Positions 1 to 64,000 of a stretch of 64,000 bases of DNA are shown here, piece after piece. How positions within the stretch are numbered: the stretch's first letter is position 1; each line of letters starts with the position of its first letter. The stretch lies in assembly GCA_047974525.1 (NCBI GenBank), contig JBKECJ010000007.1, forward strand, positions 36,508 to 100,507, given 5' to 3'. A model generated the notes under the pieces. The model did not search any database, was not told where the DNA came from, and saw nothing but the letters and a program-made list of their open reading frames with translations. A program made the position numbers and the translations under genes. This stretch comes from Candidatus Saccharimonadales bacterium. GTDB taxonomy: Bacteria > Patescibacteriota > Saccharimonadia > Saccharimonadales > Saccharimonadaceae.

Positions 1-696
1 TGCGTCTCGGCATACTCCGCCATACGCGTGTGGATGTCTCCTAGATCGCCATAATACCCACGTACGACGCCAACCATATGGTTGCCACGCGCTCTCGACT
101 CCTTTCCATCGGGGTCAAGTGATATCCAGTAGTGCGGTTCGCTTGGACTATCTACGAATCCAGCCCAGTCTTCGTGGATGCCGGCAATAGGCAAGTGCAG
201 GTTGATATCAAGGTCTTTCGCTGCCCTGCAAAAACGCACAAATGGTCTGTAAAATCCCGCTTCTCCATCAAACTCGTTACGACGGCCGCGAACAAAATGT
301 ATTGTTTCGAGATCCACGACCGAGACATCGCCGATCTTTTCTGACATTAGTCCGCGCTTTATTAGTTGTCGACGCATATTAAGTACAGAAATACGTTCGC
401 GTATTAATCGTGCCCTCGTTTCAAGTAGTCTTTCTTGATCTTCGATCAACTGCAAAATGTTCTCCGGCGTGCGATCTCTTTCCGTCTCGGCAATAGTCTT
501 CAAAGGAATCTCTAGGCTGTTTAGTACGCTTATGAACTTTACTTGTATGATTTGATCTGGAGTGTAGTATCGATACCTGTTGTGTTTATCTCGTCTCGCG
601 GGCATAAAGAACCCAAGATCGTCCCAGTACCTTAGGGCCGAACTCTCAACCCCCGACAGCTCAGAAAACTCTTTGATAGATAGAAAATCTTTCATT
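1..696 (-). CDS. MerR-family transcriptional regulator (C-terminus runs past the window start)
   Basis: Own minus-strand translation from the ATG at 696: MKDFLSIKEFSELSGVESSALRYWDDLGFFMPARRDKHNRYRYYTPDQIIQV..., the N-terminal HTH signature of MerR regulators. Absent from the ORF track because no stop lies inside the window. Confidence 0.6.
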
Positions 697-717
697 GAGT
701 AGATTTTAAGCTATTTT

Positions 718-1161
718 TTATTTTTTGTCCATTTGGTATCCGATACTATGAATAGTGCGGATAGAGCTTGCTCCCAGTTTTCCTCTTATGCGTTTAATAT
801 ATACTTCGATAGTATTGTTTGAGACTTCCTGTTTTTGTGGCCAGCACCCCGCAGCCAAAACATCTTTCGTTATAATCTCTCCCGTATGCGCCATAAAAAA
901 CCCAATTATCCTAAATTCTAGCGGCGTCACTCTGACTGTTTTCTTATTGCGTTTCAGGGTATGCAGATTGTTGTCTAGCTCGATATTGCCGTTTTTCAGT
1001 ATATTAGCTTCCCTTGATAATTCCGTGAGTAGAAAGTTGCAACCAGTTCTCTTATCATCGCTAACGCCGTGCGAAGCCAAGGCTACTTGGTATCCCGCAT
1101 TCTCAAGCACGCGTTTTATATCCTCGGCGACCGATTGCTGACTATCTATTAGTATCTTCAT
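718..1161 (-). CDS. OmpR/PhoB-type winged-helix regulator with a truncated receiver domain
   Basis: 147 aa. The N-terminus (MKILIDSQQ...LENAGYQVALASHG) looks like the first ~40 aa of a receiver domain but lacks the phospho-acceptor Asp. The C-terminus (TPLEFRII...NTIEVYIKRIRGKL...IHSIGY) is an OmpR wHTH. Confidence 0.5.
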   Translation of the reverse strand: MKILIDSQQSVAEDIKRVLENAGYQVALASHGVSDDKRTGCNFLLTELSREANILKNGNIELDNNLHTLKRNKKTVRVTPLEFRIIGFFMAHTGEIITKDVLAAGCWPQKQEVSNNTIEVYIKRIRGKLGASSIRTIHSIGYQMDKK

Positions 1162-1235
1162 CGTCTTTAAGCCCTACTATACCACAAAAAACCACCCGCT
1201 GCTTTCGCTCGGGTGGTATTTGTATCCAACAAGGA

Positions 1236-1646
1236 TTAGCGTTTGCTAAACTGTTCGCGTTTGCGAGCGCCACGTAGGCCGTAGTGCTTGCGTTCTTTTT
1301 CGCGTGAGTCGCGCTTCATGAGCCCGGCTTTCTTGAGAATTGGGCGGAATTCTGGGAATTCAGCAACCAATGCCTTAGAGATAGCGAGCTTAATCGCGTC
1401 AACCTGTCCGGCCATGCCGCCGCCGTTAACCTTCGCAGTGATATTGTAATCTTTCTGCTTCTGGGTGGCTGCAAGCGGGTCGGTAATCTCGGCGAGCAAT
1501 GTTTTATTGCCGCAGAGATAGTCTAGTGCTGGCTTATCGTTGATCGTAACTTCGCCTTTGCCCTTAATTAGACGTACGCGTGCTGTCGCAGCTTTGCGAC
1601 GGCCATCGCCGTAGGCGTATTTGGTTTTGCTAGCTGTAGCTATCAT
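1236..1646 (-). CDS. rpsI: 30S ribosomal protein S9
   Basis: 136 aa; GRRKAATARVRL core and C-terminal ...RKHYGLRGARKREQFSKR; 1-nt overlap with rplM stop. Confidence 0.9.
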   Translation of the reverse strand: MIATASKTKYAYGDGRRKAATARVRLIKGKGEVTINDKPALDYLCGNKTLLAEITDPLAATQKQKDYNITAKVNGGGMAGQVDAIKLAISKALVAEFPEFRPILKKAGLMKRDSREKERKHYGLRGARKREQFSKR

Positions 1647-2071
1647 TATTTAATCTCCTTTGGGGTCTGTGCTGTGTGGCTATGCTCTTCACCGTCAAAT
1701 ACACGGAGGCGAGACAAGCGGTCAGCTTGGAGTTTATTCTTTGGCAACATGCCAGCAACTGCTTGCGAGATGGCGTTAGCGGGATTCTTCTCGATAACTT
1801 CAGCTAGTGTGAGGTCTTTAAGACCGCCAATATAGCCAGAGTGTCGATAGTAATGCTTGTCAGTCATCTTATTGCCGGTTACGACAATCTTTTTCGCATT
1901 GGTCACTACAACGTAGTCGCCGTTATCTGTATGTGGGGTAAACGTTACTTTGCTTTTGCCAAGTAGTTTGTCTGCGATTACTACAGCGAGCTTGCCAAGG
2001 GGCATAGTCGAAGCGTCAATCGTCCACCATTCGCGGCTGACTTCAGTAGATTTTTGAGAATAAGTTTTCAT
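1646..2071 (-). CDS. rplM: 50S ribosomal protein L13
   Basis: 141 aa; MKTYSQKSTEVSREWWTIDAS... typical L13; position before rpsI. Confidence 0.9.
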   Translation of the reverse strand: MKTYSQKSTEVSREWWTIDASTMPLGKLAVVIADKLLGKSKVTFTPHTDNGDYVVVTNAKKIVVTGNKMTDKHYYRHSGYIGGLKDLTLAEVIEKNPANAISQAVAGMLPKNKLQADRLSRLRVFDGEEHSHTAQTPKEIK

Positions 2072-2517
2072 TATTTCTTCTCCTCTTTAGCTGCTGCCTT
2101 TGGGGCTGCTTTTGCAGCTTTTTCTTCGACCTTTTTTGCTGGCTCTTCGGCCTTCTCTACGATTTCATCAACAAATGAAATTGTAGCCATCTCGGTGTTG
2201 TCTCCCTTGCGGAAACCAGCGCGCTCGATGCGGAGGTATCCGCTATCGCGCTTGATTTGTGGAGCAACAACATCGACTAAGTAGCTGCCTACTTTTTGGT
2301 TATTAAGACGCGCTATAACTAGGCGACGGGCAGCGAGGTCACCTTTCTTTGCGTGCGTGATGAGTTTTTCTGCGTAGCGGCGAATTTCTTTCGCGCGAAT
2401 CAGAGTAGTCGTAATCGACCCATTCTCAAACAATGCAATAATCAGCCCATTGATCAGTGCTGCACGCTGATCGCGTTCGCGACCAAACTTGCGTCCCTTG
2501 TATCCGTGGCGATGCAT
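2071..2517 (-). CDS. rplQ: 50S ribosomal protein L17 (Lys/Ala/Glu-rich C-terminal tail)
   Basis: 148 aa; MHRHGYKGRKFGRERDQRAALINGL... L17; follows rpoA as in the alpha operon. Confidence 0.85.
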   Translation of the reverse strand: MHRHGYKGRKFGRERDQRAALINGLIIALFENGSITTTLIRAKEIRRYAEKLITHAKKGDLAARRLVIARLNNQKVGSYLVDVVAPQIKRDSGYLRIERAGFRKGDNTEMATISFVDEIVEKAEEPAKKVEEKAAKAAPKAAAKEEKK

Positions 2518-2518
2518 A

Positions 2519-3442
2519 TTATACTTTCAACTCCGTTAACTTTTCTCTAACCTCATCAAGTGCTTTGGTGCCGAAGCCCTTTAGCTCTTTAAGGTCGGTT
2601 TCCGACAACATTACGAGGTCACGGATTGTGCGAATTTCGTTGTTGAGAAGTGCGTTTGCGGTACGAGCCGATAGACCCATTTCTTCAACTGGCATCATCA
2701 ATCCAGATTCATCTTCTGCTTTTGTCGTGGTTGGTGCTGGTGCAGACTCTACGGTCGTGCTTCCAGCAAGCGCTTGGTACTGGTTCACCAAGATCGCTGC
2801 AGCTTCCTCAAATGCTTCTTTTGGAGTAAGCGTGCCATCGGTGTCGATAGTAAGAGTTAGCTGTTGTAGGTTTGTGTCTTGTCCGACACGGGTGTTCTCT
2901 GCTTTGTAGCGTACGCGAAGTACTGGGGTAAATAGCGCGTCAATTGCGATCATATCGCTATGTACGCGGTCTTCACCAGCTTGCTCAATACTTAGGTAGC
3001 CACGGCCGGTATCAACTACGAAGTCCATCTTCAATGTGAATTTTGGATCATCAATATTACAGATAATCTGTTGTGGGTTTGCAATTTCTACCTCTGCTGG
3101 CAACTTGATGTCACCTGCGAGCACTACGCCCGAACCCTTTTTCTCTAGGTGCAACTCAATTGGTGCATCCGAGTGGGACTTAACGTGAATGTTCTTAAGG
3201 TTGAGCATGATGTCTACTACGTCTTCCGTAACGCCAGGAACTGCAGTAAATTCATGCGATGCTCCTTCAACGCGGAATGCCGTAATTGCGGCACCTTTAA
3301 TGCTGCTGAGGAGAACACGGCGTAGCGAGTTGCCAAGTGTATTGCCATAGCCATAGTAAAGTGGCTTGATGACGAAGCTTGCACTGTTCTCGCCGAGATC
3401 GTTGATTTCTGCTAATTCTGCTTCGTGAATAACTTTTGTCAT
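2519..3442 (-). CDS. rpoA: DNA-directed RNA polymerase alpha subunit
   Basis: 307 aa; N-terminal dimerisation domain and C-terminal ...IRTIRDLVMLSETDLKELKGFGTKALDEVREKL alpha-CTD. Confidence 0.9.
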   Translation of the reverse strand: MTKVIHEAELAEINDLGENSASFVIKPLYYGYGNTLGNSLRRVLLSSIKGAAITAFRVEGASHEFTAVPGVTEDVVDIMLNLKNIHVKSHSDAPIELHLEKKGSGVVLAGDIKLPAEVEIANPQQIICNIDDPKFTLKMDFVVDTGRGYLSIEQAGEDRVHSDMIAIDALFTPVLRVRYKAENTRVGQDTNLQQLTLTIDTDGTLTPKEAFEEAAAILVNQYQALAGSTTVESAPAPTTTKAEDESGLMMPVEEMGLSARTANALLNNEIRTIRDLVMLSETDLKELKGFGTKALDEVREKLTELKV

Positions 3443-3451
3443 ATTTCTCCT

Positions 3452-4069
3452 TTAGCGTGAGTAGAACTCTACGATTAATTGTTCGTTAATGCCCACCTCG
3501 GCCTCTTCTCGCTTTGGTGATCCTGTGATTTCGATTTTCATCTTTTTAGCGTCAGATTTCATCCACGAAAGTGGTGACTGGTTTGCTGCGCCAATGATGT
3601 TTGCTAGATTTTTGAAATATTCAGTTTTCTGCGATTTCTCACGAACTTCAAGTACGTCGCCGGCTTTTAGGCGGATTGATGGAATATCAATGCGACGACC
3701 ATTCAATGTGAAATGTCCGTGTGATACGAGCTGACGTGCAGCGCGGCGCGTGGTTGCAAAACCAGCGCGGTAAACTGCGTTATCTGCTCGGCGCTCTAGG
3801 AAGTTCAGGAGGTTCTCACCTGTCATACCTTCGGCTTTTTGTGCTTCACGCATCAACTTTGCGAACTGCTTCTCAAGTAGACCATAAATACGGCGAACTT
3901 TTTGCTTCTCGCGTAGCTGAGTTAGGTAGAGGCTTCCGCCTCGAATGCGCATATCAGCGTGCTGTCCTGGAATCCCAGATTTTTTCGCCATGATCTTGTG
4001 GGCTTTTGGAGCCAACGCATAACCTTCGCGGCGGGATTGCTTTCCTATTGGTGTAATGTCTCGTGCCAT
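3452..4069 (-). CDS. rpsD: 30S ribosomal protein S4
   Basis: S4 sequence begins at MARDITPIGKQSRREGYALAPK... (internal Met of the longer track ORF). ATG at 4069 sits 1 nt after the rpsK stop and is preceded by AGGGAGAGAGG. Confidence 0.85.
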   Translation of the reverse strand: MARDITPIGKQSRREGYALAPKAHKIMAKKSGIPGQHADMRIRGGSLYLTQLREKQKVRRIYGLLEKQFAKLMREAQKAEGMTGENLLNFLERRADNAVYRAGFATTRRAARQLVSHGHFTLNGRRIDIPSIRLKAGDVLEVREKSQKTEYFKNLANIIGAANQSPLSWMKSDAKKMKIEITGSPKREEAEVGINEQLIVEFYSR

Positions 4070-4070
4070 A

Positions 4071-4508
4071 TTATGGTTTCCTCTCTCCCTTTGGTCGTAC
4101 GCCACCATGTGGAATTGGCGTCTTGTCCGTAACGCTGTTAATGCTGATTCCGACTGTACCAAATGCGCGGACGGCGCTATCGCGGCCAAGTCCGATACCC
4201 TTTACGAATACATCAATACTGCCCATTCCATGATCGCGCTTTGCGATCTCGGCAACCTTCTCAGCTGCGATTTGAGCTGCATATGCGGTGCCTTTCTTTG
4301 AGCCACGGAAACCATTTGCGCCAGCCGAAGATGCGGTGAGAATCTCACCCTTCTTGTCGGTCACGCTAATGATGGTGTTATTAAATGTTGCTTGAATATG
4401 TGCTTCGCCAGCAGTGACAATACGTTTGCCTTTTTTGCCTTTGCTTTTAGCGACTTTTTGCTCCACAACTGGAGCTTCTGTGGTAGTAGTTTTAACTTCT
4501 TCTGCCAT
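4071..4508 (-). CDS. rpsK: 30S ribosomal protein S11
   Basis: 145 aa; ...TFNNTIISVTDKKGEILTASSAGANGFRGSKKGTAYAAQIAAE... S11. Confidence 0.9.
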   Translation of the reverse strand: MAEEVKTTTTEAPVVEQKVAKSKGKKGKRIVTAGEAHIQATFNNTIISVTDKKGEILTASSAGANGFRGSKKGTAYAAQIAAEKVAEIAKRDHGMGSIDVFVKGIGLGRDSAVRAFGTVGISINSVTDKTPIPHGGVRPKGERKP

Positions 4509-4517
4509 ATTGACTCC

Positions 4518-4904
4518 TTATGTTTTGCTCGCTGCTTTAGGTTGTGCTCCACCGACAGCGATTGCTCTACCCTTACGAGTTCGCGCATTCGTACGAGTTC
4601 TCTGTCCGTTTACAGGAAGACCAGCTTTATGGCGTAGTCCCTTGTAGGAGTTGATATCCTTGATGCGTTTAACGTTGTTAGTTACGAGGCGTTTCAAATC
4701 TCCTTCAACGGAATATTTGTTTGAAATAATATCGTTGAGTTTCTGTTCGTCAGCCTCGGTGAGATCTTTCACCCGAGTGGTCGGCTCAATTTTGGCCGCC
4801 GCAAGGATGGCTTTGCTTGTGGTAGTACCTACTCCAAAAACGTAAGTTAGTGCAATCTGCACTTGCTTATCGCTAGGAATGGTTACACCGGCTATTCTTG
4901 CCAT
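4518..4904 (-). CDS. rpsM: 30S ribosomal protein S13
   Basis: 128 aa; [26 protein letters not shown]... S13. Confidence 0.9.
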
Positions 4905-4906
4905 GC

Positions 4907-5023
4907 TTAACCCTGCCTTTGCTTATTCTTAGGTTTTTTCTTATTGATGACTCTCAGTACGCCTTTACGACGGACGATGATGTCATCGGGACTTATTTTC
5001 TTTACACTCGCGCGAACTTTCAT
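4907..5023 (-). CDS. rpmJ: 50S ribosomal protein L36, zinc-ligand-free (C-minus) variant
   Basis: Own translation: [38 protein letters not shown] (38 aa). Matches L36 at both ends, but the Cys/Cys/Cys/His zinc ligands are replaced by S/D/N/K. Canonical infA-rpmJ-rpsM slot; too short for the ORF track. Confidence 0.7.
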
Positions 5024-5107
5024 GTAGTAGAAAATATCCTTTCCGGATAGTTAGCTGTAATTTAAAGATGCTCATATATGAACATCTAGCATAACTTCCT
5101 ATTAAAA

Positions 5108-5332
5108 TTAATCTTTGAGGCGGAAGCTGATTCTGCCCTTTGTAAGATCGTAAGGGGTTAACTCAACTTCTACCTTATCACCGGGCACAAGGCGGATAAA
5201 ATTCTTTCGCATTTTACCTGACATGTGCGCGATAATAATATGACCATTCTCGAGAGAAACCCGAAACTGGGTACCAGGTAAAGCCTCAACGACTTTGCCC
5301 GTGAGTTTAATCACTTCCTTTTGACTAGCCAT
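5108..5332 (-). CDS. infA: translation initiation factor IF-1
   Basis: 74 aa; ...[39 protein letters not shown]... S1-like IF-1. Upstream promoter-like TTTACT-17-TACAAT. Confidence 0.9.
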
Positions 5333-5396
5333 AAATTACCAAGCTATTGTATCAAATTTTTTGCAATAAGTAAAGAGTAAAATAAGGTTTCTCAGA

Positions 5397-6095
5397 TTAG
5401 TTTTCCACAAGTACTGCGCGCACCATCGCTCGTGACAAATATGTTCGTCGCTCGGTCGTCCATTCGCCAGTACATGTAATTAGCGATATTGACTCTTTTC
5501 CGGCAACTGGAGATTTCTGCATCATGCCCATATAGGTATTTGCCTCTTCCACGCTCATGGTCTTGTTCTCTACCACTTCGTAGGTAAATTTAGTACCATC
5601 ACCCCGTTCGATGATTATCTTATCGCCGTTGTTTAGCTTATCAAGCTTCTTAAACACACCAGCCTGTGTCGGGCCACCATTGTGCCCATCCATAAGCAAT
5701 GTACCGCCGCTGCCTGGCTTTGATGATTTATTGTACCAACCCACATCATAGATGCTTTTTGGTACACCCATCTTATTGTCGCTCGTTAATCCAACGCCGA
5801 GCACTCGCGCATTGCGTGTGCCTAGGCGCTCGATCGTCAAATACCGTGGTTCATCTGCCGCTACAATATGCTCTCGGATTTGTGCTTCGGTAATCTCTTC
5901 CTCTTCAACTTCGGTTTCTTCTTCGTAGTCAACAGTTGCTGGGCCGGCAATGGCGCGCAGGCTACCTTCTTTTTCTCCGTAATAGATTTGCTCCCAAACG
6001 AAGACTTTGATAAGGCATCCTACGATAAATGCAAGGCACAGCCAAAATAAGATTTTCGGAATTTTGCCCACAAAACTATTTATCTTTAGACTCAT
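5397..6095 (-). CDS. sortase-family transpeptidase (membrane-anchored)
   Basis: 232 aa; N-terminal TM helix and acidic linker. Catalytic region ...GTLLMDGHNGG...SLITCTGEW... with the TLxTC Cys motif. Occupies the slot where adk and map normally lie. Confidence 0.6.
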   Translation of the reverse strand: MSLKINSFVGKIPKILFWLCLAFIVGCLIKVFVWEQIYYGEKEGSLRAIAGPATVDYEEETEVEEEEITEAQIREHIVAADEPRYLTIERLGTRNARVLGVGLTSDNKMGVPKSIYDVGWYNKSSKPGSGGTLLMDGHNGGPTQAGVFKKLDKLNNGDKIIIERGDGTKFTYEVVENKTMSVEEANTYMGMMQKSPVAGKESISLITCTGEWTTERRTYLSRAMVRAVLVEN

Positions 6096-7495
6096 TTGTA
6101 CTCGTCGTAAGTAACCATCAGCGCTCGTGAATTAAGCTGACGGAGACTTTCGAGGGCCACCGTCACCACGATAAGTAAGCCTGTACCAGATAGGGATAGC
6201 CCGATAGGGGCACCACTGATAACTATAAAGATATAGTCGGTAATATAAGGGAGCATTGCAATCAAGCCTAGCGCAAGCGCGCCAAACAAGTTCAAGCGTC
6301 GAACTGTGCGGCTGAAGTACTTTTCGGTCTCCAAACCTGGACGCACGCCTTCAATGAACCCGCCCTGCTTCTGTAAGTTTTCAGCAATCTCTTTCGTATT
6401 GAATATGATACTCGTGTAGAAGAACGTAAATGCAACGACTAGTAGGAAGTAACAAATTGGGTAAATAAACCACTCTGGAGTTAGCCCAGAAAAGTTTGAT
6501 GCCGATGGCGCCGAGAACCACGAAACAAGGTTTGCTGCCACTTGATTATCTGGGTTGGCGGATAGCATGATTTGCCCCACGAACGCAGGCAGCGACAAGA
6601 ACGCAACTGCAAAGATCACTGGTACCACGCCAGCCGCGATTAGCTTGATTGGCATAATCGACTTAATGCCACCGTATGCGCTGTTGCCGTGTACGCGTTT
6701 CGCATAGTTGATAGTCACAATGCGCTGCGCTTCGTTAACCTTAACAAGGAAATACAAGACGATAACTAACCCCACTGCGAAGCCTAACACTATGAAGAAT
6801 GCTGATGGGTTAACCGGTAGGTCGAACCAACCAAATAGGCTGAGTGACCCAGCAGACGTATCAAATAGAGATGTAATGATGCTTGCAAGCGTTGCTGGGA
6901 ATGACGAAATAATGCTTGCGAAGATAATCATGGAAGTACCGTTTCCAATCCCCTGTTCTGTGATCAGCTCGCCGAGCCACATCAGAAGAATTGATCCTGC
7001 CGACATCGCCGTAATAGATAGTATCCATTGGATAGCGGTTGGCTCAATAGCAACCGTGGTGTTTGTGGCGAGAACCTGCTGGTAGAGGATAAAGATATAA
7101 GCAATTGACTGCAGGATCGCGAGTGGTACGGCCAACATGCGCGTCCATTGGTTGATCTTGCGCCTACCAGATTCACCGTCTTTGTGTAGCTCTTCCATGC
7201 GCGGAATCGCTTTAGTCAAAAGCTGAACCACGATCGACGCGGTAATAAATGGCGATAGTCCTACGAGGATAATTGAGAAACTTGTAAGCCCGCCACCAGA
7301 AATGAGATTTAGAAATCCGCCAAAGTCTGTACTTGTAATCAGATTATTTACTGCGTCCTTAAACGTGCTGGCATCACCTAGCGGTACTGGAATGTGTGCA
7401 AGCAGTCGATAGGCAATAAGAATACCAAAAATAATGGCGATTCGCTTCAGCATATCTTTGCTGCGTAGGGATTGGAGAATAGTCTTAAAATTCAT
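6092..7495 (-). CDS. secY: preprotein translocase subunit SecY
   Basis: Multi-TM protein with SecY signatures. Start taken at MNFKTILQSL (ATG 7495 with AGAGG RBS); an upstream in-frame ATG at 7528 is possible. Confidence 0.85.
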   Translation of the reverse strand: MNFKTILQSLRSKDMLKRIAIIFGILIAYRLLAHIPVPLGDASTFKDAVNNLITSTDFGGFLNLISGGGLTSFSIILVGLSPFITASIVVQLLTKAIPRMEELHKDGESGRRKINQWTRMLAVPLAILQSIAYIFILYQQVLATNTTVAIEPTAIQWILSITAMSAGSILLMWLGELITEQGIGNGTSMIIFASIISSFPATLASIITSLFDTSAGSLSLFGWFDLPVNPSAFFIVLGFAVGLVIVLYFLVKVNEAQRIVTINYAKRVHGNSAYGGIKSIMPIKLIAAGVVPVIFAVAFLSLPAFVGQIMLSANPDNQVAANLVSWFSAPSASNFSGLTPEWFIYPICYFLLVVAFTFFYTSIIFNTKEIAENLQKQGGFIEGVRPGLETEKYFSRTVRRLNLFGALALGLIAMLPYITDYIFIVISGAPIGLSLSGTGLLIVVTVALESLRQLNSRALMVTYDEYK

Positions 7496-7578
7496 GAAAC
7501 CTCTGATTAGCTTCCACCATGATAACATAGTTTCACGAACGAATAAAGTGGTATTTGGGGAATTTACTAGTGAGCAAG

Positions 7579-7606
7579 AAAAAACCCGCCCTAAGGCGGA
7601 TTTTCT
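7579..7606 (-). terminator. rho-independent terminator between rplO and secY
   Basis: Hairpin CCGCC-CTAA-GGCGG (7586-7599) flanked by an A-run and a T-run. On the minus strand it is followed by TTTTTTC, 20 nt after the rplO stop. Confidence 0.55.
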
Positions 7607-7625
7607 CTGTTATTTCGAGCTGGAT

Positions 7626-8096
7626 TTATTCAGCTGTTTTGGTTTTTTCGCGCATAGGCACGGTTGTCTTCACGAAGCTACCACCAGCTTTCTTGATCTG
7701 CTCGATAGCAGTCTTGCTAGCGAACTGTACTTTGAGATTAACCGTATTAGTCATTTCTTCTCCGCGTACGATAACTTTCACCTTTACGTATGGGCTGGTG
7801 ATCAAGTTATTTTCTGCGAGTACGTAGTTGTCGACATCGCCCTTCAAGGTATTCAAAACATCAGTATATACAACATCTGCCTTGTCATGAATCGAGCGGA
7901 AACCTTTAAGTTTAGGGATTGCCTGCATAAATGCACGCTGGCCACCCATAAACCCTGCTGGCATCTTTTTGTGACCGGTACGGGATTTTTGACCCTTCGT
8001 ACCGCGACCAGCGGTTTTACCTTGCCCTGCCGCAATACCGCGACCAACACGCTTGGTGCTCTTATTTGCGGCTACGTTCAGTTCATTGTATTTCAT
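7626..8096 (-). CDS. rplO: 50S ribosomal protein L15
   Basis: 156 aa; ...KRVGRGIAAGQGKTAGRGTKGQKSRTGH... L15. Confidence 0.9.
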   Translation of the reverse strand: MKYNELNVAANKSTKRVGRGIAAGQGKTAGRGTKGQKSRTGHKKMPAGFMGGQRAFMQAIPKLKGFRSIHDKADVVYTDVLNTLKGDVDNYVLAENNLITSPYVKVKVIVRGEEMTNTVNLKVQFASKTAIEQIKKAGGSFVKTTVPMREKTKTAE

Positions 8097-8740
8097 TACT
8101 TATCCTCCTTCTTGGCGGATTTCTTCTCTGCAGGCTTCTCAGCGTTTAGCCAATCCTTGCGAGCAACTTGTTGGCGTAGACCTTCAATAACCGCGTAAGC
8201 GATATTGGTTTTGTTGGTCGAGCCAATTGATTTGCTGATCAGGTTCTTAATGCCCGTAAGGCCAATCACCGATCGCACCACGCCACCGGCGATAATACCG
8301 GTACCTGGGGCAGCTGGCTTCATCAATACATGAGCACCAGTTACCTTGGTTTCAACTTCGTGGCAAATTGTTTCGCCGTTCATGTTGATCGTGATCATAT
8401 TTTTCTTTGCGCGCTGCTCAGCTTTCTGTACTGCAGTAGTCACGTCTGCGCCCTTTGCGAGCCCAACACCGATTTTGTTTTTGTGGTTGCCCACAGCAAC
8501 AAGTGCCTGGAAGCGCATGCGGCGTCCGCCCTTAACCGTGCGGGAAACGCGATTGATGCTGATATTTATACTGTCAAATTCTTTTGGCGCCTGATCTTCC
8601 ATTGCACGGCGATTGCGACGATTGTCGCGGCGTCGGTTTTGGAAATCATTTTGCGATTTTTGTTCTTTTGCGGCAACAGCTTCATCAGAAAGCTTTGTTG
8701 TGCCGGACTTGTTGATTACTCTAGGTTGCTTGTTTTCCAT
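8096..8740 (-). CDS. rpsE: 30S ribosomal protein S5 (with ~60 aa basic N-terminal extension)
   Basis: 214 aa. S5 core INRVSRTVKGGRRMRFQALVAVGN... follows an extension rich in R/N/Q. No L30 gene lies between this and rplO. Confidence 0.85.
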   Translation of the reverse strand: MENKQPRVINKSGTTKLSDEAVAAKEQKSQNDFQNRRRDNRRNRRAMEDQAPKEFDSINISINRVSRTVKGGRRMRFQALVAVGNHKNKIGVGLAKGADVTTAVQKAEQRAKKNMITINMNGETICHEVETKVTGAHVLMKPAAPGTGIIAGGVVRSVIGLTGIKNLISKSIGSTNKTNIAYAVIEGLRQQVARKDWLNAEKPAEKKSAKKEDK

Positions 8741-8741
8741 A

Positions 8742-9071
8742 CTAGAACTCCAATCCTTCCTTGCGGACGGCTTCTGCGAGGGCGCTCATGCGACCTGCGT
8801 AAAGTCGGGAACCGCGGTCAAAAACGACCTGCTTGACGTTGGCTTTCTTAGCTTTTTTGCTAATCTCAGCACCCACGTAAGCTGCCAGTTCCTTCTTGGT
8901 ACCTTTTTGCTTTGCTCCAACTGTAGTTGCATAGGCGATTGTTGCGCCTTTGTCGTCGTTAATAATTTGTGCCGTAATATGAGTATTGCTAATGAATACT
9001 GCTAGGCGAGGTCGCGTCTCTGTGCCGTGAATCTTGGCGCGAGTGCGTTTTTTACGAAAATCAGCTTTCAT
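8742..9071 (-). CDS. rplR: 50S ribosomal protein L18
   Basis: 109 aa; ...RLAVFISNTHITAQIINDDKGATIAYATTV... L18. Confidence 0.9.
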   Translation of the reverse strand: MKADFRKKRTRAKIHGTETRPRLAVFISNTHITAQIINDDKGATIAYATTVGAKQKGTKKELAAYVGAEISKKAKKANVKQVVFDRGSRLYAGRMSALAEAVRKEGLEF

Positions 9072-9073
9072 GA

Positions 9074-9610
9074 TTATTTCTTCCCTGCCTTTCCGGCCTT
9101 ACGGATGATGACCTCATCAATATATTTAATGCCCTTACCCTTGTATGGCTCTGGCTTGCGCAAGCTGCGAATCTCTGCAGCAACTTGACCAACTTTCTGT
9201 TTGTCAATTCCGCTAACTGTGATTTCCATCTTCTCAGTCTTCAACTCGACACCTTCTGGTGCTTCGTATTTAACTGGATGGCTATATCCTAGCGCCATGT
9301 CAATTTGCTTGCCGCCGCCAGAAAGCCTAAAACCAACGCCGTTGATTTCTAGTTTCTTCTCAAAGCCTTTCGTTACGCCGACTACAGCGTTGTTCAAAAG
9401 TGAACGCTGTAACCCGTGCCAAGCCTTCGACTCTGGCGCGTCGTCTTTGCGAGTAACGATAATTTTGTTGTCTTCTACCTTAGTGGTAGTATTCTGTTGG
9501 ACAGGAACCTGAAGTGTGCCTTTTGGGCCGGCAACGGAAATTTCCGCCTCGCCAACCGTAATTGTCACGCCTGCAGGAATGTCCACAGGTAGTTTTCCGA
9601 TACGACTCAT
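9074..9610 (-). CDS. rplF: 50S ribosomal protein L6
   Basis: 178 aa; MSRIGKLPVDIPAGVTITVG... two L6 repeats. Confidence 0.9.
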   Translation of the reverse strand: MSRIGKLPVDIPAGVTITVGEAEISVAGPKGTLQVPVQQNTTTKVEDNKIIVTRKDDAPESKAWHGLQRSLLNNAVVGVTKGFEKKLEINGVGFRLSGGGKQIDMALGYSHPVKYEAPEGVELKTEKMEITVSGIDKQKVGQVAAEIRSLRKPEPYKGKGIKYIDEVIIRKAGKAGKK

Positions 9611-9670
9611 ATCATTCCTTTGTTAATAATCTAGAGTATTATATCATATCTGGGCGTATTCTTGCAAGAG

Positions 9671-10327
9671 TTACACCCAATAACTTGAGATATTTTGCGC
9701 CATAAACAAACGCTGCTCTTCGGTTAGCTTGTCTGGTTCGTCAAAATAATGATCATCATCAAAAATATCCGCAGGCAAAACATCTATATAGGTTGCGCCT
9801 TGGGTTTCTACGTACAGTTTCGTCGACATTTCAGCCATAATATTGCCCGCAGCGCCCTCGATATGGGTTGGACTAAGTGGCTTAAGTAGCGCTTTTGCGA
9901 TGGCTAGCCCCATTTCATCGCGGAATATATCATCAGTCAGAAGGACGTTCCGGCCATTAACCGCTCGACGATCAATGGAGTTGATAGCCTTGCTGCGATT
10001 GAGCCTACTGATAGCCTCGCGTTTCATTTCTTCGATCTGGCTACTAAACTCCGAGTAGATGTATTCATATTCTGTATTGTTTATTGAAGGGTTTAGGACG
10101 AAGCTTCCCGTCTCGATAAGCGCACCAAGCGTACGTCCTCGTGCGTATGGGTCGTTGATCTGCTCGTAATAAATCACGAAGATCCACGCGTGTAGAATCG
10201 AAGCCATTTCAATGCACGCCGAGAGTGCGTTTTTATCCAAACACATAATTATAGAGTCGTTATTGCGAAAAGTGTCTAGTCGCCCTGCTAATTGATCGCC
10301 AAGTGCTTGGCGATTCAGATAATACAT
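9671..10327 (-). CDS. phosphoribosyltransferase-domain protein (possibly degenerate) inserted in the spc cluster
   Basis: Start placed at MYYLNRQALGDQLAGRL (ATG 10327, AGGAGG 9 nt upstream). Central ...GRNVLLTDDIFRDEMGLAIAKALL resembles the PRPP-binding hydrophobic-DD motif of type I PRTases, but the TG-T part is not conserved. Confidence 0.45.
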   Translation of the reverse strand: MYYLNRQALGDQLAGRLDTFRNNDSIIMCLDKNALSACIEMASILHAWIFVIYYEQINDPYARGRTLGALIETGSFVLNPSINNTEYEYIYSEFSSQIEEMKREAISRLNRSKAINSIDRRAVNGRNVLLTDDIFRDEMGLAIAKALLKPLSPTHIEGAAGNIMAEMSTKLYVETQGATYIDVLPADIFDDDHYFDEPDKLTEEQRLFMAQNISSYWV

Positions 10328-10406
10328 TGAATATGCCTCCTTTTTTACTATTTTAGCATAAAAAATAACCCTCTGCATCTTGCAAAGGGTTATTCCTTTT
10401 ACGGTT

Positions 10407-10808
10407 CTAGTAAACTTTTACGAGTACTTCGCCGCCAAGTTTTGCCTTGATGGCTTCTCGGCCAGTCATGATACCTTTTGAGGTAGACACGAGCACGGTA
10501 CCGCGCCCAGATTTTACCTTTGGAATCTCCGTTGCGCTTGCATAAACGCGACGACCTGGTTTAGAAACTTTTTCGATCTCATTGATTCGTGAAATCGTGC
10601 CATCTTTGCAGATAACTACGTGAAGAATATCGCGTGGCTCAGCTTTTTCTAGCTCCACCTTGTCGATATAGTTTGCATTCTGCAATTTCTCCGCCACCGC
10701 AAACTTCAGCTTGCTGGTAGGAACACGGATTTCGGTCTTACCGACAGCGATCGCGTTACGAATTCGCGTGATCAAATCGGCTACTGCATCTGTTGATTGT
10801 ATAGACAT
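10407..10808 (-). CDS. rpsH: 30S ribosomal protein S8
   Basis: 133 aa; MSIQSTDAVADLITRIRNA... S8. Confidence 0.9.
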   Translation of the reverse strand: MSIQSTDAVADLITRIRNAIAVGKTEIRVPTSKLKFAVAEKLQNANYIDKVELEKAEPRDILHVVICKDGTISRINEIEKVSKPGRRVYASATEIPKVKSGRGTVLVSTSKGIMTGREAIKAKLGGEVLVKVY

Positions 10809-10820
10809 ATTCTCTCCTTT

Positions 10821-11090
10821 CTACCAACTACTCTTTGTTACGCCAGGGATTTCACCCTTGCTTGCTTTTTCGCGGAAACTGATACGGGATAGGCCAAAGC
10901 GGCGCATATAGCCACGTGGGCGGCCGTCAAGCATATCGCGGTTCTTGAGTCGAGTTGGGCTCGAGTTGCGAGGCAATTTCTGCAAACCTTCTAGGTCTCC
11001 AGCTGCCTTTAGTTCAGCCCTTTTTTCCTTATATTGATCGTACATTTTTTGCCGTTTTTGATCACGGAGTACTGCGCTAGTTTTTGCCAT
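10821..11090 (-). CDS. rpsN: 30S ribosomal protein S14 (long, non-zinc form)
   Basis: Start at [13 protein letters not shown]...; ...[28 protein letters not shown]... No CxxC pairs. Confidence 0.85.
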
Positions 11091-11091
11091 A

Positions 11092-11664
11092 TTACTTAGC
11101 CTCCTTCTCAAACGGCATGCCGAGTTTTTCTAACAACTTCAGGCTCCCTTCTTTTGAACCGTTTTTAATTACGAATGTGATTTCTAGACCATGTAGTACC
11201 TGTGCATCTTCAAAGCTGATCTCTGGGAATACTGTCTGTTCTTTGATACCTAGGTTGTAATTACCCTGAGCATCGAAAGACTCTTTTGGTACGCCGTGGA
11301 AATCGCGAACATGTGGCAATGCTACGTTGATCAAGCGATCTGCGAATTCATACATTTTGTCGTTTCGGAGTGATGTCAAGAAACCTACTGGTGCACCCAT
11401 CGCTTTGCGAATCTTAAACTGTGCGATAGATTTCTTTGCGAGACGTGAAGTCGTTTGCTGACCGGTGATTTTCTTTAGAGTCAAGTCTACGGTCTCGGTG
11501 AAGCGCTTATCGTCGCGCTTTTTGCCTACACCAGAAGATACAATAATCTTCTCAAGTTTTGGAACTTGGTTGATATTGCCGAGCTTTAGCTCTTTCTTCA
11601 GGTCTTTAGCGATTTCTTTATTGTAAAGAGTTTTGAGTCTTGGTTCGTACGTCGTAGTAGCCAT
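11092..11664 (-). CDS. rplE: 50S ribosomal protein L5
   Basis: 190 aa L5; canonical position. Confidence 0.9.
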
Positions 11665-11984
11665 TACTTTATCTCCCGATTATTTGCTTGCCTTGCAACA
11701 CGAACTGTCTTGCCGTCAGCATTTTTTACGTAACCAACACGGCTAGTAGCGCCGGTCTTCTCGTCGATCAATAGTTTGACATTGCTCGAGTCGATACCGC
11801 TCTGAATTTCCTTCTTGCCGCCTTTTTGGTATTGTGTTGGGCGCATGTGGCGAGTTCGCTTGCCGATTCCATCAATGAAAACCAAGTTTTCTTTGAGGTC
11901 GATCTTAACGACTTTGCCAGTTGTGCCTTTGTCTTTTCCGGCGATAACTTTTACCATATCGCCAGTCTTAATACGAGTTCCCAT
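11664..11984 (-). CDS. rplX: 50S ribosomal protein L24
   Basis: 106 aa; [25 protein letters not shown]... KOW motif. Confidence 0.9.
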   Translation of the reverse strand: MGTRIKTGDMVKVIAGKDKGTTGKVVKIDLKENLVFIDGIGKRTRHMRPTQYQKGGKKEIQSGIDSSNVKLLIDEKTGATSRVGYVKNADGKTVRVARQANNREIK

Positions 11985-12352
11985 TATAGTACCTCCGGCG
12001 CAAGGCTGATAATTTTTGAATATCCAAGATCGCGAAGTTCGCGTGGTACTGGCCCAAAGACACGAGTACCTTTTGGAGTCTTATCGTCGTTTACGAGTAC
12101 CGCAGCATTGTCGTCAAAACGAATTGTGCTACCGTCCGTACGGCGAATCTGGTCGCGGGTGCGTACGATAACTGCGCGCACGACGGCCTTTTTCTTAACG
12201 CCGCCAGTAGGCGACGCGTCTTTTACGCTACAAGTGACGATATCGCCAACTCGAGCGTAGCGAGCACGAGTACCGCCAAGCACGCGGATTACTCCGAGTT
12301 CTTTGGCGCCACTGTTGTCGGTTACCTTTAGTCTGCTTTCTTGTTGAATCAT
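11984..12352 (-). CDS. rplN: 50S ribosomal protein L14
   Basis: 122 aa; [27 protein letters not shown]... L14. Confidence 0.9.
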
Positions 12353-12353
12353 A

Positions 12354-12665
12354 TTACTTCTCCCCCTCTTTTTCGGCCTTATCCGAAGCGATTTCGGTTA
12401 CGTCTTCCTTAAGTTCTACACGACCCTTCGATTTCTCGATAATCTGAACTAGTTTGTAGGTCTTAGTTCGAGAAATTGGACGGGTTTCGACGATTTCGAC
12501 GCGATCACCTTCGTGGGCTTCGTTCTTTTCGTCGTGCGCAGAATATTTACGCGTAACGGTAAACTGCTTTTTATAGATTGGGTGCGTCTCACGAGAGGCG
12601 ATAAGGACTGTGATTGTCTTATCTCGCTTGTCGGAGGACACTACCCCTGTAAGTGTATGTGCCAT
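12354..12665 (-). CDS. rpsQ: 30S ribosomal protein S17
   Basis: 103 aa; ...[18 protein letters not shown]... S17 with acidic C-tail. Confidence 0.85.
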
Positions 12666-12880
12666 TACTTATCTCCTTTCGTGGCGTTTATCTTAGTCAT
12701 AATTCGGGCAATATCTTTTTTGATAGCGCCGATGTGGTGTGGGTTCTGCAATGTGCTGCCTAGACCTTGCTGGGCGACCAATAGCTCCTCACGCTTCTTC
12801 GCTAGCTGCTCTGGAAGTGGAAGATTACTAATAATCTCTGCTTCTTTTGCTGCTTGCTTATCTTGTTTCTTGTCAGCCAT
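12665..12880 (-). CDS. rpmC: 50S ribosomal protein L29
   Basis: 71 aa; position between rplP and rpsQ; helical L29-like. Confidence 0.8.
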
Positions 12881-12881
12881 A

Positions 12882-13301
12882 TTATAGCTCCTCTTTCTTG
12901 ATGATTCGCGTACGTACTGGCAACTTGTGAGATGCTAGGCGGAGAGCTTCTTTTGCTTGCTCTTCGGTAACGTCAGCGATTTCAAACAATACTGTGCCGG
13001 CCTTAATTTTTGCAACGTGATACTGTGGCTCACCTTTACCGCCGCCCATCTTTACGTCAAGCGGCTTCTTGGTTACTGGAATGTGTGGAAATACACGAAT
13101 CCAGATTTTACCACCACGCTTTACGTAGCGCGTAATCGCCTGACGAGCTGCCTCGATCTGACGACCATTGATGCGTTCGTTGTCGATACTCATAAGACCC
13201 CACTCGCCAAAGTCTACGCTATTGCAACGGGTAGCAACGCCACCGTTCTTGCCTTTGCGAACCTTGCGATGTGCTTCTTTTCGTGGTTGTGAAAGTGCCA
13301 T
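12882..13301 (-). CDS. rplP: 50S ribosomal protein L16
   Basis: 139 aa; ...[28 protein letters not shown]... L16. Confidence 0.9.
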
Positions 13302-13302
13302 A

Positions 13303-13929
13303 TTACTTCTCCCCCTTGTAGATCCAGACCTTCACGCCAATAATACCAGCGATTGTCTTTGCGTGGTGTACGTGGAAGTCCACATCTGCGCGCAAAGTAT
13401 GTAGCGGTACCGAACCTTCAATAAATTTCTCACGGCGAGACATTTCTGCGCCGTTCAAACGACCAGACACCTCAACGCGAATACCCTTAGCACCGGCGTT
13501 CATAGTAGAGGCACAAGCCATCTTGACCGCTCGGCGGAAATTCATGCGCTTACCAAGCTGGAAGCCGATATTCTCGGCAACAAGCTTAGCATTAAGCTCT
13601 GGTTTTTTAACCTCTTCCACATTGATGCGGATTGGGCTATCGGTAATCTTCTCGAGCTGCTTCTTGAGCTCGTTGATACCCGAACCTTGCTTGCCAATCA
13701 CGGCACCAGCCTTTGCAGTCTGGATTGTGATGGTTGTCAGGTTTGGGCTTCGCTCGATATTGATCTTTGCAATCGTTGGGCGGCTCTTAAAGCGCTCTTC
13801 GATTACCTCGCGAATCTTAATATCTTCGATCAACCAAGTTTTAAACTCAGCTTTTCGCGAGAACCATTTGCTGCTCCAGTTTTTGGAGATTTGCAAACGA
13901 TAACTAATGGGGTTAACTTTTTGACCCAT
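13303..13929 (-). CDS. rpsC: 30S ribosomal protein S3
   Basis: 208 aa; MGQKVNPISYRLQISKNWSSKWF... KH domain. Confidence 0.9.
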   Translation of the reverse strand: MGQKVNPISYRLQISKNWSSKWFSRKAEFKTWLIEDIKIREVIEERFKSRPTIAKINIERSPNLTTITIQTAKAGAVIGKQGSGINELKKQLEKITDSPIRINVEEVKKPELNAKLVAENIGFQLGKRMNFRRAVKMACASTMNAGAKGIRVEVSGRLNGAEMSRREKFIEGSVPLHTLRADVDFHVHHAKTIAGIIGVKVWIYKGEK

Positions 13930-14351
13930 TACTTTTTCTCCTTCTTTTCTTCTGCTTTAACAGTCGGCTTCTTCTCAGCCTCTGCTTTTGGAGCAGCTTT
14001 CTTTGCTTTCTCTTCGCCAACGACCTCGACAAAGATGTTCGAACTAATCTTCTCAAACGGCAACGCGCGACCGCGGCTTGCCGGTACGTAACGACGCATT
14101 CTAGTGCCTGCTGTTACCGAAATTCGGCCAATTGCAATCGTCTTAGCATCAATGCTTCCGCTGTTTAGCAAGTTTGCTTTTGCGGATTCAATTGCTTTTT
14201 TGACTGCAGTTGCAGCGCGACGTGGAGTGTTATCAAGGATAACAAGTGCGTCGGCGACATACCTGTCACGTACTAGGCTAGCAACAATGCTAACTTTGCG
14301 TGGCTGGCTGTCTACGCCTTTAATATATGCATGTGCGCTCTGTGTGCTCAT
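13929..14351 (-). CDS. rplV: 50S ribosomal protein L22 (Lys/Ala/Glu-rich C-terminal tail)
   Basis: Start at MSTQSAHAYIKGVDSQPRKVS... (ATG 14351, 1 nt after the rpsS stop). The track ORF is extended upstream, in frame, over the rpsS 3' end. Confidence 0.85.
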   Translation of the reverse strand: MSTQSAHAYIKGVDSQPRKVSIVASLVRDRYVADALVILDNTPRRAATAVKKAIESAKANLLNSGSIDAKTIAIGRISVTAGTRMRRYVPASRGRALPFEKISSNIFVEVVGEEKAKKAAPKAEAEKKPTVKAEEKKEKK

Positions 14352-14352
14352 A

Positions 14353-14640
14353 TTACGAGTTCCCCCTTGCTGCCTCAGCAGCCTTCTTGCCGCCATGCTT
14401 GCGGAACTTGCGGGTTGGTGCAAATTCGCCTAGTTTGTGGCCGACCATGTTTTCTGAAATGAAAACTGGTACATGCACTTTGCCGTTATGAACAGCGATC
14501 GTGCGGCCAACCATCTCTGGGCTGATCGTCGAATAACGAGCCCAAGTCTTGATAATAGTGCGGTCCTCTGATGACAAAGCTTTGATTTTCTTCTCAAGCT
14601 TATAATCTACAAAAGGGCCTTTTTTCAGAGATCGTGACAT
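14353..14640 (-). CDS. rpsS: 30S ribosomal protein S19
   Basis: 95 aa; [19 protein letters not shown]... S19. Confidence 0.9.
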
Positions 14641-14643
14641 AAA

Positions 14644-15480
14644 CTAACCTCTCTTCCCTTCATGACGACTGCGAACAATCATCTTACTTGTTTTCTTGTT
14701 GCGACGAGTGCGGTAACCAAGTGTCAACTGACCCCATGGTGTGCGTGGAGCTTTACCAGCACCGTGACGGCCACCGTCACCACCACCGTGTGGGTGATCC
14801 GTTGCGTTCATTACGACGCCACGTACGCTTGGGCGAATACCCTTGCGACGGCTGCGACCAGCTGCACCAATCTTGATGTTCTGATGCTGGACGTTGCCAA
14901 CGACGCCGATATTTGCTTGGCATGCTACCAAAACCTTACGAACTTCGCCAGATGGCATACGTAGAGTGGCATAACCATTCTCTTTTGCCATTAGCTGAGC
15001 CGATGTTCCTGCCGAACGCACCATCTGTGCGCCCTTGCCAGGAGTTAGCTCAATCGCGTAGATCTGCGTACCAACTGGGATCTGATCGATCGCCATTCGG
15101 TTGCTAGTCTCTACTGGAGCTTCGGTACCAGTCTTAATTGTTGCGCCTTTTTTCATGTTCGTATCGGCGAGCACGTAATAATACGTACCTTCCTGATCCT
15201 TAACACGAGCAATGCGTGCGCTGCGGTTTGGATCGTATTCAATCTCTTCCACAGTCAAAGTCAAATTCTCAGGTAGGTTGTAGGTCATCAAGCGATAATG
15301 TCGCTTCACGCCGCCACCGCGGTGACGTACAGTAATTCTACCTTGGTTGTTCTTACCGGCATTTTGCTTTTTACTCTTCGTCAAGCTCTTTAGGGGCTTT
15401 TTCGTAGTGATTTCGTCGAAATCCTGAGTAGTTTTCTGGCGTTGTGCCGGAGTAGTTGGGCGATATGCTTTAATACTCAT
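14644..15480 (-). CDS. rplB: 50S ribosomal protein L2
   Basis: 278 aa; ...MNATDHPHGGGDGGRHGAGKAPRTPWGQ... L2. Confidence 0.9.
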   Translation of the reverse strand: MSIKAYRPTTPAQRQKTTQDFDEITTKKPLKSLTKSKKQNAGKNNQGRITVRHRGGGVKRHYRLMTYNLPENLTLTVEEIEYDPNRSARIARVKDQEGTYYYVLADTNMKKGATIKTGTEAPVETSNRMAIDQIPVGTQIYAIELTPGKGAQMVRSAGTSAQLMAKENGYATLRMPSGEVRKVLVACQANIGVVGNVQHQNIKIGAAGRSRRKGIRPSVRGVVMNATDHPHGGGDGGRHGAGKAPRTPWGQLTLGYRTRRNKKTSKMIVRSRHEGKRG

Positions 15481-15902
15481 TATTTATCTCCTCTGTTGCC
15501 AGTACGGCGACGAGCAAATAGCCCGGCTTTCTTGGTCTCAGTACTCTGCTTTTCGTCAGCTGCCTTTACAGTGGTCTTCTTTTCCTCTGTTTCAGTAGGT
15601 TTGGTCTCTTGTACTGCCTCTTCATCAAATACCTTGATCTTGTCGCCTTCTTTCAAGGTCACGTAAGCGATCTTGCGGTCTTGGCGATAAGTTGTACCAG
15701 GGTATGCATGTTTGCCGCGGCTAAACTTTGTGGCTTTGCCTTTGCGAACTACGATGCGGGTCGAAGTAACAGTTACTTTGTATTCCTCGGCAACGGCTTT
15801 TGCGACTGCTTGTTTGCTTGCGCCTTTTGGCACGTTAAACATATAAGTACGCTTTGTTTGGGCCGTATAAGCCTTTTCGGTCTGGATTGGACGGATTAAC
15901 AT
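15480..15902 (-). CDS. rplW: 50S ribosomal protein L23 (Glu/Lys/Thr-rich C-terminal tail)
   Basis: 140 aa; MLIRPIQTEKAYTAQTKRTYMFNVPKGASKQAVAKAV... L23. Confidence 0.85.
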   Translation of the reverse strand: MLIRPIQTEKAYTAQTKRTYMFNVPKGASKQAVAKAVAEEYKVTVTSTRIVVRKGKATKFSRGKHAYPGTTYRQDRKIAYVTLKEGDKIKVFDEEAVQETKPTETEEKKTTVKAADEKQSTETKKAGLFARRRTGNRGDK

Positions 15903-16504
15903 TATTTAATCTCCTTTCCATTAAGCCAAGTTTCGATCATCGGGAGCGAAGCTTCCGCAATCAATACCTTGTCTGCATTTAAAATATCAAACACGTTCAA
16001 ATAAGTTGGGCGAACGATTTTCGCGTTAGCGATGTTGTTCGTTGCGCGCAAGATATTGTCGGTCTTCTCTGGAACTACTACTAGGTAGTTTTTGCCAGCC
16101 TCGATGTTCAATCCCTTGATAGCATCTTTGGTTTTGCCGGTTTTAGCGGTAAAGTCAGCAATCACAGTAATTGTTTTTGCCTTGTTTGCCATCGACAATG
16201 CTTGGCGAACTGCCTGAACCTTAGCATTCTTGCTAAGCTTCTTGGTAAAGTTCTCTTCACCGGTGCGCCCGAAAGCTACACCACCATGGCGCCAAATAGG
16301 GTTACGGGTCGAGCCAAAACGTGCACGGCCAGTTCCTTTTTGCTTCCAAGGTTTTTTACCGCCACCGCGAACTTCGCCGCGCTTCAAGGTTTTTGCGTGG
16401 GAAGAGCGAGAATTGGCAAGATATGCATCATAAGCCAACTTCACTAGTTCGTGATTTTCTACGTCTAGGGAGTAGATGTCTTTGTTTAGTTTTGCGTCTG
16501 CCAT
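15902..16504 (-). CDS. rplD: 50S ribosomal protein L4
   Basis: 200 aa; ...GGGKKPWKQKGTGRARFGSTRNPIWRHGG... L4. Confidence 0.9.
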   Translation of the reverse strand: MADAKLNKDIYSLDVENHELVKLAYDAYLANSRSSHAKTLKRGEVRGGGKKPWKQKGTGRARFGSTRNPIWRHGGVAFGRTGEENFTKKLSKNAKVQAVRQALSMANKAKTITVIADFTAKTGKTKDAIKGLNIEAGKNYLVVVPEKTDNILRATNNIANAKIVRPTYLNVFDILNADKVLIAEASLPMIETWLNGKEIK

Positions 16505-16505
16505 A

Positions 16506-17126
16506 TTACTCCTTTCCCTCCACCATAATCAACCCTTTATTTGGGCCAGGCACAGCGCCTTTAATGCCAATCAGGTTGTTTGCGGTGTCAATATAAGCAA
16601 CTACGAGATTCTTCACAGTTACTTGATCGTGACCCATGCGTCCAGGCATTTTCCTGCCCTTAACGACCTTCTGTGGGTACATCGAGCCAATCGAACCTAC
16701 GCGACGTACGTTGCCGTTACCGCCGTGAGTGTGCTTTGACTCGTGAAAGTTATGTCGCTTAATCGTACCAGCAAACCCCTTACCCTTGCTAATACCGGTT
16801 ACCTGTACTTTGTCTCCCAAAGCAAAAGTCTCCACAGTGATTTCACTGCCGAGAGCCAATTCTTCTGGAATACTGTCTACACGGAACTCGCGTACATATT
16901 TAGGTTTAATATCTTTACCGGATTTTTTAACGTGTCCGGACACGGCCTTGCTCAGATTCTTACCCTGACCATATCCCAATTGCACAGCACTATATCCGTC
17001 GGTGTCGACAGATTTAGTCTGAGTTACTGTGCAAGGGCCAGCTTGAAGAATCGTCACTGGAGTGACAACGCCGTCTTCACTGATAATCTGGGTCATACCA
17101 ATCTTGGTGCCGAGAATCGCTTTCAT
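16506..17126 (-). CDS. rplC: 50S ribosomal protein L3
   Basis: Start at MKAILGTKIGMTQI (ATG 17126). The track ORF begins 8 codons further upstream. Promoter-like TTTACT-17-TAAAAT ~100 nt upstream on the minus strand. Confidence 0.85.
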   Translation of the reverse strand: MKAILGTKIGMTQIISEDGVVTPVTILQAGPCTVTQTKSVDTDGYSAVQLGYGQGKNLSKAVSGHVKKSGKDIKPKYVREFRVDSIPEELALGSEITVETFALGDKVQVTGISKGKGFAGTIKRHNFHESKHTHGGNGNVRRVGSIGSMYPQKVVKGRKMPGRMGHDQVTVKNLVVAYIDTANNLIGIKGAVPGPNKGLIMVEGKE

Positions 17127-17620
17127 TTTTGAAGCGCCCTTTCTTTCCATTAAAATACCCAGACTTGTGGGCGGTATCTTATCGTTAAGACCTACACCTT
17201 GCGTCCAGATATCAATGCTTGATATTTAATGTTACTCGAGTATTTTATCACACTTTCCACCTCAAGTAAAGGGTTTCACCAGAGATTTTTTACATGAAAA
17301 AGCTCCGATTTCTACAATCGGGGCCGCGCGACATTTAGTGGCGCTTATTATATATGCTTTCTGCAATATTTCGGCGTAAGCCCAAACCTAGTAACTTCCA
17401 CGTAAGCTGCCATGAATCCGCCCACACTACAGCCGAGCAGCGCACGATTATGGGCATAGATACTATAAATGATCACAATGCAGAGTATGCTAAGTTTTAA
17501 AAACAGCATATTGAACCCCCCCAATTCCATATGGCAACGCCATCTCAAACAGCAAACTGCATCATTGCAGCCATCTCGCTATTATATCACAAATCACACA
17601 AAATATCAAGCTTATTTTAA

Positions 17621-17650
17621 GGTTTCACCAAAGGAAAAGGGAGCGTCGTA
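17621..17650 (-). terminator. rho-independent terminator after the vWA-lipoprotein gene
   Basis: GGGAGCGT-CGTA-ACGCTCCC (17629-17648), followed on the minus strand by TTTTCC. A second hairpin with a T-run lies at ~17299-17325. Confidence 0.6.
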
Positions 17651-17682
17651 ACGCTCCCTTGAATATATGCATAAAATTCTTT

Positions 17683-19371
17683 TTACATCTGTACATTAAA
17701 CAGATTACGCAGCTGGTTGATCAGATCTTCGTTATTCGCGTTGATCAGTACTGCCTCGTTGATCTGAGAGAGCTTTTGCAGCTCGCCACTTGCGCCGCCG
17801 CTGGAGTCCAGATTATACCCGATACTATGAATCGGTATCTGTAATCCGCCAACAATCGGCGTAATTCTGCTAAGCTTGTAGCCCTCATTTTGCTGCCCGT
17901 CACTCAGGACAAACAGCATCAACTTGGCGTCCGGCACTTCTTTCTGCTTCTCGAGCAGCATATTTAGCCCCACCAGCACGGCGTCGTACGTTGCCGTACC
18001 GCCACTTGCCGAGAGCGACTTTACTGCTCCGGAGAAATACGCTCGTTGCGTATCGTCAAATTGGTCTATCTCGAGATTGACATACACCTTGCTCGAATAC
18101 GTGACCAGCCCTACATAGCTTTCGTAGCTAATGAATGACGAGGTGTTGATTAGCGCATCCTTAAGTGAATTCAGCGGCAAACCATCCATACTACCAGAAA
18201 TATCGGCGACAAAAACCGCGATAATCGGGCGGCCGCCATCTTTGTTCTGTTTCCAGAGTTTCTGTGCGGCAATATAGCCTGCGCCATCGAGTCCAGGAGA
18301 CTGCTCGACATAGTCGTCGTGCAGATTGAATCCCTTTTCGTCCGCCAGCTTTTGGCTTTCGGCGTTCAGGCAATACTCCACAAACATTCTGGCGGCTTCC
18401 TGCTTCTCTGCAGACACATAATCAAAGGTGTAAACCGGATGATCATGCCGAATGCCCTGCGGCGTATAAACATAATCTTTGAGCTCCGGCGTATTGTGAT
18501 ATGCCTGCTCCTCCATAACCATTGCTTTGATGATGCCTTTGCTTGCCTGATCCCTCAAAACTGCTGTCGTGTAGGCCACGGGCGGCGAGTTTCTCTGGTA
18601 TTCAAGCAGTTTTTCGGAGGCGGTCGTCGATAGCGGATTGCTGGGATCAAACGCGTGCAGCATGGCAGTAAAAATATTTAGCCCCGTGCTGCTCGTAAAC
18701 GGATTCGTATAGGCAAAGGTCAGGTCGCCAGCCAAGCTTGCTTCCAGTACTTTGTCTACCGTAACCTCGCCATATTCGGCGATAAACGTATCGTAAGTGT
18801 TTTTCTCCATCAGGATTCCAGCGGTGTTGCCAATAATGCGGTCTTCCAGCGTAATTACGCCAAAGCCGCGCGCTTTAAGCATTTCGCCCCAAGCGTAATT
18901 CGATGGGGCGGCAACATCGGGACGATAATCGCCGTCAGCGATATATGTCACGATCTCGCCAGAGGTAATCTTGCGTATTGAAACGCTAACGGATCTGCCG
19001 TCAATGGTAAACCCTTCTTTGTTGAATCGTTCTGCGATGATATTCATCCAGTCGTCGGGCGCCGCCGAGCTCATCTCGGTGGCTGCCGCAATCTCAATGT
19101 TTATCTGGCCTTTTCCTTCAACCGTAATTGGAAACGTATCTATGCTCGCCAGCGTATCGGCCGCCGTCGTCTCTGATGAGTAAATATCGAGCGGCGCCGT
19201 AACGCTTTCGGTCTTAATGGTGCTCACAAAAGTGCTCAGTTCCTTCAAGGCATCGTCATAGCTTAATGCATCCTCGCGGTCGGGGTTCGTGCTGCTGACG
19301 TCGCTGCACCCAGTAAGGGTCGCAAACACCAACAGTATTGCAAGTACAAAACAAGAAAAACGCTTTTTCAT
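17683..19371 (-). CDS. lipoprotein with C-terminal von Willebrand factor A (vWA) domain and N-terminal solute-binding-like domain
   Basis: Start at MKKRFSCFVLAILLVFATLTGC (lipobox; AGGAGG RBS; ATG overlaps the upstream gene's stop). vWA MIDAS motif ...IIAVFVADISGSMDG... with downstream ...GGTATYDAV... and ...LFVLSDGQQN... Confidence 0.65.
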   Translation of the reverse strand: MKKRFSCFVLAILLVFATLTGCSDVSSTNPDREDALSYDDALKELSTFVSTIKTESVTAPLDIYSSETTAADTLASIDTFPITVEGKGQINIEIAAATEMSSAAPDDWMNIIAERFNKEGFTIDGRSVSVSIRKITSGEIVTYIADGDYRPDVAAPSNYAWGEMLKARGFGVITLEDRIIGNTAGILMEKNTYDTFIAEYGEVTVDKVLEASLAGDLTFAYTNPFTSSTGLNIFTAMLHAFDPSNPLSTTASEKLLEYQRNSPPVAYTTAVLRDQASKGIIKAMVMEEQAYHNTPELKDYVYTPQGIRHDHPVYTFDYVSAEKQEAARMFVEYCLNAESQKLADEKGFNLHDDYVEQSPGLDGAGYIAAQKLWKQNKDGGRPIIAVFVADISGSMDGLPLNSLKDALINTSSFISYESYVGLVTYSSKVYVNLEIDQFDDTQRAYFSGAVKSLSASGGTATYDAVLVGLNMLLEKQKEVPDAKLMLFVLSDGQQNEGYKLSRITPIVGGLQIPIHSIGYNLDSSGGASGELQKLSQINEAVLINANNEDLINQLRNLFNVQM

Positions 19372-20114
19372 AAAGAAATTTCCTCCTTTTTGAGTGAATC
19401 GCGGATAACTTTCATCCACGCTTCCAATGTGGTCTGGCTATTGTCGTTCTGCTCACTAATCAAATCAGCGAGGTCGGCTAGGAACTTCTTAATATTATCA
19501 AGCTCCACCTGATTGCTTTTGAGTACTGCTTGTATCAACTCCACATGAGTCGAATACTTTTCATCACCCGCAAAAACGGCGTCGTCGTCCATCTCGGACA
19601 CAATGCCACGGTTGATTACCTTCCTGAAGTTTTTGCAGATAAACTGCTCAACCTCATTGAGTAATTCTTCCGTATTACGCAGGTAGTCGGCCTCGTTCAA
19701 ATCGAGGAGATTCTTAAGTCTTTCTTGCCTATGATCCATTGAGTCCATTTGGCTCTCACACTTATCAATTTCGCTCGCGAGATCAGGTCTCTGCTCCTTG
19801 AGCTTGATTAGCATGCGCCGGATATCTGCCGGATCATAAGTTTTCGCAGAATACGACAGCGTCGATTTCGACTCTGCCATTTTCTCTTGTTCGATTCGCC
19901 GATCTTCCGCTGATTTTGCCAGTCGTGCTCTAACAGTCGGTATAATACCAACTCCCGTAGCAACGATGCCAGCAGCGACAGCGATGTAAGGCACTATCGA
20001 AAGGATTGAGAACACTCGTATTCCCAACCCGATTACAATTGCAGTTTCGGCGGTCTTCACGATAACCAAGGCAACAATGCCAAGAGCTATCAGGCCGAGA
20101 CCTACTTTCTTCAT
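19368..20114 (-). CDS. membrane protein with two N-terminal TM helices and a cytoplasmic coiled-coil; XpaC-like
   Basis: Start at MKKVGLGLIALGIVALV (ATG 20114, RBS AAAGGAGG). Architecture, and adjacency to a TelA/YaaN homolog, recall the Bacillus yaaN-xpaC pair. The longer track ORF overlaps the neighbouring lipoprotein gene and is rejected. Confidence 0.4.
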   Translation of the reverse strand: MKKVGLGLIALGIVALVIVKTAETAIVIGLGIRVFSILSIVPYIAVAAGIVATGVGIIPTVRARLAKSAEDRRIEQEKMAESKSTLSYSAKTYDPADIRRMLIKLKEQRPDLASEIDKCESQMDSMDHRQERLKNLLDLNEADYLRNTEELLNEVEQFICKNFRKVINRGIVSEMDDDAVFAGDEKYSTHVELIQAVLKSNQVELDNIKKFLADLADLISEQNDNSQTTLEAWMKVIRDSLKKEEISL

Positions 20115-20163
20115 CGCGAATCCTCCTTTTTCAAGAATTTCATGCATGTTAATAGGTGTTATT

Positions 20164-20499
20164 TCAGTTCGATATGAGCACGAGATAGCGCTCCCAGGTA
20201 AGGGGCTTTCCATCTTCGGGGTCATATAAAGGAGCGACTCCCGTAAGGGTATCACCCTCGCCGGCGTCGTTGCGGTCGTATCCAATATACATATAATTGG
20301 TCAACCTCTCGCGAAAGACCGTGTAGTATCCGCCCTCGCTTTCGGCAACTTTTACAAAGCCTACTGCGCGTTCGGTGTCTGCAAAATCCTCTTGAATCGG
20401 TATCGCCACAACATCATTTGGGGCTGGAGATGCTCCGCAACCCGCTAACATGCATGATACAAAGACCATGATACAAACTAGCGTAGAAATCCGTTTCAA
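20164..20499 (-). CDS. small lipoprotein
   Basis: 111 aa; signal peptide with lipobox MLAGCGASPAP. Confidence 0.55.
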   Translation of the reverse strand: MKRISTLVCIMVFVSCMLAGCGASPAPNDVVAIPIQEDFADTERAVGFVKVAESEGGYYTVFRERLTNYMYIGYDRNDAGEGDTLTGVAPLYDPEDGKPLTWERYLVLISN

Positions 20500-20518
20500 A
20501 TTTCACCCTCCCTCTTTC

Positions 20519-21622
20519 TCAAACTGTGCGCGGTGTTGTCAGCCGAACTTTTAGCTGATTCTCAATTTCGATCAACTGCTGCTCGGCAGCAATGCGCTTT
20601 TGTCTGCCTTCTTGCTGGATCACCAGTACTTCGTCAAGCGTCGAGATAATACTTTCGTTGGTCTTGACCAGCGTTTCGATATCCACGATTCCGCGCTCAG
20701 ACTCCTGAGCGGCCGCAATCGTATTCTGCTTGAGTAGCGTCGCGGTCTCGTTGAGCAGCTCGTTGGTTACGTTTGTAACCTCGCGTTGCGCTTCGATTGC
20801 GCGTCGGGTATGCTGCATGCCGAGGGCAAGTAGCATTTGGTTTTTCCAGAGAGGTATGGTGTTCGCGATACTGGTCTGAATCTTATCCGCCATAATCACG
20901 TTCGTATTCTGCACCATCCTTATTTGGGGCGCCATCTGAATACATATCGTCCGCGTCAGCTGCAAATCGTAGATTCGCTTCTCAAACCTATCGCATTGCT
21001 GCTCAAGGTCGCTCGCGCGTTGTGCGTCTTCCTGCGAACCGCTAAGTGCGGCCTTTTGTCGCATTTCCTCAAGCTCGCCCGTCCTCACCTCTTCAAGCTT
21101 TTGCTTGCCGGCAAGAATATACATGGTAAGCTCTTTGAAGTACTGCAGGTTGCTCTCGAAAAGCGAGTCCAGCATAGTGACGTCCGCGAGTAGTGTGAAT
21201 CTGTGACCTTTTAAGTCGTCACAAATCTTATCTACATTTGCGCTTACGTCGGCATACTGAGCCTGCAATTCGGCAACGATGTTCTTGCCCTTCTGGAACA
21301 GTCGAGCAAGTCCTTTCTTCTCCTCTGTCGGCCTGAAGCCTCTGATCTGAACCACCAGACCGGAAATCATGTCTCCAACTGTGTCCAAATCCTTAGCTTT
21401 TACGCCTTTGAGCGCCGAGTCCGAAAACTGCGACGACTTATTCTGCGACGATTCGCCATAACGCGAAATTGTTGTCGTGTCATGGATATTAATCTTCGCC
21501 GCGAAGTCCTTGATCTTCTGGTGTTCCTCAGGGGTTAAATTTGCTGCTTCCTTCTCGATGACTGCAAGTTCCGTGGGTTTAGCTGCGGTTCCGGTTTCCA
21601 GAACCAATTCAAAATCAGACAT
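20519..21622 (-). CDS. TelA/YaaN-family (toxic anion resistance-like) protein
   Basis: 367 aa, all-helical. N-terminal ...LTPEEHQKIKDFAAKINIHDTTTISRYGESSQNKSSQFSDSALKGVKAKDLDTVGDMISGLVVQIRGF matches the conserved TelA/YaaN N-terminal region. RBS TAAGGAGG. Confidence 0.7.
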   Translation of the reverse strand: MSDFELVLETGTAAKPTELAVIEKEAANLTPEEHQKIKDFAAKINIHDTTTISRYGESSQNKSSQFSDSALKGVKAKDLDTVGDMISGLVVQIRGFRPTEEKKGLARLFQKGKNIVAELQAQYADVSANVDKICDDLKGHRFTLLADVTMLDSLFESNLQYFKELTMYILAGKQKLEEVRTGELEEMRQKAALSGSQEDAQRASDLEQQCDRFEKRIYDLQLTRTICIQMAPQIRMVQNTNVIMADKIQTSIANTIPLWKNQMLLALGMQHTRRAIEAQREVTNVTNELLNETATLLKQNTIAAAQESERGIVDIETLVKTNESIISTLDEVLVIQQEGRQKRIAAEQQLIEIENQLKVRLTTPRTV

Positions 21623-21699
21623 ACCAGTTCCTCCTTATCAAACTGAATTTTAACAAATACGAGGTAGGTGCAAAAAAAAGAGACCAACCCTATCCCCTA

Positions 21700-21728
21700 A
21701 TTATACACCAACTCGGCGATTTTGTCAA
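21700..21728 (-). promoter_or_regulatory. consensus sigma70-type promoter of the TelA-lipoprotein-XpaC-vWA operon
   Basis: Minus strand TTGACA (21728..21723), 17 nt, TATAAT (21705..21700), about 70 nt upstream of the TelA ATG. Confidence 0.6.
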
Positions 21729-21773
21729 GAACAACTCTGTTATGCTTGCTTCGTCTTATCTGTTAACGTGCGA

Positions 21774-21808
21774 CAAAAAAAGACCCGATCTCATTGATCG
21801 GGTCTTTC
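21774..21808 (-). terminator. rho-independent terminator immediately downstream of rpsJ
   Basis: AGACCCGATC-TCATT-GATCGGGTCT, a 10-bp stem, followed on the minus strand by TTTTTTT. Confidence 0.65.
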
Positions 21809-21822
21809 CAATATCTAAGAAA

Positions 21823-22155
21823 TTACATCTTAATTTCGGCATCAACACCAGCTGGAAGCGATAGATTCTGCAAGCTATCGATAGTTTTTGGCGTTGCGTT
21901 CATCACGTCGATCAAGCGCTTGTGCACTTTCATCTCAAACGCCTCACCACCGGTCTTGTAGACGTGTGGGGATTTCACAACTGTGAAGGTCGAACGCTTG
22001 GTAGGTAGTGGTACTGGACCACTCACAGTAGCGCCTGTACGGATAGCCGTATCTACGATTTGTTTTGCTGATTGGTCGATCACGCGGTGATCGTATGCCT
22101 TTAGGCGGATGCGGATTTTGAGGCCAGCATCTTTGGTTGCTTTAGCTTCTGCCAT
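21823..22155 (-). CDS. rpsJ: 30S ribosomal protein S10
   Basis: 110 aa; ...[42 protein letters not shown]... S10. Confidence 0.9.
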
Positions 22156-22242
22156 TTTTGCTCCTTTGTGCTATCCCTGTAACCTCAGATTAGAACTAGA
22201 CGTCTAGTCGATGAGTTATCGGAGATAAATCATTTATTTAAT

Positions 22243-22272
22243 TGTGTATCGAATTATATATAAAATATCAAA
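22243..22272 (-). promoter_or_regulatory. sigma70-type promoter of rpsJ
   Basis: Minus strand TTGACT (22272..22267), 18 nt, TATAAT (22248..22243). Overlaps the T-tract of the upstream gene's terminator hairpin GCCCTCGG-TAATATA-CCGAGGGC (22280-22302). Confidence 0.55.
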
Positions 22273-22317
22273 AAAAGTCAAGGAAAAAGCCCTCGGTAAT
22301 ATACCGAGGGCAGATTT

Positions 22318-22866
22318 TTACGCTGGTGTTTTCAATAGCATCTTGTGATGCGCTTTCATCCAGCCATAGTACGCCATTTTAATATCAGCTTCAAGCTGAT
22401 CTAGCTCGTCCCAGCGAGCTTTATTGAAATTCCTGAATTCATTATGATGCAACCAGGCTCCGAACTTCAGCGTGTCGCCTGCAATGCTAAGTGCATGTAT
22501 CTCGCTACCACACCCCCACAAAGCGCACCCCTCCTCATACGAGAAGTAGGCTTCGCAAGCTCCAAAGCAGGGCTTAAACAACGTGGTGCCCCGGACGTTA
22601 GCAACGGTTGGCGTGGCGACGCATATGCAGCCGTTGTACCACCGATGGTCTTCGCCATGCGCGTAGAAATTGTAATCGATATACACCGACAAGTACACGG
22701 CCGGCAAACCGTCGACAACTACCGACCGAATCTCCTCCTCGATCAGCCGCTGCAGGACGGATTTCAACTCCCTACATTCATAAGCACGCTCGCGCGCGCC
22801 ATAGTAGCTCTTGATTGCCTTGAATGCTTTCTCCTCAGCGTAGCGACTCATAAGCTTCATTTCCAA
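22318..22866 (-). CDS. hypothetical Cys/Trp/His-rich protein
   Basis: 182 aa ORF bracketed by terminator hairpins; ...WYNGCICVATPTVANVRGTTLFKPCFGACEAYFSYEEGCALWGCGSEIH...; no family recognised. Confidence 0.5.
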   Translation of the reverse strand: MEMKLMSRYAEEKAFKAIKSYYGARERAYECRELKSVLQRLIEEEIRSVVVDGLPAVYLSVYIDYNFYAHGEDHRWYNGCICVATPTVANVRGTTLFKPCFGACEAYFSYEEGCALWGCGSEIHALSIAGDTLKFGAWLHHNEFRNFNKARWDELDQLEADIKMAYYGWMKAHHKMLLKTPA

Positions 22867-23035
22867 TTTCTGTTTCCCTCCCTAAACACAAAAAACGGCG
22901 CTACTAGATTGAACTCCCATGGGACTCAATACTAAAGAACACCTCCATTGTAGGTAATTATAGCACACTAAACATGAATTGTCAATAATAAAGAAAAAAG
23001 CCCCCGAGCATAGAACTCGGAGGCAATTTTTAATC

Positions 23036-23593
23036 TTAGATATCGAAGCCAATGACGTATTGATTGTCATTGCGGCCTGGCTTGATCAGCCAGTTGTGAT
23101 ACAGCTCGAACACGTCATCAAGCAATCGTATCGTTTTCGGCTTCCAGCCCTCATTGGGGTTTTCGTTCTGACGGCAGATAAAACAACCTTGTACCAAGAA
23201 TCTGACAAAAACTCGTTCTGCCTCAAGTCGATCAGGCAGCACAACGTATTTACAGAATTGCCCGCTACAATCTTCGAGGTCGCTTTTCAGCAGTTCGTTC
23301 TTGAAGTTGATGGTGGGCTCAGCCGGACCTAGTTCGCTATCTTCGCCAGGGTTGAGCGAGTAGAACTGCTCAGCCTCAGGCGATGACGCAAATGCAAAAT
23401 GCGTCTTGTAGTGAGGTCTCTTCTCGTCGAGGCGCTGTCCGACCAATGATATGATCAGTACGCAATCCTCCAGTTCCGAATAGCCCAAGATTTCTCTGCA
23501 CTCAGTAATAATTTTATTGAGTACCAACTGAGTCAGCTCTGCATCCCCTCCCTCTGCTTTTAGTGGATAAATTCTCGGATAAATAAACTCCAT
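23036..23593 (-). CDS. hypothetical protein
   Basis: 185 aa ORF with a downstream terminator hairpin GCCCCCGAG-CATAGAA-CTCGGAGGC (23000-23024) and a T-run; no family recognised. Confidence 0.5.
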   Translation of the reverse strand: MEFIYPRIYPLKAEGGDAELTQLVLNKIITECREILGYSELEDCVLIISLVGQRLDEKRPHYKTHFAFASSPEAEQFYSLNPGEDSELGPAEPTINFKNELLKSDLEDCSGQFCKYVVLPDRLEAERVFVRFLVQGCFICRQNENPNEGWKPKTIRLLDDVFELYHNWLIKPGRNDNQYVIGFDI

Positions 23594-23746
23594 ATTGGCA
23601 TGACCTCCAGAAATTTTTTTGGGTAGCCATAGATTAAAAAATTAAGTTACGCCCCCATCTAATCATTATACCACACCACTAGCGTTTTGTCAATTAGGCA
23701 TAGAAAAGGCCCAACAAGAATATGTCGGGCCCACAGCAAGGAGGTA

Positions 23747-24364
23747 TTAGGAATCAATGTCTATATCAAAACCTTTGAGCGAATTGACAAGCGAATCGAT
23801 ACCTAAATACCAAGCTACATTGAGACCGCATCGCAGGGCGGATTCCAGATTCTCTCGACGGTCGTCGATAAATAATATCTCAGACGGCAGTAGCTCCAGA
23901 TCGCTCACTACGTATTCAAACGCACCATCATCGGACTTTACCATGCCGATGTCGTTCGAAAAGTAGCAGGCGTCGAAATAATCGAGTAGCTCACTAGTAT
24001 TTCGGATGTACTCTACCCATTCGTGCAGGTTATCCGAGAATAACATTAGTGGGTATTTGCCGCGCAGTCCATCTAGCACGCGGATAACTTCTTGGTTTGG
24101 CTGGTTAAGATTCTGGCGGATTAGCTCCATCAGTCTTTCGGGCGTGATAGTCCATCCTGTACCTTTCAACAGGTGGTCGATGATGTATTCGCGCTCAGTC
24201 ATTCTGCCGCGCATGAGGTTTAGAAGCGCCTCGTTTGCGATGCGTCGCTGCTCCATGAACTCCTCGGGCTCTATTGGGAACTCCGCCGCAATTAAATATT
24301 CAACACCGTCGTACCCCGTCGCAACCACTTCCCCGTAGTCAATAATTATTGCTTTTATTGCCAT
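23747..24364 (-). CDS. HAD-superfamily hydrolase
   Basis: Start at MAIKAIIIDYGEVV (ATG 24364, RBS AGAGGAGG). Motif I-like IIIDYGE and motif IV ...ILFIDDRRENLESA. Confidence 0.55.
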   Translation of the reverse strand: MAIKAIIIDYGEVVATGYDGVEYLIAAEFPIEPEEFMEQRRIANEALLNLMRGRMTEREYIIDHLLKGTGWTITPERLMELIRQNLNQPNQEVIRVLDGLRGKYPLMLFSDNLHEWVEYIRNTSELLDYFDACYFSNDIGMVKSDDGAFEYVVSDLELLPSEILFIDDRRENLESALRCGLNVAWYLGIDSLVNSLKGFDIDIDS

Positions 24365-24492
24365 TAAGTTGCCTCCTCTAAAATAACTACAGTCACTATA
24401 TGCGTATACCGTCTCTATAATTATAACATAATTGTGCGAAAACAAAATAGCCACCCCTGTAGGAGTGGCTAAATTTGCTCTCAACTAATAAA

Positions 24493-25677
24493 TTAGTCAA
24501 GAATCTTGGTGATAACACCAGAACCAACAGTCTTGCCACCTTCGCGGATAGCAAAGCGGTCGTTGTTGTTCATAGCAATTGGAGCCATCAACTTCACCTT
24601 GAAGGTAACGGTGTCGCCAGGCATGACAATTTCTTTGTCTGCTGGAAGTTCGACTTCGCCAGTAACATCAGTAGTTCGGAAGTAGAATTGTGGCTTGTAG
24701 CCCTTTGAAAATGGAGTGTGGCGGCCACCTTCCTCTTTCTTAAGGATGTAAACCTCAGACTCAAAGCTGGTGTGTGGGGTGATCGAACCTGGCTTGGCAA
24801 TAACCTGACCACGCTCAATATCATCACGCTCAATACCGCGGAGGAGAAGACCAGCGTTGTCGCCAGCTTGACCTTCGTCGAGGGTCTTCTTAAATGCTTC
24901 GATACCGGTAACAACCGACTTCGTAGTATCTTTAAGACCAACGATTTCAACTTCGTCGTTCAATTTTACGATGCCCTGCTCGATACGGCCGGTAGCAACT
25001 GTACCACGACCCTTGATCGAGAAGACGTCTTCAACTGGCATCAAGAATGGCTTGTCGAGCTCACGTGGTGGCTCTTCTACCCATTCGTCAACAGCCTTGA
25101 CGAGATCCATAATAGCCTGTTCGCTATCTGCATCACCTTCAAGAGCCTTGGTTGCCGAACCCTTGATGATTGGAGTGTTGTCGCCATCGTAGCCATATTT
25201 GCTAAGAAGTTCACGAACATCCATCTCAACTAGTTCAACTAGTTCTGGATCAGCAAGATCCATCTTGTTCAAAAATACAACGATTTTTGGTACGTTCACC
25301 TGGTGAGCAAGAAGTACGTGCTCACGAGTCTGTGGAAGTGGGCCGTCGTTTGCAGCAACCACGAGGATTGCGCCGTCGATCTGAGCAGCACCGGTAATCA
25401 TGTTCTTAACATAGTCGGCGTGTCCTGGCATGTCCACGTGAGCGTAGTGACGCTTCTCGGACTCATATTCGTTGTGAGAAGTTGCAATCGTAATACCGCG
25501 CGCCTTTTCTTCTGGGGCGTTGTCGATCTGATCATATGCAACCGCTTTGTTTACTTCCGAAGGAAGTTTCTTTGCTAGCACGTTAGTGATAGCGGCAGTG
25601 AGAGTAGTTTTACCGTGGTCAACGTGGCCCATTGTACCAACGTTTACGTGAGGTTTGCTACGGTCAAAATTTGCCAT
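24493..25677 (-). CDS. tuf: elongation factor Tu
   Basis: 394 aa; [15 protein letters not shown]..., [18 protein letters not shown]. Promoter-like TTTACT-17-TATAAT upstream (25761..25733, minus). Confidence 0.95.
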
Positions 25678-25830
25678 AGTATTTTTTTCTCCTTAATTAA
25701 TAATTTCTGGGCGCTAATATTGACCAGCCCAAGATATACACCATATTATAGATAAGTTCTTGTGTAAAGTAAAGGGCAATAAAAACAAAAGACCCCGACT
25801 GGCTGTCGGGGTCAATTGCTCTAAACTCGC

Positions 25831-26388
25831 CTAGAGCGCGGGCGTGTTAGAAAGGATAGAAATGGGGGCGCTGATGCCAGCCGGTAGACCAGTCGGCGTG
25901 CTTTCGAAAACACGCGCCAGCCTCTCAACTGCATCAGTCTCCATCTGTTCGATGGCATCATCGAGCGACAAACCGCCGCGCACCAAGCTCTGAAGAGTCT
26001 TCAGATCCAGTTCGCAGTCGTATGCCGCGTTAATGATATCGCAGCCAAATTCGTCGCCGATCTTCAGGGCATCGTCAACGGACATACCTTCCCTGATCCT
26101 TTTGCTGATCGTATCGGTCGGTATGCCGTGGATTTCTGCCAACTGGTAAAGATAGTACATCTCGTCGCAATACGGATACTGCAACTTGCCTTCGCTGTTT
26201 CTGATGATGCCGCGTTTGGCAAGTTCTGCATCGCGAGCGCGGTTTTCCTGACGCTTCTTGTCGCGTGGCGCATTTTTCAGCGCACGCTCCTGTCGGCGTT
26301 TGATAACTTCGGGCTTGTCATCGATACCGGTTACTCGAATGTTCTCATAGGTATCGCCAATTTTCAGATTAAGTTCGTTTATTCTCAA
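25831..26388 (-). CDS. hypothetical protein
   Basis: 185 aa ORF followed by terminator hairpin GACCCCGAC-TGGCT-GTCGGGGTC (25786-25808); basic/acidic helical, no family recognised. Confidence 0.45.
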   Translation of the reverse strand: MRINELNLKIGDTYENIRVTGIDDKPEVIKRRQERALKNAPRDKKRQENRARDAELAKRGIIRNSEGKLQYPYCDEMYYLYQLAEIHGIPTDTISKRIREGMSVDDALKIGDEFGCDIINAAYDCELDLKTLQSLVRGGLSLDDAIEQMETDAVERLARVFESTPTGLPAGISAPISILSNTPAL

Positions 26389-26616
26389 GGCGTTAGCCTC
26401 CTATAAATATAATATCTATATGAATAGCTCGTTAAAGCTAGAAAAATGGGTTATGGGTACTCGGTTCTCCTTTCTAATTTTTAAACACACTATCATCCCA
26501 ATCGATGATCATTATTCTATTATATCACACTTTGCCGAAAAAAGCAATACTGCTTATGTTCTTCTCGGGTAATTGGGCAAGAAAAAAGGGCGAGATTATA
26601 TATCTCGCCCCATGTG

Positions 26617-26955
26617 TTACCGGAAAAACTCAAAGCTCATTACTTTGGTAGTTCCGGTCTTTGCGGCCGCCTTTTGATAGATGTATTCGCCACTTTTCAG
26701 CAGCAAGTTTATCAAGTCGGGCGACTCACGGAGGAGCTCGTCATAATTCGTGACGCGATAGTACGCCAGATGTCCGTCATACCAATATGTCCGACATAGG
26801 GCGTATGGCTGACCTTCTTCGTGGAAGAAGGACGTGTGCGAGTCGTCGCGGATGAAGAATTCTCTCGGATTGGTCATTTTTCGCTCGACTAGCTCACAGC
26901 CACTTGTTTCTAGTTCTGCTTTCGCCCACGCAAAAGCCTTTTTACCCAGCTCCAT
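26617..26955 (-). CDS. hypothetical protein
   Basis: 112 aa ORF; no family recognised. Confidence 0.4.
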   Translation of the reverse strand: MELGKKAFAWAKAELETSGCELVERKMTNPREFFIRDDSHTSFFHEEGQPYALCRTYWYDGHLAYYRVTNYDELLRESPDLINLLLKSGEYIYQKAAAKTGTTKVMSFEFFR

Positions 26956-27048
26956 GAAAAACCACCTCCTAGCTATCTATGTACTGGAGGTGGTATTATA
27001 GCATACTTCTCGCTAAAAAGCAATAGTATTTATGCTAGCGGTTATTTC

Positions 27049-27429
27049 TTACGATGCACGACCGAAAGAAGCACCACGGTTGCCTTCTGGATTGCCAAGC
27101 GCGTCTTCACGGCTATTATGTACGAAACCTTCTTTATCGATGAAGTGCTCAGTCGAATTTGCGGCCTTTGCTGCTGCCGAGCCGAGTTCCGAGAAGCTCA
27201 TTTCTGCTGGTTCTGCGGTCTCGCCGCTCCCGCCAGCCTCTTCTCGATCAATATCTTCTAGGATCTTCTGCAATATCGCATCATTCTGCTCCAGATATTT
27301 CATGACCTTAGCCTGAACTTCTGGGTTGTCTGCGAATTTCTCTTTTTGCCCCTCGAGATATGTATTGTCCTCTTGCACTTCGTCCCACCTCTGTTCTGGT
27401 GTTTGCGGTGCGGCTTCAGGATTTTCCAT
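27049..27429 (-). CDS. hypothetical acidic protein
   Basis: 126 aa, Glu/Asp-rich; immediately upstream of fusA in the same orientation. Confidence 0.4.
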   Translation of the reverse strand: MENPEAAPQTPEQRWDEVQEDNTYLEGQKEKFADNPEVQAKVMKYLEQNDAILQKILEDIDREEAGGSGETAEPAEMSFSELGSAAAKAANSTEHFIDKEGFVHNSREDALGNPEGNRGASFGRAS

Positions 27430-27477
27430 ACAATTGCCTCCAATAATTAGTTTATGTTTTTATTTTAACAGATAAAT

Positions 27478-29580
27478 CTATTTTGCGTTGCGCTTCTCGA
27501 TAATCTCTTGCGCGATGTTTGGTGGAACTTCCTCAAAGTCCGAGAGTTCCATCGTCGATGCTGCACGACCCTGCGACATACCGCGGAGGTCGGACGTGTA
27601 GCCAAACATGTTTGCAAGTGGCACGAAGCCCTTGATCAACTTGGCACCACCAGGCAGATCTTCCATGGCATCTACGCGACCACGGCGAGAGTTAAGGTCG
27701 CCAATCACGTCGCCCATGAAGTCCTCAGGGGTGGTAATTTCAATTTTCATTACAGGCTCCAAAAGCACAGGTTTTGCGCGTTTGATACCCTCACGGGTAG
27801 CAAGTGCACCTGCAAGGTGGAAGGCTAGCTCCGAAGAGTCGACATCATGGTAAGAGCCATCATAAAGGGTTGCCTTTACGTCGATTACTGGATAACCAGC
27901 GATAACGCCACCCGTCAAAGTCTCCTTAACACCTTCAAGAACTGGCTTGCGGTACTCTAGAGGCACTACGCCGCCCTTGATTTGGTCTACGAACTCAAAG
28001 CCCTTACCGGTCTCATTTGGCTCAAACTTGATCCAAACATCACCGTACTGACCACGACCACCGGACTGCTTGATGTGCTTACCTTGTGCTTCGGCAACGC
28101 CACGAATAGTTTCGCGGTATGCAACCTGTGGCTCGCCAGTATTAGCTTCAACGCTAAACTCGCGGCGCAAGCGGTCGATAATGATTTCAAGGTGAAGCTC
28201 GCCCATACCCGAGATGATCGTCTGACCAGTCTCTTCGTCGGTGTGCACGCGGAAAGTAGGATCTTCCTCAGCTAGACGGCCTAGGCCGATACCCATCTTC
28301 TCTTGGTCGGCTTTGGACTTTGGCTCAACAGCAATCGATACTGGTGGCTCTGGAAAGTCGATTGACTCAAGCAGGATTGGATGTGCTGGGTCACAGATTG
28401 TGGTACCAGTAGTAGTATCCTTAAGACCTACGACAGCGGCAATATCGCCAGCTTCGATGTCGGAGATTTCCTCACGCTTGTCTGCGAACATTCGCACCAG
28501 GCGACCTACGCGCTCTTTGTTGCCGGTTGTAGCATTCATGACGTACGAACCAGATGACAATTTGCCAGAGTATACGCGAATAAAGATAAGTTTGCCTACG
28601 AATGGATCGGCTGCAATCTTAAATGCTAGGGCAGTTAGTGGCTCGGAGTTATCGGCCTTGCGGATGATTTCGTCGCCAGTTTTTGGGTTAACGCCAACAG
28701 TCTGACCCAAATCGCGATCAAGTGGGCTTGGCAAGTAGTCGACTACGAGGTCAAGCACCTTTTCTACGATCACGCCACGGCCATCGCCACCGGTGACCAA
28801 GTAGAAGTCGCCATCAAGCACGCGTTTGCGGAGTGCTTTTTTGAGCTCATCAACAGTAATGCTCTCTTCGCCGCTCTCAAAGAATTTCTCAAGCAAAGCT
28901 TCGTCGGCCTGTACGGCTTCTTCCACGAGCATTGCACGTGCATTTTTTGCCTTCTCAAGCATGTCTGCTGGAATCTCACCAACCATCAACTCGTGATCGG
29001 AGTATTCATTATAAGTGTAAGCCTTCATGTCTACGAGATCGACGATACCATTGATCTCTTTTTCGAAGCCGATTGGCAAGTGGATTGCAATAGCGTTCTT
29101 GCTAAGGCGACGGTGAATAGAATCAAGCGATTTGTAGAAGTCGCCACCGATTTGGTTGATCTTGTTCACAAAACATACGCGAGGCACGCCATACTTGGTA
29201 GCCTGACGCCATACAGTCTCAGACTGCGCCTCAACACCCATCTTGCCGTCAAACACAACCACAGCGCCGTCTAGCACGCGAAGCGAGCGCTCTACCTCTG
29301 CGGTAAAGTCGATATGCCCTGGGGTATCAATGACGTTGATCTTATGGTCTTTCCAATAAGCCGTAACAGCAGCGGAGGTAATTGTAATTCCGCGCTCTTT
29401 TTCCTGTTCCATCCAGTCGGTCGTTGCGCCGCCGTCATCACCCTTAACTAGGCTGATTTTGTGCTTTAGACCGGTGCGATAAAGAATCGCCTCTGAAGTC
29501 GTAGTCTTACCTGCATCAATGTGCGCGATAATACCGATGTTTCTGAAATTTTGTAGATCCTTAACTTGTTGGGTTGCCAT
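27478..29580 (-). CDS. fusA: elongation factor G
   Basis: 700 aa; AHIDAGKTTTSEAIL, DTPGHIDFTAEVERSLRVLDGAVVVFD. Confidence 0.95.
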   Translation of the reverse strand: MATQQVKDLQNFRNIGIIAHIDAGKTTTSEAILYRTGLKHKISLVKGDDGGATTDWMEQEKERGITITSAAVTAYWKDHKINVIDTPGHIDFTAEVERSLRVLDGAVVVFDGKMGVEAQSETVWRQATKYGVPRVCFVNKINQIGGDFYKSLDSIHRRLSKNAIAIHLPIGFEKEINGIVDLVDMKAYTYNEYSDHELMVGEIPADMLEKAKNARAMLVEEAVQADEALLEKFFESGEESITVDELKKALRKRVLDGDFYLVTGGDGRGVIVEKVLDLVVDYLPSPLDRDLGQTVGVNPKTGDEIIRKADNSEPLTALAFKIAADPFVGKLIFIRVYSGKLSSGSYVMNATTGNKERVGRLVRMFADKREEISDIEAGDIAAVVGLKDTTTGTTICDPAHPILLESIDFPEPPVSIAVEPKSKADQEKMGIGLGRLAEEDPTFRVHTDEETGQTIISGMGELHLEIIIDRLRREFSVEANTGEPQVAYRETIRGVAEAQGKHIKQSGGRGQYGDVWIKFEPNETGKGFEFVDQIKGGVVPLEYRKPVLEGVKETLTGGVIAGYPVIDVKATLYDGSYHDVDSSELAFHLAGALATREGIKRAKPVLLEPVMKIEITTPEDFMGDVIGDLNSRRGRVDAMEDLPGGAKLIKGFVPLANMFGYTSDLRGMSQGRAASTMELSDFEEVPPNIAQEIIEKRNAK

Positions 29581-29641
29581 ATGCTTTCCTTATATTTTTT
29601 AGACAATAGTAATAGACTTTGAAGATAATATAACATAATTC

Positions 29642-31060
29642 TTATCGAGATGAAAGTAGAATTTGGCCAGATTTGTCCGATAGGGTTGACTTTGTTTTGC
29701 CAGTAAGATCTAGGTGCGCCGTATAAACTTTATCCCCGTAGCGCCTTTCAAATATAAATATCCCATTTCGCTTTGCTCGCTTCACCTTCAATTTGCCCCG
29801 AATCAGCACTTCGTCTGTTCGCCATAGCTCAAGTAATTTGCGGTAAAACTCCAATACGGAATCATCATCTTTGCATTGTCGGTCGTATTCGGCAAAATCT
29901 AGCGGCGCCCGCGCATTGTCACGCGAAACGCGCTTAATCACCGCCATCGCCTCTGTTTTTGACTTCCCCTCTTTGATTAGTTGATGATAAATCGCTCGCG
30001 ATTGCACCCCTGGATAATCCTCAATATTATTTCCGAGGACGGGATTTTTCGTGCCAATTTCTTGCCCCTGATAAATACACGGGTAATTCGCTGGTAGCAG
30101 AAATTGCAGCATAGCTAGCGCCTTTGGATCGGCATTAAACCGCGATACTGCCCTTGGTGTATCGTGGGATTCTAGTGCAAACGACAGCTTCGGCTCGATC
30201 GTCCATTTCGCCAGCTTCTTAAACCATTTTCGGTAATTGACTGGCTTTGGTCGCGCCTTATCCGAAAACACAGTATCTGCCACATCCAAAATCCCTACAT
30301 TAAACGACGCATCGAAGGCACTCTTGGTGAGCTCATGAAACTTCCCCTTGCCCAAAAAATCTCCGCCCACCGGCTCCGCCAGCGAAAATATCCGTTTCCC
30401 GCCAAATAATTTCTCCAGCGTGCGTACCGTCTCTTTTGTCTGGAAATAATAGAAGAACCCAGGAATACGCGGCAGTCGCCCAGACGCCAGCTTCGACTCC
30501 GAAAGTACGTTTGCTGAGTCCACGCGAAACCCCGCGATTCCCTCGTCCATCCAAAAATCAATAATCTTCTGAAACTCCCGCACTACGCGCGGATTTTGGA
30601 AGTTTAGGTCTGGCTGAGTCTTGTCAAAGAGGTGCAGATAATATTGCCCGCGCACCTGATCATACTCATACGCCGTACCGCCAAAAAACGACTGCCAGTT
30701 GAGCGGTTTATCAATCCAGATGTAATAATCCTTGTACCAAACGTCGCGGTGCCGTGATTTTTCAAACCATTCATGCTTCACGGAAGTGTGGTTTATGACC
30801 AAATCTAGCAGGATTTCTATCTTATATTTGCGCGAAACTTGTACAAGTTTGCGGAAGTCCTGCATGGTGCCAAAGCGGGGGTTTACCTTTCGATAATCCG
30901 ATACGTCGTACCCACCCTCATTCCAGGGGCTCTCAAAAAACGGGTTCAGCCAAATATAATCAGGCCCCAGCTTGGCAATGTCTGGGATCCGCGCCGTAAT
31001 CTCTTTGAGACTCCCAAACGCCGTTGGGTAAATTTGGTATATTAGCTTTCGCCCACTCAT
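29642..31060 (-). CDS. GH13 (alpha-amylase family) glycoside hydrolase
   Basis: 472 aa; ...YQIYPTAFGSL..., ...IILDLVINHTS..., ...GIAGFRVDSANVL... The GFRVD region carries the catalytic nucleophile. Confidence 0.7.
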   Translation of the reverse strand: MSGRKLIYQIYPTAFGSLKEITARIPDIAKLGPDYIWLNPFFESPWNEGGYDVSDYRKVNPRFGTMQDFRKLVQVSRKYKIEILLDLVINHTSVKHEWFEKSRHRDVWYKDYYIWIDKPLNWQSFFGGTAYEYDQVRGQYYLHLFDKTQPDLNFQNPRVVREFQKIIDFWMDEGIAGFRVDSANVLSESKLASGRLPRIPGFFYYFQTKETVRTLEKLFGGKRIFSLAEPVGGDFLGKGKFHELTKSAFDASFNVGILDVADTVFSDKARPKPVNYRKWFKKLAKWTIEPKLSFALESHDTPRAVSRFNADPKALAMLQFLLPANYPCIYQGQEIGTKNPVLGNNIEDYPGVQSRAIYHQLIKEGKSKTEAMAVIKRVSRDNARAPLDFAEYDRQCKDDDSVLEFYRKLLELWRTDEVLIRGKLKVKRAKRNGIFIFERRYGDKVYTAHLDLTGKTKSTLSDKSGQILLSSR

Positions 31061-31129
31061 AATATTTTTATTTTAGCATAAAGAAAGCCTCCGACGAATG
31101 CCGGAGGCTAATATTATTGCGGTTTGGGT

Positions 31130-32872
31130 TTACTTTTCTTCGCCATCGGGCTGAACTTCGCTGCCGTTCGTGACGGGTTCTTCGCTCGTGCCCGTATCGG
31201 CCGTATCCGTATCTTCGGTGACGCCATCTTCGAGGCCGCCCTTGATTGAACCTTCGCCAATCACGCGGGTCTCCTTATTCAGGACGCCCAATGGGCCAAC
31301 CACGGAGCCAACAAACTTGCTGATTGTGTCGTTGAAGGTTTCGCCATTCAGCGCCTCGTTCGACAGTCCAGCCTGCTTAAGCACGCGGGGCAGATCTCCG
31401 AGAAAACTCGTAAGCGTACTGCCCGTACCATCTCCTCTTGAGCTTCCGCCAAAGTCGTAGATGGTGGTCTTTTCGCCCACGCTCGCCATAACCTTACCAA
31501 CATTGGTGGCAACTTCAACCTGCATAGAGCGGTAAATTTCTGCCAGCTCAACCTGAAGGTTAACGCCGTCGTGTTTCGCAAGTGCATCCGCCTTGGCAGA
31601 TTCTGCCTCGGCTTCAGCAAGACCTTTCGCACGGATTGCATCCGCTTCGGCCTTACCTCTTGCAGAGATGGCAGAAGCCTCAGCCTCACCCGCCAGCCTT
31701 ACCTTGTCGGCATCGGCAGCGGCCTGCAGCTTAACGGCTTCGGCCTGTCCAGCAGCATCTTTCTTGGCGGCGTTTGCTCTACCTTCGGCGGCTTTCTCGT
31801 CAACGGCAGCCTGCGCGTCCGCTTCGATCTTGCGCCTTTCAGCATCAGCTTGTGCCCCAATAACCTGCTCTTTCTTGACTGTTTCGGCCTGTGTGACCTT
31901 TACAGTCTGCTCGGTCTCGGCGGCGCGGTTTGCCTGTTCGTTACGAACAACTGCAACCTCACCTTCCTTAGTGGCAAGCTCCTTTTGACGTTCCGTCATC
32001 TGAAGCTGACCTGCCACTTCGGCGTCGGCCTGTGCTTTGTCGGTTTCTGCCTTAAATCCAGCTTCCTGAACTGCCGTATCACGCGTTTTAGCAGCGATAG
32101 CGACCTTGGAAGCGAGTTCGGATTCCTGAGCTTGCTGCTCGGATTCCGCGGTTTTCTGGCGAATTGCCTGATTTGCTTCTGCGGTGATATTGGCGGCCTT
32201 ACGACGCATGGACTCGCGCTCTTCAGCGGCGAGATCTTTGTAGTAAGTTGCCTCTTTTGGATCACGTACTTCCTGAATATATAGCTGAACTTTGTAGCCC
32301 AGCTCGGCCATCTGGCCTGAAATATTCTTCTGTACTGCCTCGTCGAGCTTGTCCTTGCCCACCATGACGTCAACAGGCGTCATGGTAGAAATAACAGCAC
32401 GCACTCCGCCCGCAACCGCATTTTTGATAATATCTTCGATTTCGGGCTTTTGCTTGTCGAGAAATTGCCGGATTGCTGGCTGCAGCGTCTCTATCGTATC
32501 GGCATTGGGTGCATACGAGATGACCCAGTCGATATCGACTTCGACACCGTCTCTGGTTTTCATTGTGTCGCCTTTTTGTTCAGCTTTTTCCACGCAGATG
32601 TCAAACTTCTGTGCGCGCTGGATAAACGGGATGACCAAACTTGCGCCCGCAATCTTTACTTTGGGCTCATAGGTTACCTGTTCTTCTTCGACTTCGACGC
32701 CGTCGCGCATCATTTTGACTTTCTTTGTAACTTTCTTGGTGGCGCCAATACCCGTGACGACCAGTACTTCATTACCGGAGACGACTTTAATCATCACCAG
32801 CAGAAGCACCGCAATCACGATCACGGCACCAACGATAGGCAGGTAAGGCAGAACAGCAGACAGAAATTCCAT
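31130..32872 (-). CDS. flotillin-like SPFH/band-7 protein
   Basis: 580 aa. N-terminal TM, SPFH domain (VVTGIGATKK...), and a long Ala/Glu/Lys/Gln-rich coiled coil as in FloT/YuaG. RBS GAGGAGG. Confidence 0.7.
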   Translation of the reverse strand: MEFLSAVLPYLPIVGAVIVIAVLLLVMIKVVSGNEVLVVTGIGATKKVTKKVKMMRDGVEVEEEQVTYEPKVKIAGASLVIPFIQRAQKFDICVEKAEQKGDTMKTRDGVEVDIDWVISYAPNADTIETLQPAIRQFLDKQKPEIEDIIKNAVAGGVRAVISTMTPVDVMVGKDKLDEAVQKNISGQMAELGYKVQLYIQEVRDPKEATYYKDLAAEERESMRRKAANITAEANQAIRQKTAESEQQAQESELASKVAIAAKTRDTAVQEAGFKAETDKAQADAEVAGQLQMTERQKELATKEGEVAVVRNEQANRAAETEQTVKVTQAETVKKEQVIGAQADAERRKIEADAQAAVDEKAAEGRANAAKKDAAGQAEAVKLQAAADADKVRLAGEAEASAISARGKAEADAIRAKGLAEAEAESAKADALAKHDGVNLQVELAEIYRSMQVEVATNVGKVMASVGEKTTIYDFGGSSRGDGTGSTLTSFLGDLPRVLKQAGLSNEALNGETFNDTISKFVGSVVGPLGVLNKETRVIGEGSIKGGLEDGVTEDTDTADTGTSEEPVTNGSEVQPDGEEK

Positions 32873-33036
32873 AGAGTATTTCCTCCTCAGATTTTTTTCC
32901 GCTCGGGTTCACAAAAAAATAAACTCCAAACTCTTAATGTGCATCCCCACGGTATCTGTCTATTATATCAAATAATTGACATTTTGTCAACAAAAAAGCC
33001 CCACTGCAGGGGCCAATTTGATTGTAGTTGTCGAGA

Positions 33037-33516
33037 TTAAACGCGAGCAAAGTGAGCAAACGCGCGGTTTGCCTCTGCCATGCGGTGTGTATCTTCTTTC
33101 TTCTTGAAAGCAGCACCGGTCTCGTTGTAAGCATCAACAATTTCCGCCTCTAGGCGCTTCGCATATGGCATGCCAGAGCGAGCGCGAGCCGAAGTTACGA
33201 GCCAGCTAAATGCGAAGTGCATTTGGCGGTGACCCGAAATTGGGAACGGAATCTGGTAGTTAGCACCACCAACACGGCGGGACTTAACTTCAAAGTTAGG
33301 GCTGATATTGCCTAGAGCTTTTTCAAATACCTCAACTGGGCTTTCGCTATCCAATTTCTTGGCAGCACCTTCAATTGCGGCGTATACAGCACGCTCGGCA
33401 GTTTGTTTTTTGCCGTCGAGCATGGATTTGTTGATCAAACGCTGCACGAGGACGCTCTGATACTTGCGATCTGGGCTTACCTTGCGCTGCAAACTCGTAG
33501 TAGTTTTACGTGGCAT
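33037..33516 (-). CDS. rpsG: 30S ribosomal protein S7
   Basis: 159 aa; MPRKTTTSLQRKVSPDRKYQSVLVQRLINK... S7. Confidence 0.9.
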   Translation of the reverse strand: MPRKTTTSLQRKVSPDRKYQSVLVQRLINKSMLDGKKQTAERAVYAAIEGAAKKLDSESPVEVFEKALGNISPNFEVKSRRVGGANYQIPFPISGHRQMHFAFSWLVTSARARSGMPYAKRLEAEIVDAYNETGAAFKKKEDTHRMAEANRAFAHFARV

Positions 33517-33518
33517 AA

Positions 33519-33932
33519 TTACTTACCCTCCTTCTTGGCGCCATATTTCGAGCGACCCTGTTTGCGACCCTGTACGCCCTGAAGATCCAAAGTACCGCGT
33601 ACGATATGGTAGCGGACACCTGGAAGATCTGGCACACGGCCACCGCGCACTAGCACAACAGCGTGCTCCTGCAGATTGTGACCTTCGCCGCCAATATATG
33701 CCCAAACTTCTTGACCATTCGTAAGACGCACGCGTGCAACCTTACGAAGAGCTGAGTTTGGCTTTTTTGGAGTCTTGGTAGTAACTTTGATACAAACACC
33801 ACGCTTTAGCGGAGCGGCTTGATTATAATAGCGGGTCTTCAACGTGTTCAAAATAGAACCAAGCGCTGGAGCCTTGCTTTTCTTTGGAGCTCGCTTGCGC
33901 GGCTTCCTGACTAATTGATTGATTGTTGGCAC
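33519..33932 (-). CDS. rpsL: 30S ribosomal protein S12
   Basis: 137 aa; [24 protein letters not shown]..., ...[22 protein letters not shown]... Confidence 0.9.
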
Positions 33933-34038
33933 AAAAAATCCTTTTCCTTAATATCTTAATAAATTGTTTTAGTCCTATCTGTTTCAGCAATAACAAATAG
34001 AGCTACGAAAACTCTTCCCTTTATTCTACTTCATTATT

Positions 34039-34602
34039 TTAGTTTTGTAAAGCCCCATCAATTCTATATAGATAGTGGCTATTTGTCTTGGCGATAGGCT
34101 TCATGCCGTTAAATTCAAACGCTTTGCTCACGACGTCAATACTTTTCCCGTGTTTGCGCACATGCTTCTCGATCACGGGCATAATCATCTTCATCACGCG
34201 GTCCAGTCCAAACACGTACACGACAGTCATATCGGACGGCAAGACAGTCTTCGTCATATCGCCGTTAATCACCTGTACTTTCTTATCTCCACGGCTTTTG
34301 CGCCGCGCTAGCGTCACGAGTATCGGATTTATCTCTATGCCAACTGCCTTCTTTGCTCCAGACTTTGCCGCCGCCCGCAAAACCACACCATCGCCACACC
34401 CAAAGTCTACTAAGACGTCATCCTTGGTGAGCGGGCGCAGCTTATCGAACGCTCGGATAATTTCTTTCTCACCACTCGCCACATATGGCGCCCCAAATAG
34501 TGCCGTTACCAGAAACACCCCCACCACAACCAATACCAAAATCACCGCACCTAGCGCTATGTACATGTAGAGATTATACCCCTCATGCGCACGCTTCGGC
34601 AA
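34039..34602 (-). CDS. class I SAM-dependent methyltransferase with N-terminal TM helix
   Basis: ...VLVDFGCGDGVVLRAAAKSGAKKAVGIEINP... (motif I GxGxG). The track ORF starts at TTG 34602; the first ATG is at 34566. Confidence 0.6.
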   Translation of the reverse strand: MPKRAHEGYNLYMYIALGAVILVLVVVGVFLVTALFGAPYVASGEKEIIRAFDKLRPLTKDDVLVDFGCGDGVVLRAAAKSGAKKAVGIEINPILVTLARRKSRGDKKVQVINGDMTKTVLPSDMTVVYVFGLDRVMKMIMPVIEKHVRKHGKSIDVVSKAFEFNGMKPIAKTNSHYLYRIDGALQN

Positions 34603-34616
34603 TAAACTGCTATAAT

Positions 34617-35027
34617 ATGCTTATGAATACAGATTTATGGGGAGATGTCGCAACTTGGGCGGGTGCCGTAGGTACAGTTGGTGCTTTCGTAGCGGCGTTC
34701 GTACAAATCAAAGTTGAGCGTAGTGCTCGCAAAGATCGCGAAAAGAAAGAAACGGATTTATCCGAAAAAGCACAGGCATCGAAGGTTAGCTCTTGGGTAG
34801 AAGACGGAAAAATCGTATTTTCTAATTCTTCCAATCATCCCATCTACGATCTGAGGGTCTATTTGACGGACGGCTCAATGCATGAAGAGCGCGTTATGGG
34901 GCCGGGGACAAAGCGCATTAGCGACGCCAAAGAAAGCGGCGCGCACGTGTCCAAAATCGAGTTCACAGATAATCAATCCGCCACAAAGTGGGTACGCGAA
35001 GCCAGCAAAGCTCTTCGCAAGCGATAA
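34617..35027 (+). CDS. hypothetical single-pass membrane protein
   Basis: Internal Met MLMNTDLWGDVATWAGAVGTVGAFVAAFV... A TATAAT sits immediately before the ATG, so the transcript may be leaderless. The upstream part of the track ORF overlaps the methyltransferase. Confidence 0.4.
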   Translation: MLMNTDLWGDVATWAGAVGTVGAFVAAFVQIKVERSARKDREKKETDLSEKAQASKVSSWVEDGKIVFSNSSNHPIYDLRVYLTDGSMHEERVMGPGTKRISDAKESGAHVSKIEFTDNQSATKWVREASKALRKR

Positions 35028-35672
35028 TTACTCGTCAATCTCGCTCGCCGCGCGCTCAAAATCCTTTTGTTTTGGCAGGGTCAGTTTTTCCATTGGCGGG
35101 AAAGTCGCATCATACGCCTCAAGTCCACTCTCGTCTGGATATAGTGCAGCGCTAAACTCAATCTTGCCCGACACGTCGTCCAGCGCGCCATCATACAGCG
35201 GCAGCGCCATAATACCCGTATAGAACTTGCCATCTGGCATTGAAATTCCGTATTTTTTCGCACCCACGAAGCCGTAAGTCTCGTAATGATACCTAAATCC
35301 AGCAATGACAATTGCCCTATGTCCTGCCTCCTTCGCCTTCTGTATCGCATGCGTAATCAGAATTCGCCCCAAGCCTTGCCTATGACGCTCTGGCGCAATG
35401 CTGACCGGCCCAAAGTGCACTACTGGCACCTTTTCACCATCGGGCTCCATAATCCACGCTCTTGCAAAGTGAATACTTCCCAAAATCTCCCCATCCTCCT
35501 CAATCACAAACGACAGCTCTGGCATATAATCTTCGTGATCCCGCATCGTATGTACGAGATAATGCTCATTCGCCCCCGGAATATACAAATTCCAAAACGC
35601 CGCACGGGTAATCTCCTCAACTTTTCGGTAATCTGCTGGTTTTTCTTCTCTTACTGTAATCATATCAAGCAT
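35028..35672 (-). CDS. GNAT-family N-acetyltransferase
   Basis: Start at MLDMITVREEKPADY; ...HRQGLGRILITHAIQKAKEAGHRAIVIAGF... The acetyl-CoA-binding Q/RxxGxG/A motif is present. Confidence 0.6.
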   Translation of the reverse strand: MLDMITVREEKPADYRKVEEITRAAFWNLYIPGANEHYLVHTMRDHEDYMPELSFVIEEDGEILGSIHFARAWIMEPDGEKVPVVHFGPVSIAPERHRQGLGRILITHAIQKAKEAGHRAIVIAGFRYHYETYGFVGAKKYGISMPDGKFYTGIMALPLYDGALDDVSGKIEFSAALYPDESGLEAYDATFPPMEKLTLPKQKDFERAASEIDE

Positions 35673-35790
35673 TATACAGCAGTAACGATAAGGGGTCGCC
35701 TTGCGAACATGCCAAAAGCATGTTATAATGAACACTTGCACATTATAAATATGGCCTTTAGTCGCACTATTTTTGAAGGAGGGCAAAAGT

Positions 35791-36300
35791 ATGAAGAAAA
35801 ATACCCCACCTGAGGTCAAAGTGGAACAAAATATTGAGCTTGGCAGCTATACCGCCAATAATTTGCTCAAACCCATGGCAAAATTCATCGTTGGCAACGC
35901 CACAGAGCTATGGAACTATTATTACGCAGTTTTCGACGCCAAGACCACCGCCTTCGAGTTTGTTCGCATTCTTGGCGAATTTTCTCGGCGTGAACCTTGG
36001 CATATCGAGCTGAAGAACGACAAGGTGTCCGTAGTGGCAGTCTTAGGCGGCTGCACTCTGCGAATAGCGATCGGCAACTTCCACGACGAAGTTACCAGCG
36101 CGTTCCCTATCGAGTCGGTAAAGTATACCAACTCAGACGGCGAATATATCCACATCAAGGTACCAGAGCTCCACGGCACTATCTACTTCTCGTCCAACGT
36201 TAGCGACTCTTACGAAGCCGAAAAGCGGCTACTAGACGAGCTGCACATCATGTACTCCCGCCTCGCAAAAGACAAGGAGTTTCTCGAAGTCAGCGCATAA
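35791..36300 (+). CDS. hypothetical protein
   Basis: Start MKKNTPPEV with RBS AAGGAGGG. Terminator ATCGCCAG-ATCTATT-CTGGCGAT then TTTT at 36345-36371. Confidence 0.5.
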   Translation: MKKNTPPEVKVEQNIELGSYTANNLLKPMAKFIVGNATELWNYYYAVFDAKTTAFEFVRILGEFSRREPWHIELKNDKVSVVAVLGGCTLRIAIGNFHDEVTSAFPIESVKYTNSDGEYIHIKVPELHGTIYFSSNVSDSYEAEKRLLDELHIMYSRLAKDKEFLEVSA

Positions 36301-36422
36301 TCTCACGCACTACCTAAAGGCCATCATAGAAGATATCGCCAGATCTATTCTGGCGATTTTTCAATCGAAAAAATACCCGCGAATCACTTCGCGGGTAGTT
36401 ATTCTCATAAAACATAAAAAAA

Positions 36423-36455
36423 TGGAGCCGCGATCGGGATTTGAACCCGAGACCT
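36423..36455 (-). other. tRNA 3'-end fragment (T-arm plus acceptor 3' strand with encoded CCA): attachment-site core copy
   Basis: Minus strand reads GGTCTCGGGTTCAAATCCCGATCGCGGCTCCA: a perfect T-stem/loop and a 3' acceptor strand. No matching 5' half, D-arm or anticodon arm upstream. Lies directly beside the integrase. Confidence 0.6.
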
Positions 36456-36613
36456 CATCCTTACCATGGAAGTGCTCCATCGCAACAGATAGCGACTCTT
36501 GAAATAACCTATGACACATCATATCGATCCGCACAGATCAGTTTGTTTAGGAACAACGATTCAATAACCCCATATTAGCATTTCGAGCTCAAAAAGTCAA
36601 TATGTTTATGGTC

Positions 36614-37465
36614 TCATATGGAATGAAATTTGCGATACTGAGCTTCAAGATCATTGTCTACGACGTGGGCGTACATTGCAGTCGTATCCATCGAAGAGTG
36701 TCCCATCATAGCGCTCAGATAGCGCATATTGCCGTTGTTTTTTAGAAAGTTAGTTGCATACGAGTGGCGTAACGTATGGGGCGTTACGCGATTAGACTCT
36801 AGCCCTGCTTTTCTCGCGGCGTTACGTATGACGAGCTGTATGGTTGTATGATTTATCCGCTCTCTATGCTGGAACGAAACTATGAGAGCCTCACAGTTGT
36901 CTTTACGAGTCGCGAGATAAGACTCCATGAGTTGTTCTGTTCTCTCGTCGATAAAGCAAAGCCTTGGCTTACTACCCTTTCCAATAATAGTAAACCGGCG
37001 CTCGACGATCTGCCCTCGATTAAGAGATATTAGCTCGGATAGCCTGATTCCAGAGCTATAAAGCAGAGAGACAATAAACTGTGCTCGAATGTTGCAAGCA
37101 GAGTTTATCATCGCCGTGACTTCTTCGGAGGTTAAAAATCTTGGGACTGTCGAGGAGCGCTTTGGTACCGGTATCATACCTGCTTTTATGCAAGGTATTT
37201 CTCGAATATTTAGGTAGTTCAGGACTGTACGCAGTCTGACGATATAATTGCGAACAGTATTCTGCGATCGCCTCTTCGAGAGATAGTTCTTCCAATCTCG
37301 GACATCGTCGAAGGATAATTCAGAAATTGGCTTATCGGGTACAAAAAGAAGCAATGCTTTCTTGCATACCTCGTGGTTTTCCTCGGTTTTAACGGATTGG
37401 TTCTTAAATCGAATATAATCGTTCTTATATAATTCAAATGCCTCTGAGATTAGTAATTCTCTCAT
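36614..37465 (-). CDS. tyrosine recombinase / phage integrase
   Basis: 283 aa; C-terminal ...HTLRHSYATNFLKNNGNMRYLSAMMGHSSMDTTAMYAHV... (R, H-x-x-R, Y catalytic pattern). Confidence 0.85.
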   Translation of the reverse strand: MRELLISEAFELYKNDYIRFKNQSVKTEENHEVCKKALLLFVPDKPISELSFDDVRDWKNYLSKRRSQNTVRNYIVRLRTVLNYLNIREIPCIKAGMIPVPKRSSTVPRFLTSEEVTAMINSACNIRAQFIVSLLYSSGIRLSELISLNRGQIVERRFTIIGKGSKPRLCFIDERTEQLMESYLATRKDNCEALIVSFQHRERINHTTIQLVIRNAARKAGLESNRVTPHTLRHSYATNFLKNNGNMRYLSAMMGHSSMDTTAMYAHVVDNDLEAQYRKFHSI

Positions 37466-37527
37466 TAAAAAAGCACTCCTCCCTTAATTATTCGTAGGGT
37501 TTCAGAGTGCTGATTTGTTCTTTCAAA

Positions 37528-37908
37528 TTACGCCGCTGCTGGCCGTACCACCCGATTCCGATAGTCTACGTAGTTTCCTTTTGTGTGTCTTGGAGCCGTC
37601 ATTGGGCTTAACTGACCTTTGCCATCTAGCTCGTCCTTAAGAATTCTGCTGAAGACTCGTGACCTGTCTCGTATTTCGCTGTCTGTCCTGACTATTGACG
37701 CAATCGTTCTGTATCGTTGCTCACCTAGTGCCTTGAAGCATTTGCAATGCCAAGGCGTCATGTCTGGATTACTTGTAGAGATTAGCTCTCCGCCTATGCT
37801 GATGACCTTCTCTCTGATTTCTAAAGCTGATAGTTTCCTATCTTCAAATTGCAATTTGCTATTTACTCCTTGCAATTTAGAAGTTGCAATTTGTTTGATT
37901 GACTCCAT
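37528..37908 (-). CDS. hypothetical prophage protein
   Basis: 126 aa ORF upstream of the integrase, same strand. Confidence 0.4.
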   Translation of the reverse strand: MESIKQIATSKLQGVNSKLQFEDRKLSALEIREKVISIGGELISTSNPDMTPWHCKCFKALGEQRYRTIASIVRTDSEIRDRSRVFSRILKDELDGKGQLSPMTAPRHTKGNYVDYRNRVVRPAAA

Positions 37909-38514
37909 CTGTTATTACCTCCAAATTTTTAACGCACGAAAGGTCTTACGCTCTGTTGACCTCTTAGCGTCTATTTTTTATGATAAGAAAAGATAATGCA
38001 AGCAAGAGCGTTACTCGAAATTAAAAATTCTTATGTTTGTCAAGAAATCAAAAGACCTCTTGCGAGGTTGTTTGATTTTGGTCGATACCATAATACTAGC
38101 GCACTTTAAGCGTTTTGTCAACCTGCGCCCCGTGCATTTTACTTTCTTCTCCGCATCGATATAATAGATAGTGGGTGCCTTAGCATGGATTAGCAATCGC
38201 GCTCAGCGTCAACGACGCTAGTAGGTGCTGCGCGTCGATTTTATTAAATTTAATTTCAAATGGAATCTGGGAATATCTCAGATCAAAAAAGAGGATTCCA
38301 CAAATAATCTCGAGAATATTAACTTTGATCATGATAGGAGTAGTAATGGTAACATTTATAACTTCAATTAGTTCGACGTGCGGCGCTGAGCGAGATGGCT
38401 AATCCAAGAATGTTTACTCGTTTCCGCGCCCGCCGCGTGGTGGGCGCCGGCGCGCTTTAGTTCCACCACGAAGTGATATATAATGGAGATACAGCCTTGT
38501 TTGTAGGCTGCGTG

Positions 38515-38590
38515 CTAGCTTAGCTCAGTTGGTAGAGCAGAGGCTTTAAGACCCTCAGGCCATCGGTTCAAATCCAGATAGCTAGCACAT
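38515..38590 (+). tRNA. prophage-encoded tRNA-like gene with atypical anticodon/T arms (anticodon UAA if standard numbering)
   Basis: GCTAGCT-TA-GCTC-AGTTGGTA-GAGC gives canonical acceptor and D arms. The anticodon stem GAGGC/CCCTC has a C.C mismatch and the loop is TTTAAGA. The T region ATCGG-TTCAAAT(C)-CAGAT is imperfect. 3' acceptor strand AGCTAGC. Preceded by TGATATATAAT at ~38473-38481. Confidence 0.55.
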
Positions 38591-38652
38591 AATCTACAAA
38601 CTACGAATATTGGGTAAGCTCGGAAGCGGGCGCGGTTAAGATAGGAGAAGAG

Positions 38653-38922
38653 GTGAGTAAGTTCAAGGATCAGCTAGTCATGGCGTTTATTGCGAAGAAT
38701 TCTGGTGACTTTCCACAATACTACGTCACGGACGAGACGAAGCTGTATCGTATCGAAGACGAGGATTATTTGCTGGCGCAGGCGGTCGTTAGTGGGGCGG
38801 TGGACGAGGAGCGCTTCTATTTGATTGCGAAGAAGCACGTGTGCGGTACAGCTATTTTAAATATGAGCGGCGCGAGGGAAATAACTTCTGACGAAGCAAA
38901 AGAGTTATCTAGTCATGCGTGA
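38653..38922 (+). CDS. hypothetical protein, first gene of a coupled pair
   Basis: GTG start with RBS AGGAGAAGAG; 89 aa. Its stop overlaps the next start (ATGCGTGA). Confidence 0.5.
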   Translation: MSKFKDQLVMAFIAKNSGDFPQYYVTDETKLYRIEDEDYLLAQAVVSGAVDEERFYLIAKKHVCGTAILNMSGAREITSDEAKELSSHA

Positions 38923-39880
38923 TGTCGGCGGGTACCTTCAGGCATTCTCGGCGCTCGAGGCGGAAATAAATGCGCTCAGCTACTCAATTTTATTTGACGA
39001 CAACCAAATTAATACGTATTCAATGAAAATCGCCGAACTCGTCATGCGATCCGGCATTGAGCTCGAATCGGTGGCGAATGATATATTCAGGGGATGGACG
39101 AGTGAGGATGAGATAAAGAATGACGACGGGGCGGCCGAAAAATCATTCGCGTGGCTAAAGAAAAGTAGCGGATGGAAGCTTGAGCAAAAACAGATCTCAA
39201 TACTTTCTCCTTCTATGTTTTTCTCCAGAACTTTCTCTCCGTCGTTTGCTCCGTTTGGGTATAAGAAAAATTCGTCTGACGACTACTATTCTGCCTACAA
39301 TAGCATTAAGCACGACCGCGCCAAGAACTCGCATAAGGCGAACCTGAATATACTGATCCGATCTATGGGCGCGCTGTACGTTCTGCTGACATACTTTTAT
39401 GGCTCTAGGATAAATTCGACAATATTCTCGGCTAGCGTAGCCGATGCGAAGCTCAGTTTTTTGTCCGATTTTGGGATGGATTTCAGTAGCGACCTAGACA
39501 GGTCTATATTTCTTACTTTGTACGATTGGAGATACTACGACTATAAAGAGGCGCACGGCGAAACCCTGAGAGGACTTATCGAAACAATCAAGCGCAACGG
39601 ACGAGAAGACGCGGTTAGAAAAATCGCGAGGTTCCCTAGGACGTCCTACGATACGATTTTTAGATTTATCCTTAGAAACTCCTCGGAAGGAATTAGTATG
39701 CCGGAAAGAAACAAACTCGCAAGGAGTCTCCTAGCGGACGGACTGCTAAAAGAGCTCGAAATGCGAACGAAAGTAAACTACAACTACGAGCGAATTTACG
39801 CTGAGTCCGAGTCGGAGCTTGCCGACGAGAACGAAACGTATAGCCGTCGCATTTGCGATAATTTTGACGACCATATATAG
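38915..39880 (+). CDS. hypothetical protein with a possible HEPN-like R-x4-H motif; candidate abortive-infection/defence cargo
   Basis: 321 aa. Motif ...YNSIKHDRAKNSHKANL... (R-AKNS-H). The only plus-strand genes at this end of the prophage. Hairpin TAGTCGC-TGCTATT-GCGACTA downstream. Confidence 0.5.
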   Translation: MRDVGGYLQAFSALEAEINALSYSILFDDNQINTYSMKIAELVMRSGIELESVANDIFRGWTSEDEIKNDDGAAEKSFAWLKKSSGWKLEQKQISILSPSMFFSRTFSPSFAPFGYKKNSSDDYYSAYNSIKHDRAKNSHKANLNILIRSMGALYVLLTYFYGSRINSTIFSASVADAKLSFLSDFGMDFSSDLDRSIFLTLYDWRYYDYKEAHGETLRGLIETIKRNGREDAVRKIARFPRTSYDTIFRFILRNSSEGISMPERNKLARSLLADGLLKELEMRTKVNYNYERIYAESESELADENETYSRRICDNFDDHI

Positions 39881-39998
39881 AAGCTTATCGTCTGACGATC
39901 TGGCGGACGGACAGAAAAATAGTCGCTGCTATTGCGACTATCTTCCTACTCATTGTTATCGAAAAACTCTTTTCTTAAATCATAGTTTACACTAAAAA

Positions 39999-40214
39999 CT
40001 ACTTCGATTCAAACATTATCGTTTTGACAAAAGTTTTCTTCTGTCTGTCGATCTCATTGAATGCGTATCCAAGCAACATATTAACTGTCATATTTAATGA
40101 CAATGATTGCTCTTCGGATAGCTTGCTCACCCTTCCATATAGTTCTTTGTCCGTTATTCTTAGCGCAATTGGAATTGTTTTATTCGCGTCTCCAATCTGC
40201 TTAATAGCTTGCAT
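39999..40214 (-). CDS. small prophage protein (71 aa)
   Basis: Internal start MQAIKQIGDANKT... with RBS GGAGAGGAG; the longer track ORF has no RBS. Confidence 0.4.
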   Translation of the reverse strand: MQAIKQIGDANKTIPIALRITDKELYGRVSKLSEEQSLSLNMTVNMLLGYAFNEIDRQKKTFVKTIMFESK

Positions 40215-40324
40215 TTTGCGCTCCTCTCCATTTTCTTCTTTTTTTGATTGCTTTTGTAGTAGGTTCAACTTAAATATGGGCACACCTCCCATAAGCCAGA
40301 CGGACAGTAGCAAGTAATTGCGCT

Positions 40325-40594
40325 CTACAACTCGACGACTGTTACGCTATAAGCCAGATGTACGTCGGTCTCTGACTCAACTTTGATTTTAAACTCGTCG
40401 CAGAGATTTCTCACCTGCTCCAAGTTTTGGCTCGAAGTAAACCATAACTTAACTGCACCGCTCTTTTGACTGTATTCTGCAATCTCGGCGTTTTCGGCAA
40501 ACCGATTCGCTATTTCTAGCATGGTTGTATTAGCATTCACATTGATTCGTTTCAACTCTATCTGGTAGAGCGAAAAGACTTTTTGTTTTAACAT
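40325..40594 (-). CDS. small prophage protein (89 aa)
   Basis: ORF adjacent to the 71-aa gene, same strand; terminator hairpin AATGCAAC-ACTTTT-GTTGCATT then TTTT at 40671-40697 upstream. Confidence 0.4.
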   Translation of the reverse strand: MLKQKVFSLYQIELKRINVNANTTMLEIANRFAENAEIAEYSQKSGAVKLWFTSSQNLEQVRNLCDEFKIKVESETDVHLAYSVTVVEL

Positions 40595-40695
40595 TGAGTA
40601 TGTTATCGTCTGGCTTTTTAAGCTGCATAGCTTACCTGCTACTCATCTAGTATAGCGCATTTGCAATAAAAATGCAACACTTTTGTTGCATTTTC

Positions 40696-41064
40696 TTATA
40701 TTCCCATAGCCTTCCGGTACTGGTCGATCTCAAATGCCATGTACTGGTCTTCTCCGTCCTTCACGTACTCCCCATAGAGCTGCATAATCTGCCGACTTCT
40801 CGACCCAGTATGGTCTCCGCCGCCACTTATATCTGCCTGAATCAACACGAGAATCTCGAGCTTTTTCGAGATTCTTACTTGCTCTGCGCCACCAGACTCA
40901 AGCTCTCCGACCCGCGCGTCCATCGCAGCGACCCTGTAATCCACGATCCCAATGAGCAGTCCGCCTACTATACCAAGCGCAGCGGCACCTCCAGTAATTA
41001 TACCGGGGATTGTTTTGAAGAATTTTAGTATTGATTCTGACGCTTTAGACATGCTTTCCGCCAC
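40696..41064 (-). CDS. membrane protein of the lysis cassette (single TM, Gly-rich)
   Basis: 122 aa; ...FFKTIPGIITGGAAALGIVGGLLIGIVDY... hydrophobic segment. Confidence 0.4.
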   Translation of the reverse strand: MAESMSKASESILKFFKTIPGIITGGAAALGIVGGLLIGIVDYRVAAMDARVGELESGGAEQVRISKKLEILVLIQADISGGGDHTGSRSRQIMQLYGEYVKDGEDQYMAFEIDQYRKAMGI

Positions 41065-41178
41065 CTGTTTAAGTTTTATTTTGCACTCTCTTCTATCCCC
41101 TTGCCCATGCCCAGAAAACGGAAAGTCAAAGGGGCATGGGTAAGAGGATAGAGCTTCATTTAGGCGTCACTCGTAAAA

Positions 41179-41469
41179 TTACGCTTCATTGGTTTTCGCC
41201 TTGTTGTAGTTGAGCTTGAACTTATCCAGCATCTTATTGAGCGCCGCAGAGACTGCCAGAGCTACACCCATCGTCTCTAGACCATAAGACAGGTTTAGGG
41301 CGTATGCTACGCCGAGATAGGCAAGGCTTAGAATCGGAATCATGTAGGCGAAGAAAGCTAGTAGATCATAAACTACGCTAGGCAGATAAATGCCAGTCCA
41401 CCCGTCCTCCTGCGTGACGCGATCCGTCTCGCTCATTGAGTCTTCTGCGGATTTCTTTTGGTCTTCCAT
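41179..41469 (-). CDS. holin-like two-TM protein
   Basis: Start MEDQKKSAEDS... (ATG 41469, 1 nt after the endolysin stop). Two hydrophobic helices ...LLAFFAYMIPILSLAYLGVAYALNL... and ...METMGVALAVSAALN... Confidence 0.45.
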   Translation of the reverse strand: MEDQKKSAEDSMSETDRVTQEDGWTGIYLPSVVYDLLAFFAYMIPILSLAYLGVAYALNLSYGLETMGVALAVSAALNKMLDKFKLNYNKAKTNEA

Positions 41470-41470
41470 A

Positions 41471-42139
41471 TTAACCCCCAAACCCATAACCTTTGAGCTT
41501 CGCGAGCGTAATCGGCCCAATAAACCCATCAGCCTTCAGCCCAGTTCGTTTCTGGAACTCCGTGATTGAGGCTACTGCATAGGGACCATAGACGGGTCCG
41601 AGCGCCTTCGCATTGGTATATGCTGGGTAGTTCTTGCGCATGAATGCCGTAATGCGCCCGATGATGTCTCCTTTATCGTTTAGCTTCCAGTAGCCACGAG
41701 CTGGGAGTTCTGTCGTAACGTCCGCTCCGGATACTTCTAGAACCCTAACGTTTTCGACGTCTTCCGTCCATCCAAGAATGGTCGGCTTATAATCCTGAAC
41801 ACGATTCGCCCATGCCGTGTAATTTTTATACGCGACGAAGCGTCCGGTATTATTGTCGTCCGAATAAAAGACACCAGTCTTGGGGTTATATAGCATAACA
41901 TGGTCGTTCGTACTTATAGCACCATAGCGTATCCATACTGGGATTAAGACGTCTATTTTGGGCAGATCATAGATTCCGTAATGTTTGGTCTTTGAGGCGT
42001 CCCATGCGGCGCGCGCGTTTCTGTACTTAGCGTATGAATCGGATATTCCATATGCACGCCTGACATCTCGTAGGCACCATCCGAGCTGAGTCGCGATAGT
42101 TAGGTTAGCTGACCTGAGTTGTTTAATTGTCGTTATCAT
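41471..42139 (-). CDS. endolysin: CHAP/NlpC-like amidase/peptidase domain plus C-terminal peptidoglycan-binding domain
   Basis: 222 aa. N-terminal Cys (...QLGWCLRDV...) and downstream His (...NDHVMLY...) as in CHAP. C-terminal ...ITEFQKRTGLKADGFIGPITLAKLKGYGFGG is a PG_binding_1-type repeat. Confidence 0.6.
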   Translation of the reverse strand: MITTIKQLRSANLTIATQLGWCLRDVRRAYGISDSYAKYRNARAAWDASKTKHYGIYDLPKIDVLIPVWIRYGAISTNDHVMLYNPKTGVFYSDDNNTGRFVAYKNYTAWANRVQDYKPTILGWTEDVENVRVLEVSGADVTTELPARGYWKLNDKGDIIGRITAFMRKNYPAYTNAKALGPVYGPYAVASITEFQKRTGLKADGFIGPITLAKLKGYGFGG

Positions 42140-42248
42140 CGGGCTCTCCAGTCTGGTCTACGTCGGGAATTTCGATAGACTCCCCATTCGTTTGTTCGAT
42201 AGATAGTGGCTGGCTATCTGGAATTTGATTTGTAATTTCTTCGCTCAT
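42126..42248 (-). CDS. small acidic ORF (40 aa) overlapping the endolysin start
   Basis: Own translation MSEEITNQIPDSQPLSIEQTNGESIEIPDVDQTGEPDDNDN with RBS AAAGGAGATGT. Below the ORF-track length cutoff. Confidence 0.3.
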
Positions 42249-42263
42249 ACATCTCCTTTCGTT

Positions 42264-44285
42264 TTAAACTTTCGTGTAATACATCGTAAAGAATGACCTA
42301 GTGTAGGTGGTATAGGTGCCGGTTGAATCAATCACGATTTGGGTTGTATTCGCGTAGGCGTTCGTACTCGTGCCATACGGAAACGGCAAAAAGCTCGTTC
42401 CATCCGTCATGAACGATTCTAGTTTGACGACAAGATCTATGCCTGCCACGTCATGAGTTATGCGGGTAGTGCCGGTCGTGACAGCGGTAGTTTTCAGGAT
42501 AGTTTTCTTGTATATAGTTTTGCCGTCGACCCATTTGCTCGAAGTAGCTACTTCACTCGAGGCGTAGTTGAAATCTCCAATTGAATCAAAATCGATATTA
42601 TCGGCCTTCGTCATATTGAAATCGATTATTGATGCAGGCAACCATTGGTTAGAGGAATTCTTTGATATGACGCCAAGCGGTAGCTCCTTAGGCGGAAATT
42701 CACCAATTGAATCTGCATGCTGCTTCAAAGTTCCGCTTGAATCGAGCGTGAGATAACCGACGCCCCCAGCCGGAATTACTGTTGTCGTGTTAGGAATAGT
42801 TTGCTGATCAACGATAACCCACTCTCCATCGACCAGCGCGGCGCCATCGGATAAAACGAGCAAGCTCGCAGACGCGGACAGTGTGCAGCCGTAGGCTACC
42901 TTTGAGGGGCTGGGAATAAGGGCGTCAACGTATGACTTATTTGTGATGTCGCTCGCGGATGACGGGGCTGAAACTTGAGACCTTCCAGACGCGTCACGCT
43001 CGACGATAGTGCCCGCGAGCGGCGAGGAACTAATATCCGTAATAGATTGGTCGCCGGAGCTCGACACGACGTACGCCCGGTCATTCGTAGAGGCGTCCGT
43101 AATTTTATCTAGCTTTCCGGAAGAAAGTGCCGAGATGTCTGAGGTATTAGTCGAAACGGACGACTTCAGGGTGTCATAGCCGTTAACGGATCCGGTTCCG
43201 TCCGCTTCGGCGAACACTTGGCCCTCCGACGCACTGCCTTTTATTAGTCCTGGGACTGAATTTGTAAAGTTAGCGATTGGCGTTGATCCTCCGCCAGAAT
43301 TTGTGAGAATCCACTCTTCGCCAGACGAAGTTCCGTAATACCCAAAGCGCCTTTGGTTGTCGATGTCCCATAAGACCGCTCCGTTTATTACTGTTGTTTG
43401 TCCAGAAGCGGCAATCCAAGCATTAGTGATGTCTGTCTGCGTGTATATCTCCGGAACGCCATTTGCGGCGAAAGCTTCATTTTTCAACGACACTATATCA
43501 TTTTTTGCCTGCTCGAGCCCCAAGAAAGTTGCGGCATTCATCATGCCAGCTTCAGTTTCGTTAGCCGTTGGGAATACGGCTTGCGTAGAGCTTTGAGTTC
43601 CATCTGATAGATTTATCGTATCCATGTCGGCCGTTACGGCACTAGCGTCGGTCGATAGACTAAAAGTCTCAATTAGATCGTAATTCGCGTCCGTTTTATT
43701 CACGACGTCTGACGGCTTGGCAAAGCTTTCTGGATTATACCCGCTGTCTTCGGCAATTTGCCCATCACTAATGGACACAAAATTCCCAGCTACTCCCTCG
43801 ATTTCGAGGCTTCCGGGGTCTCCCTTTTCGCCTGTAATTACTTCGATCGTTATCGACTGAGAGCCGCAATCGTTGATAAACACCCTAGAGCCAACTGCCC
43901 CGTCAATAGTCGTATTGCCAGAATTAGCATTGCTCGGCCCCCCAGTAACCCCAAACTCAAGAATTGCTTTTCTAAGCGGAATGTCGTTTTCTTCAACCAC
44001 GACTATATCGGCATAATAAACGGATTCTGGGTCGAGCTGGCTTTGCTCTGCCGTAATTGGAAAAAGAACTTTTGAATTGTCTTCAGGATCTAGTTCGCCA
44101 GTAATAATAAATTTCGCACTCGTGGAGTCGCTCTCGTCGTCAAATGGAACGTCCTTGCATGTCAGCGTAATGGTCGCCCCCTCAAGACTAGTAGGCTGCC
44201 CATTCACTCTGTAATACATCAAAATAGAGTTGTAGACCCCGCGGTTTAGATTGGCGATTCTGGTAGTTCTAAGGCTTCGCGCCAT
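42264..44285 (-). CDS. tail fiber / receptor-binding protein
   Basis: 673 aa, Ser/Thr/Gly/Asn-rich with repeated beta-like segments; ends the structural module before lysis genes. Preceded by conserved late promoter/leader element (a). Confidence 0.55.
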   Translation of the reverse strand: MARSLRTTRIANLNRGVYNSILMYYRVNGQPTSLEGATITLTCKDVPFDDESDSTSAKFIITGELDPEDNSKVLFPITAEQSQLDPESVYYADIVVVEENDIPLRKAILEFGVTGGPSNANSGNTTIDGAVGSRVFINDCGSQSITIEVITGEKGDPGSLEIEGVAGNFVSISDGQIAEDSGYNPESFAKPSDVVNKTDANYDLIETFSLSTDASAVTADMDTINLSDGTQSSTQAVFPTANETEAGMMNAATFLGLEQAKNDIVSLKNEAFAANGVPEIYTQTDITNAWIAASGQTTVINGAVLWDIDNQRRFGYYGTSSGEEWILTNSGGGSTPIANFTNSVPGLIKGSASEGQVFAEADGTGSVNGYDTLKSSVSTNTSDISALSSGKLDKITDASTNDRAYVVSSSGDQSITDISSSPLAGTIVERDASGRSQVSAPSSASDITNKSYVDALIPSPSKVAYGCTLSASASLLVLSDGAALVDGEWVIVDQQTIPNTTTVIPAGGVGYLTLDSSGTLKQHADSIGEFPPKELPLGVISKNSSNQWLPASIIDFNMTKADNIDFDSIGDFNYASSEVATSSKWVDGKTIYKKTILKTTAVTTGTTRITHDVAGIDLVVKLESFMTDGTSFLPFPYGTSTNAYANTTQIVIDSTGTYTTYTRSFFTMYYTKV

Positions 44286-44327
44286 ACAATATCCTCTACA
44301 TGGCGCCTAATAACTTAATTATACCAC
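44286..44327 (-). promoter_or_regulatory. conserved late promoter/leader element, copy a
   Basis: Minus strand TGGTATAAT-TAAGT-TATTAGGCGCCATGTAGAGGA-TATTGT-ATG. Confidence 0.55.
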
Positions 44328-44328
44328 A

Positions 44329-44754
44329 TCACGATTCAAACGGCGACAAGAATGTGTTGATTTTTAGAGTTATCGTCTGACCGACATTCGTGACAGTAGC
44401 TCCATCTTGGTAGCTAATACTGTAATTTGGCTCGACGTGAATCCTCACTTGTCCCGTAGCTGGTCGATAAATATATCCAATCAAGAAATCCTCCGTAGTC
44501 TGTCCGTTGAAAGTATACGTCGCCGGAATGTTAAAGTTGGGAGTAATAACGCTTTTGCCAGGGTACTTGCTGGATGATATATTGAATCGCATGCTCGCGG
44601 ATTTTTGTCCGACAGCAGCGGTCGCCTCGAATGGAGAGATCGTGCTGCCAGCTGGTATCACGAACGTAGCGGGGATCGTCAGCGTCAACGCGCCTGAATC
44701 ATCATTTATCGTCGTAGCGTAATCGGTATTTATGTTGAATCTGCTAGGCTTCAT
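44329..44754 (-). CDS. phage tail/baseplate-associated protein
   Basis: Start MKPSRFNI (ATG 44754, 8-nt overlap with the upstream gene's stop). Confidence 0.45.
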   Translation of the reverse strand: MKPSRFNINTDYATTINDDSGALTLTIPATFVIPAGSTISPFEATAAVGQKSASMRFNISSSKYPGKSVITPNFNIPATYTFNGQTTEDFLIGYIYRPATGQVRIHVEPNYSISYQDGATVTNVGQTITLKINTFLSPFES

Positions 44755-45415
44755 CGGCGTAAATCCTGCAATAAAAATACCCACTCCCCGTCGCAAAGCT
44801 AACTTCGGAAGACGAGACATTCATAATTGAATTTGCGATACTTGAAGTGCCCAATATGTCATTATTCAGCTCTACCCATCTGTATACTCCCGAAGACACT
44901 TCGATGCGCTGCCATGCGTCCACCTGTGGCACGAATCCGAGGTTATGAGGCACGCTCACCTGTCCAGAAGTTGCGTCGGCAAAATTATCGAGATAAAGCT
45001 TCGGGTAGTTGAAATCGCTATTCAAGACAAACTTGTTCGCGCTCTTGTCTCTCGTAGGGGCTACAACTACATCTAAGGTCGTCGCCTCGTGGAAGACGCC
45101 CCAAAGTCGTAACACGAAGCTCGTGACGTTTGCCAACCCGTGGACGTAGACATTGGTTTCGTCCGATTCAACAGCGACCTGTTTCGCAATCTGCTGTATG
45201 TCGTTGACTGTTATGTTTGTAGGCCACGTAGTGTCCCAACTGTCGGACGACCAAGTGCCTTTAACGAATGGTATTGCGCCGAGTTCGTGAGGTATCGTCA
45301 GGCTGAATCCGCCCTGTGGGTTGCTTATGGTTCGTTCGTCTGGGAGCCAGATTATTTTATCCATCGGATAGTCGGAATTTATACCAAAATTGTTAATTCT
45401 AGCGGGAGCCGTCAT
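44744..45415 (-). CDS. phage tail/baseplate-associated protein
   Basis: 223 aa ORF in the tail module. Confidence 0.45.
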   Translation of the reverse strand: MTAPARINNFGINSDYPMDKIIWLPDERTISNPQGGFSLTIPHELGAIPFVKGTWSSDSWDTTWPTNITVNDIQQIAKQVAVESDETNVYVHGLANVTSFVLRLWGVFHEATTLDVVVAPTRDKSANKFVLNSDFNYPKLYLDNFADATSGQVSVPHNLGFVPQVDAWQRIEVSSGVYRWVELNNDILGTSSIANSIMNVSSSEVSFATGSGYFYCRIYADEA

Positions 45416-45708
45416 GTTGATTTTAATTCTTCAAGAACATTATAGCCGCTCTTAGCTATCCATAGTCCCGGACGCCTATCGTCTGGAGCCTGTCCGAAAA
45501 GAGCCGAAGGTAATCCGCTGGAGTCGTATACGAGCTCGCCGAAGTTTTTGTCTGGGAGCCTGCCTGAAATCAACGCGGACTGCCCGTTCCCGCCAGCGAT
45601 CCTCTTAGTAAACACTTCAGAGTCAAGCATTTGAAGGTTGCGATTTATGGCGGCAATCTGAGATGCCATATCCATATCCTCATTTAGCATCGTGAATCGA
45701 TTGGCCAT
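45412..45708 (-). CDS. small phage tail-module protein
   Basis: 98 aa; overlaps neighbours by 4 nt. Confidence 0.4.
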   Translation of the reverse strand: MANRFTMLNEDMDMASQIAAINRNLQMLDSEVFTKRIAGGNGQSALISGRLPDKNFGELVYDSSGLPSALFGQAPDDRRPGLWIAKSGYNVLEELKST

Positions 45709-47682
45709 TTAGCGAATCCTTTGCGCCTGCGCCGTTATCGTATGACTTTCAAGACCAAACGGCTCGAAGGCGGCGTGGTGTTTGTATCGAAGCTGCGCTC
45801 GACGGAATTCTCCGTAAACATAAGGCAACGTGGAGAGAATCGTGCCAGGCAACTCGTCCTCCCATCCGTAATCTTCGTACGATATTGAGTCTCCAGAAAA
45901 AACACTTACAGAGAAAGCGTAGTTTACTTTTGTGCTAAAGTCCTTAGCAAAGCCGCAATCCACTTTGTACTCTCTGCCCTCTTCGGAGATCTCTGGTCGC
46001 CATTTCGTAATTCGCTTTAATAGCGCCGGAGCGCCAAACCCTTGAAATATCGTGCCAAGCTCGCTCCGCAGGATGCCACCAATGTTGCTCGAGCCGGCAT
46101 CTGAATTTTCGCCCTTAAATATAGCCCCAACGCGACTAGAGCCTTGCAAGAACTCGCCATTAGGATTGTTGCGCGCGGCGGTAGCAGAGACGTATGCGTC
46201 CGTGTCGATAGACTCCCAAGCGCCCGTAATTAAATGGTAGACTAAGCACTTATTGTTTTCTACTGAGTCACCATCGGCGTAAAACACAAATAGCCTATTA
46301 TCGAAAAGTTCTGTGATGATTTGGCTTTTATTCTTAATAGCCGAATAGACGTCGTTGATTGTTTCGCCAGTAATATCTTTTTCGCTCGTTCCATTGAATA
46401 TGTATATTCCGTCATTTGATGGGTAGTATATGAAGTTCGTATCAGCCGATATGCTCTCTTGCGTAAAAGTGCCTTTCTGGGCTGCAGCGGAGTTCATGGT
46501 AAAAGTAGTCCAGTCATCGCCATAAAGTGCGTATTTGTTTCGTTTAGTCAAAAAGAAAAGCGTTCCGCCCAGCTCCACGAAAGCCGCTAAATCATCACCG
46601 CATTTTGGAGCCGGAATATCACTTACGAACGATTGTTCGACGTCAAATTTGTCATAAAGCGGTAAACGCTCGGAAGTAAAAACACCATTAGGATCATCGG
46701 CAGACATGTAAAACAAAAACGAGCCAAACATCATTACGTTCCTTGCAGATAAGTTCCGGCCGGAAGGATCGGCAATCTCTATTTCGGAGAAATCTTCCAA
46801 AAGAATAACTCTTGGATTACCGCCCGCGTCGCCTACATAGCGCACCGCGGCCACGGGGTCAGAATCATCATCTGGTACATATTGCGCTTGATTGAAGCGT
46901 ACCTTCCTAGTCCCAGTTGGGAGTTCGTCATTCTGGATCGTTGTTTCTCCGCTTTCGTCGGTTCGGTAAAGAATTCCATTCTGAGCGAAAAACGTCGTAA
47001 ATACCCCAGAATTATTTGCGACGAAAATACTATCGACGCCTCCGGCGGTCGCGCTAATCAGTCGATATAATGCTCCGTTATTGCCAAAATCCGTTGAGGT
47101 CTGTATGTAGAAATCTCCTGCGGCATCTGGCTGGAGCGAGAATTGCAAAATATAATTACCACCAGAAACAATATCTGGAGCGTTAACGAACTTAACTTCA
47201 ACCTGAGTCTGCATGGTAGATAAGTCTGGGTAGTTAATATTACTGTGTGCCACCAAATCTCCCCGCGAGCCATCTTCGTTCTGCGCGTATAGTCTTACGG
47301 AGACTACACCCTTAGAGTCTAAGTCTTTTCGACACATGAATTGTATAGCCCAAAGCCTAAAGTCACCTGAAGCCACTACGGGCACTTCTAGCGTCGAATC
47401 GCCCGATAATACATATTCTTCCAAGTTCTCATCCGACCATTGCTCTTGAGCCGTTGCGCGCCCCATAGCGTCGAACTTTACTGTGCTCCCGTGACGCGTC
47501 CTATACTTTCCAATCTTCTCCATGCGCATGTCCTGTGCAATAAGTAGGTCGTAAGGCTTGAGTTTTTGTTCCGGCGTATACGTTTTGATGCCGCCACTAA
47601 AATCTGCCGAGACGCTCTCAAACTTCCGACTCGATGATTTCGGGATAGTCTTTGATCGTTTAAATCGTGACTTTATGGCCAT
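45709..47682 (-). CDS. large phage tail/baseplate structural protein
   Basis: Start MAIKSRFKRSK (ATG 47682); ~657 aa; Asp/Gly/Ser-rich. Confidence 0.5.
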   Translation of the reverse strand: MAIKSRFKRSKTIPKSSSRKFESVSADFSGGIKTYTPEQKLKPYDLLIAQDMRMEKIGKYRTRHGSTVKFDAMGRATAQEQWSDENLEEYVLSGDSTLEVPVVASGDFRLWAIQFMCRKDLDSKGVVSVRLYAQNEDGSRGDLVAHSNINYPDLSTMQTQVEVKFVNAPDIVSGGNYILQFSLQPDAAGDFYIQTSTDFGNNGALYRLISATAGGVDSIFVANNSGVFTTFFAQNGILYRTDESGETTIQNDELPTGTRKVRFNQAQYVPDDDSDPVAAVRYVGDAGGNPRVILLEDFSEIEIADPSGRNLSARNVMMFGSFLFYMSADDPNGVFTSERLPLYDKFDVEQSFVSDIPAPKCGDDLAAFVELGGTLFFLTKRNKYALYGDDWTTFTMNSAAAQKGTFTQESISADTNFIYYPSNDGIYIFNGTSEKDITGETINDVYSAIKNKSQIITELFDNRLFVFYADGDSVENNKCLVYHLITGAWESIDTDAYVSATAARNNPNGEFLQGSSRVGAIFKGENSDAGSSNIGGILRSELGTIFQGFGAPALLKRITKWRPEISEEGREYKVDCGFAKDFSTKVNYAFSVSVFSGDSISYEDYGWEDELPGTILSTLPYVYGEFRRAQLRYKHHAAFEPFGLESHTITAQAQRIR

Positions 47683-48331
47683 ATGGCAACCTCGCCCTAT
47701 TACCGCTGTCGTTTTGTCGAGGCCCAAATCGCCTCTTCATATTCTCAATGACTTCGAGCTGCTTGTTTTCGTAAATTTGCGCAAAATCAAAGTTGTCTCG
47801 CCATTGCTCTACTCTCGCTAGCGCCCCGAGTACGAGGCATTCGCTAAATTCGTCCGGGATAACGGCCTTGTCTTCCGGCTTCACTAGCTGTTTTGGCTTC
47901 GCCAGGTACATATGTCGAACTTGCCATAGCTCAGGCAGCCCCCCAACCGTCGGCGCACAGGGCTTATTGTCGCGCGGCAGAGTAAAGAATACCTTATTCG
48001 AAAATACGGTATAGGTGTAGTTTCTATCCGGATACGCATATTCCGTAGATTTATCGAAATACTCGCGGAATGGCAGATACCTCAGCCTTCGAGGCATCGA
48101 GCCTTTCTTATTCACTAGTATCTGCTCAGTCTGCTGCCAATCGCGCGGCAGATCCAGCTCTCCCCCGCTTACCTCCACGGGATCGTCATAACGTTCCAAA
48201 AACATATATTCTGCTTCGCCCAGAATTTCATTTTGGCAATCATTCAAAAAATCGCCAATCTGACCATCGCCTAACTCGGGATCTTTCGCTTTGTTGCGTA
48301 CCCTCTCTGTGAGCTGCGCTAATGTAGTCAC
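47660..48331 (-). CDS. phage tail-module protein
   Basis: GTG start at 48331 preceded by GGAGA and conserved element (b); 223 aa. Confidence 0.5.
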   Translation of the reverse strand: MTTLAQLTERVRNKAKDPELGDGQIGDFLNDCQNEILGEAEYMFLERYDDPVEVSGGELDLPRDWQQTEQILVNKKGSMPRRLRYLPFREYFDKSTEYAYPDRNYTYTVFSNKVFFTLPRDNKPCAPTVGGLPELWQVRHMYLAKPKQLVKPEDKAVIPDEFSECLVLGALARVEQWRDNFDFAQIYENKQLEVIENMKRRFGPRQNDSGNRARLPYGHKVTI

Positions 48332-48372
48332 AATAATCTCCTACATGGCGCCTAATATTTTAATTATATCAC
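48332..48372 (-). promoter_or_regulatory. conserved late promoter/leader element, copy b
   Basis: Minus strand TGATATAAT-TAAAA-TATTAGGCGCCATGTAGGAGA-TTATT-GTG. Confidence 0.55.
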
Positions 48373-48484
48373 ACAGATATTACGATTTCCACTTCAATAC
48401 GCGTTGTTTTATGGTTATGCTGTATCGTTTCTGAGAATATGGTAAAATTAAACTAATTTAATCTCTTGGAGAGAAGGAAGCATA

Positions 48485-48793
48485 ATGGATAAAAAGTTAG
48501 TGCAGCCAAACAACAAAAAGACGCTAATAATCGCTGGGGCTTGTCTGCTCGCCGTCGCAATCCTATCCGCGACTGCGCTGATTATTGTCAATATGCTCAA
48601 TACGAAAGATGATGATTCTGCGCAGAGGCTTGAAGATGCGAAAAACTGCGTAGTATCGGCAGGCCAAAAATCTACTTCCGGATCATTTGCAGACGGTTCC
48701 TATACTCCGTCAGGCGCCAGCTACACACAAATTATCGCCGAATGCGCTGAAAAACATAGCGTCTCTTATGGCGACCTAACAGCCGAATTATAG
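48485..48793 (+). CDS. small membrane-anchored protein (counter-oriented cargo gene)
   Basis: 102 aa; N-terminal TM LIIAGACLLAVAILSATALIIV; RBS GGAGAGAAGGAAG; extended -10 TGGTAAAAT at ~48435-48443. Confidence 0.5.
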   Translation: MDKKLVQPNNKKTLIIAGACLLAVAILSATALIIVNMLNTKDDDSAQRLEDAKNCVVSAGQKSTSGSFADGSYTPSGASYTQIIAECAEKHSVSYGDLTAEL

Positions 48794-48805
48794 GGGTCGC
48801 ATCGT

Positions 48806-49267
48806 ATGAGCGAGGCTCCGAATGCTAAAAAGCACAACACAAAGGTCGCTACTTATCTCGTCGCAGGCTCACTTATAGTTTTAGGGTGCGCTGCCTTCGA
48901 CAGCCAAACTACTTGCGAAAGACAGCCCATTCCTTTCGCAACAGAAACAGTTCGTCTAGATAATCAGTATGCGGACTATAGGAGCGAGGCGGCAGGAATT
49001 AGCGGGGAAAAAGAAATCTGCCGACAGCACGGAAAAATAGTCTCCGAAAGAACGACAGCAAGTCCAGTTAGCAAAAAAATATATGTCGGCACGATCGCCA
49101 GGTCGCCAAGTGCAACATATACCCCATCTACCCCCAGTAGCCAATCTCCTCCGGCCACAACGCCGAGAGGGAGAACAGGGGCAATCTGTAATGATGGCTC
49201 ATCAAGTAAAGCAACGGGCTCTGGGGCGTGTAGCCACCACGGCGGCGTAGCGTATTGGACGTACTAA
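48806..49267 (+). CDS. putative secreted/lipoprotein with Pro/Ser/Thr-rich linker and Cys-rich C-terminus
   Basis: 153 aa; signal-like VATYLVAGSLIVLGCAAF; ...SPSATYTPSTPSSQSPPATTP... Confidence 0.5.
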   Translation: MSEAPNAKKHNTKVATYLVAGSLIVLGCAAFDSQTTCERQPIPFATETVRLDNQYADYRSEAAGISGEKEICRQHGKIVSERTTASPVSKKIYVGTIARSPSATYTPSTPSSQSPPATTPRGRTGAICNDGSSSKATGSGACSHHGGVAYWTY

Positions 49268-49268
49268 A

Positions 49269-49598
49269 ATGAAGTATGTATTATTTATCATTGGCGTAAT
49301 TGGGATTATCTGGTCGATTTGGATGCTCGGCGGAAAAATAGATAACCACAAAGAGACTGGGTTGAAAATTTGCGGAGATTTATATGCCTATGATGGAGTG
49401 TATCATGACAATGACTTTATTTGGTACGCAGAATGCTATAGTGAATATGACGATTCAGCAAACACTTGGTTCGGATGGTCGTTATTCTTGCTCATAATAG
49501 GCACGCCGGTCACGATATTGTCTGGAATTGCAATCCTGCGCTCCAAGAGCAACGCAAAAGCCACTCCCAAGCAAGTCAACGATTCGGTCACTGGTTAA
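49269..49598 (+). CDS. small two-TM membrane protein
   Basis: 109 aa; MKYVLFIIGVIGIIWSIWMLGG... and ...WSLFLLIIGTPVTILSGIAIL... Confidence 0.5.
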   Translation: MKYVLFIIGVIGIIWSIWMLGGKIDNHKETGLKICGDLYAYDGVYHDNDFIWYAECYSEYDDSANTWFGWSLFLLIIGTPVTILSGIAILRSKSNAKATPKQVNDSVTG

Positions 49599-52228
49599 TA
49601 GTTTGCGTAGATTGATTGCTCGTATCCGCTCAATAAATCGGATATCGTCGCAAGCTTTCTCTGCGCACTATCGCTAGTGTCAGTAAACTGTGGCAACATA
49701 TCCGCATAGCGTTTTGCATCACTCTCCGTCGCACCAAGATTCACGAAGTTCTTTATGATAGCCATTCCGAGGGAGTTTCGCAGGTCATTGTAGTAGCGCA
49801 CGTTTTCATCTAGCCCTCCAAATGTGTTCGTAAGCACTCCAGCTAGTCCCTGTCCGCCGCCCGCCTTTGCGAAAGCATCGGCAATTTGATTAAGGCTATT
49901 TCGGGAATTTTGTATGTTTTGGAGGGTTGTCTTATCACCTGCAGACAAATCGGCGCTCGCACCAGATTGACTTTTAGCCTGTCGTTCGTAGGTGTTTTTC
50001 AGCATGCTGTAAACTTCATTTAGCCTATCGTAGGCTACCGTATCTCCCATCATCATTGCGTTCATCATAGCTTGCTCTGTATCTTCAAGCCCCACTTGCT
50101 GCCCATTCGGGAGCGTATAAGTTGGGCTCGTCGCCATAGTGGTTGTTTGGCCAGAAGTGTATTGGCTCGGAAGACTATTCAGGGCACTCAAGATATTATT
50201 CGCGCTTTGCTCCGAAACTTGGGATGGGATCGATAAGTCGTTCGCATCGCCGCCCCGTGATTGGAATCCTGAGATGAGGTCTGCAATTCCATCATCAATG
50301 AGCGCATTTTGGCCATTCGCAGTATTGGCGATTGCGTTTTGCCCTTGACTCCGAGCAACACTCTGACGGACATTAGCGTTGATCATATTGCCTGGAGAAA
50401 CGACTACTCCGCTCTCTCCAAGCTTGAAGTCGCCGAATGGCGACCCGGCAGAAGAGCGAGCCTTCGGCATCTGCGCCGCGTCGCTTCCGTTGACGATATT
50501 TAAATTCCTGTCGACTCGAGCTTGTCTGACTGGCGTTAAATTCTGACCCTCGCGCATGGCTAACTTCAGTGCCTCTGATTTCGACAACGGGATATCCGTC
50601 CTTCCGGCCGTCCTTCCGCCATATGTCGTCGAGTTATTATCTGCCGAATCAATAAATATCATGGCACGCGTTGGTGTCTTGATTGACGAACGAAGCGACG
50701 ACATTGGAGTTCCGGAATCCACCGAGTTGACCATATCATCTACCCTTGCCTGCCATTTTTTGTTGTTCGGGAACATGTCGCGCAGCTGCTGAACTTGCGC
50801 AGCGTTATTATCAAGAGCGGCTCCCAATGCCCCAGTTCCTCTTACTGCCGAATCTAGATTATCACCGATATTACTTGCAATCTTGTATAGCTGATCGGCG
50901 TTGTAGGTTATGCCCCCACGCTCAAGTGTTCCTGCAGAATCGGCTGTATTGGCAAGTTTTTCAATTTGGCGTTGCAGCGTTAGCGCATCTACGCCTGATT
51001 TATTTCCAGATATACTGCTTGGCGTTTCATCAATTAGCTCGGATAATAGCCCGCTATACTTACGTATGCTCGAATTATTTTTCATACCGAGCTCTTTTAC
51101 TAGTCTATTAGCGTCAGTTAAATCGACGACACCCGCCCCACCTGCCGTGTCGCGGATAATCTTACTCCCAGCGTCCAACATGGCGTTCATGCCCTGCCTG
51201 ATGTCATCGGCATTGGTCAGCCCGAAGTCGCCAGCTACCGACGTAAAGGTCTCAGACGGTCTTACCCGATCATTGACGCGCTTGGGGACTACGCCGAACT
51301 GCTCGGTTATATCTTTTGCGATAGCGCGCTGCGCCTTTACCTGTTTATTATTCAGCTTGCCAACCCCCTCCGTAGTCGCTTGCGTAGTGCCGTTGACACC
51401 CCGAATCGTCCTTCCGCGCATCTTGTTAATAGCTTTTGAGCCAATACCGAGCGCGCCGCCCATTGCTCCTCCGGCGAGTGCGCCTCCACCAATCCCGCCA
51501 CCTAGGTTATTTAGTGCATCCTCAATTGAACCTCCAGACGCAAGAGTATTCCCAACGGCTGAAGTTCCGCCTCCAACTGCACCAGAAAGTGCACCGCGCC
51601 CGACATTTCCAAGAATCGTAGTTGGATCCGTAAGCTTTGTAGCGCCGCTTCCAAGAATGCTCGTTATCCCTTTGCCCCCGGCCTTTTCAGCAAGCTTCCC
51701 GACTCCTTTTAGCGCTCCGGCAGTCAAACCTTCAGCGGCCGCACCTGTCCCGGCACGCCCAAGAGCAGTGCCCAAATCTGCTTGATTCCCCTTTTCGTAA
51801 AATTCATCTCCAAATCCCTGAGCCGCACCACCAAATACGTTCCCAGCTATCGCTCCGGCTCCGGGAATGAAGCTTGCAGCGGTTCCCGCCGTTTTCATAG
51901 CGGCGCCTAAGTTCTTTGCGTATGCGTCTTTAGCATTATCTTCTCCGTAGACATTCGCGACATGGGCATCCTGCATAGCCTTAATCTCATCGGCATTTTT
52001 ACCCGAAGCGAGGCCACCTATAGTGTGGCCCATGCTTCCAAAAAACGAAGCTCCAGCCTGCCCGACAGGTTTAACTACGCTATTGAAAAAATCTACTAAC
52101 GGGTTGCCACTGCTTTGGCTTTGGGTGTTCTGGTTATATCGTCCAGCAAGAGTTTCCAGATCCGCGTTAACACCTGTGGGCGCAACCCATTTTTTGCCAC
52201 TTGGTATATATCCGCCATTTTCAAACAT
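49595..52228 (-). CDS. tape-measure-like / internal virion protein with Gly/Ala-rich repeats
   Basis: 877 aa, largest structural ORF. Central GGGALAGGAMGGALGIGS-type repeats, helical N-terminal third. Confidence 0.5.
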   Translation of the reverse strand: MFENGGYIPSGKKWVAPTGVNADLETLAGRYNQNTQSQSSGNPLVDFFNSVVKPVGQAGASFFGSMGHTIGGLASGKNADEIKAMQDAHVANVYGEDNAKDAYAKNLGAAMKTAGTAASFIPGAGAIAGNVFGGAAQGFGDEFYEKGNQADLGTALGRAGTGAAAEGLTAGALKGVGKLAEKAGGKGITSILGSGATKLTDPTTILGNVGRGALSGAVGGGTSAVGNTLASGGSIEDALNNLGGGIGGGALAGGAMGGALGIGSKAINKMRGRTIRGVNGTTQATTEGVGKLNNKQVKAQRAIAKDITEQFGVVPKRVNDRVRPSETFTSVAGDFGLTNADDIRQGMNAMLDAGSKIIRDTAGGAGVVDLTDANRLVKELGMKNNSSIRKYSGLLSELIDETPSSISGNKSGVDALTLQRQIEKLANTADSAGTLERGGITYNADQLYKIASNIGDNLDSAVRGTGALGAALDNNAAQVQQLRDMFPNNKKWQARVDDMVNSVDSGTPMSSLRSSIKTPTRAMIFIDSADNNSTTYGGRTAGRTDIPLSKSEALKLAMREGQNLTPVRQARVDRNLNIVNGSDAAQMPKARSSAGSPFGDFKLGESGVVVSPGNMINANVRQSVARSQGQNAIANTANGQNALIDDGIADLISGFQSRGGDANDLSIPSQVSEQSANNILSALNSLPSQYTSGQTTTMATSPTYTLPNGQQVGLEDTEQAMMNAMMMGDTVAYDRLNEVYSMLKNTYERQAKSQSGASADLSAGDKTTLQNIQNSRNSLNQIADAFAKAGGGQGLAGVLTNTFGGLDENVRYYNDLRNSLGMAIIKNFVNLGATESDAKRYADMLPQFTDTSDSAQRKLATISDLLSGYEQSIYANY

Positions 52229-53040
52229 TATCTAGTTGCCCCCACTCCCCCGAACGAGCCACCACCAGATTTATTCACTAGGGCAGGCAACCCAAGCATA
52301 GATCGTTGATGATTAGTAGCAGTACCATTGATAACAGCGCGTGCGTTTGCATCGCCAGCGCTCGCCATATCGTTCAATATGTCGTTCATGGTAATCGTCG
52401 AGGAGTTTAGGGCTACATAAGCATTCGCAGTTATCGGCTTGCCATTTGCATCATAAAAATAAAATCCATTCATGTCGTTACCCTTATTTGACCCCCTTTG
52501 AACTCGTCCGACCGTCTTCGTCTCAGCTGCCTTTTGCGTATTGTAGTAGTCGCTCAAAGCCTTAGCCTGAATTGAAGCGGCTTCTCTCTGAGCCTGTAGC
52601 TGCGCCTGACGATCAAGATCGGCTTGGTAGAGGCTCTGCGCATACTTATACTGATCGTTCGTCAGCGAGTTTAGTGTGTTCTCGAGGTCGAATTTGCGAT
52701 TATTATAATTCTGTCGAGTAGACTCCTGATTTGCGTTCAAATCGCGGTTTAGCTGTGTCACGGCAGGAGTATAACTATTCTTCTCGTAATTAGCGGCATA
52801 ATTCTGCCCAATATTACTCCAGCCAAGTCCACGGTTAGCCGCAGTAGACTGCGCGCCGTAGTTGTACTGGTCTTTTGCGCTATCGAGTCCACCTTTGTCT
52901 ATATTGTATTGCTCGCTCAAAGAGTTAAGGGCTCCCGTAAGCTGATCTGGGATAGCGTTAATCTGGTTTTGAATGCCCTGCTTTTGCGAAGCGTAAGCTG
53001 GGTTTGATTGTTCTATATATGTCTGAAGAGATGTCGCCAC
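52228..53040 (-). CDS. phage structural protein (Gln/Asn-rich)
   Basis: GTG start 53040 preceded by conserved element (c); 270 aa. Confidence 0.45.
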   Translation of the reverse strand: MATSLQTYIEQSNPAYASQKQGIQNQINAIPDQLTGALNSLSEQYNIDKGGLDSAKDQYNYGAQSTAANRGLGWSNIGQNYAANYEKNSYTPAVTQLNRDLNANQESTRQNYNNRKFDLENTLNSLTNDQYKYAQSLYQADLDRQAQLQAQREAASIQAKALSDYYNTQKAAETKTVGRVQRGSNKGNDMNGFYFYDANGKPITANAYVALNSSTITMNDILNDMASAGDANARAVINGTATNHQRSMLGLPALVNKSGGGSFGGVGATR

Positions 53041-53082
53041 GTAAAATCCTCTACATGGCGCCTAATACTTCTATTGTATCAC
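53041..53082 (-). promoter_or_regulatory. conserved late promoter/leader element, copy c
   Basis: Minus strand TGATACAAT-AGAAG-TATTAGGCGCCATGTAGAGGA-TTTTAC-GTG. Confidence 0.55.
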
Positions 53083-53173
53083 GCGCCATCAATTTTTCCT
53101 ATATTTTAATCGTCGAATCAGCTCGCTCAATTGTGCCCCCGAACGTATCGGGGACACTAGGAACGAGCTATCC

Positions 53174-54094
53174 TTATGCGGATTGAAGAATTGCCACGCC
53201 CTTCTTCTTGCCGTTCGCGTCAAACACCCAAGCGCCTGGGCGATACAACGCACGAAGCACCGCGCCGTCTGCACCCGCTGCGCGAGCCAAGTCGCCAGTA
53301 AGAATGCTGATGCTCTTAAGTTTGTTGACCGAACCCATCACGCGGTTATCCCACAGGACTGCCTTAACGTTAGGGGCTGCGGTAAACGCTGCCTGCGCAT
53401 ATGGGCTCGTTCCGGTGGTCGTCATAGTATTGAAGAACTCGTCCGGTACGATTTCTACATCGATACCGAGAAGCTGCTTCTGTTCGCCCGTACGCGCCTT
53501 GCCATCGTTGTATGACGGCGTATAGCTCGTAAACAGGTTCTTATTAAGCAATGGCTCTACGCTCGCCGCGATAAACAACGTCTGGTTTTTCGCATACGAC
53601 CTTTGCTGCTTGAGCGCCGCGGCCATCTCGCCAATGCCAGTAATGACGTCGGTCTCATCGTAAGTCACGACATTCGCGCCGCCATACGCCGTAGCGGCGT
53701 TGATAGCTGCGCCAAGCGCGATCTTATCAATGAGCGGGGTATACTGCTCCATAATCGCAACGTTCATGATGCGACCGCCCTCTTTCATCGCCCCAGCGGT
53801 GTCATCGATTTGAACCGCGGTAAGCATTTTGTTCGTTTCGTAGAAGAAGTCTACGTCTTTTCGCACGACGTCTGAGTTGGTCTCGGTAGGGTCGCCAAAG
53901 AGCGCGCTAGTGTGCCCAGCGATAAAGTCGCTAGTATCCACAGTACGGAAGTAGACGCTAGCTACGCCTCCATCCTCTTTGTATTCGCCACGACTCTTCA
54001 TGTGGACTAGAGTCTGTGATTCTTTCGTAAAGAGCTGGTCTAGCTCTTTCGCATATTTGGTTGCGTAATCAACATTACGGCTATCAGCTGCCAT
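53174..54094 (-). CDS. putative major capsid protein
   Basis: 306 aa, follows the scaffold-like acidic protein and portal. Call is based on gene order and size, not a recognised motif. Confidence 0.4.
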   Translation of the reverse strand: MAADSRNVDYATKYAKELDQLFTKESQTLVHMKSRGEYKEDGGVASVYFRTVDTSDFIAGHTSALFGDPTETNSDVVRKDVDFFYETNKMLTAVQIDDTAGAMKEGGRIMNVAIMEQYTPLIDKIALGAAINAATAYGGANVVTYDETDVITGIGEMAAALKQQRSYAKNQTLFIAASVEPLLNKNLFTSYTPSYNDGKARTGEQKQLLGIDVEIVPDEFFNTMTTTGTSPYAQAAFTAAPNVKAVLWDNRVMGSVNKLKSISILTGDLARAAGADGAVLRALYRPGAWVFDANGKKKGVAILQSA

Positions 54095-54140
54095 AAGTAT
54101 CCTTTCAAAAATTAGGGTTAAATCCGCAACCTAATTTCAA

Positions 54141-54872
54141 TTAGGCTTGATTGAAGCCATCAAGGAAGTCATCTTCTTTGTCGCCCGAACCGAACTGTTT
54201 ACTGTCGGTGGAGCCCCCAGCTAGCCTTTGGGCGCGCTGTTTGCTAGAGATTTCGGCCAATGTCTGTTTTCGTGTTTGCTCTTGGATGGTTTTAGGGTCT
54301 ACTGCCCCGCCACCAATCAGCTTATACACATCTTCCAAACTCATAAGACCGTTAACGACTAATTCGCCGCGCCTAATCTGCTGTCCGTTTGGGAGCATAG
54401 TAGGCTGCTGCAAAAACTCAGCCATCTTCGTTTCTTCCTCTGGAGTGAGATTAACCTTCGCCTTGAAATCCGCCGACATTTGGCGGTTTTTCATCATCTG
54501 CATGTCGCGAGCTATAATATCCATCTGCGTTTGTGGCGCAGTCTGCGTATTCTGAAGCTCTGTCTCTATGCGAGGCGCATTAGCCTGTCGCTGTTCATGC
54601 ATAGCCTTTTCTGCGTTTCGATACATCTTGGCCATTTTCTTGAAAGCGTCAGGATCTGAAGGGTCAAGATTCTTTTGAGTCTTTATGTATTCGACGTCTT
54701 CGTCAATCTCAGGTTCTGCCTGCTCGGCATCTTCGATCTCAGGTTCGTCTCCTGCATTAGTTTCTTGTTCTGCGGCAGTTATTTCTGCCGACTCTTCTGG
54801 CTGCTCTTGGGTTCCGGATGCCTCCGCTCCAATGCCTTGCCCGAATTCATCGGTTGTAGTTTCTTCTGTCAT
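54141..54872 (-). CDS. putative scaffolding protein
   Basis: 243 aa, strongly acidic N-terminus then helical Gln/Met/Lys-rich region, between portal and capsid. Confidence 0.4.
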   Translation of the reverse strand: MTEETTTDEFGQGIGAEASGTQEQPEESAEITAAEQETNAGDEPEIEDAEQAEPEIDEDVEYIKTQKNLDPSDPDAFKKMAKMYRNAEKAMHEQRQANAPRIETELQNTQTAPQTQMDIIARDMQMMKNRQMSADFKAKVNLTPEEETKMAEFLQQPTMLPNGQQIRRGELVVNGLMSLEDVYKLIGGGAVDPKTIQEQTRKQTLAEISSKQRAQRLAGGSTDSKQFGSGDKEDDFLDGFNQA

Positions 54873-54995
54873 GAACTCTCCGTTAAATTAAGTTGCTTTC
54901 ACGGGGATAACTCCCCGTAATCCTAGCCCTGGTCATGTTTTTAGGCACCATGTCCAAATTGGATTATTTAATAAAATCCTAGGCTAGGGTTACGA

Positions 54996-55283
54996 CTAGC
55001 TATCTGTGTCTTCGTTTGACTCCGCCTCCTTTCTCTCTTTTTCTTTGCGCTCGGCATCAATAGCGAAACAGTTTTCAATCGCAACTAGCACTCCCTTAAT
55101 TCCTGCGGCACGCTGGGTTTCTTTCAGACATTCAAATTCGGTCGTCGCGTCCATAGCCCGCTTAACTCGCGCATCGCGCATCTCTTCAAATTGTTCGCGG
55201 ATTAAAATCCCATCAGGGCTACTGAATACTCGCAAGAATGCACTTACGCGCGCATCCTGCTTCTGTCTTTCATCGGGCGTCAT
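54996..55283 (-). CDS. small phage head-module protein
   Basis: 95 aa; 4-nt overlap with the portal stop. Confidence 0.4.
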   Translation of the reverse strand: MTPDERQKQDARVSAFLRVFSSPDGILIREQFEEMRDARVKRAMDATTEFECLKETQRAAGIKGVLVAIENCFAIDAERKEKERKEAESNEDTDS

Positions 55284-57151
55284 ACGAGCGCTCCTTGGTC
55301 TTGAGCAGGGTCGCTACCGGACATTATTTGTTCGGATTGCTCCGGTGCAAGCTCATTCATCCCTTCCTGAGGAATAGCGAGTGCGCCGACGCCCAACTCT
55401 TGACCCTGTGCCGGAGGAGTGATCATCCGCTCAATCTCTTCCTCAGATGTGTCGACGAGCATTTTCGGCAAATAAATTCGTTTAATTTCTTCTAAGTTAT
55501 TGGTTGGATCCTGAATCAGTATTTGGTAGTCTCGACGGGCACTCTCGCGCTCGAGCTCTTTTGTGCTTTCGCGCGTAATCTTCAATTCGACCTTCGGAGT
55601 ATAGTTACCCATAAAGCGCGACATCTGAAGATCTTTCCATTCGATATTGTCTCCGTTAATAGTGCGGATTTTTACTATGTCGTCCGCGTATAGACGCATA
55701 ATTTCAAAAACGATTTTGCCTTCTTGGAAGAACAGGTCGTCAGCGATCGTTCGTGCCTTGAGTTGGATAATTTGCGATGCTTGGGCCATCTGCGCATTGA
55801 CTTCCGTAGCGGTCTGCTTCGTGGTCGAGCTGATACCCTTCACGACGCCATCAGTAGATAGGGCTTCGCGGATCTCCTGCTTAATGTTCGCTCTCTCTTG
55901 GAATGGCAGTCCAGAAATAGCTGGAGGGTTGTTCCATTGCATAGCGTTTGGCGGCACGGGCCACGTTTTGCCTGGGGCAGGGTCGAGGTTGTCGATTCTA
56001 GTGGCGTACTCTGGGTCAATTGATCGCTCTGGGTAGAGTGTATAGAGTTCAGCCTCGAGCGAGATCTCCGTAAAGTCGTTTAAGAGCTCCTGCTGGTCTT
56101 TTATGACGTCTACGCTAGATCCACCATAGACGAGCGAAGTATCTATCTCTGAGCGCCCTAGCGCGAACGGAATAATACCCTCGAGCGGCTCTTCGCTAGT
56201 TGGCTCTTCTGGAGCTACTGGCATTTGCGGCCACTCTTCCTCTGGGATTAACGCTAAGGCTTCCGCCGATGGCATATCGAGCATAGCCCTCTGGTACTGA
56301 GCTAGCGCCACCTCGTAGTCTGATCGTTCTTTTTCATATCGAAGCTTCGCCTGTGTCAAATAAGGATTCTCTATATCTTCAATAACTGTCGCCCTATTAG
56401 CCACAGTCGCCACACGTTTTTTAGTCCATATCTCAATAATCTCAACATGGTTCTTTGAGCTTGTCGCTCCTCCAGTTGACTGACCGAGGTTCATATCCTT
56501 AACAGTCTTATCCGACCGATACATATCATCCTCGCCGCTCGAGCCAGTAAGTTTGTCTAGGTTCTTATAGCGCCTTTCAAGCTCGCCAGTCTCAGGGTTC
56601 ACTATCTGTGCGGATTTTAGCTCCGTCTTGGTGGCGTGGTATCTGCGTCCTGCATAGCGCCAATTGCGCCACGAAGTCGCTCTCGGGTCTATGATCGTAT
56701 CTCGAATTGGGATTACCGTCTTACTGACGATCCCGTCAGAATATTCATAATAAAACACTCCATTGCCGACGATTTCCATGTTCTTGCCATTTTCGAGGTT
56801 CTTCTCCGCCCATCCGTCGCGCAGATAGAAATCGTCCATCATCTCAGACAAGATTTCAGTATCGCCGTCCTGTTGCGGATCGTCTGGCACGAAAACGAAT
56901 TTCGGAGAGCTCGAATATAACGCCGCGACAATAGTAATTATTGCCGAGCGCGTCATAGGCACGAACGTCTTAATGACGCCAGCGTGACGTCTCATTGTCC
57001 TTATGCCGTTATATAGTTTCCAGTTCTCGTCCCAAGTCGTATGGTATCGCTGGCTAGCATATAGCCAAGACTCTTCATACTTGTCTTGAACCCAAGTCAA
57101 GGCGTCGTCTTTTCCGTCTCCCCACTTCTTGTTTTCTTTAGAGTCAGCCAT
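55280..57151 (-). CDS. putative portal protein
   Basis: 623 aa, located after the large terminase as in most tailed-phage packaging modules. Confidence 0.5.
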   Translation of the reverse strand: MADSKENKKWGDGKDDALTWVQDKYEESWLYASQRYHTTWDENWKLYNGIRTMRRHAGVIKTFVPMTRSAIITIVAALYSSSPKFVFVPDDPQQDGDTEILSEMMDDFYLRDGWAEKNLENGKNMEIVGNGVFYYEYSDGIVSKTVIPIRDTIIDPRATSWRNWRYAGRRYHATKTELKSAQIVNPETGELERRYKNLDKLTGSSGEDDMYRSDKTVKDMNLGQSTGGATSSKNHVEIIEIWTKKRVATVANRATVIEDIENPYLTQAKLRYEKERSDYEVALAQYQRAMLDMPSAEALALIPEEEWPQMPVAPEEPTSEEPLEGIIPFALGRSEIDTSLVYGGSSVDVIKDQQELLNDFTEISLEAELYTLYPERSIDPEYATRIDNLDPAPGKTWPVPPNAMQWNNPPAISGLPFQERANIKQEIREALSTDGVVKGISSTTKQTATEVNAQMAQASQIIQLKARTIADDLFFQEGKIVFEIMRLYADDIVKIRTINGDNIEWKDLQMSRFMGNYTPKVELKITRESTKELERESARRDYQILIQDPTNNLEEIKRIYLPKMLVDTSEEEIERMITPPAQGQELGVGALAIPQEGMNELAPEQSEQIMSGSDPAQDQGALV

Positions 57152-57233
57152 TATAGCTCCATGAAACTAAAATTCACCAGCTTATGTGCCAAAAAAACAC
57201 GAGCGCATTTACTCGTGTTTTTCCGCGACGTAC

Positions 57234-57710
57234 TTATTCGCCAAGCTGGAGGGCAATCACGAACCCATCTTCGGGATTATCCCGAGATTTTCGTGACTTA
57301 CCTGCGTCGTCGCCTTCACCCAAATCATCCGCATCTTCGGATAACTTATTCATCTTCTTATCGCCCTTGCATTCCGCTTCGAGGCAATCAAGGAGCATAT
57401 TAGTCTGCTTTCGTACTGCGTCGATATTCAACTTCGGCTCCTTGCCGTCCTCTACGGAGTCGGCGATAAAATGTAGCAAGTCTTGATGCATCCGCTCTTG
57501 TTTGCTGTTAAATCTTACGATAGCCCGCGCAACTGTTCCGTAGTATGGGTTGTCACTTTCGTCGAGCTCTGCGTACCCTGCGCGCGCTTCGGCCTCGTCG
57601 GCGTCTAGATCGTGCAGGTTTTCAAGAAACCGAGCCTTTAAATCTCTACCTTCGTCATCATTCCATTGCCTTCCAGCATCCTTAGTTGTGGCGTCTGAGC
57701 CTTTTTGCAT
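57234..57710 (-). CDS. phage protein (acidic)
   Basis: Start MQKGSD (ATG 57710) preceded by AGGAGA inside conserved element (d). In-frame upstream ATGs lie inside the element. Confidence 0.45.
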   Translation of the reverse strand: MQKGSDATTKDAGRQWNDDEGRDLKARFLENLHDLDADEAEARAGYAELDESDNPYYGTVARAIVRFNSKQERMHQDLLHFIADSVEDGKEPKLNIDAVRKQTNMLLDCLEAECKGDKKMNKLSEDADDLGEGDDAGKSRKSRDNPEDGFVIALQLGE

Positions 57711-57751
57711 AGCAATTCTCCTCATGGCGCCTAATATATTCACTATACCAC
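57711..57751 (-). promoter_or_regulatory. conserved late promoter/leader element, copy d (variant)
   Basis: Minus strand TGGTATAGT-GAATA-TATTAGGCGCCATGAGGAGA-ATTGCT-ATG. Confidence 0.5.
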
Positions 57752-58017
57752 AATCACTATCTTTGTGATATATTGGAGATATGTAAATGCGGCGAATAGT
57801 CGCATTTTTTGTTACCCAGAAAGCGCTAGAGCGTCGCTTTTGCAGAACAAGGGTAACGTTGCCCGCCTATGCGACGGCATAATGCGAGTTGAGATTGTCG
57901 CGCCTCCGTACGAGCCGGAACAATATATATGACAGGATCATTGTACTGCCACCATGCGAGCTTAGAGCATGGCAGTAGGTCGGAAAAATCCTAAAACTAA
58001 ATTTAAAAGGAAGAACT

Positions 58018-58188
58018 ATGAAGAATAAAACAAGAAAAAGGCTCATGGTGCTCGCATGGATAACCATATCAGTATCATGCGCAATTATGGCAATATACAT
58101 GCTTATCGATGGAAGGACGAAAGAAGCATGGGAGCTAATCGTGTCTGCGCTGAAAATAATAACCGGGATCGGACTGGTTAATAAATAA
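58018..58188 (+). CDS. small single-TM membrane protein (56 aa), counter-oriented
   Basis: Own translation MKNKTRKRLMVLAWITISVSCAIMAIYMLIDGRTKEAWELIVSALKIITGIGLVNK; RBS AAAGGAAG. Below track cutoff. Confidence 0.35.
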   Translation: MKNKTRKRLMVLAWITISVSCAIMAIYMLIDGRTKEAWELIVSALKIITGIGLVNK

Positions 58189-58190
58189 TT

Positions 58191-58400
58191 CTAATCGCCG
58201 CACTTCTCGTCGCCAAGCTGGGGCTCAAGCGCGCGTCTCTCGGCCTCTCTTAGCTTTTCGGCTGCTCGCATTCGGTGCGCGAACCCCTTGACAGCCCCCT
58301 CGGGCCACCCTTTCTGTCCCCCGATCTTGCCAATCTTTGAATAATAGTCGTCGCCATATTTCCTCTTCTTCGTTATTGCTGCCTTTTTATATTTATTCAT
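58191..58400 (-). CDS. small basic phage protein
   Basis: 69 aa; Lys/Arg-rich; directly downstream of the large terminase. Confidence 0.4.
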   Translation of the reverse strand: MNKYKKAAITKKRKYGDDYYSKIGKIGGQKGWPEGAVKGFAHRMRAAEKLREAERRALEPQLGDEKCGD

Positions 58401-58403
58401 TAG

Positions 58404-59783
58404 TCACCCTTTCTGCCCCCAACTAGGCACGTACGTGTGAAGTTTACTCTCGCCTCCACCCAAGCTAGCGTTTTTACGAATATCTTTAATTGCCATAACT
58501 GCATACTGAAATGCGTCTGCGCCATGAGAGCTCCAGTCGTGCTTCGGTACCTTCGACAAGATCTTATTCTTCTCGCTCCATTCGTAGTGATAAGCGCCTA
58601 TGCACTCAAGCCCTCTTTTACATCTTTCTTCATCAAAATAGAAAGTCGAGAACATTCCTCGAGCCAAATCTATCGCGCCATAACCTTCATTTCTTGGCAA
58701 AACTTTGAAACGAAAATCTTGTAGCATTTTCTTTAAATCGTCCAAGAGCGAAGTTGCTTGAACTTGGTTAATATCGCTCGCGCGATTACTCCGATTATTC
58801 GCGTCATGCGGCAGATAAACCGTCCCAAACCTATATCCTAGGTTTCTCAAATCCGAAAAATAATTCGCAACAGGTCGCCCGAAGTCTTCTAGATAATCAA
58901 TGAAGTAAACTGCCCCGTCTCGAATCTGCATGAGCCAAATTGCAGTACTATCACTTACGCCCAAATCAAAGACTGGGTGGACTTCATACCTATTATCGTA
59001 TGGGTATTTGCCGACCCTGTTCGCATTTCGGGCTTCTGCGAGTTGACGCGTGAATATGCCGCCATTTACTTCCGTAAGCGGCTCGCCTCGCCATACGTGG
59101 CGGTAGTTTGCAGGATCGAGAACTTCGAGCTGCGCGCGCTCATCCAAAACTTCCTTCGGCAAGTAATTCTCAATATCCCAGCTGTCAATTTTCTGCACGA
59201 AAGTTCGACCATCGTCGATTGGGCGTGAGCTAGCGGGATTATCCGTGCCTATCAGCGGCTCTGCTACTCGCAATCGCGCGGGGTCACTTTTTGCGAGTCG
59301 GTTACTTGTCCAAATAAGCATGGATCCTTTAGCGCGAATCGTCGGTATCAGCACATCAATGCTCTCCGTAGACGCGCTCTGCGCCTCCTCGAACCAAAAT
59401 ACGTCTACGCCCTCAAGAGACTTAACTCGCTGCGCATCCCTCGCTCCCGACGACTGAGAAGTACGAAGGCCTTTGAATATGATTTCAGACTTCGTATCTG
59501 GAAACCAAAAACGCTCGCTGTTGTGCTGCCATCCCGTCATTCCGCACTCTTCGATATTTGAAAGGAAAGCTCTATGGACGGAGTCTTTTGTAGTGTTTTC
59601 AAGCTCACGCCCTACACAAATTAACGTCTTCTGCGCCATTGCGGTAATTAGCAATGCTCGGCATACGTTCTTGGTCTTGCCGCCAGCGCGTCCGCCCTCT
59701 AGCCATATATGTCGCCTGTCTCGATTTAGAATGTGCTCTATGGCTTCTTTATAGGCTGGCGGGAATTCGATGCTGATCTCCAC
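58404..59783 (-). CDS. terminase large subunit
   Basis: 459 aa; N-terminal Walker A WLEGGRAGGKTKNV; ATPase plus C-terminal nuclease-sized domain with acidic residues. Confidence 0.7.
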   Translation of the reverse strand: MEISIEFPPAYKEAIEHILNRDRRHIWLEGGRAGGKTKNVCRALLITAMAQKTLICVGRELENTTKDSVHRAFLSNIEECGMTGWQHNSERFWFPDTKSEIIFKGLRTSQSSGARDAQRVKSLEGVDVFWFEEAQSASTESIDVLIPTIRAKGSMLIWTSNRLAKSDPARLRVAEPLIGTDNPASSRPIDDGRTFVQKIDSWDIENYLPKEVLDERAQLEVLDPANYRHVWRGEPLTEVNGGIFTRQLAEARNANRVGKYPYDNRYEVHPVFDLGVSDSTAIWLMQIRDGAVYFIDYLEDFGRPVANYFSDLRNLGYRFGTVYLPHDANNRSNRASDINQVQATSLLDDLKKMLQDFRFKVLPRNEGYGAIDLARGMFSTFYFDEERCKRGLECIGAYHYEWSEKNKILSKVPKHDWSSHGADAFQYAVMAIKDIRKNASLGGGESKLHTYVPSWGQKG

Positions 59784-60019
59784 TACCTATACCTCGAAAT
59801 ATCATATGCCAATTTCTTGACAGCCTCGGCCGCTCCTTCGTCGATGGCGGCTCTCATCGCCCTGCCGCACTCGGTTCGTCTTCTTGCCGACATCATTTTG
59901 GGAATAAATTTATTGCTGGAGCGGACTAAACTTTCGGATAATGAGGCGACTAACTCTAGCTTCCAGCTTTCGATTAGGGCTTTTTCGGCCATTCGAGTAA
60001 ATGCGTTTTTATCTTCCAC
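59783..60019 (-). CDS. small phage protein upstream of terminase (candidate small terminase subunit)
   Basis: 78 aa; start overlaps the upstream stop, stop overlaps the TerL start. Confidence 0.35.
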   Translation of the reverse strand: MEDKNAFTRMAEKALIESWKLELVASLSESLVRSSNKFIPKMMSARRRTECGRAMRAAIDEGAAEAVKKLAYDISRYR

Positions 60020-60422
60020 TTAGTTTCTTCCTTTCTTTTGACTCTTTGGAGCCAAAACTAATATTCACGCCAGTTATCTTTTCATCTCCGCTAGTAACAT
60101 CAACAGCCTGCTTTGGCTTACCAGTTAGCCTATCTTCGATCTCTTTGGCTACCTCCAACCGCTCATCATTCACGATTTTCCACGCCTTTACTTCGGCCAT
60201 AGTACGGTCTTTCATAGGGGTATCTTTGTCCCATGCTCGAAACTCTTCTTCACTCATAGCCATGAATCGCCCATACTGATATGTGTATGTATGCCTCTTA
60301 TCCCAAGTTCCGCTCGAACGCGGATTCCCACCTGGTTTACCAAATTGTTTATCTACTGGAGGGACTACTCCATTTATTGGGCTACCCTTCGCCTGCTCTG
60401 TGGCGGGTTTTTTATTGCTCAT
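60009..60422 (-). CDS. phage protein (basic N-terminus)
   Basis: 137 aa ORF. Confidence 0.4.
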   Translation of the reverse strand: MSNKKPATEQAKGSPINGVVPPVDKQFGKPGGNPRSSGTWDKRHTYTYQYGRFMAMSEEEFRAWDKDTPMKDRTMAEVKAWKIVNDERLEVAKEIEDRLTGKPKQAVDVTSGDEKITGVNISFGSKESKERKKLSGR

Positions 60423-60655
60423 ATTCTCTCCTTAATAAGCTCTTTCTCGCATAGCACCTTAAGCCTTTTTAGCTCTCTATTTCTTTTCCACCACGGGATA
60501 CTCAGTAAATGCTCGGCGAAGTTTACATAAGATTTTGCATATATACCATCTACTTCATGTACTATGCCAAGCTGCATATCTTCGCCAATTTGTTTGATCT
60601 TGCCTGATATAGTCACAGACAAAAGATCGCCATCGTCATTGTATTCAAAATTCAT
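60419..60655 (-). CDS. small phage protein
   Basis: 78 aa; 4-nt overlaps both sides. Confidence 0.4.
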   Translation of the reverse strand: MNFEYNDDGDLLSVTISGKIKQIGEDMQLGIVHEVDGIYAKSYVNFAEHLLSIPWWKRNRELKRLKVLCEKELIKERI

Positions 60656-61083
60656 ATCCTATCCTCAACAAACTTCCTAGCTTCATCAAACCCACGGCAA
60701 ACCACAGATTCGATTCCGGCACTATTTAATATTTCTAGCCATTGCTTTTGTTCTGGCGATAATTTGCCGCCTTTGCGGCGTTTCATTTCAACGGCGACTA
60801 GACGATACGCGTAGTATTTGACCGGCAAGGCATAGCTGCTGCCTTCTGCACGCAAATCCACTACCCTCCGCGCGAGTCCAGCTGGCACGACGACCAAGTA
60901 GTCCGGAAAGCCCTTACTCTGCCCCATACGCTTCAATTTAGCCGTCCTAAGCATCGCTGTGCGCCCTCTGCCGCTCTCATTGCCAATATGGGTGTGCGGT
61001 AGTCCTTTTAGCGTTAGCCATTGCGAAAAAGCTTCAGACTCTTGGTCTTCGGTTGGGTTTTCTATGTTTGATAGGCTAGGCAT
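60652..61083 (-). CDS. VRR-NUC domain nuclease
   Basis: 143 aa; ...GFPDYLVVVPAGLARRVVDLRAEG...RLVAVEMKRRKGGKLSPEQKQWLEILNSAG... (PD-(D/E)xK-type VRR-NUC pattern). Confidence 0.55.
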   Translation of the reverse strand: MPSLSNIENPTEDQESEAFSQWLTLKGLPHTHIGNESGRGRTAMLRTAKLKRMGQSKGFPDYLVVVPAGLARRVVDLRAEGSSYALPVKYYAYRLVAVEMKRRKGGKLSPEQKQWLEILNSAGIESVVCRGFDEARKFVEDRI

Positions 61084-61333
61084 GAGAACTCCTCGAAATA
61101 CCCTCCCTTAGTAGTTTTACTATGTAGTGTTTACTGGCAGCGTCTATGAACTGAGCATGCGTTTGGCCGGTAGCAATGATTGTCTCATATACGCAAGATT
61201 CTATATGATTTAAGCTGCCCCTTCCTTCAAGTATTTTTTTGATTCTGGGTCGGCTTGTCGAAGTTAGTTTCGCTAAATTATCCTGAGACCAGCCACGGCT
61301 GTACAAAATAGCGGCGAAATTTTCTTCTTTCAT
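61076..61333 (-). CDS. HTH (XRE-like) DNA-binding protein
   Basis: 85 aa; ...ILYSRGWSQDNLAKLTSTSRPRIKKILEG... Confidence 0.5.
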   Translation of the reverse strand: MKEENFAAILYSRGWSQDNLAKLTSTSRPRIKKILEGRGSLNHIESCVYETIIATGQTHAQFIDAASKHYIVKLLREGISRSSHA

Positions 61334-61773
61334 TTCTCGTCCTCTAAAAGTTCGGGGTTTTCGTGGATATTTCCGATGACTCTCAATAGGCTAGCAGCGT
61401 CATCGTCCATCCAGCATCCTATACTATTTGGGTGAGCTGATATTGTAGGCGATAATCTAAACCCACCAGAAGTAAAAATAACATACGTGACCGCGCCAGC
61501 CATTAGCCCAAGCTCATCCCAACTATCGTCAAGTTTTACTATATCCCCTTCGTAAACTTCCTTACCTTTTTTATCTTTGAGTCCGGTGAATTGCTCCAAG
61601 ACAAATGCGTCCTCTTTGCCACCATTAATTTTTCCACTCAAATTGTACTGACCATTTGGAATATGGGAGGTAATTCGTTCTGGTACGAATCCCGCCTCAC
61701 TAAAATTAATGTGGGATACCATGTGCATAGTTTTATCGTTTTTATCCCATACTCTAAATTTTAGTTCTCTCAT
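61330..61773 (-). CDS. YopX-family phage protein
   Basis: 147 aa; N-terminal MRELKFRVWDKNDKTMHMV is characteristic of YopX-domain proteins. Confidence 0.5.
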   Translation of the reverse strand: MRELKFRVWDKNDKTMHMVSHINFSEAGFVPERITSHIPNGQYNLSGKINGGKEDAFVLEQFTGLKDKKGKEVYEGDIVKLDDSWDELGLMAGAVTYVIFTSGGFRLSPTISAHPNSIGCWMDDDAASLLRVIGNIHENPELLEDEK

Positions 61774-61970
61774 ATCTCACCTACCTTTTCTACCAACCAG
61801 CCAGTAGCTTCCTGATAAGTCTTAAATTGTTCTCTAGCTTTAACTCTTTGTGACTTACGCCATATTTTTGTCACCTCATACTCAATATGGACGGTATAGC
61901 TCTTCCGGTGGTTTTCGTAGCTTATAGACCAACTGAGAACTTTTGCATCTAATTGTACTGTTCCCATCAT
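61770..61970 (-). CDS. small phage protein
   Basis: 66 aa, overlapping stops/starts. Confidence 0.35.
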   Translation of the reverse strand: MMGTVQLDAKVLSWSISYENHRKSYTVHIEYEVTKIWRKSQRVKAREQFKTYQEATGWLVEKVGEI

Positions 61971-62491
61971 TTCGCCACCCCAAGCACCACCTCATAGGCG
62001 CGCTTTACTTCTGGGATTTCTAGAGCAGCTCTAGCCTCGCTAGCAGAACGGTAATGCGCATGGTCTTGAGACTGGCAATAATAGCAGCTGGATGGGACGA
62101 GCTCATTTTCTTTATTGTCGTATATTATCGAGACTTTTTCTTGATGATTGTCGCCCCAGTCCGGAACAAAGTCCGAACTACGACGAATAATCGCTATGGC
62201 TCTTAGATATTCGCGATGAGCTTCAGCTTCGCCCTCAGTCTCAAAGCAGTTACCCAAATCCCAGAGCCTATTATCGTCACGATCATCGCGCCATACGTAT
62301 CCGTCGATGCTTCCAGCGCTACTTACTCTAAAATACGCGCCCCCTTTGTCTGGCTTCCACGCAGCAGGCGCCTGCTCTTCTACCGGCTTCACCATGGTCC
62401 TGCTGAACTCATTGTCCGGCATCGTGAGGATTATCCCGTCCCTCGTGAACTGCAACGTAGTTCCTTCGCCCTCTAACTTAATAGTTTTCAT
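61967..62491 (-). CDS. hypothetical phage early protein
   Basis: 174 aa. Confidence 0.4.
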   Translation of the reverse strand: MKTIKLEGEGTTLQFTRDGIILTMPDNEFSRTMVKPVEEQAPAAWKPDKGGAYFRVSSAGSIDGYVWRDDRDDNRLWDLGNCFETEGEAEAHREYLRAIAIIRRSSDFVPDWGDNHQEKVSIIYDNKENELVPSSCYYCQSQDHAHYRSASEARAALEIPEVKRAYEVVLGVAK

Positions 62492-62500
62492 ATTTTTCTC

Positions 62501-62791
62501 CTATATCGGCGTTATAGCCGTTATTATTATTTGTTTACCACTAGGTTTGATTGCGTCCGTGATCTTCATTTGCTCGAATAGCTCGCCCGCATGATTTCTC
62601 TCCGCTCGCCATTCTGCACCCCGAACGAAATGTTTGAGTACTGATCGGCATTTAGCCTCTGAAGCGCCCTTCGGTACGATTACTCGCTGACCGCGCCAAC
62701 TCACGGCGCCGGCTCTGAGATCGACGGAAATATCTAGGCAGTCGAGCCTATTGCCGAAACGCTCAGCGGCGGAACGTAGGTTATTACTCAT
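62501..62791 (-). CDS. hypothetical phage early protein
   Basis: 96 aa. Confidence 0.4.
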   Translation of the reverse strand: MSNNLRSAAERFGNRLDCLDISVDLRAGAVSWRGQRVIVPKGASEAKCRSVLKHFVRGAEWRAERNHAGELFEQMKITDAIKPSGKQIIITAITPI

Positions 62792-63048
62792 GCCTCCTCC
62801 TTTGCAAAAACAGTAATGCCTATTCGATTATTCGGATGCGACTTAAATAGAACTCGTCCGCTCCGCGCCAAAAGCGTAAGCGCCGAGTGAACTTCTGGAG
62901 TATCCGGCGTAACGATCTCGCCCCGCTCACGGCAATATATGCCGCGCCTGAGCCAGTCCGTCTTATGCAGAATCCTCTCCTCGCCGCACGGCGCAGAAAC
63001 TGCATCGATCATCTTCCAAGCGATTTTGTAAAAGTTGTCGTCAACCAT
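62788..63048 (-). CDS. hypothetical phage early protein
   Basis: 86 aa. Confidence 0.4.
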   Translation of the reverse strand: MVDDNFYKIAWKMIDAVSAPCGEERILHKTDWLRRGIYCRERGEIVTPDTPEVHSALTLLARSGRVLFKSHPNNRIGITVFAKEEA

Positions 63049-63050
63049 TC

Positions 63051-63443
63051 TTATGCCTCACCCGAGATCGCGCACATAAATAGCGCTATCAAACAGACTA
63101 TGATGATAATTGAGAGAACAAATAGCATTATGAATAGGCTGGGATTTTGAACCCGATTTAGATTTTTCGGGGTTTGCTCTGCGCGATCATACTTCGATTC
63201 CGCAATGATCTTTTCGAGCTCACGCTTCGCCTTACGTCGAGCATTGCGTTTGGCGTTGTATGTGTCTAGAATTTCGCGGTATTCTCTCATATCGCCAGCC
63301 TTGTCGATACTCCGAAGAGTCTCTTTGCTGACGCCCAAGTAGCTACTTACCCACTTCTTGCTATAACCAGCCTTGAGAAATTTTTTCGCTTGCTCGAATA
63401 GCCGAAGATTTACTTTAACTAATTTCCTTTTTTCGCCCTTCAT
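63051..63443 (-). CDS. HTH-containing protein with C-terminal TM anchor
   Basis: 130 aa; ...AGYSKKWVSSYLGVSKETLRSI... HTH then ...LFIMLFVLSIIIIVCLIALFMCAI. Confidence 0.45.
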   Translation of the reverse strand: MKGEKRKLVKVNLRLFEQAKKFLKAGYSKKWVSSYLGVSKETLRSIDKAGDMREYREILDTYNAKRNARRKAKRELEKIIAESKYDRAEQTPKNLNRVQNPSLFIMLFVLSIIIIVCLIALFMCAISGEA

Positions 63444-63836
63444 AAGTTACCTCCTTTAAAATGGCTTATCCCCCTAGACCCACCTATATTTGGCGGCGGC
63501 TTAGAAAAGAATGTGGACTAATCTTATTCTGTTGCCGTTTAGATATAGATGGATCTAGGGTACCGATCGGCAACCGCGCACGATCGGTACTACCATTTAG
63601 GAGTGCCGGCGACTTGAGCGCTCTCTCAAAGACGCTCAAGCTCTTGGTCATCTTCGGCCGTGAAAAATAGCGGCTTTAAAAACGAAGACCAGCATTCCTA
63701 AAATTGTTAATGTTCTGGCGTAAGCAGCCCGATATTTTCCGTCAGCGCCGTGATCTCAAGCCCGCAGGTGCCCCTCGCCGCTTCAGATAGATCTCGTAGG
63801 TCGCCAACAGTCAAGTCTGCCCAGTTGACTATCATT

Positions 63837-64000
63837 CGACTTCTTTCAGATTTTTTAGCGCTGCGGATAATTCTGGAGTAACCTCATATTCGGTACCGCC
63901 AATATTTATCGTTTGAGGCTTCTCCGCCTCCGCGCTAGAGTCTTCCTTATCCAACTCTTCAATCTCGTAATCACCGATGACATACTGATGTCTCCAGTAG
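63837..64000 (-). CDS. partial ORF (C-terminal part; N-terminus beyond window end)
   Basis: Own minus-strand translation ...YEIEELDKEDSSAEAEKPQTINIGGTEYEVTPELSAALKNLKEVE-stop at 63837. Confidence 0.3.

What the first reader, a model, noticed from the sequence alone, without database searches (positions are those of the whole stretch)
44286..57751. Four copies of a conserved promoter + leader element precede late genes of the prophage
At 44286-44327, 48332-48372, 53041-53082 and 57711-57751 (minus strand) the same ~40-nt unit recurs immediately upstream of a start codon: extended -10 (TGGTATAAT / TGATATAAT / TGATACAAT / TGGTATAGT), 5 nt, then TATTAGGCGCCATGTAGAGGA (GGAGA variants), 5-6 nt, then ATG/GTG. 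There is no matching -35. The leader contains the GGCGCC palindrome. In three copies there is an AUG-UAG start-stop mini-ORF directly before the Shine-Dalgarno; copy d reads in frame instead. The unit divides the late region into at least four transcription units: tail fiber, tail proteins, the Gln/Asn-rich structural gene (52228-53040) with the tape-measure-like gene, and an acidic protein upstream of the portal. A nearly identical 5' UTR on every late mRNA suggests a dedicated activator or anti-terminator, an RNA-binding regulator, or a start-stop translational control element.
Basis: seen in the sequence. Interest (0 to 1): 0.7.

Follow-up and report, generated by a model that had tools for sequence, protein, structure and literature searches.

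The report
Late-mRNA 5′ tags paired to phage RNA
The four repeated promoter-plus-leader units are real, and their conserved leader is the base-pairing target of a previously undescribed structured RNA encoded between the portal and scaffold genes of this Saccharibacteria prophage, which points to an RNA-based switch that coordinates all late operons.

Summary
There are four exact copies of TATTAGGCGCCATG. Each lies 5 nt after a TGnTATAAT-type extended -10 and 15-16 nt before a start codon; none is expected by chance.

The host is a Saccharimonadales (TM7) bacterium. The prophage is podovirus-like, with an SU10-type portal and adaptor, so the 877-aa gene has no support as a tape measure.

About 90 related phage loci carry the same architecture at 2-5 late operons:
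- a host-type extended -10 promoter;
- a genome-specific 12-16 nt "tag" starting at the predicted +1;
- a hairpin in which the tag's 3' part pairs with the start-codon region.

Every lineage also carries an "anti-tag" complementary to its own tag. It sits 76-91 nt upstream of the scaffold-like gene, in a hairpin of a conserved multi-stem intergenic RNA (window 54988-54892, minus strand). Tag and anti-tag covary across lineages, including lineages with unrelated tags. Tag variation within a genome is limited to G·U-compatible transitions.

The best model is that the RNA loop pairs with the single-stranded 5' tail of late mRNAs, invades the inhibitory hairpin and frees the start codon. The direction of regulation is inferred, not shown. 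The GGCGCC palindrome and the AUG-UAG start-stop are not conserved.

The parts
44286..44326 (-). Unit a. Extended -10 TGGTATAAT at 44326-44318. Predicted TSS is the A at 44311. The tag AUUAGGCGCCAUG spans 44311-44299. The leader hairpin 44306-44279 is 10 bp and -13 kcal/mol, with the SD in the loop and the ATG (44285) in the 3' arm. It heads the 673-aa tail-fibre-like gene (42264-44285).
48332..48371 (-). Unit b. Extended -10 TGATATAAT at 48371-48363. Predicted TSS 48356. Tag 48356-48344. The hairpin 48351-48316 is 6+4 bp and -12.1 kcal/mol, with the SD and GTG (48331) in the loop and codons 2-3 forming the 3' arm. It heads the SU10-type adaptor gene (47660-48331) and the downstream tail/internal-protein genes.
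53041..53081 (-). Unit c. Extended -10 TGATACAAT at 53081-53073. Predicted TSS 53066. Tag 53066-53054. The hairpin 53060-53035 is 11 bp, -15.6 kcal/mol, z = -3.8, with GTG (53040) in the 3' arm. It heads the 270-aa gene (52228-53040) and the 877-aa gene (49595-52228).
57711..57750 (-). Unit d. Extended -10 TGGTATAGT at 57750-57742. Predicted TSS 57735. Tag 57735-57723. The local hairpin is weak or ambiguous, and the leader AUG is in frame 5 codons upstream of the ATG at 57710. It heads the operon: acidic 158-aa protein, portal (55280-57151), 95-aa protein, [anti-tag RNA], scaffold-like 243-aa protein (54141-54872), major capsid protein (53174-54094).
54892..54988 (-). Structured intergenic RNA element, 97 nt, MFE -37.7 kcal/mol, between the 95-aa gene and the scaffold-like gene. 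Outer stem P1 is 54988-54982 paired with 54929-54922. Hairpin A is 54979-54961, hairpin C is 54953-54933 and hairpin D is 54918-54901, followed by the conserved AGCAAC. It is homologous in position and architecture to the element found in about 50 non-redundant relatives.
54941..54953 (-). Anti-tag ACAUGGUGCCUAA, formed by the 5' arm and loop of hairpin C. It makes 13 contiguous pairs (12 Watson-Crick, 1 G·U) with the tag UUAGGCGCCAUGU of units a-c and 12 pairs with unit d. Duplex energy is -22.5 kcal/mol. It lies 81 nt upstream of the scaffold-like gene start (54872).

Best explanation
Each unit is a three-part cassette at the head of a late operon.

1. A host-type sigma-A promoter of the extended -10 class (TGTGnTATAAT, no -35). 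It should start transcription at the A that lies 7 nt downstream.
2. A genome-specific 5'-terminal tag. Here it is 5'-AUUAGGCGCCAUG(U); in most relatives it is AAUGGCGRUGYG.
3. A hairpin in which the 3' part of the tag pairs with the start codon or the first codons of the first cistron. The first 6-8 nt of the mRNA stay single-stranded.

The tag is recognised by an RNA, not a protein. This is a conserved multi-stem RNA encoded inside the portal-scaffold-capsid operon (window 54988-54892). One of its hairpins displays, in its loop and 5' arm, a sequence complementary to the tag.

Proposed mechanism:
- The loop pairs first with the single-stranded 5' tail of a late mRNA.
- Pairing then spreads into the 5' arm of the leader hairpin.
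- This releases the Shine-Dalgarno and start region, so the first cistrons of all late operons are translated only once the capsid-operon RNA is present. Those cistrons encode the portal or acidic protein, the 270-aa protein, the adaptor and the tail fibre.

This is anti-antisense activation, acting in cis on its own operon and in trans on the others.

Shown here:
- the repeat and its family-wide conservation;
- the host-like promoter type;
- covariation of the leader hairpin;
- covariation within the structured RNA;
- tag/anti-tag covariation.

Inferred:
- the TSS;
- that the pairing happens in vivo;
- that its effect is activation rather than repression or processing.
For: Family-wide architecture:
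- In 85 related loci (1.15 Mb), ATGGCGRTG occurs 154 times on the gene strand and 18 times on the other strand. Of these, 129 sit exactly 6-8 nt after a TAnnnT, mostly TGTGnTATAAT.
- The logo shows a conserved block from -2 to +11 and nothing conserved upstream of -18.
- Host promoters in the window are also TGnTATAAT but lack the tag.
- Untagged phage promoters drive short non-coding units in L074.
- In IMG/VR, the complete element occurs only in contigs of this phage family.

Leader hairpin:
- All 86 unique clade-1 leaders fold into a hairpin that starts at tag position 8-10 and contains the start codon.
- Swapping the 5' arms between instances raises the mean MFE from -10.5 to -7.4 kcal/mol. 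The median rank of the native arm is 0.07.
- Tagged leaders average -11.3 kcal/mol against -6.7 for 897 other gene starts (p = 1.5e-22). Only 9% of them have a 4-nt SD core.
- The window's hairpins are -12 to -15.6 kcal/mol. Each of the four downstream start regions pairs with the invariant leader better than 83-99% of other start regions in the window.

Anti-tag:
- In 52 non-redundant genomes, the best complement to the genome's own tag within the 190 nt upstream of the scaffold-like gene is mostly 9-13 contiguous pairs. In all but two automated mis-picks it lies at a constant -76 to -91 nt.
- This holds for the window (13 bp), for L157 (the tag C->U change is matched by an anti-tag G->A change) and for L156 (CACGGAGCCT pairing with AGGCUCCGUG).
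- It also holds for the distant relatives L154 and L155, and for L148 and L144, whose tags are unrelated in sequence.
- Across 13 lineages, cognate duplex energies sum to -258 kcal/mol. Permuted pairings give -148 ± 15, and 0 of 20000 permutations reach the observed value.
- All 44 tag copies in 34 clade-1 genomes keep a standard pair at the two variable tag positions. Position 8 is A-U 28, G·U 14, G-C 2. Position 11 is C-G 32, U·G 7, U-A 5. There are no mismatches.

Structured RNA:
- 15 of 19 consensus pairs show compensatory changes.
- 95.4% of cells are paired, against 31-39% for slid controls. The covariation score is 0.651 against 0.05-0.10, and 0 of 500 shuffles reach it.

Geometry:
- The anti-tag covers the single-stranded tail plus the 5' arm of the leader hairpin, but not the SD or start codon. 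Pairing and the inhibitory hairpin are therefore mutually exclusive.
Against: - There is no transcript data. The TSS, the existence of a discrete or processed RNA, and in vivo pairing are all unverified.
- Unit d in the window, and the portal copies in L156 and L158, lack a convincing inhibitory hairpin.
- Individual window hairpins are only modestly better than shuffles (z = -1.5 to -3.8). They are also only modestly better than other start regions (fractions 0.014-0.174).
- The element has no promoter of its own and no U-tract after hairpin D. It would have to act as part of a long translated mRNA, or after processing.
- The direction of regulation is inferred from geometry alone. The same pairing could instead repress translation, trigger cleavage, or serve to regulate the scaffold and capsid genes downstream of the anti-tag.
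- In a few genomes (L151, L145, L158, L086) the anti-tag match is weaker.
Confidence: 0.55

Rival explanations
1. The RNA-RNA pairing is the same, but the outcome is the opposite or different. Binding of the anti-tag RNA to the 5' ends of late mRNAs would repress the low-copy first cistrons. Alternatively, it would create a duplex that is cleaved (for example by RNase III) or that changes mRNA stability, setting the ratio of portal and tail proteins to capsid proteins.
For: - The tag/anti-tag covariation does not say which way regulation goes.
- Tagged first cistrons encode low-copy virion parts (portal, adaptor, fibre). The high-copy scaffold and capsid genes are internal and have strong SDs.
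- The known phage RNA c4 of P1 represses its target (PMC8546580).
Against: - The pairing region stops short of the SD and start codon and overlaps the arm that sequesters them. Pairing should therefore expose the start site rather than block it.
- An inhibitory hairpin would be redundant if the RNA were a repressor.
- The 12-13 bp duplex is short for RNase III (established knowledge, not tested here).
Confidence: 0.2
2. The direction of control is reversed. The abundant 5' tags of late mRNAs would act on the intergenic element, remodelling it to control translation, processing or stability of the scaffold-capsid part of the portal operon. The pairing could also tether late mRNAs together.
For: - The anti-tag sits at a fixed 76-91 nt upstream of the scaffold-like gene in all lineages.
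- It sits inside a covarying multi-stem structure followed by a stable hairpin D and a conserved AGCAAC.
- Pairing must open hairpin C.
Against: - The scaffold gene has its own strong, apparently unpaired SD about 60 nt beyond hairpin D.
- This model does not explain why the tag also forms a hairpin with the start codon of its own first cistron.
Confidence: 0.1
3. The tag is a DNA site for a phage protein. This could be a repressor that silences the strong late promoters in the prophage, like the asymmetric, orientation-dependent stoperators of cluster A mycobacteriophages. It could instead be a loading or pause site for an RfaH/Q-like factor. In that case the complementarity to the anti-tag would be incidental, or a DNA inverted repeat.
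For: - The tag is asymmetric, oriented with transcription, and fixed to the nucleotide relative to the -10.
- The promoters are consensus host-type and would need silencing in a lysogen.
- A weak HTH protein is encoded just upstream of the packaging genes (61076-61333).
- Stoperators are 13-mers with these properties (PMC9283540).
- From memory only, GGCGGTGCG resembles the ops element GGCGGTAGnnTG.
Against: - Tag variation is restricted to changes that keep G·U or Watson-Crick pairing with the anti-tag. G·U pairs are common in tag/anti-tag duplexes and leader hairpins. This is an RNA signature, not a DNA one.
- No copies lie at early promoters or elsewhere.
- No conserved early regulator is shared across the family.
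- No NusG/KOW or Q-like domain was found.
Confidence: 0.05
4. Translation of a mini-ORF is the functional core. This would be the AUG-UAG start-stop in the window, or a near-leaderless AUG-GCG-RUG mini-ORF in relatives. Ribosomes loaded there would melt the hairpin and re-initiate at the nearby true start.
For: - AUG-UAG or GUG-UAG occurs in 6 of the 12 clade-2 and clade-3 leaders. Five of the other six are in frame with the main ORF or are its annotated start.
- In clade 1 the transcript would begin A-AUG-GCG.
- Early stops are mildly enriched in that frame: 20 of 40 against 13 of 40 in another frame.
Against: - The position homologous to the window's AUG is GCG in 42 of 58 clade-1 representatives.
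- Half of the clade-1 mini-ORFs run 10 to more than 60 codons into the main ORF out of frame.
- The leader AUG is explained more simply as part of CAUG, the complement of the true start region it pairs with.
- Distant relatives have tags with no start codon at all.
Confidence: 0.05

Closest known systems
Anti-antisense translational activation by base-pairing RNAs (S. aureus RNAIII-hla, E. coli DsrA-rpoS, Listeria Rli27; PMC8383071, PMC5766208)
   Same: A 5' UTR hairpin occludes the ribosome-binding or start region. The regulator RNA is complementary to the upstream arm, so pairing would free the start site. Pairing would begin between a hairpin loop and a single-stranded region.
   Different: - The regulator is not a free-standing sRNA gene. 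It is a structured segment inside a late structural operon.
- Its targets are the extreme 5' ends of several operons, including its own.
- It is phage-encoded in a CPR host.
- Activation is inferred, not shown.
Phage P1/P7 c4 antisense RNA (and, from my own knowledge, the P4 CI RNA)
   Same: - It is a phage-encoded structured RNA that is co-transcribed with protein genes.
- It acts through short loop sequences complementary to mRNA sites.
- From my own knowledge, P1/P7 specificity is set by covarying changes in the RNA and its targets. Here, tag and anti-tag covary in the same way.
   Different: - c4 is a 77-nt processed repressor of ant in an immunity operon (PMC8546580, citing Citron and Schuster 1992). 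It acts on an internal site downstream in the same transcript.
- Here the targets are the 5' termini of 3-5 late operons, and the predicted effect is activation.
- Processing of this element is unknown.
[quoted passage not shown]
   Same: Late genes are driven by TGnTATAAT-type promoters that lack a -35 element.
   Different: Here the host's own promoters are of the same class, so the promoter type alone cannot give late specificity. The distinguishing feature is the transcribed tag.
Repeated short motifs near gene starts in mycobacteriophages: cluster A stoperators (PMC9283540) and cluster K start-associated sequences (SAS/ESAS, PMC3203893)
   Same: These are genome-specific, asymmetric motifs of about 13 nt. 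They occur in many copies, all in one orientation, next to gene starts. SAS are suspected to act in translation initiation.
   Different: - Stoperators are protein-bound DNA sites scattered through the genome.
- SAS include the SD and are not tied to promoters.
- Neither has a complementary RNA partner.
- Here the tag is fixed at +1 of a promoter and covaries with an anti-tag.
Phage Mu Com-mom translational activation (own knowledge)
   Same: A hairpin sequesters the start region, and a specific recognition sequence lies immediately 5' of it. Binding at that site opens the hairpin.
   Different: Com is a zinc-finger protein that acts on a single gene. No Com-like protein is present here: none of the small ORFs has paired CxxC motifs. 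The partner found is an RNA.

Membership tests
Sigma-70/sigma-A extended -10 promoter | TG dinucleotide one base upstream of a TATAAT-like hexamer | tested here: met
   All four window copies are TGnTA(T/C)A(A/G)T. In 58 family representatives -15 G is 56/58, -16 T is 57/58, and TATAAT is near-invariant.
Sigma-70/sigma-A extended -10 promoter | Functions without a -35 element, with transcription starting about 7 nt downstream of the hexamer | not testable with these tools
   No conserved -35 is seen. The invariant A lies 7 nt downstream, preceded by T in 44/58. No TSS data are available.
Anti-antisense (hairpin-opening) riboregulation | An intramolecular structure in the 5' UTR occludes the SD or start codon | tested here: met
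   The predicted hairpin encloses the start codon in 64 of 64 clade-1 leaders and in window copies a-c. Selection for the pairing is shown by the arm-swap test. Copy d is ambiguous.
Anti-antisense (hairpin-opening) riboregulation | The regulator RNA is complementary to the upstream arm of that structure, not to the SD or start codon | tested here: met
   The anti-tag pairs with the 5' tail plus the 5' arm and ends before the SD. Covariation is shown.
Anti-antisense (hairpin-opening) riboregulation | Pairing increases translation of the target | not testable with these tools
   This needs toeprinting or reporter assays.
P1/P7 c4-type processed antisense RNA | A small RNA excised from the operon transcript (RNase P-dependent) | not testable with these tools
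   The element has a closed outer stem and a flanking hairpin, but there are no transcript data. ARAGORN finds no tRNA-like gene there.
P1/P7 c4-type processed antisense RNA | The target sites lie downstream in the same operon, covering an RBS, and the effect is repression | tested here: not met
   The targets are the 5' termini of this and other operons. The pairing excludes the RBS.
Cluster A mycobacteriophage stoperators | Asymmetric 13-bp DNA sites bound by the immunity repressor, found at promoters and scattered in intergenic spaces | tested here: not met
   The sites occur only at +1 of late promoters. Sequence variation follows RNA wobble rules. Protein binding is not testable here.
Start-stop / minimal uORF element | A start codon immediately followed by a stop, conserved upstream of the regulated gene | tested here: not met
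   It is present in window copies a-c only. It is absent from copy d and from most relatives.
Any Rfam family | A match to a curated covariance model | tested here: not met
   Only tRNA-Leu is found in 38000-64000 at E <= 1.

The most novel reading that the evidence does not exclude
A whole family of Saccharibacteria podophages would have no protein late activator. An operon-embedded, cloverleaf-like RNA would serve as the master late switch. Its loop recognises a genome-specific 'address tag' at the 5' end of every late-operon mRNA and unlocks translation of SD-poor, hairpin-closed first cistrons. Tag and anti-tag co-evolve as a private code, which could also make co-infecting relatives regulatorily incompatible.
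Probability: 0.4. Interest if true: 0.9.

Novelty: new variant of a known kind. Interest (0 to 1): 0.8.

Why it matters
Almost nothing is known about gene regulation in phages of Saccharibacteria or other CPR bacteria.

- This gives a concrete, testable RNA-RNA circuit that links all structural operons of an abundant phage family found in oral, rumen and gut samples.
- It describes a structured RNA with strong covariation that has no Rfam match.
- It explains why late mRNAs of one genome share an identical 5' end while relatives differ.
- If activation is confirmed, it would be a phage late-gene switch built from RNA rather than from a sigma factor, activator or antiterminator.
- It would also provide orthogonal tag/anti-tag pairs of natural origin.
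- For annotation, the tag plus extended -10 marks late operon starts and true start codons in these phages.

Tried and rejected
- **Close relatives by DNA.** Megablast of 42-58 kb against INPHARED phages found nothing. The exact 14-mer scan of IMG/VR gave 68 loci, and the 25-mer promoter-plus-tag pattern in JGI metagenomes gave 40. All were single, context-free chance hits. The single-protein portal search in IMG/VR found nothing; the alignment-based search worked.
- **Sequence beyond the window end.** Only one identical 27.7-kb Logan contig is indexed, and it ends at the same place. The early and lysogeny region could therefore not be read.
- **Protein regulator hunt.** Pfam and PHROG scans of about 50 window and relative proteins found no sigma factor, ArpU/RinA, NusG/KOW, Q-like, Com-like or S21-like protein. 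The only lead was a weak HTH. No small zinc-finger protein is present. No early gene is conserved family-wide.
- **The conserved 95-aa protein after the portal.** It has only one homologue retrievable by the word index, so no structure prediction was attempted.
- **The 877-aa and 672-aa proteins.** Neither has a PDB sequence match.
- **Leaderless or uORF coupling, and frameshifting.** Rejected as the core function.
- **GGCGCC as a dimeric-protein palindrome.** Rejected, because it is not conserved.
- **5' stabiliser hairpin.** Unlikely, because 6-8 nt remain unpaired at the 5' end.
- **Terminator or attenuator.** There is no U-tract after the leader hairpins.
- **Host-wide motif.** Absent from 38 kb of host sequence that includes ribosomal-protein and EF-Tu operons.

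Full report
**1. The observation.**
- The 14-mer TATTAGGCGCCATG occurs exactly four times, against 0 in 100 shuffles.
- The whole unit also occurs four times against 0 expected. That unit is TGnTAnAnT, then 5 nt, then TATTAGGCGCCATGWRGRRR.
- Each unit ends 5-6 nt before a start codon (44285 ATG, 48331 GTG, 53040 GTG, 57710 ATG).
- A fifth near-copy at 16285 has one mismatch. It lies inside an rplD-like ORF of the ribosomal-protein operon that fills 1-17150, and it has no promoter. It is a coding coincidence.

**2. Context.**
- The portal protein is identical to one from a Candidatus Saccharimonadales MAG, so the host is TM7/CPR.
- The prophage lies next to tRNA-Leu(UAA) at 38514-38588 and runs past the window's end.
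- It is podovirus-like. It encodes an SU10-type portal (55280-57151), an SU10-type adaptor (47660-48331), TerL (58404-59783), a major capsid protein (53174-54094) and an internal-virion-protein-like 672-aa gene.
- The 877-aa ORF has no detectable relatives in Pfam, PHROGs or the PDB. Calling it 'tape-measure-like' is therefore unsupported.
- Host promoters in the same window are also TGnTATAAT, and some have a TTGACA -35. None is followed by the leader motif.

**3. Relatives.**
- Portal-based searches recovered 9 loci in genomes, nearly all of them Saccharibacteria.
- They also recovered 76 loci in IMG/VR and the three closest relatives through exact-protein look-ups (L156-L158).
- In these 1.15 Mb, ATGGCGRTG occurs 154 times on the gene strand and 18 times on the other strand. 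Of the 154, 129 are preceded by a -10 hexamer at 6-8 nt, mostly TGTGnTATAAT at exactly 7 nt. Many follow a terminator hairpin and T-run directly.
- A redundancy-reduced logo of 58 sites shows a conserved block from -2 to +11 (TA|ATGGCGRTGYG). This includes positions that were not part of the search pattern: -1 A is 58/58 and +11 G is 56/58. Nothing is conserved upstream of -18.
- The block differs between lineages but is uniform within a genome:
  - ATTAGGCG(C/T)CATG in the window and L157;
  - AAAGGCTCCGTG, five copies, in L156;
  - AATTGGCG(N)TGCG and AAAGGCGGCGCG in other subclades;
  - unrelated sequences in distant relatives, for example ATATACAGAGTAAGTC (twice) in L154 and AATACAGGATAGGTGAG (twice) in L155.
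- The 5-nt spacer between the -10 and the tag varies between copies of one genome. The identity is therefore maintained by selection, not by recent gene conversion.
- A pattern scan of IMG/VR shows that the full element (TG, tag and YG together) occurs only in contigs of this family. The other matches are partial chance hits.
- Uniformity within a genome combined with divergence between genomes implies a partner encoded by the genome itself.

**4. The leader hairpin.**
- Every clade-1 leader folds into a hairpin that starts at tag position 8-10, and the start codon lies inside it. Obvious compensatory changes are seen:
  - GCGU/ACGC, GAGU/ACUC and GUGUC/GACAC in one gene family;
  - GCGUU/AACGC and UGUUC/GAACA in the portal leaders.
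- Replacing each leader's positions 8-16 with those of other instances weakens folding from -10.5 to -7.4 kcal/mol on average. The native arm ranks at a median of 0.07.
- Tagged leaders are far more structured than 897 other gene starts in the same phages (-11.3 against -6.7 kcal/mol, p = 1.5e-22). They rarely have an SD core (9%), whereas internal genes visibly do.
- In the window, copies a, b and c form 10-bp, 6+4-bp and 11-bp hairpins (-13, -12.1 and -15.6 kcal/mol). Copy d is ambiguous.
- The four different downstream start regions each pair with the invariant leader better than most other start regions in the window (fractions 0.058, 0.145, 0.014 and 0.174).
- In L157, GGCGCC has become GGCGUC, which keeps a G·U pair with the start region. 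The palindrome is therefore incidental.

**5. The partner: an anti-tag in a structured RNA.**
- I searched each genome for complements of its own tag. This revealed a site on the sense strand about 2.2 kb downstream of the portal-operon tag.
- When anchored on the scaffold-like gene, the best complement lies at a constant -76 to -91 nt in nearly all of 52 non-redundant genomes, mostly with 9-13 contiguous pairs.
- In the window it is ACAUGGUGCCUAA (54953-54941), which makes 13 pairs with UUAGGCGCCAUGU.
- The changes are compensatory:
  - window GCC paired with GGU, against L157 GUC paired with GAU;
  - clade-1 GAUGCG with CGCAUC, GGUGCG with CGCGCC or GCACC, GUUGCG with CGUAAC, and GAUGUG with CACAUC;
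  - L156 AGGCUCCGUG with CACGGAGCCU.
- The distant relatives with unrelated tags also carry matching anti-tags at the same place. L154 has ACTTACTCTGTA, L155 has CCTGTATT, L148 has CACCTACCC and L144 has CACCAACCCCAA.
- Over 13 lineages, cognate duplex energies sum to -258 kcal/mol. Permuted pairings give -148 ± 15, and 0 of 20000 permutations reach the observed value. The window tag scores -22.5 kcal/mol with its own element and -15.5 or weaker with the others.
- The two degenerate tag positions (R, Y) are the ones that G·U wobble tolerates against a single anti-tag. All 44 tag copies in 34 genomes keep a standard pair there, with no mismatch. This is an RNA-level signature. It argues against a DNA-binding protein or a DNA inverted repeat.

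**6. The element carrying the anti-tag.**
- The intergenic region between the small gene that follows the portal and the scaffold-like gene folds, in all lineages, into the same architecture:
  - an outer stem P1 enclosing an AU-rich hairpin A;
  - usually a GC hairpin B with an AAGG-like loop;
  - hairpin C, whose 5' arm and 6-11-nt loop form the anti-tag;
  - a stable hairpin D and a conserved AGCAAC ahead of the scaffold gene's strong SD.
- RNAalifold on 22 diverse members recovers P1, B and C, with compensatory changes in 15 of 19 pairs.
- The explicit count gives 95.4% paired cells against 31-39% for slid partners, and a covariation score of 0.651 against 0.05-0.10. None of 500 shuffles reaches it.
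- The window's element spans 54988-54892, is 97 nt long and folds at -37.7 kcal/mol. It has P1, A, C and D.
- It has no Rfam match and no tRNA call.
- It has no extended -10 in front of it and no U-tract after hairpin D. It is therefore part of the portal-scaffold-capsid mRNA, or is processed from it.

**7. Mechanism.**
- The loop of hairpin C is complementary to the single-stranded 5' tail of the late mRNAs. Its 5' arm is complementary to the 5' arm of the leader hairpin.
- The paired region ends before the SD and start codon. Tag/anti-tag pairing and the start-sequestering hairpin are therefore mutually exclusive.
- The simplest reading is anti-antisense activation, of the kind described for RNAIII-hla and DsrA-rpoS (PMC8383071, PMC5766208).
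- It would act in cis on the portal operon once the element is transcribed, and in trans on the other late operons.
- The same three-part logic recurs in L154 with completely different sequences.
- Untagged extended -10 promoters in front of short non-coding units in L074 show that the tag is not a general promoter feature. This is consistent with a role tied to protein-coding late operons.
- The direction of regulation, processing of the element, and the TSS all remain inferences. The rivals are repression or cleavage, control of the scaffold and capsid genes by the tags, a protein operator, and a start-stop or uORF mechanism. They are listed with their evidence in the rival explanations.

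**8. Comparison and novelty.**
- The promoter class is ordinary for this host, and it is known for phage late genes elsewhere (P23-45, PMC3351154).
- Genome-specific repeated motifs near gene starts are known in mycobacteriophages: stoperators (PMC9283540) and SAS (PMC3203893). These are DNA-protein sites or motifs of unknown function, and they have no RNA partner.
- A structured phage RNA acting through complementary loops is known from P1 c4 (PMC8546580). c4 is an immunity repressor that acts on an internal site.
- I found no description of an operon-embedded RNA whose loop matches the 5' termini of all late operons. I also found no description of any regulatory RNA in Saccharibacteria phages.
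- I therefore rate this a new variant of a known kind (base-pairing riboregulation), with high interest.

Noticed in passing
L074:13900-15200: A relative phage carries about six tandem short units of 150-230 nt between its capsid gene and the next tagged operon. Each has a TTTTTGTGGTATAAT-type promoter, a GC-rich structured RNA and an intrinsic terminator, with no ORF. There is no Rfam or tRNA match. This may be a cluster of phage non-coding RNAs, and their promoters lack the tag.
   Followed up: partly
window 48485-49598 (+): Three small membrane or secreted proteins (one with DUF3761) are encoded antisense to the late genes, between the 877-aa gene and the adaptor operon. They have their own TGGTAAAAT promoter at 48440, divergent from tagged promoter b. 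This looks like a moron insertion.
   Followed up: no
window 38915-39880 (+): The 321-aa ORF next to tRNA-Leu, where an integrase would be expected, has no integrase or any other Pfam domain. The integrase and the lysogeny module are presumably beyond the window's right end.
   Followed up: no
window 57785-57807 and 58018-58188 (+): A 56-aa hydrophobic peptide gene lies antisense between the terminase module and tagged promoter d. It is followed by a bidirectional terminator hairpin directly upstream of that promoter.
   Followed up: no
window 44286-57751 compared with L156:1-17000: The tagged operons appear in a different order in the window (portal module, 270/877-aa module, adaptor module, fibre) than in L156 (adaptor module, 248/840-aa module, portal module, fibre). 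The tagged promoters therefore delimit modules that have been reshuffled as units.
   Followed up: partly
window 53077-53090: Just upstream of, and overlapping, the -10 of unit c the sense strand reads GATGGCGCGTGATA. This resembles the clade-1 tag ATGGCGRTG with a 2-nt insertion. It may be a relic or a coincidence.
   Followed up: no
window 54996-55283 (-) and 58191-58400 (-): Two small proteins of unknown function stand out. A 95-aa protein translationally coupled to the portal is present in 36 of 38 long loci. A very basic 69-aa protein just after TerL is present in about 21 loci. The first is the only non-structural-looking core gene of the family.
   Followed up: partly
window 16285-16298 (-): A one-mismatch copy of the 14-mer lies inside the ribosomal protein L4 gene, where it codes the conserved NPIWRHGG segment. 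It is a chance match with no promoter context.
   Followed up: yes
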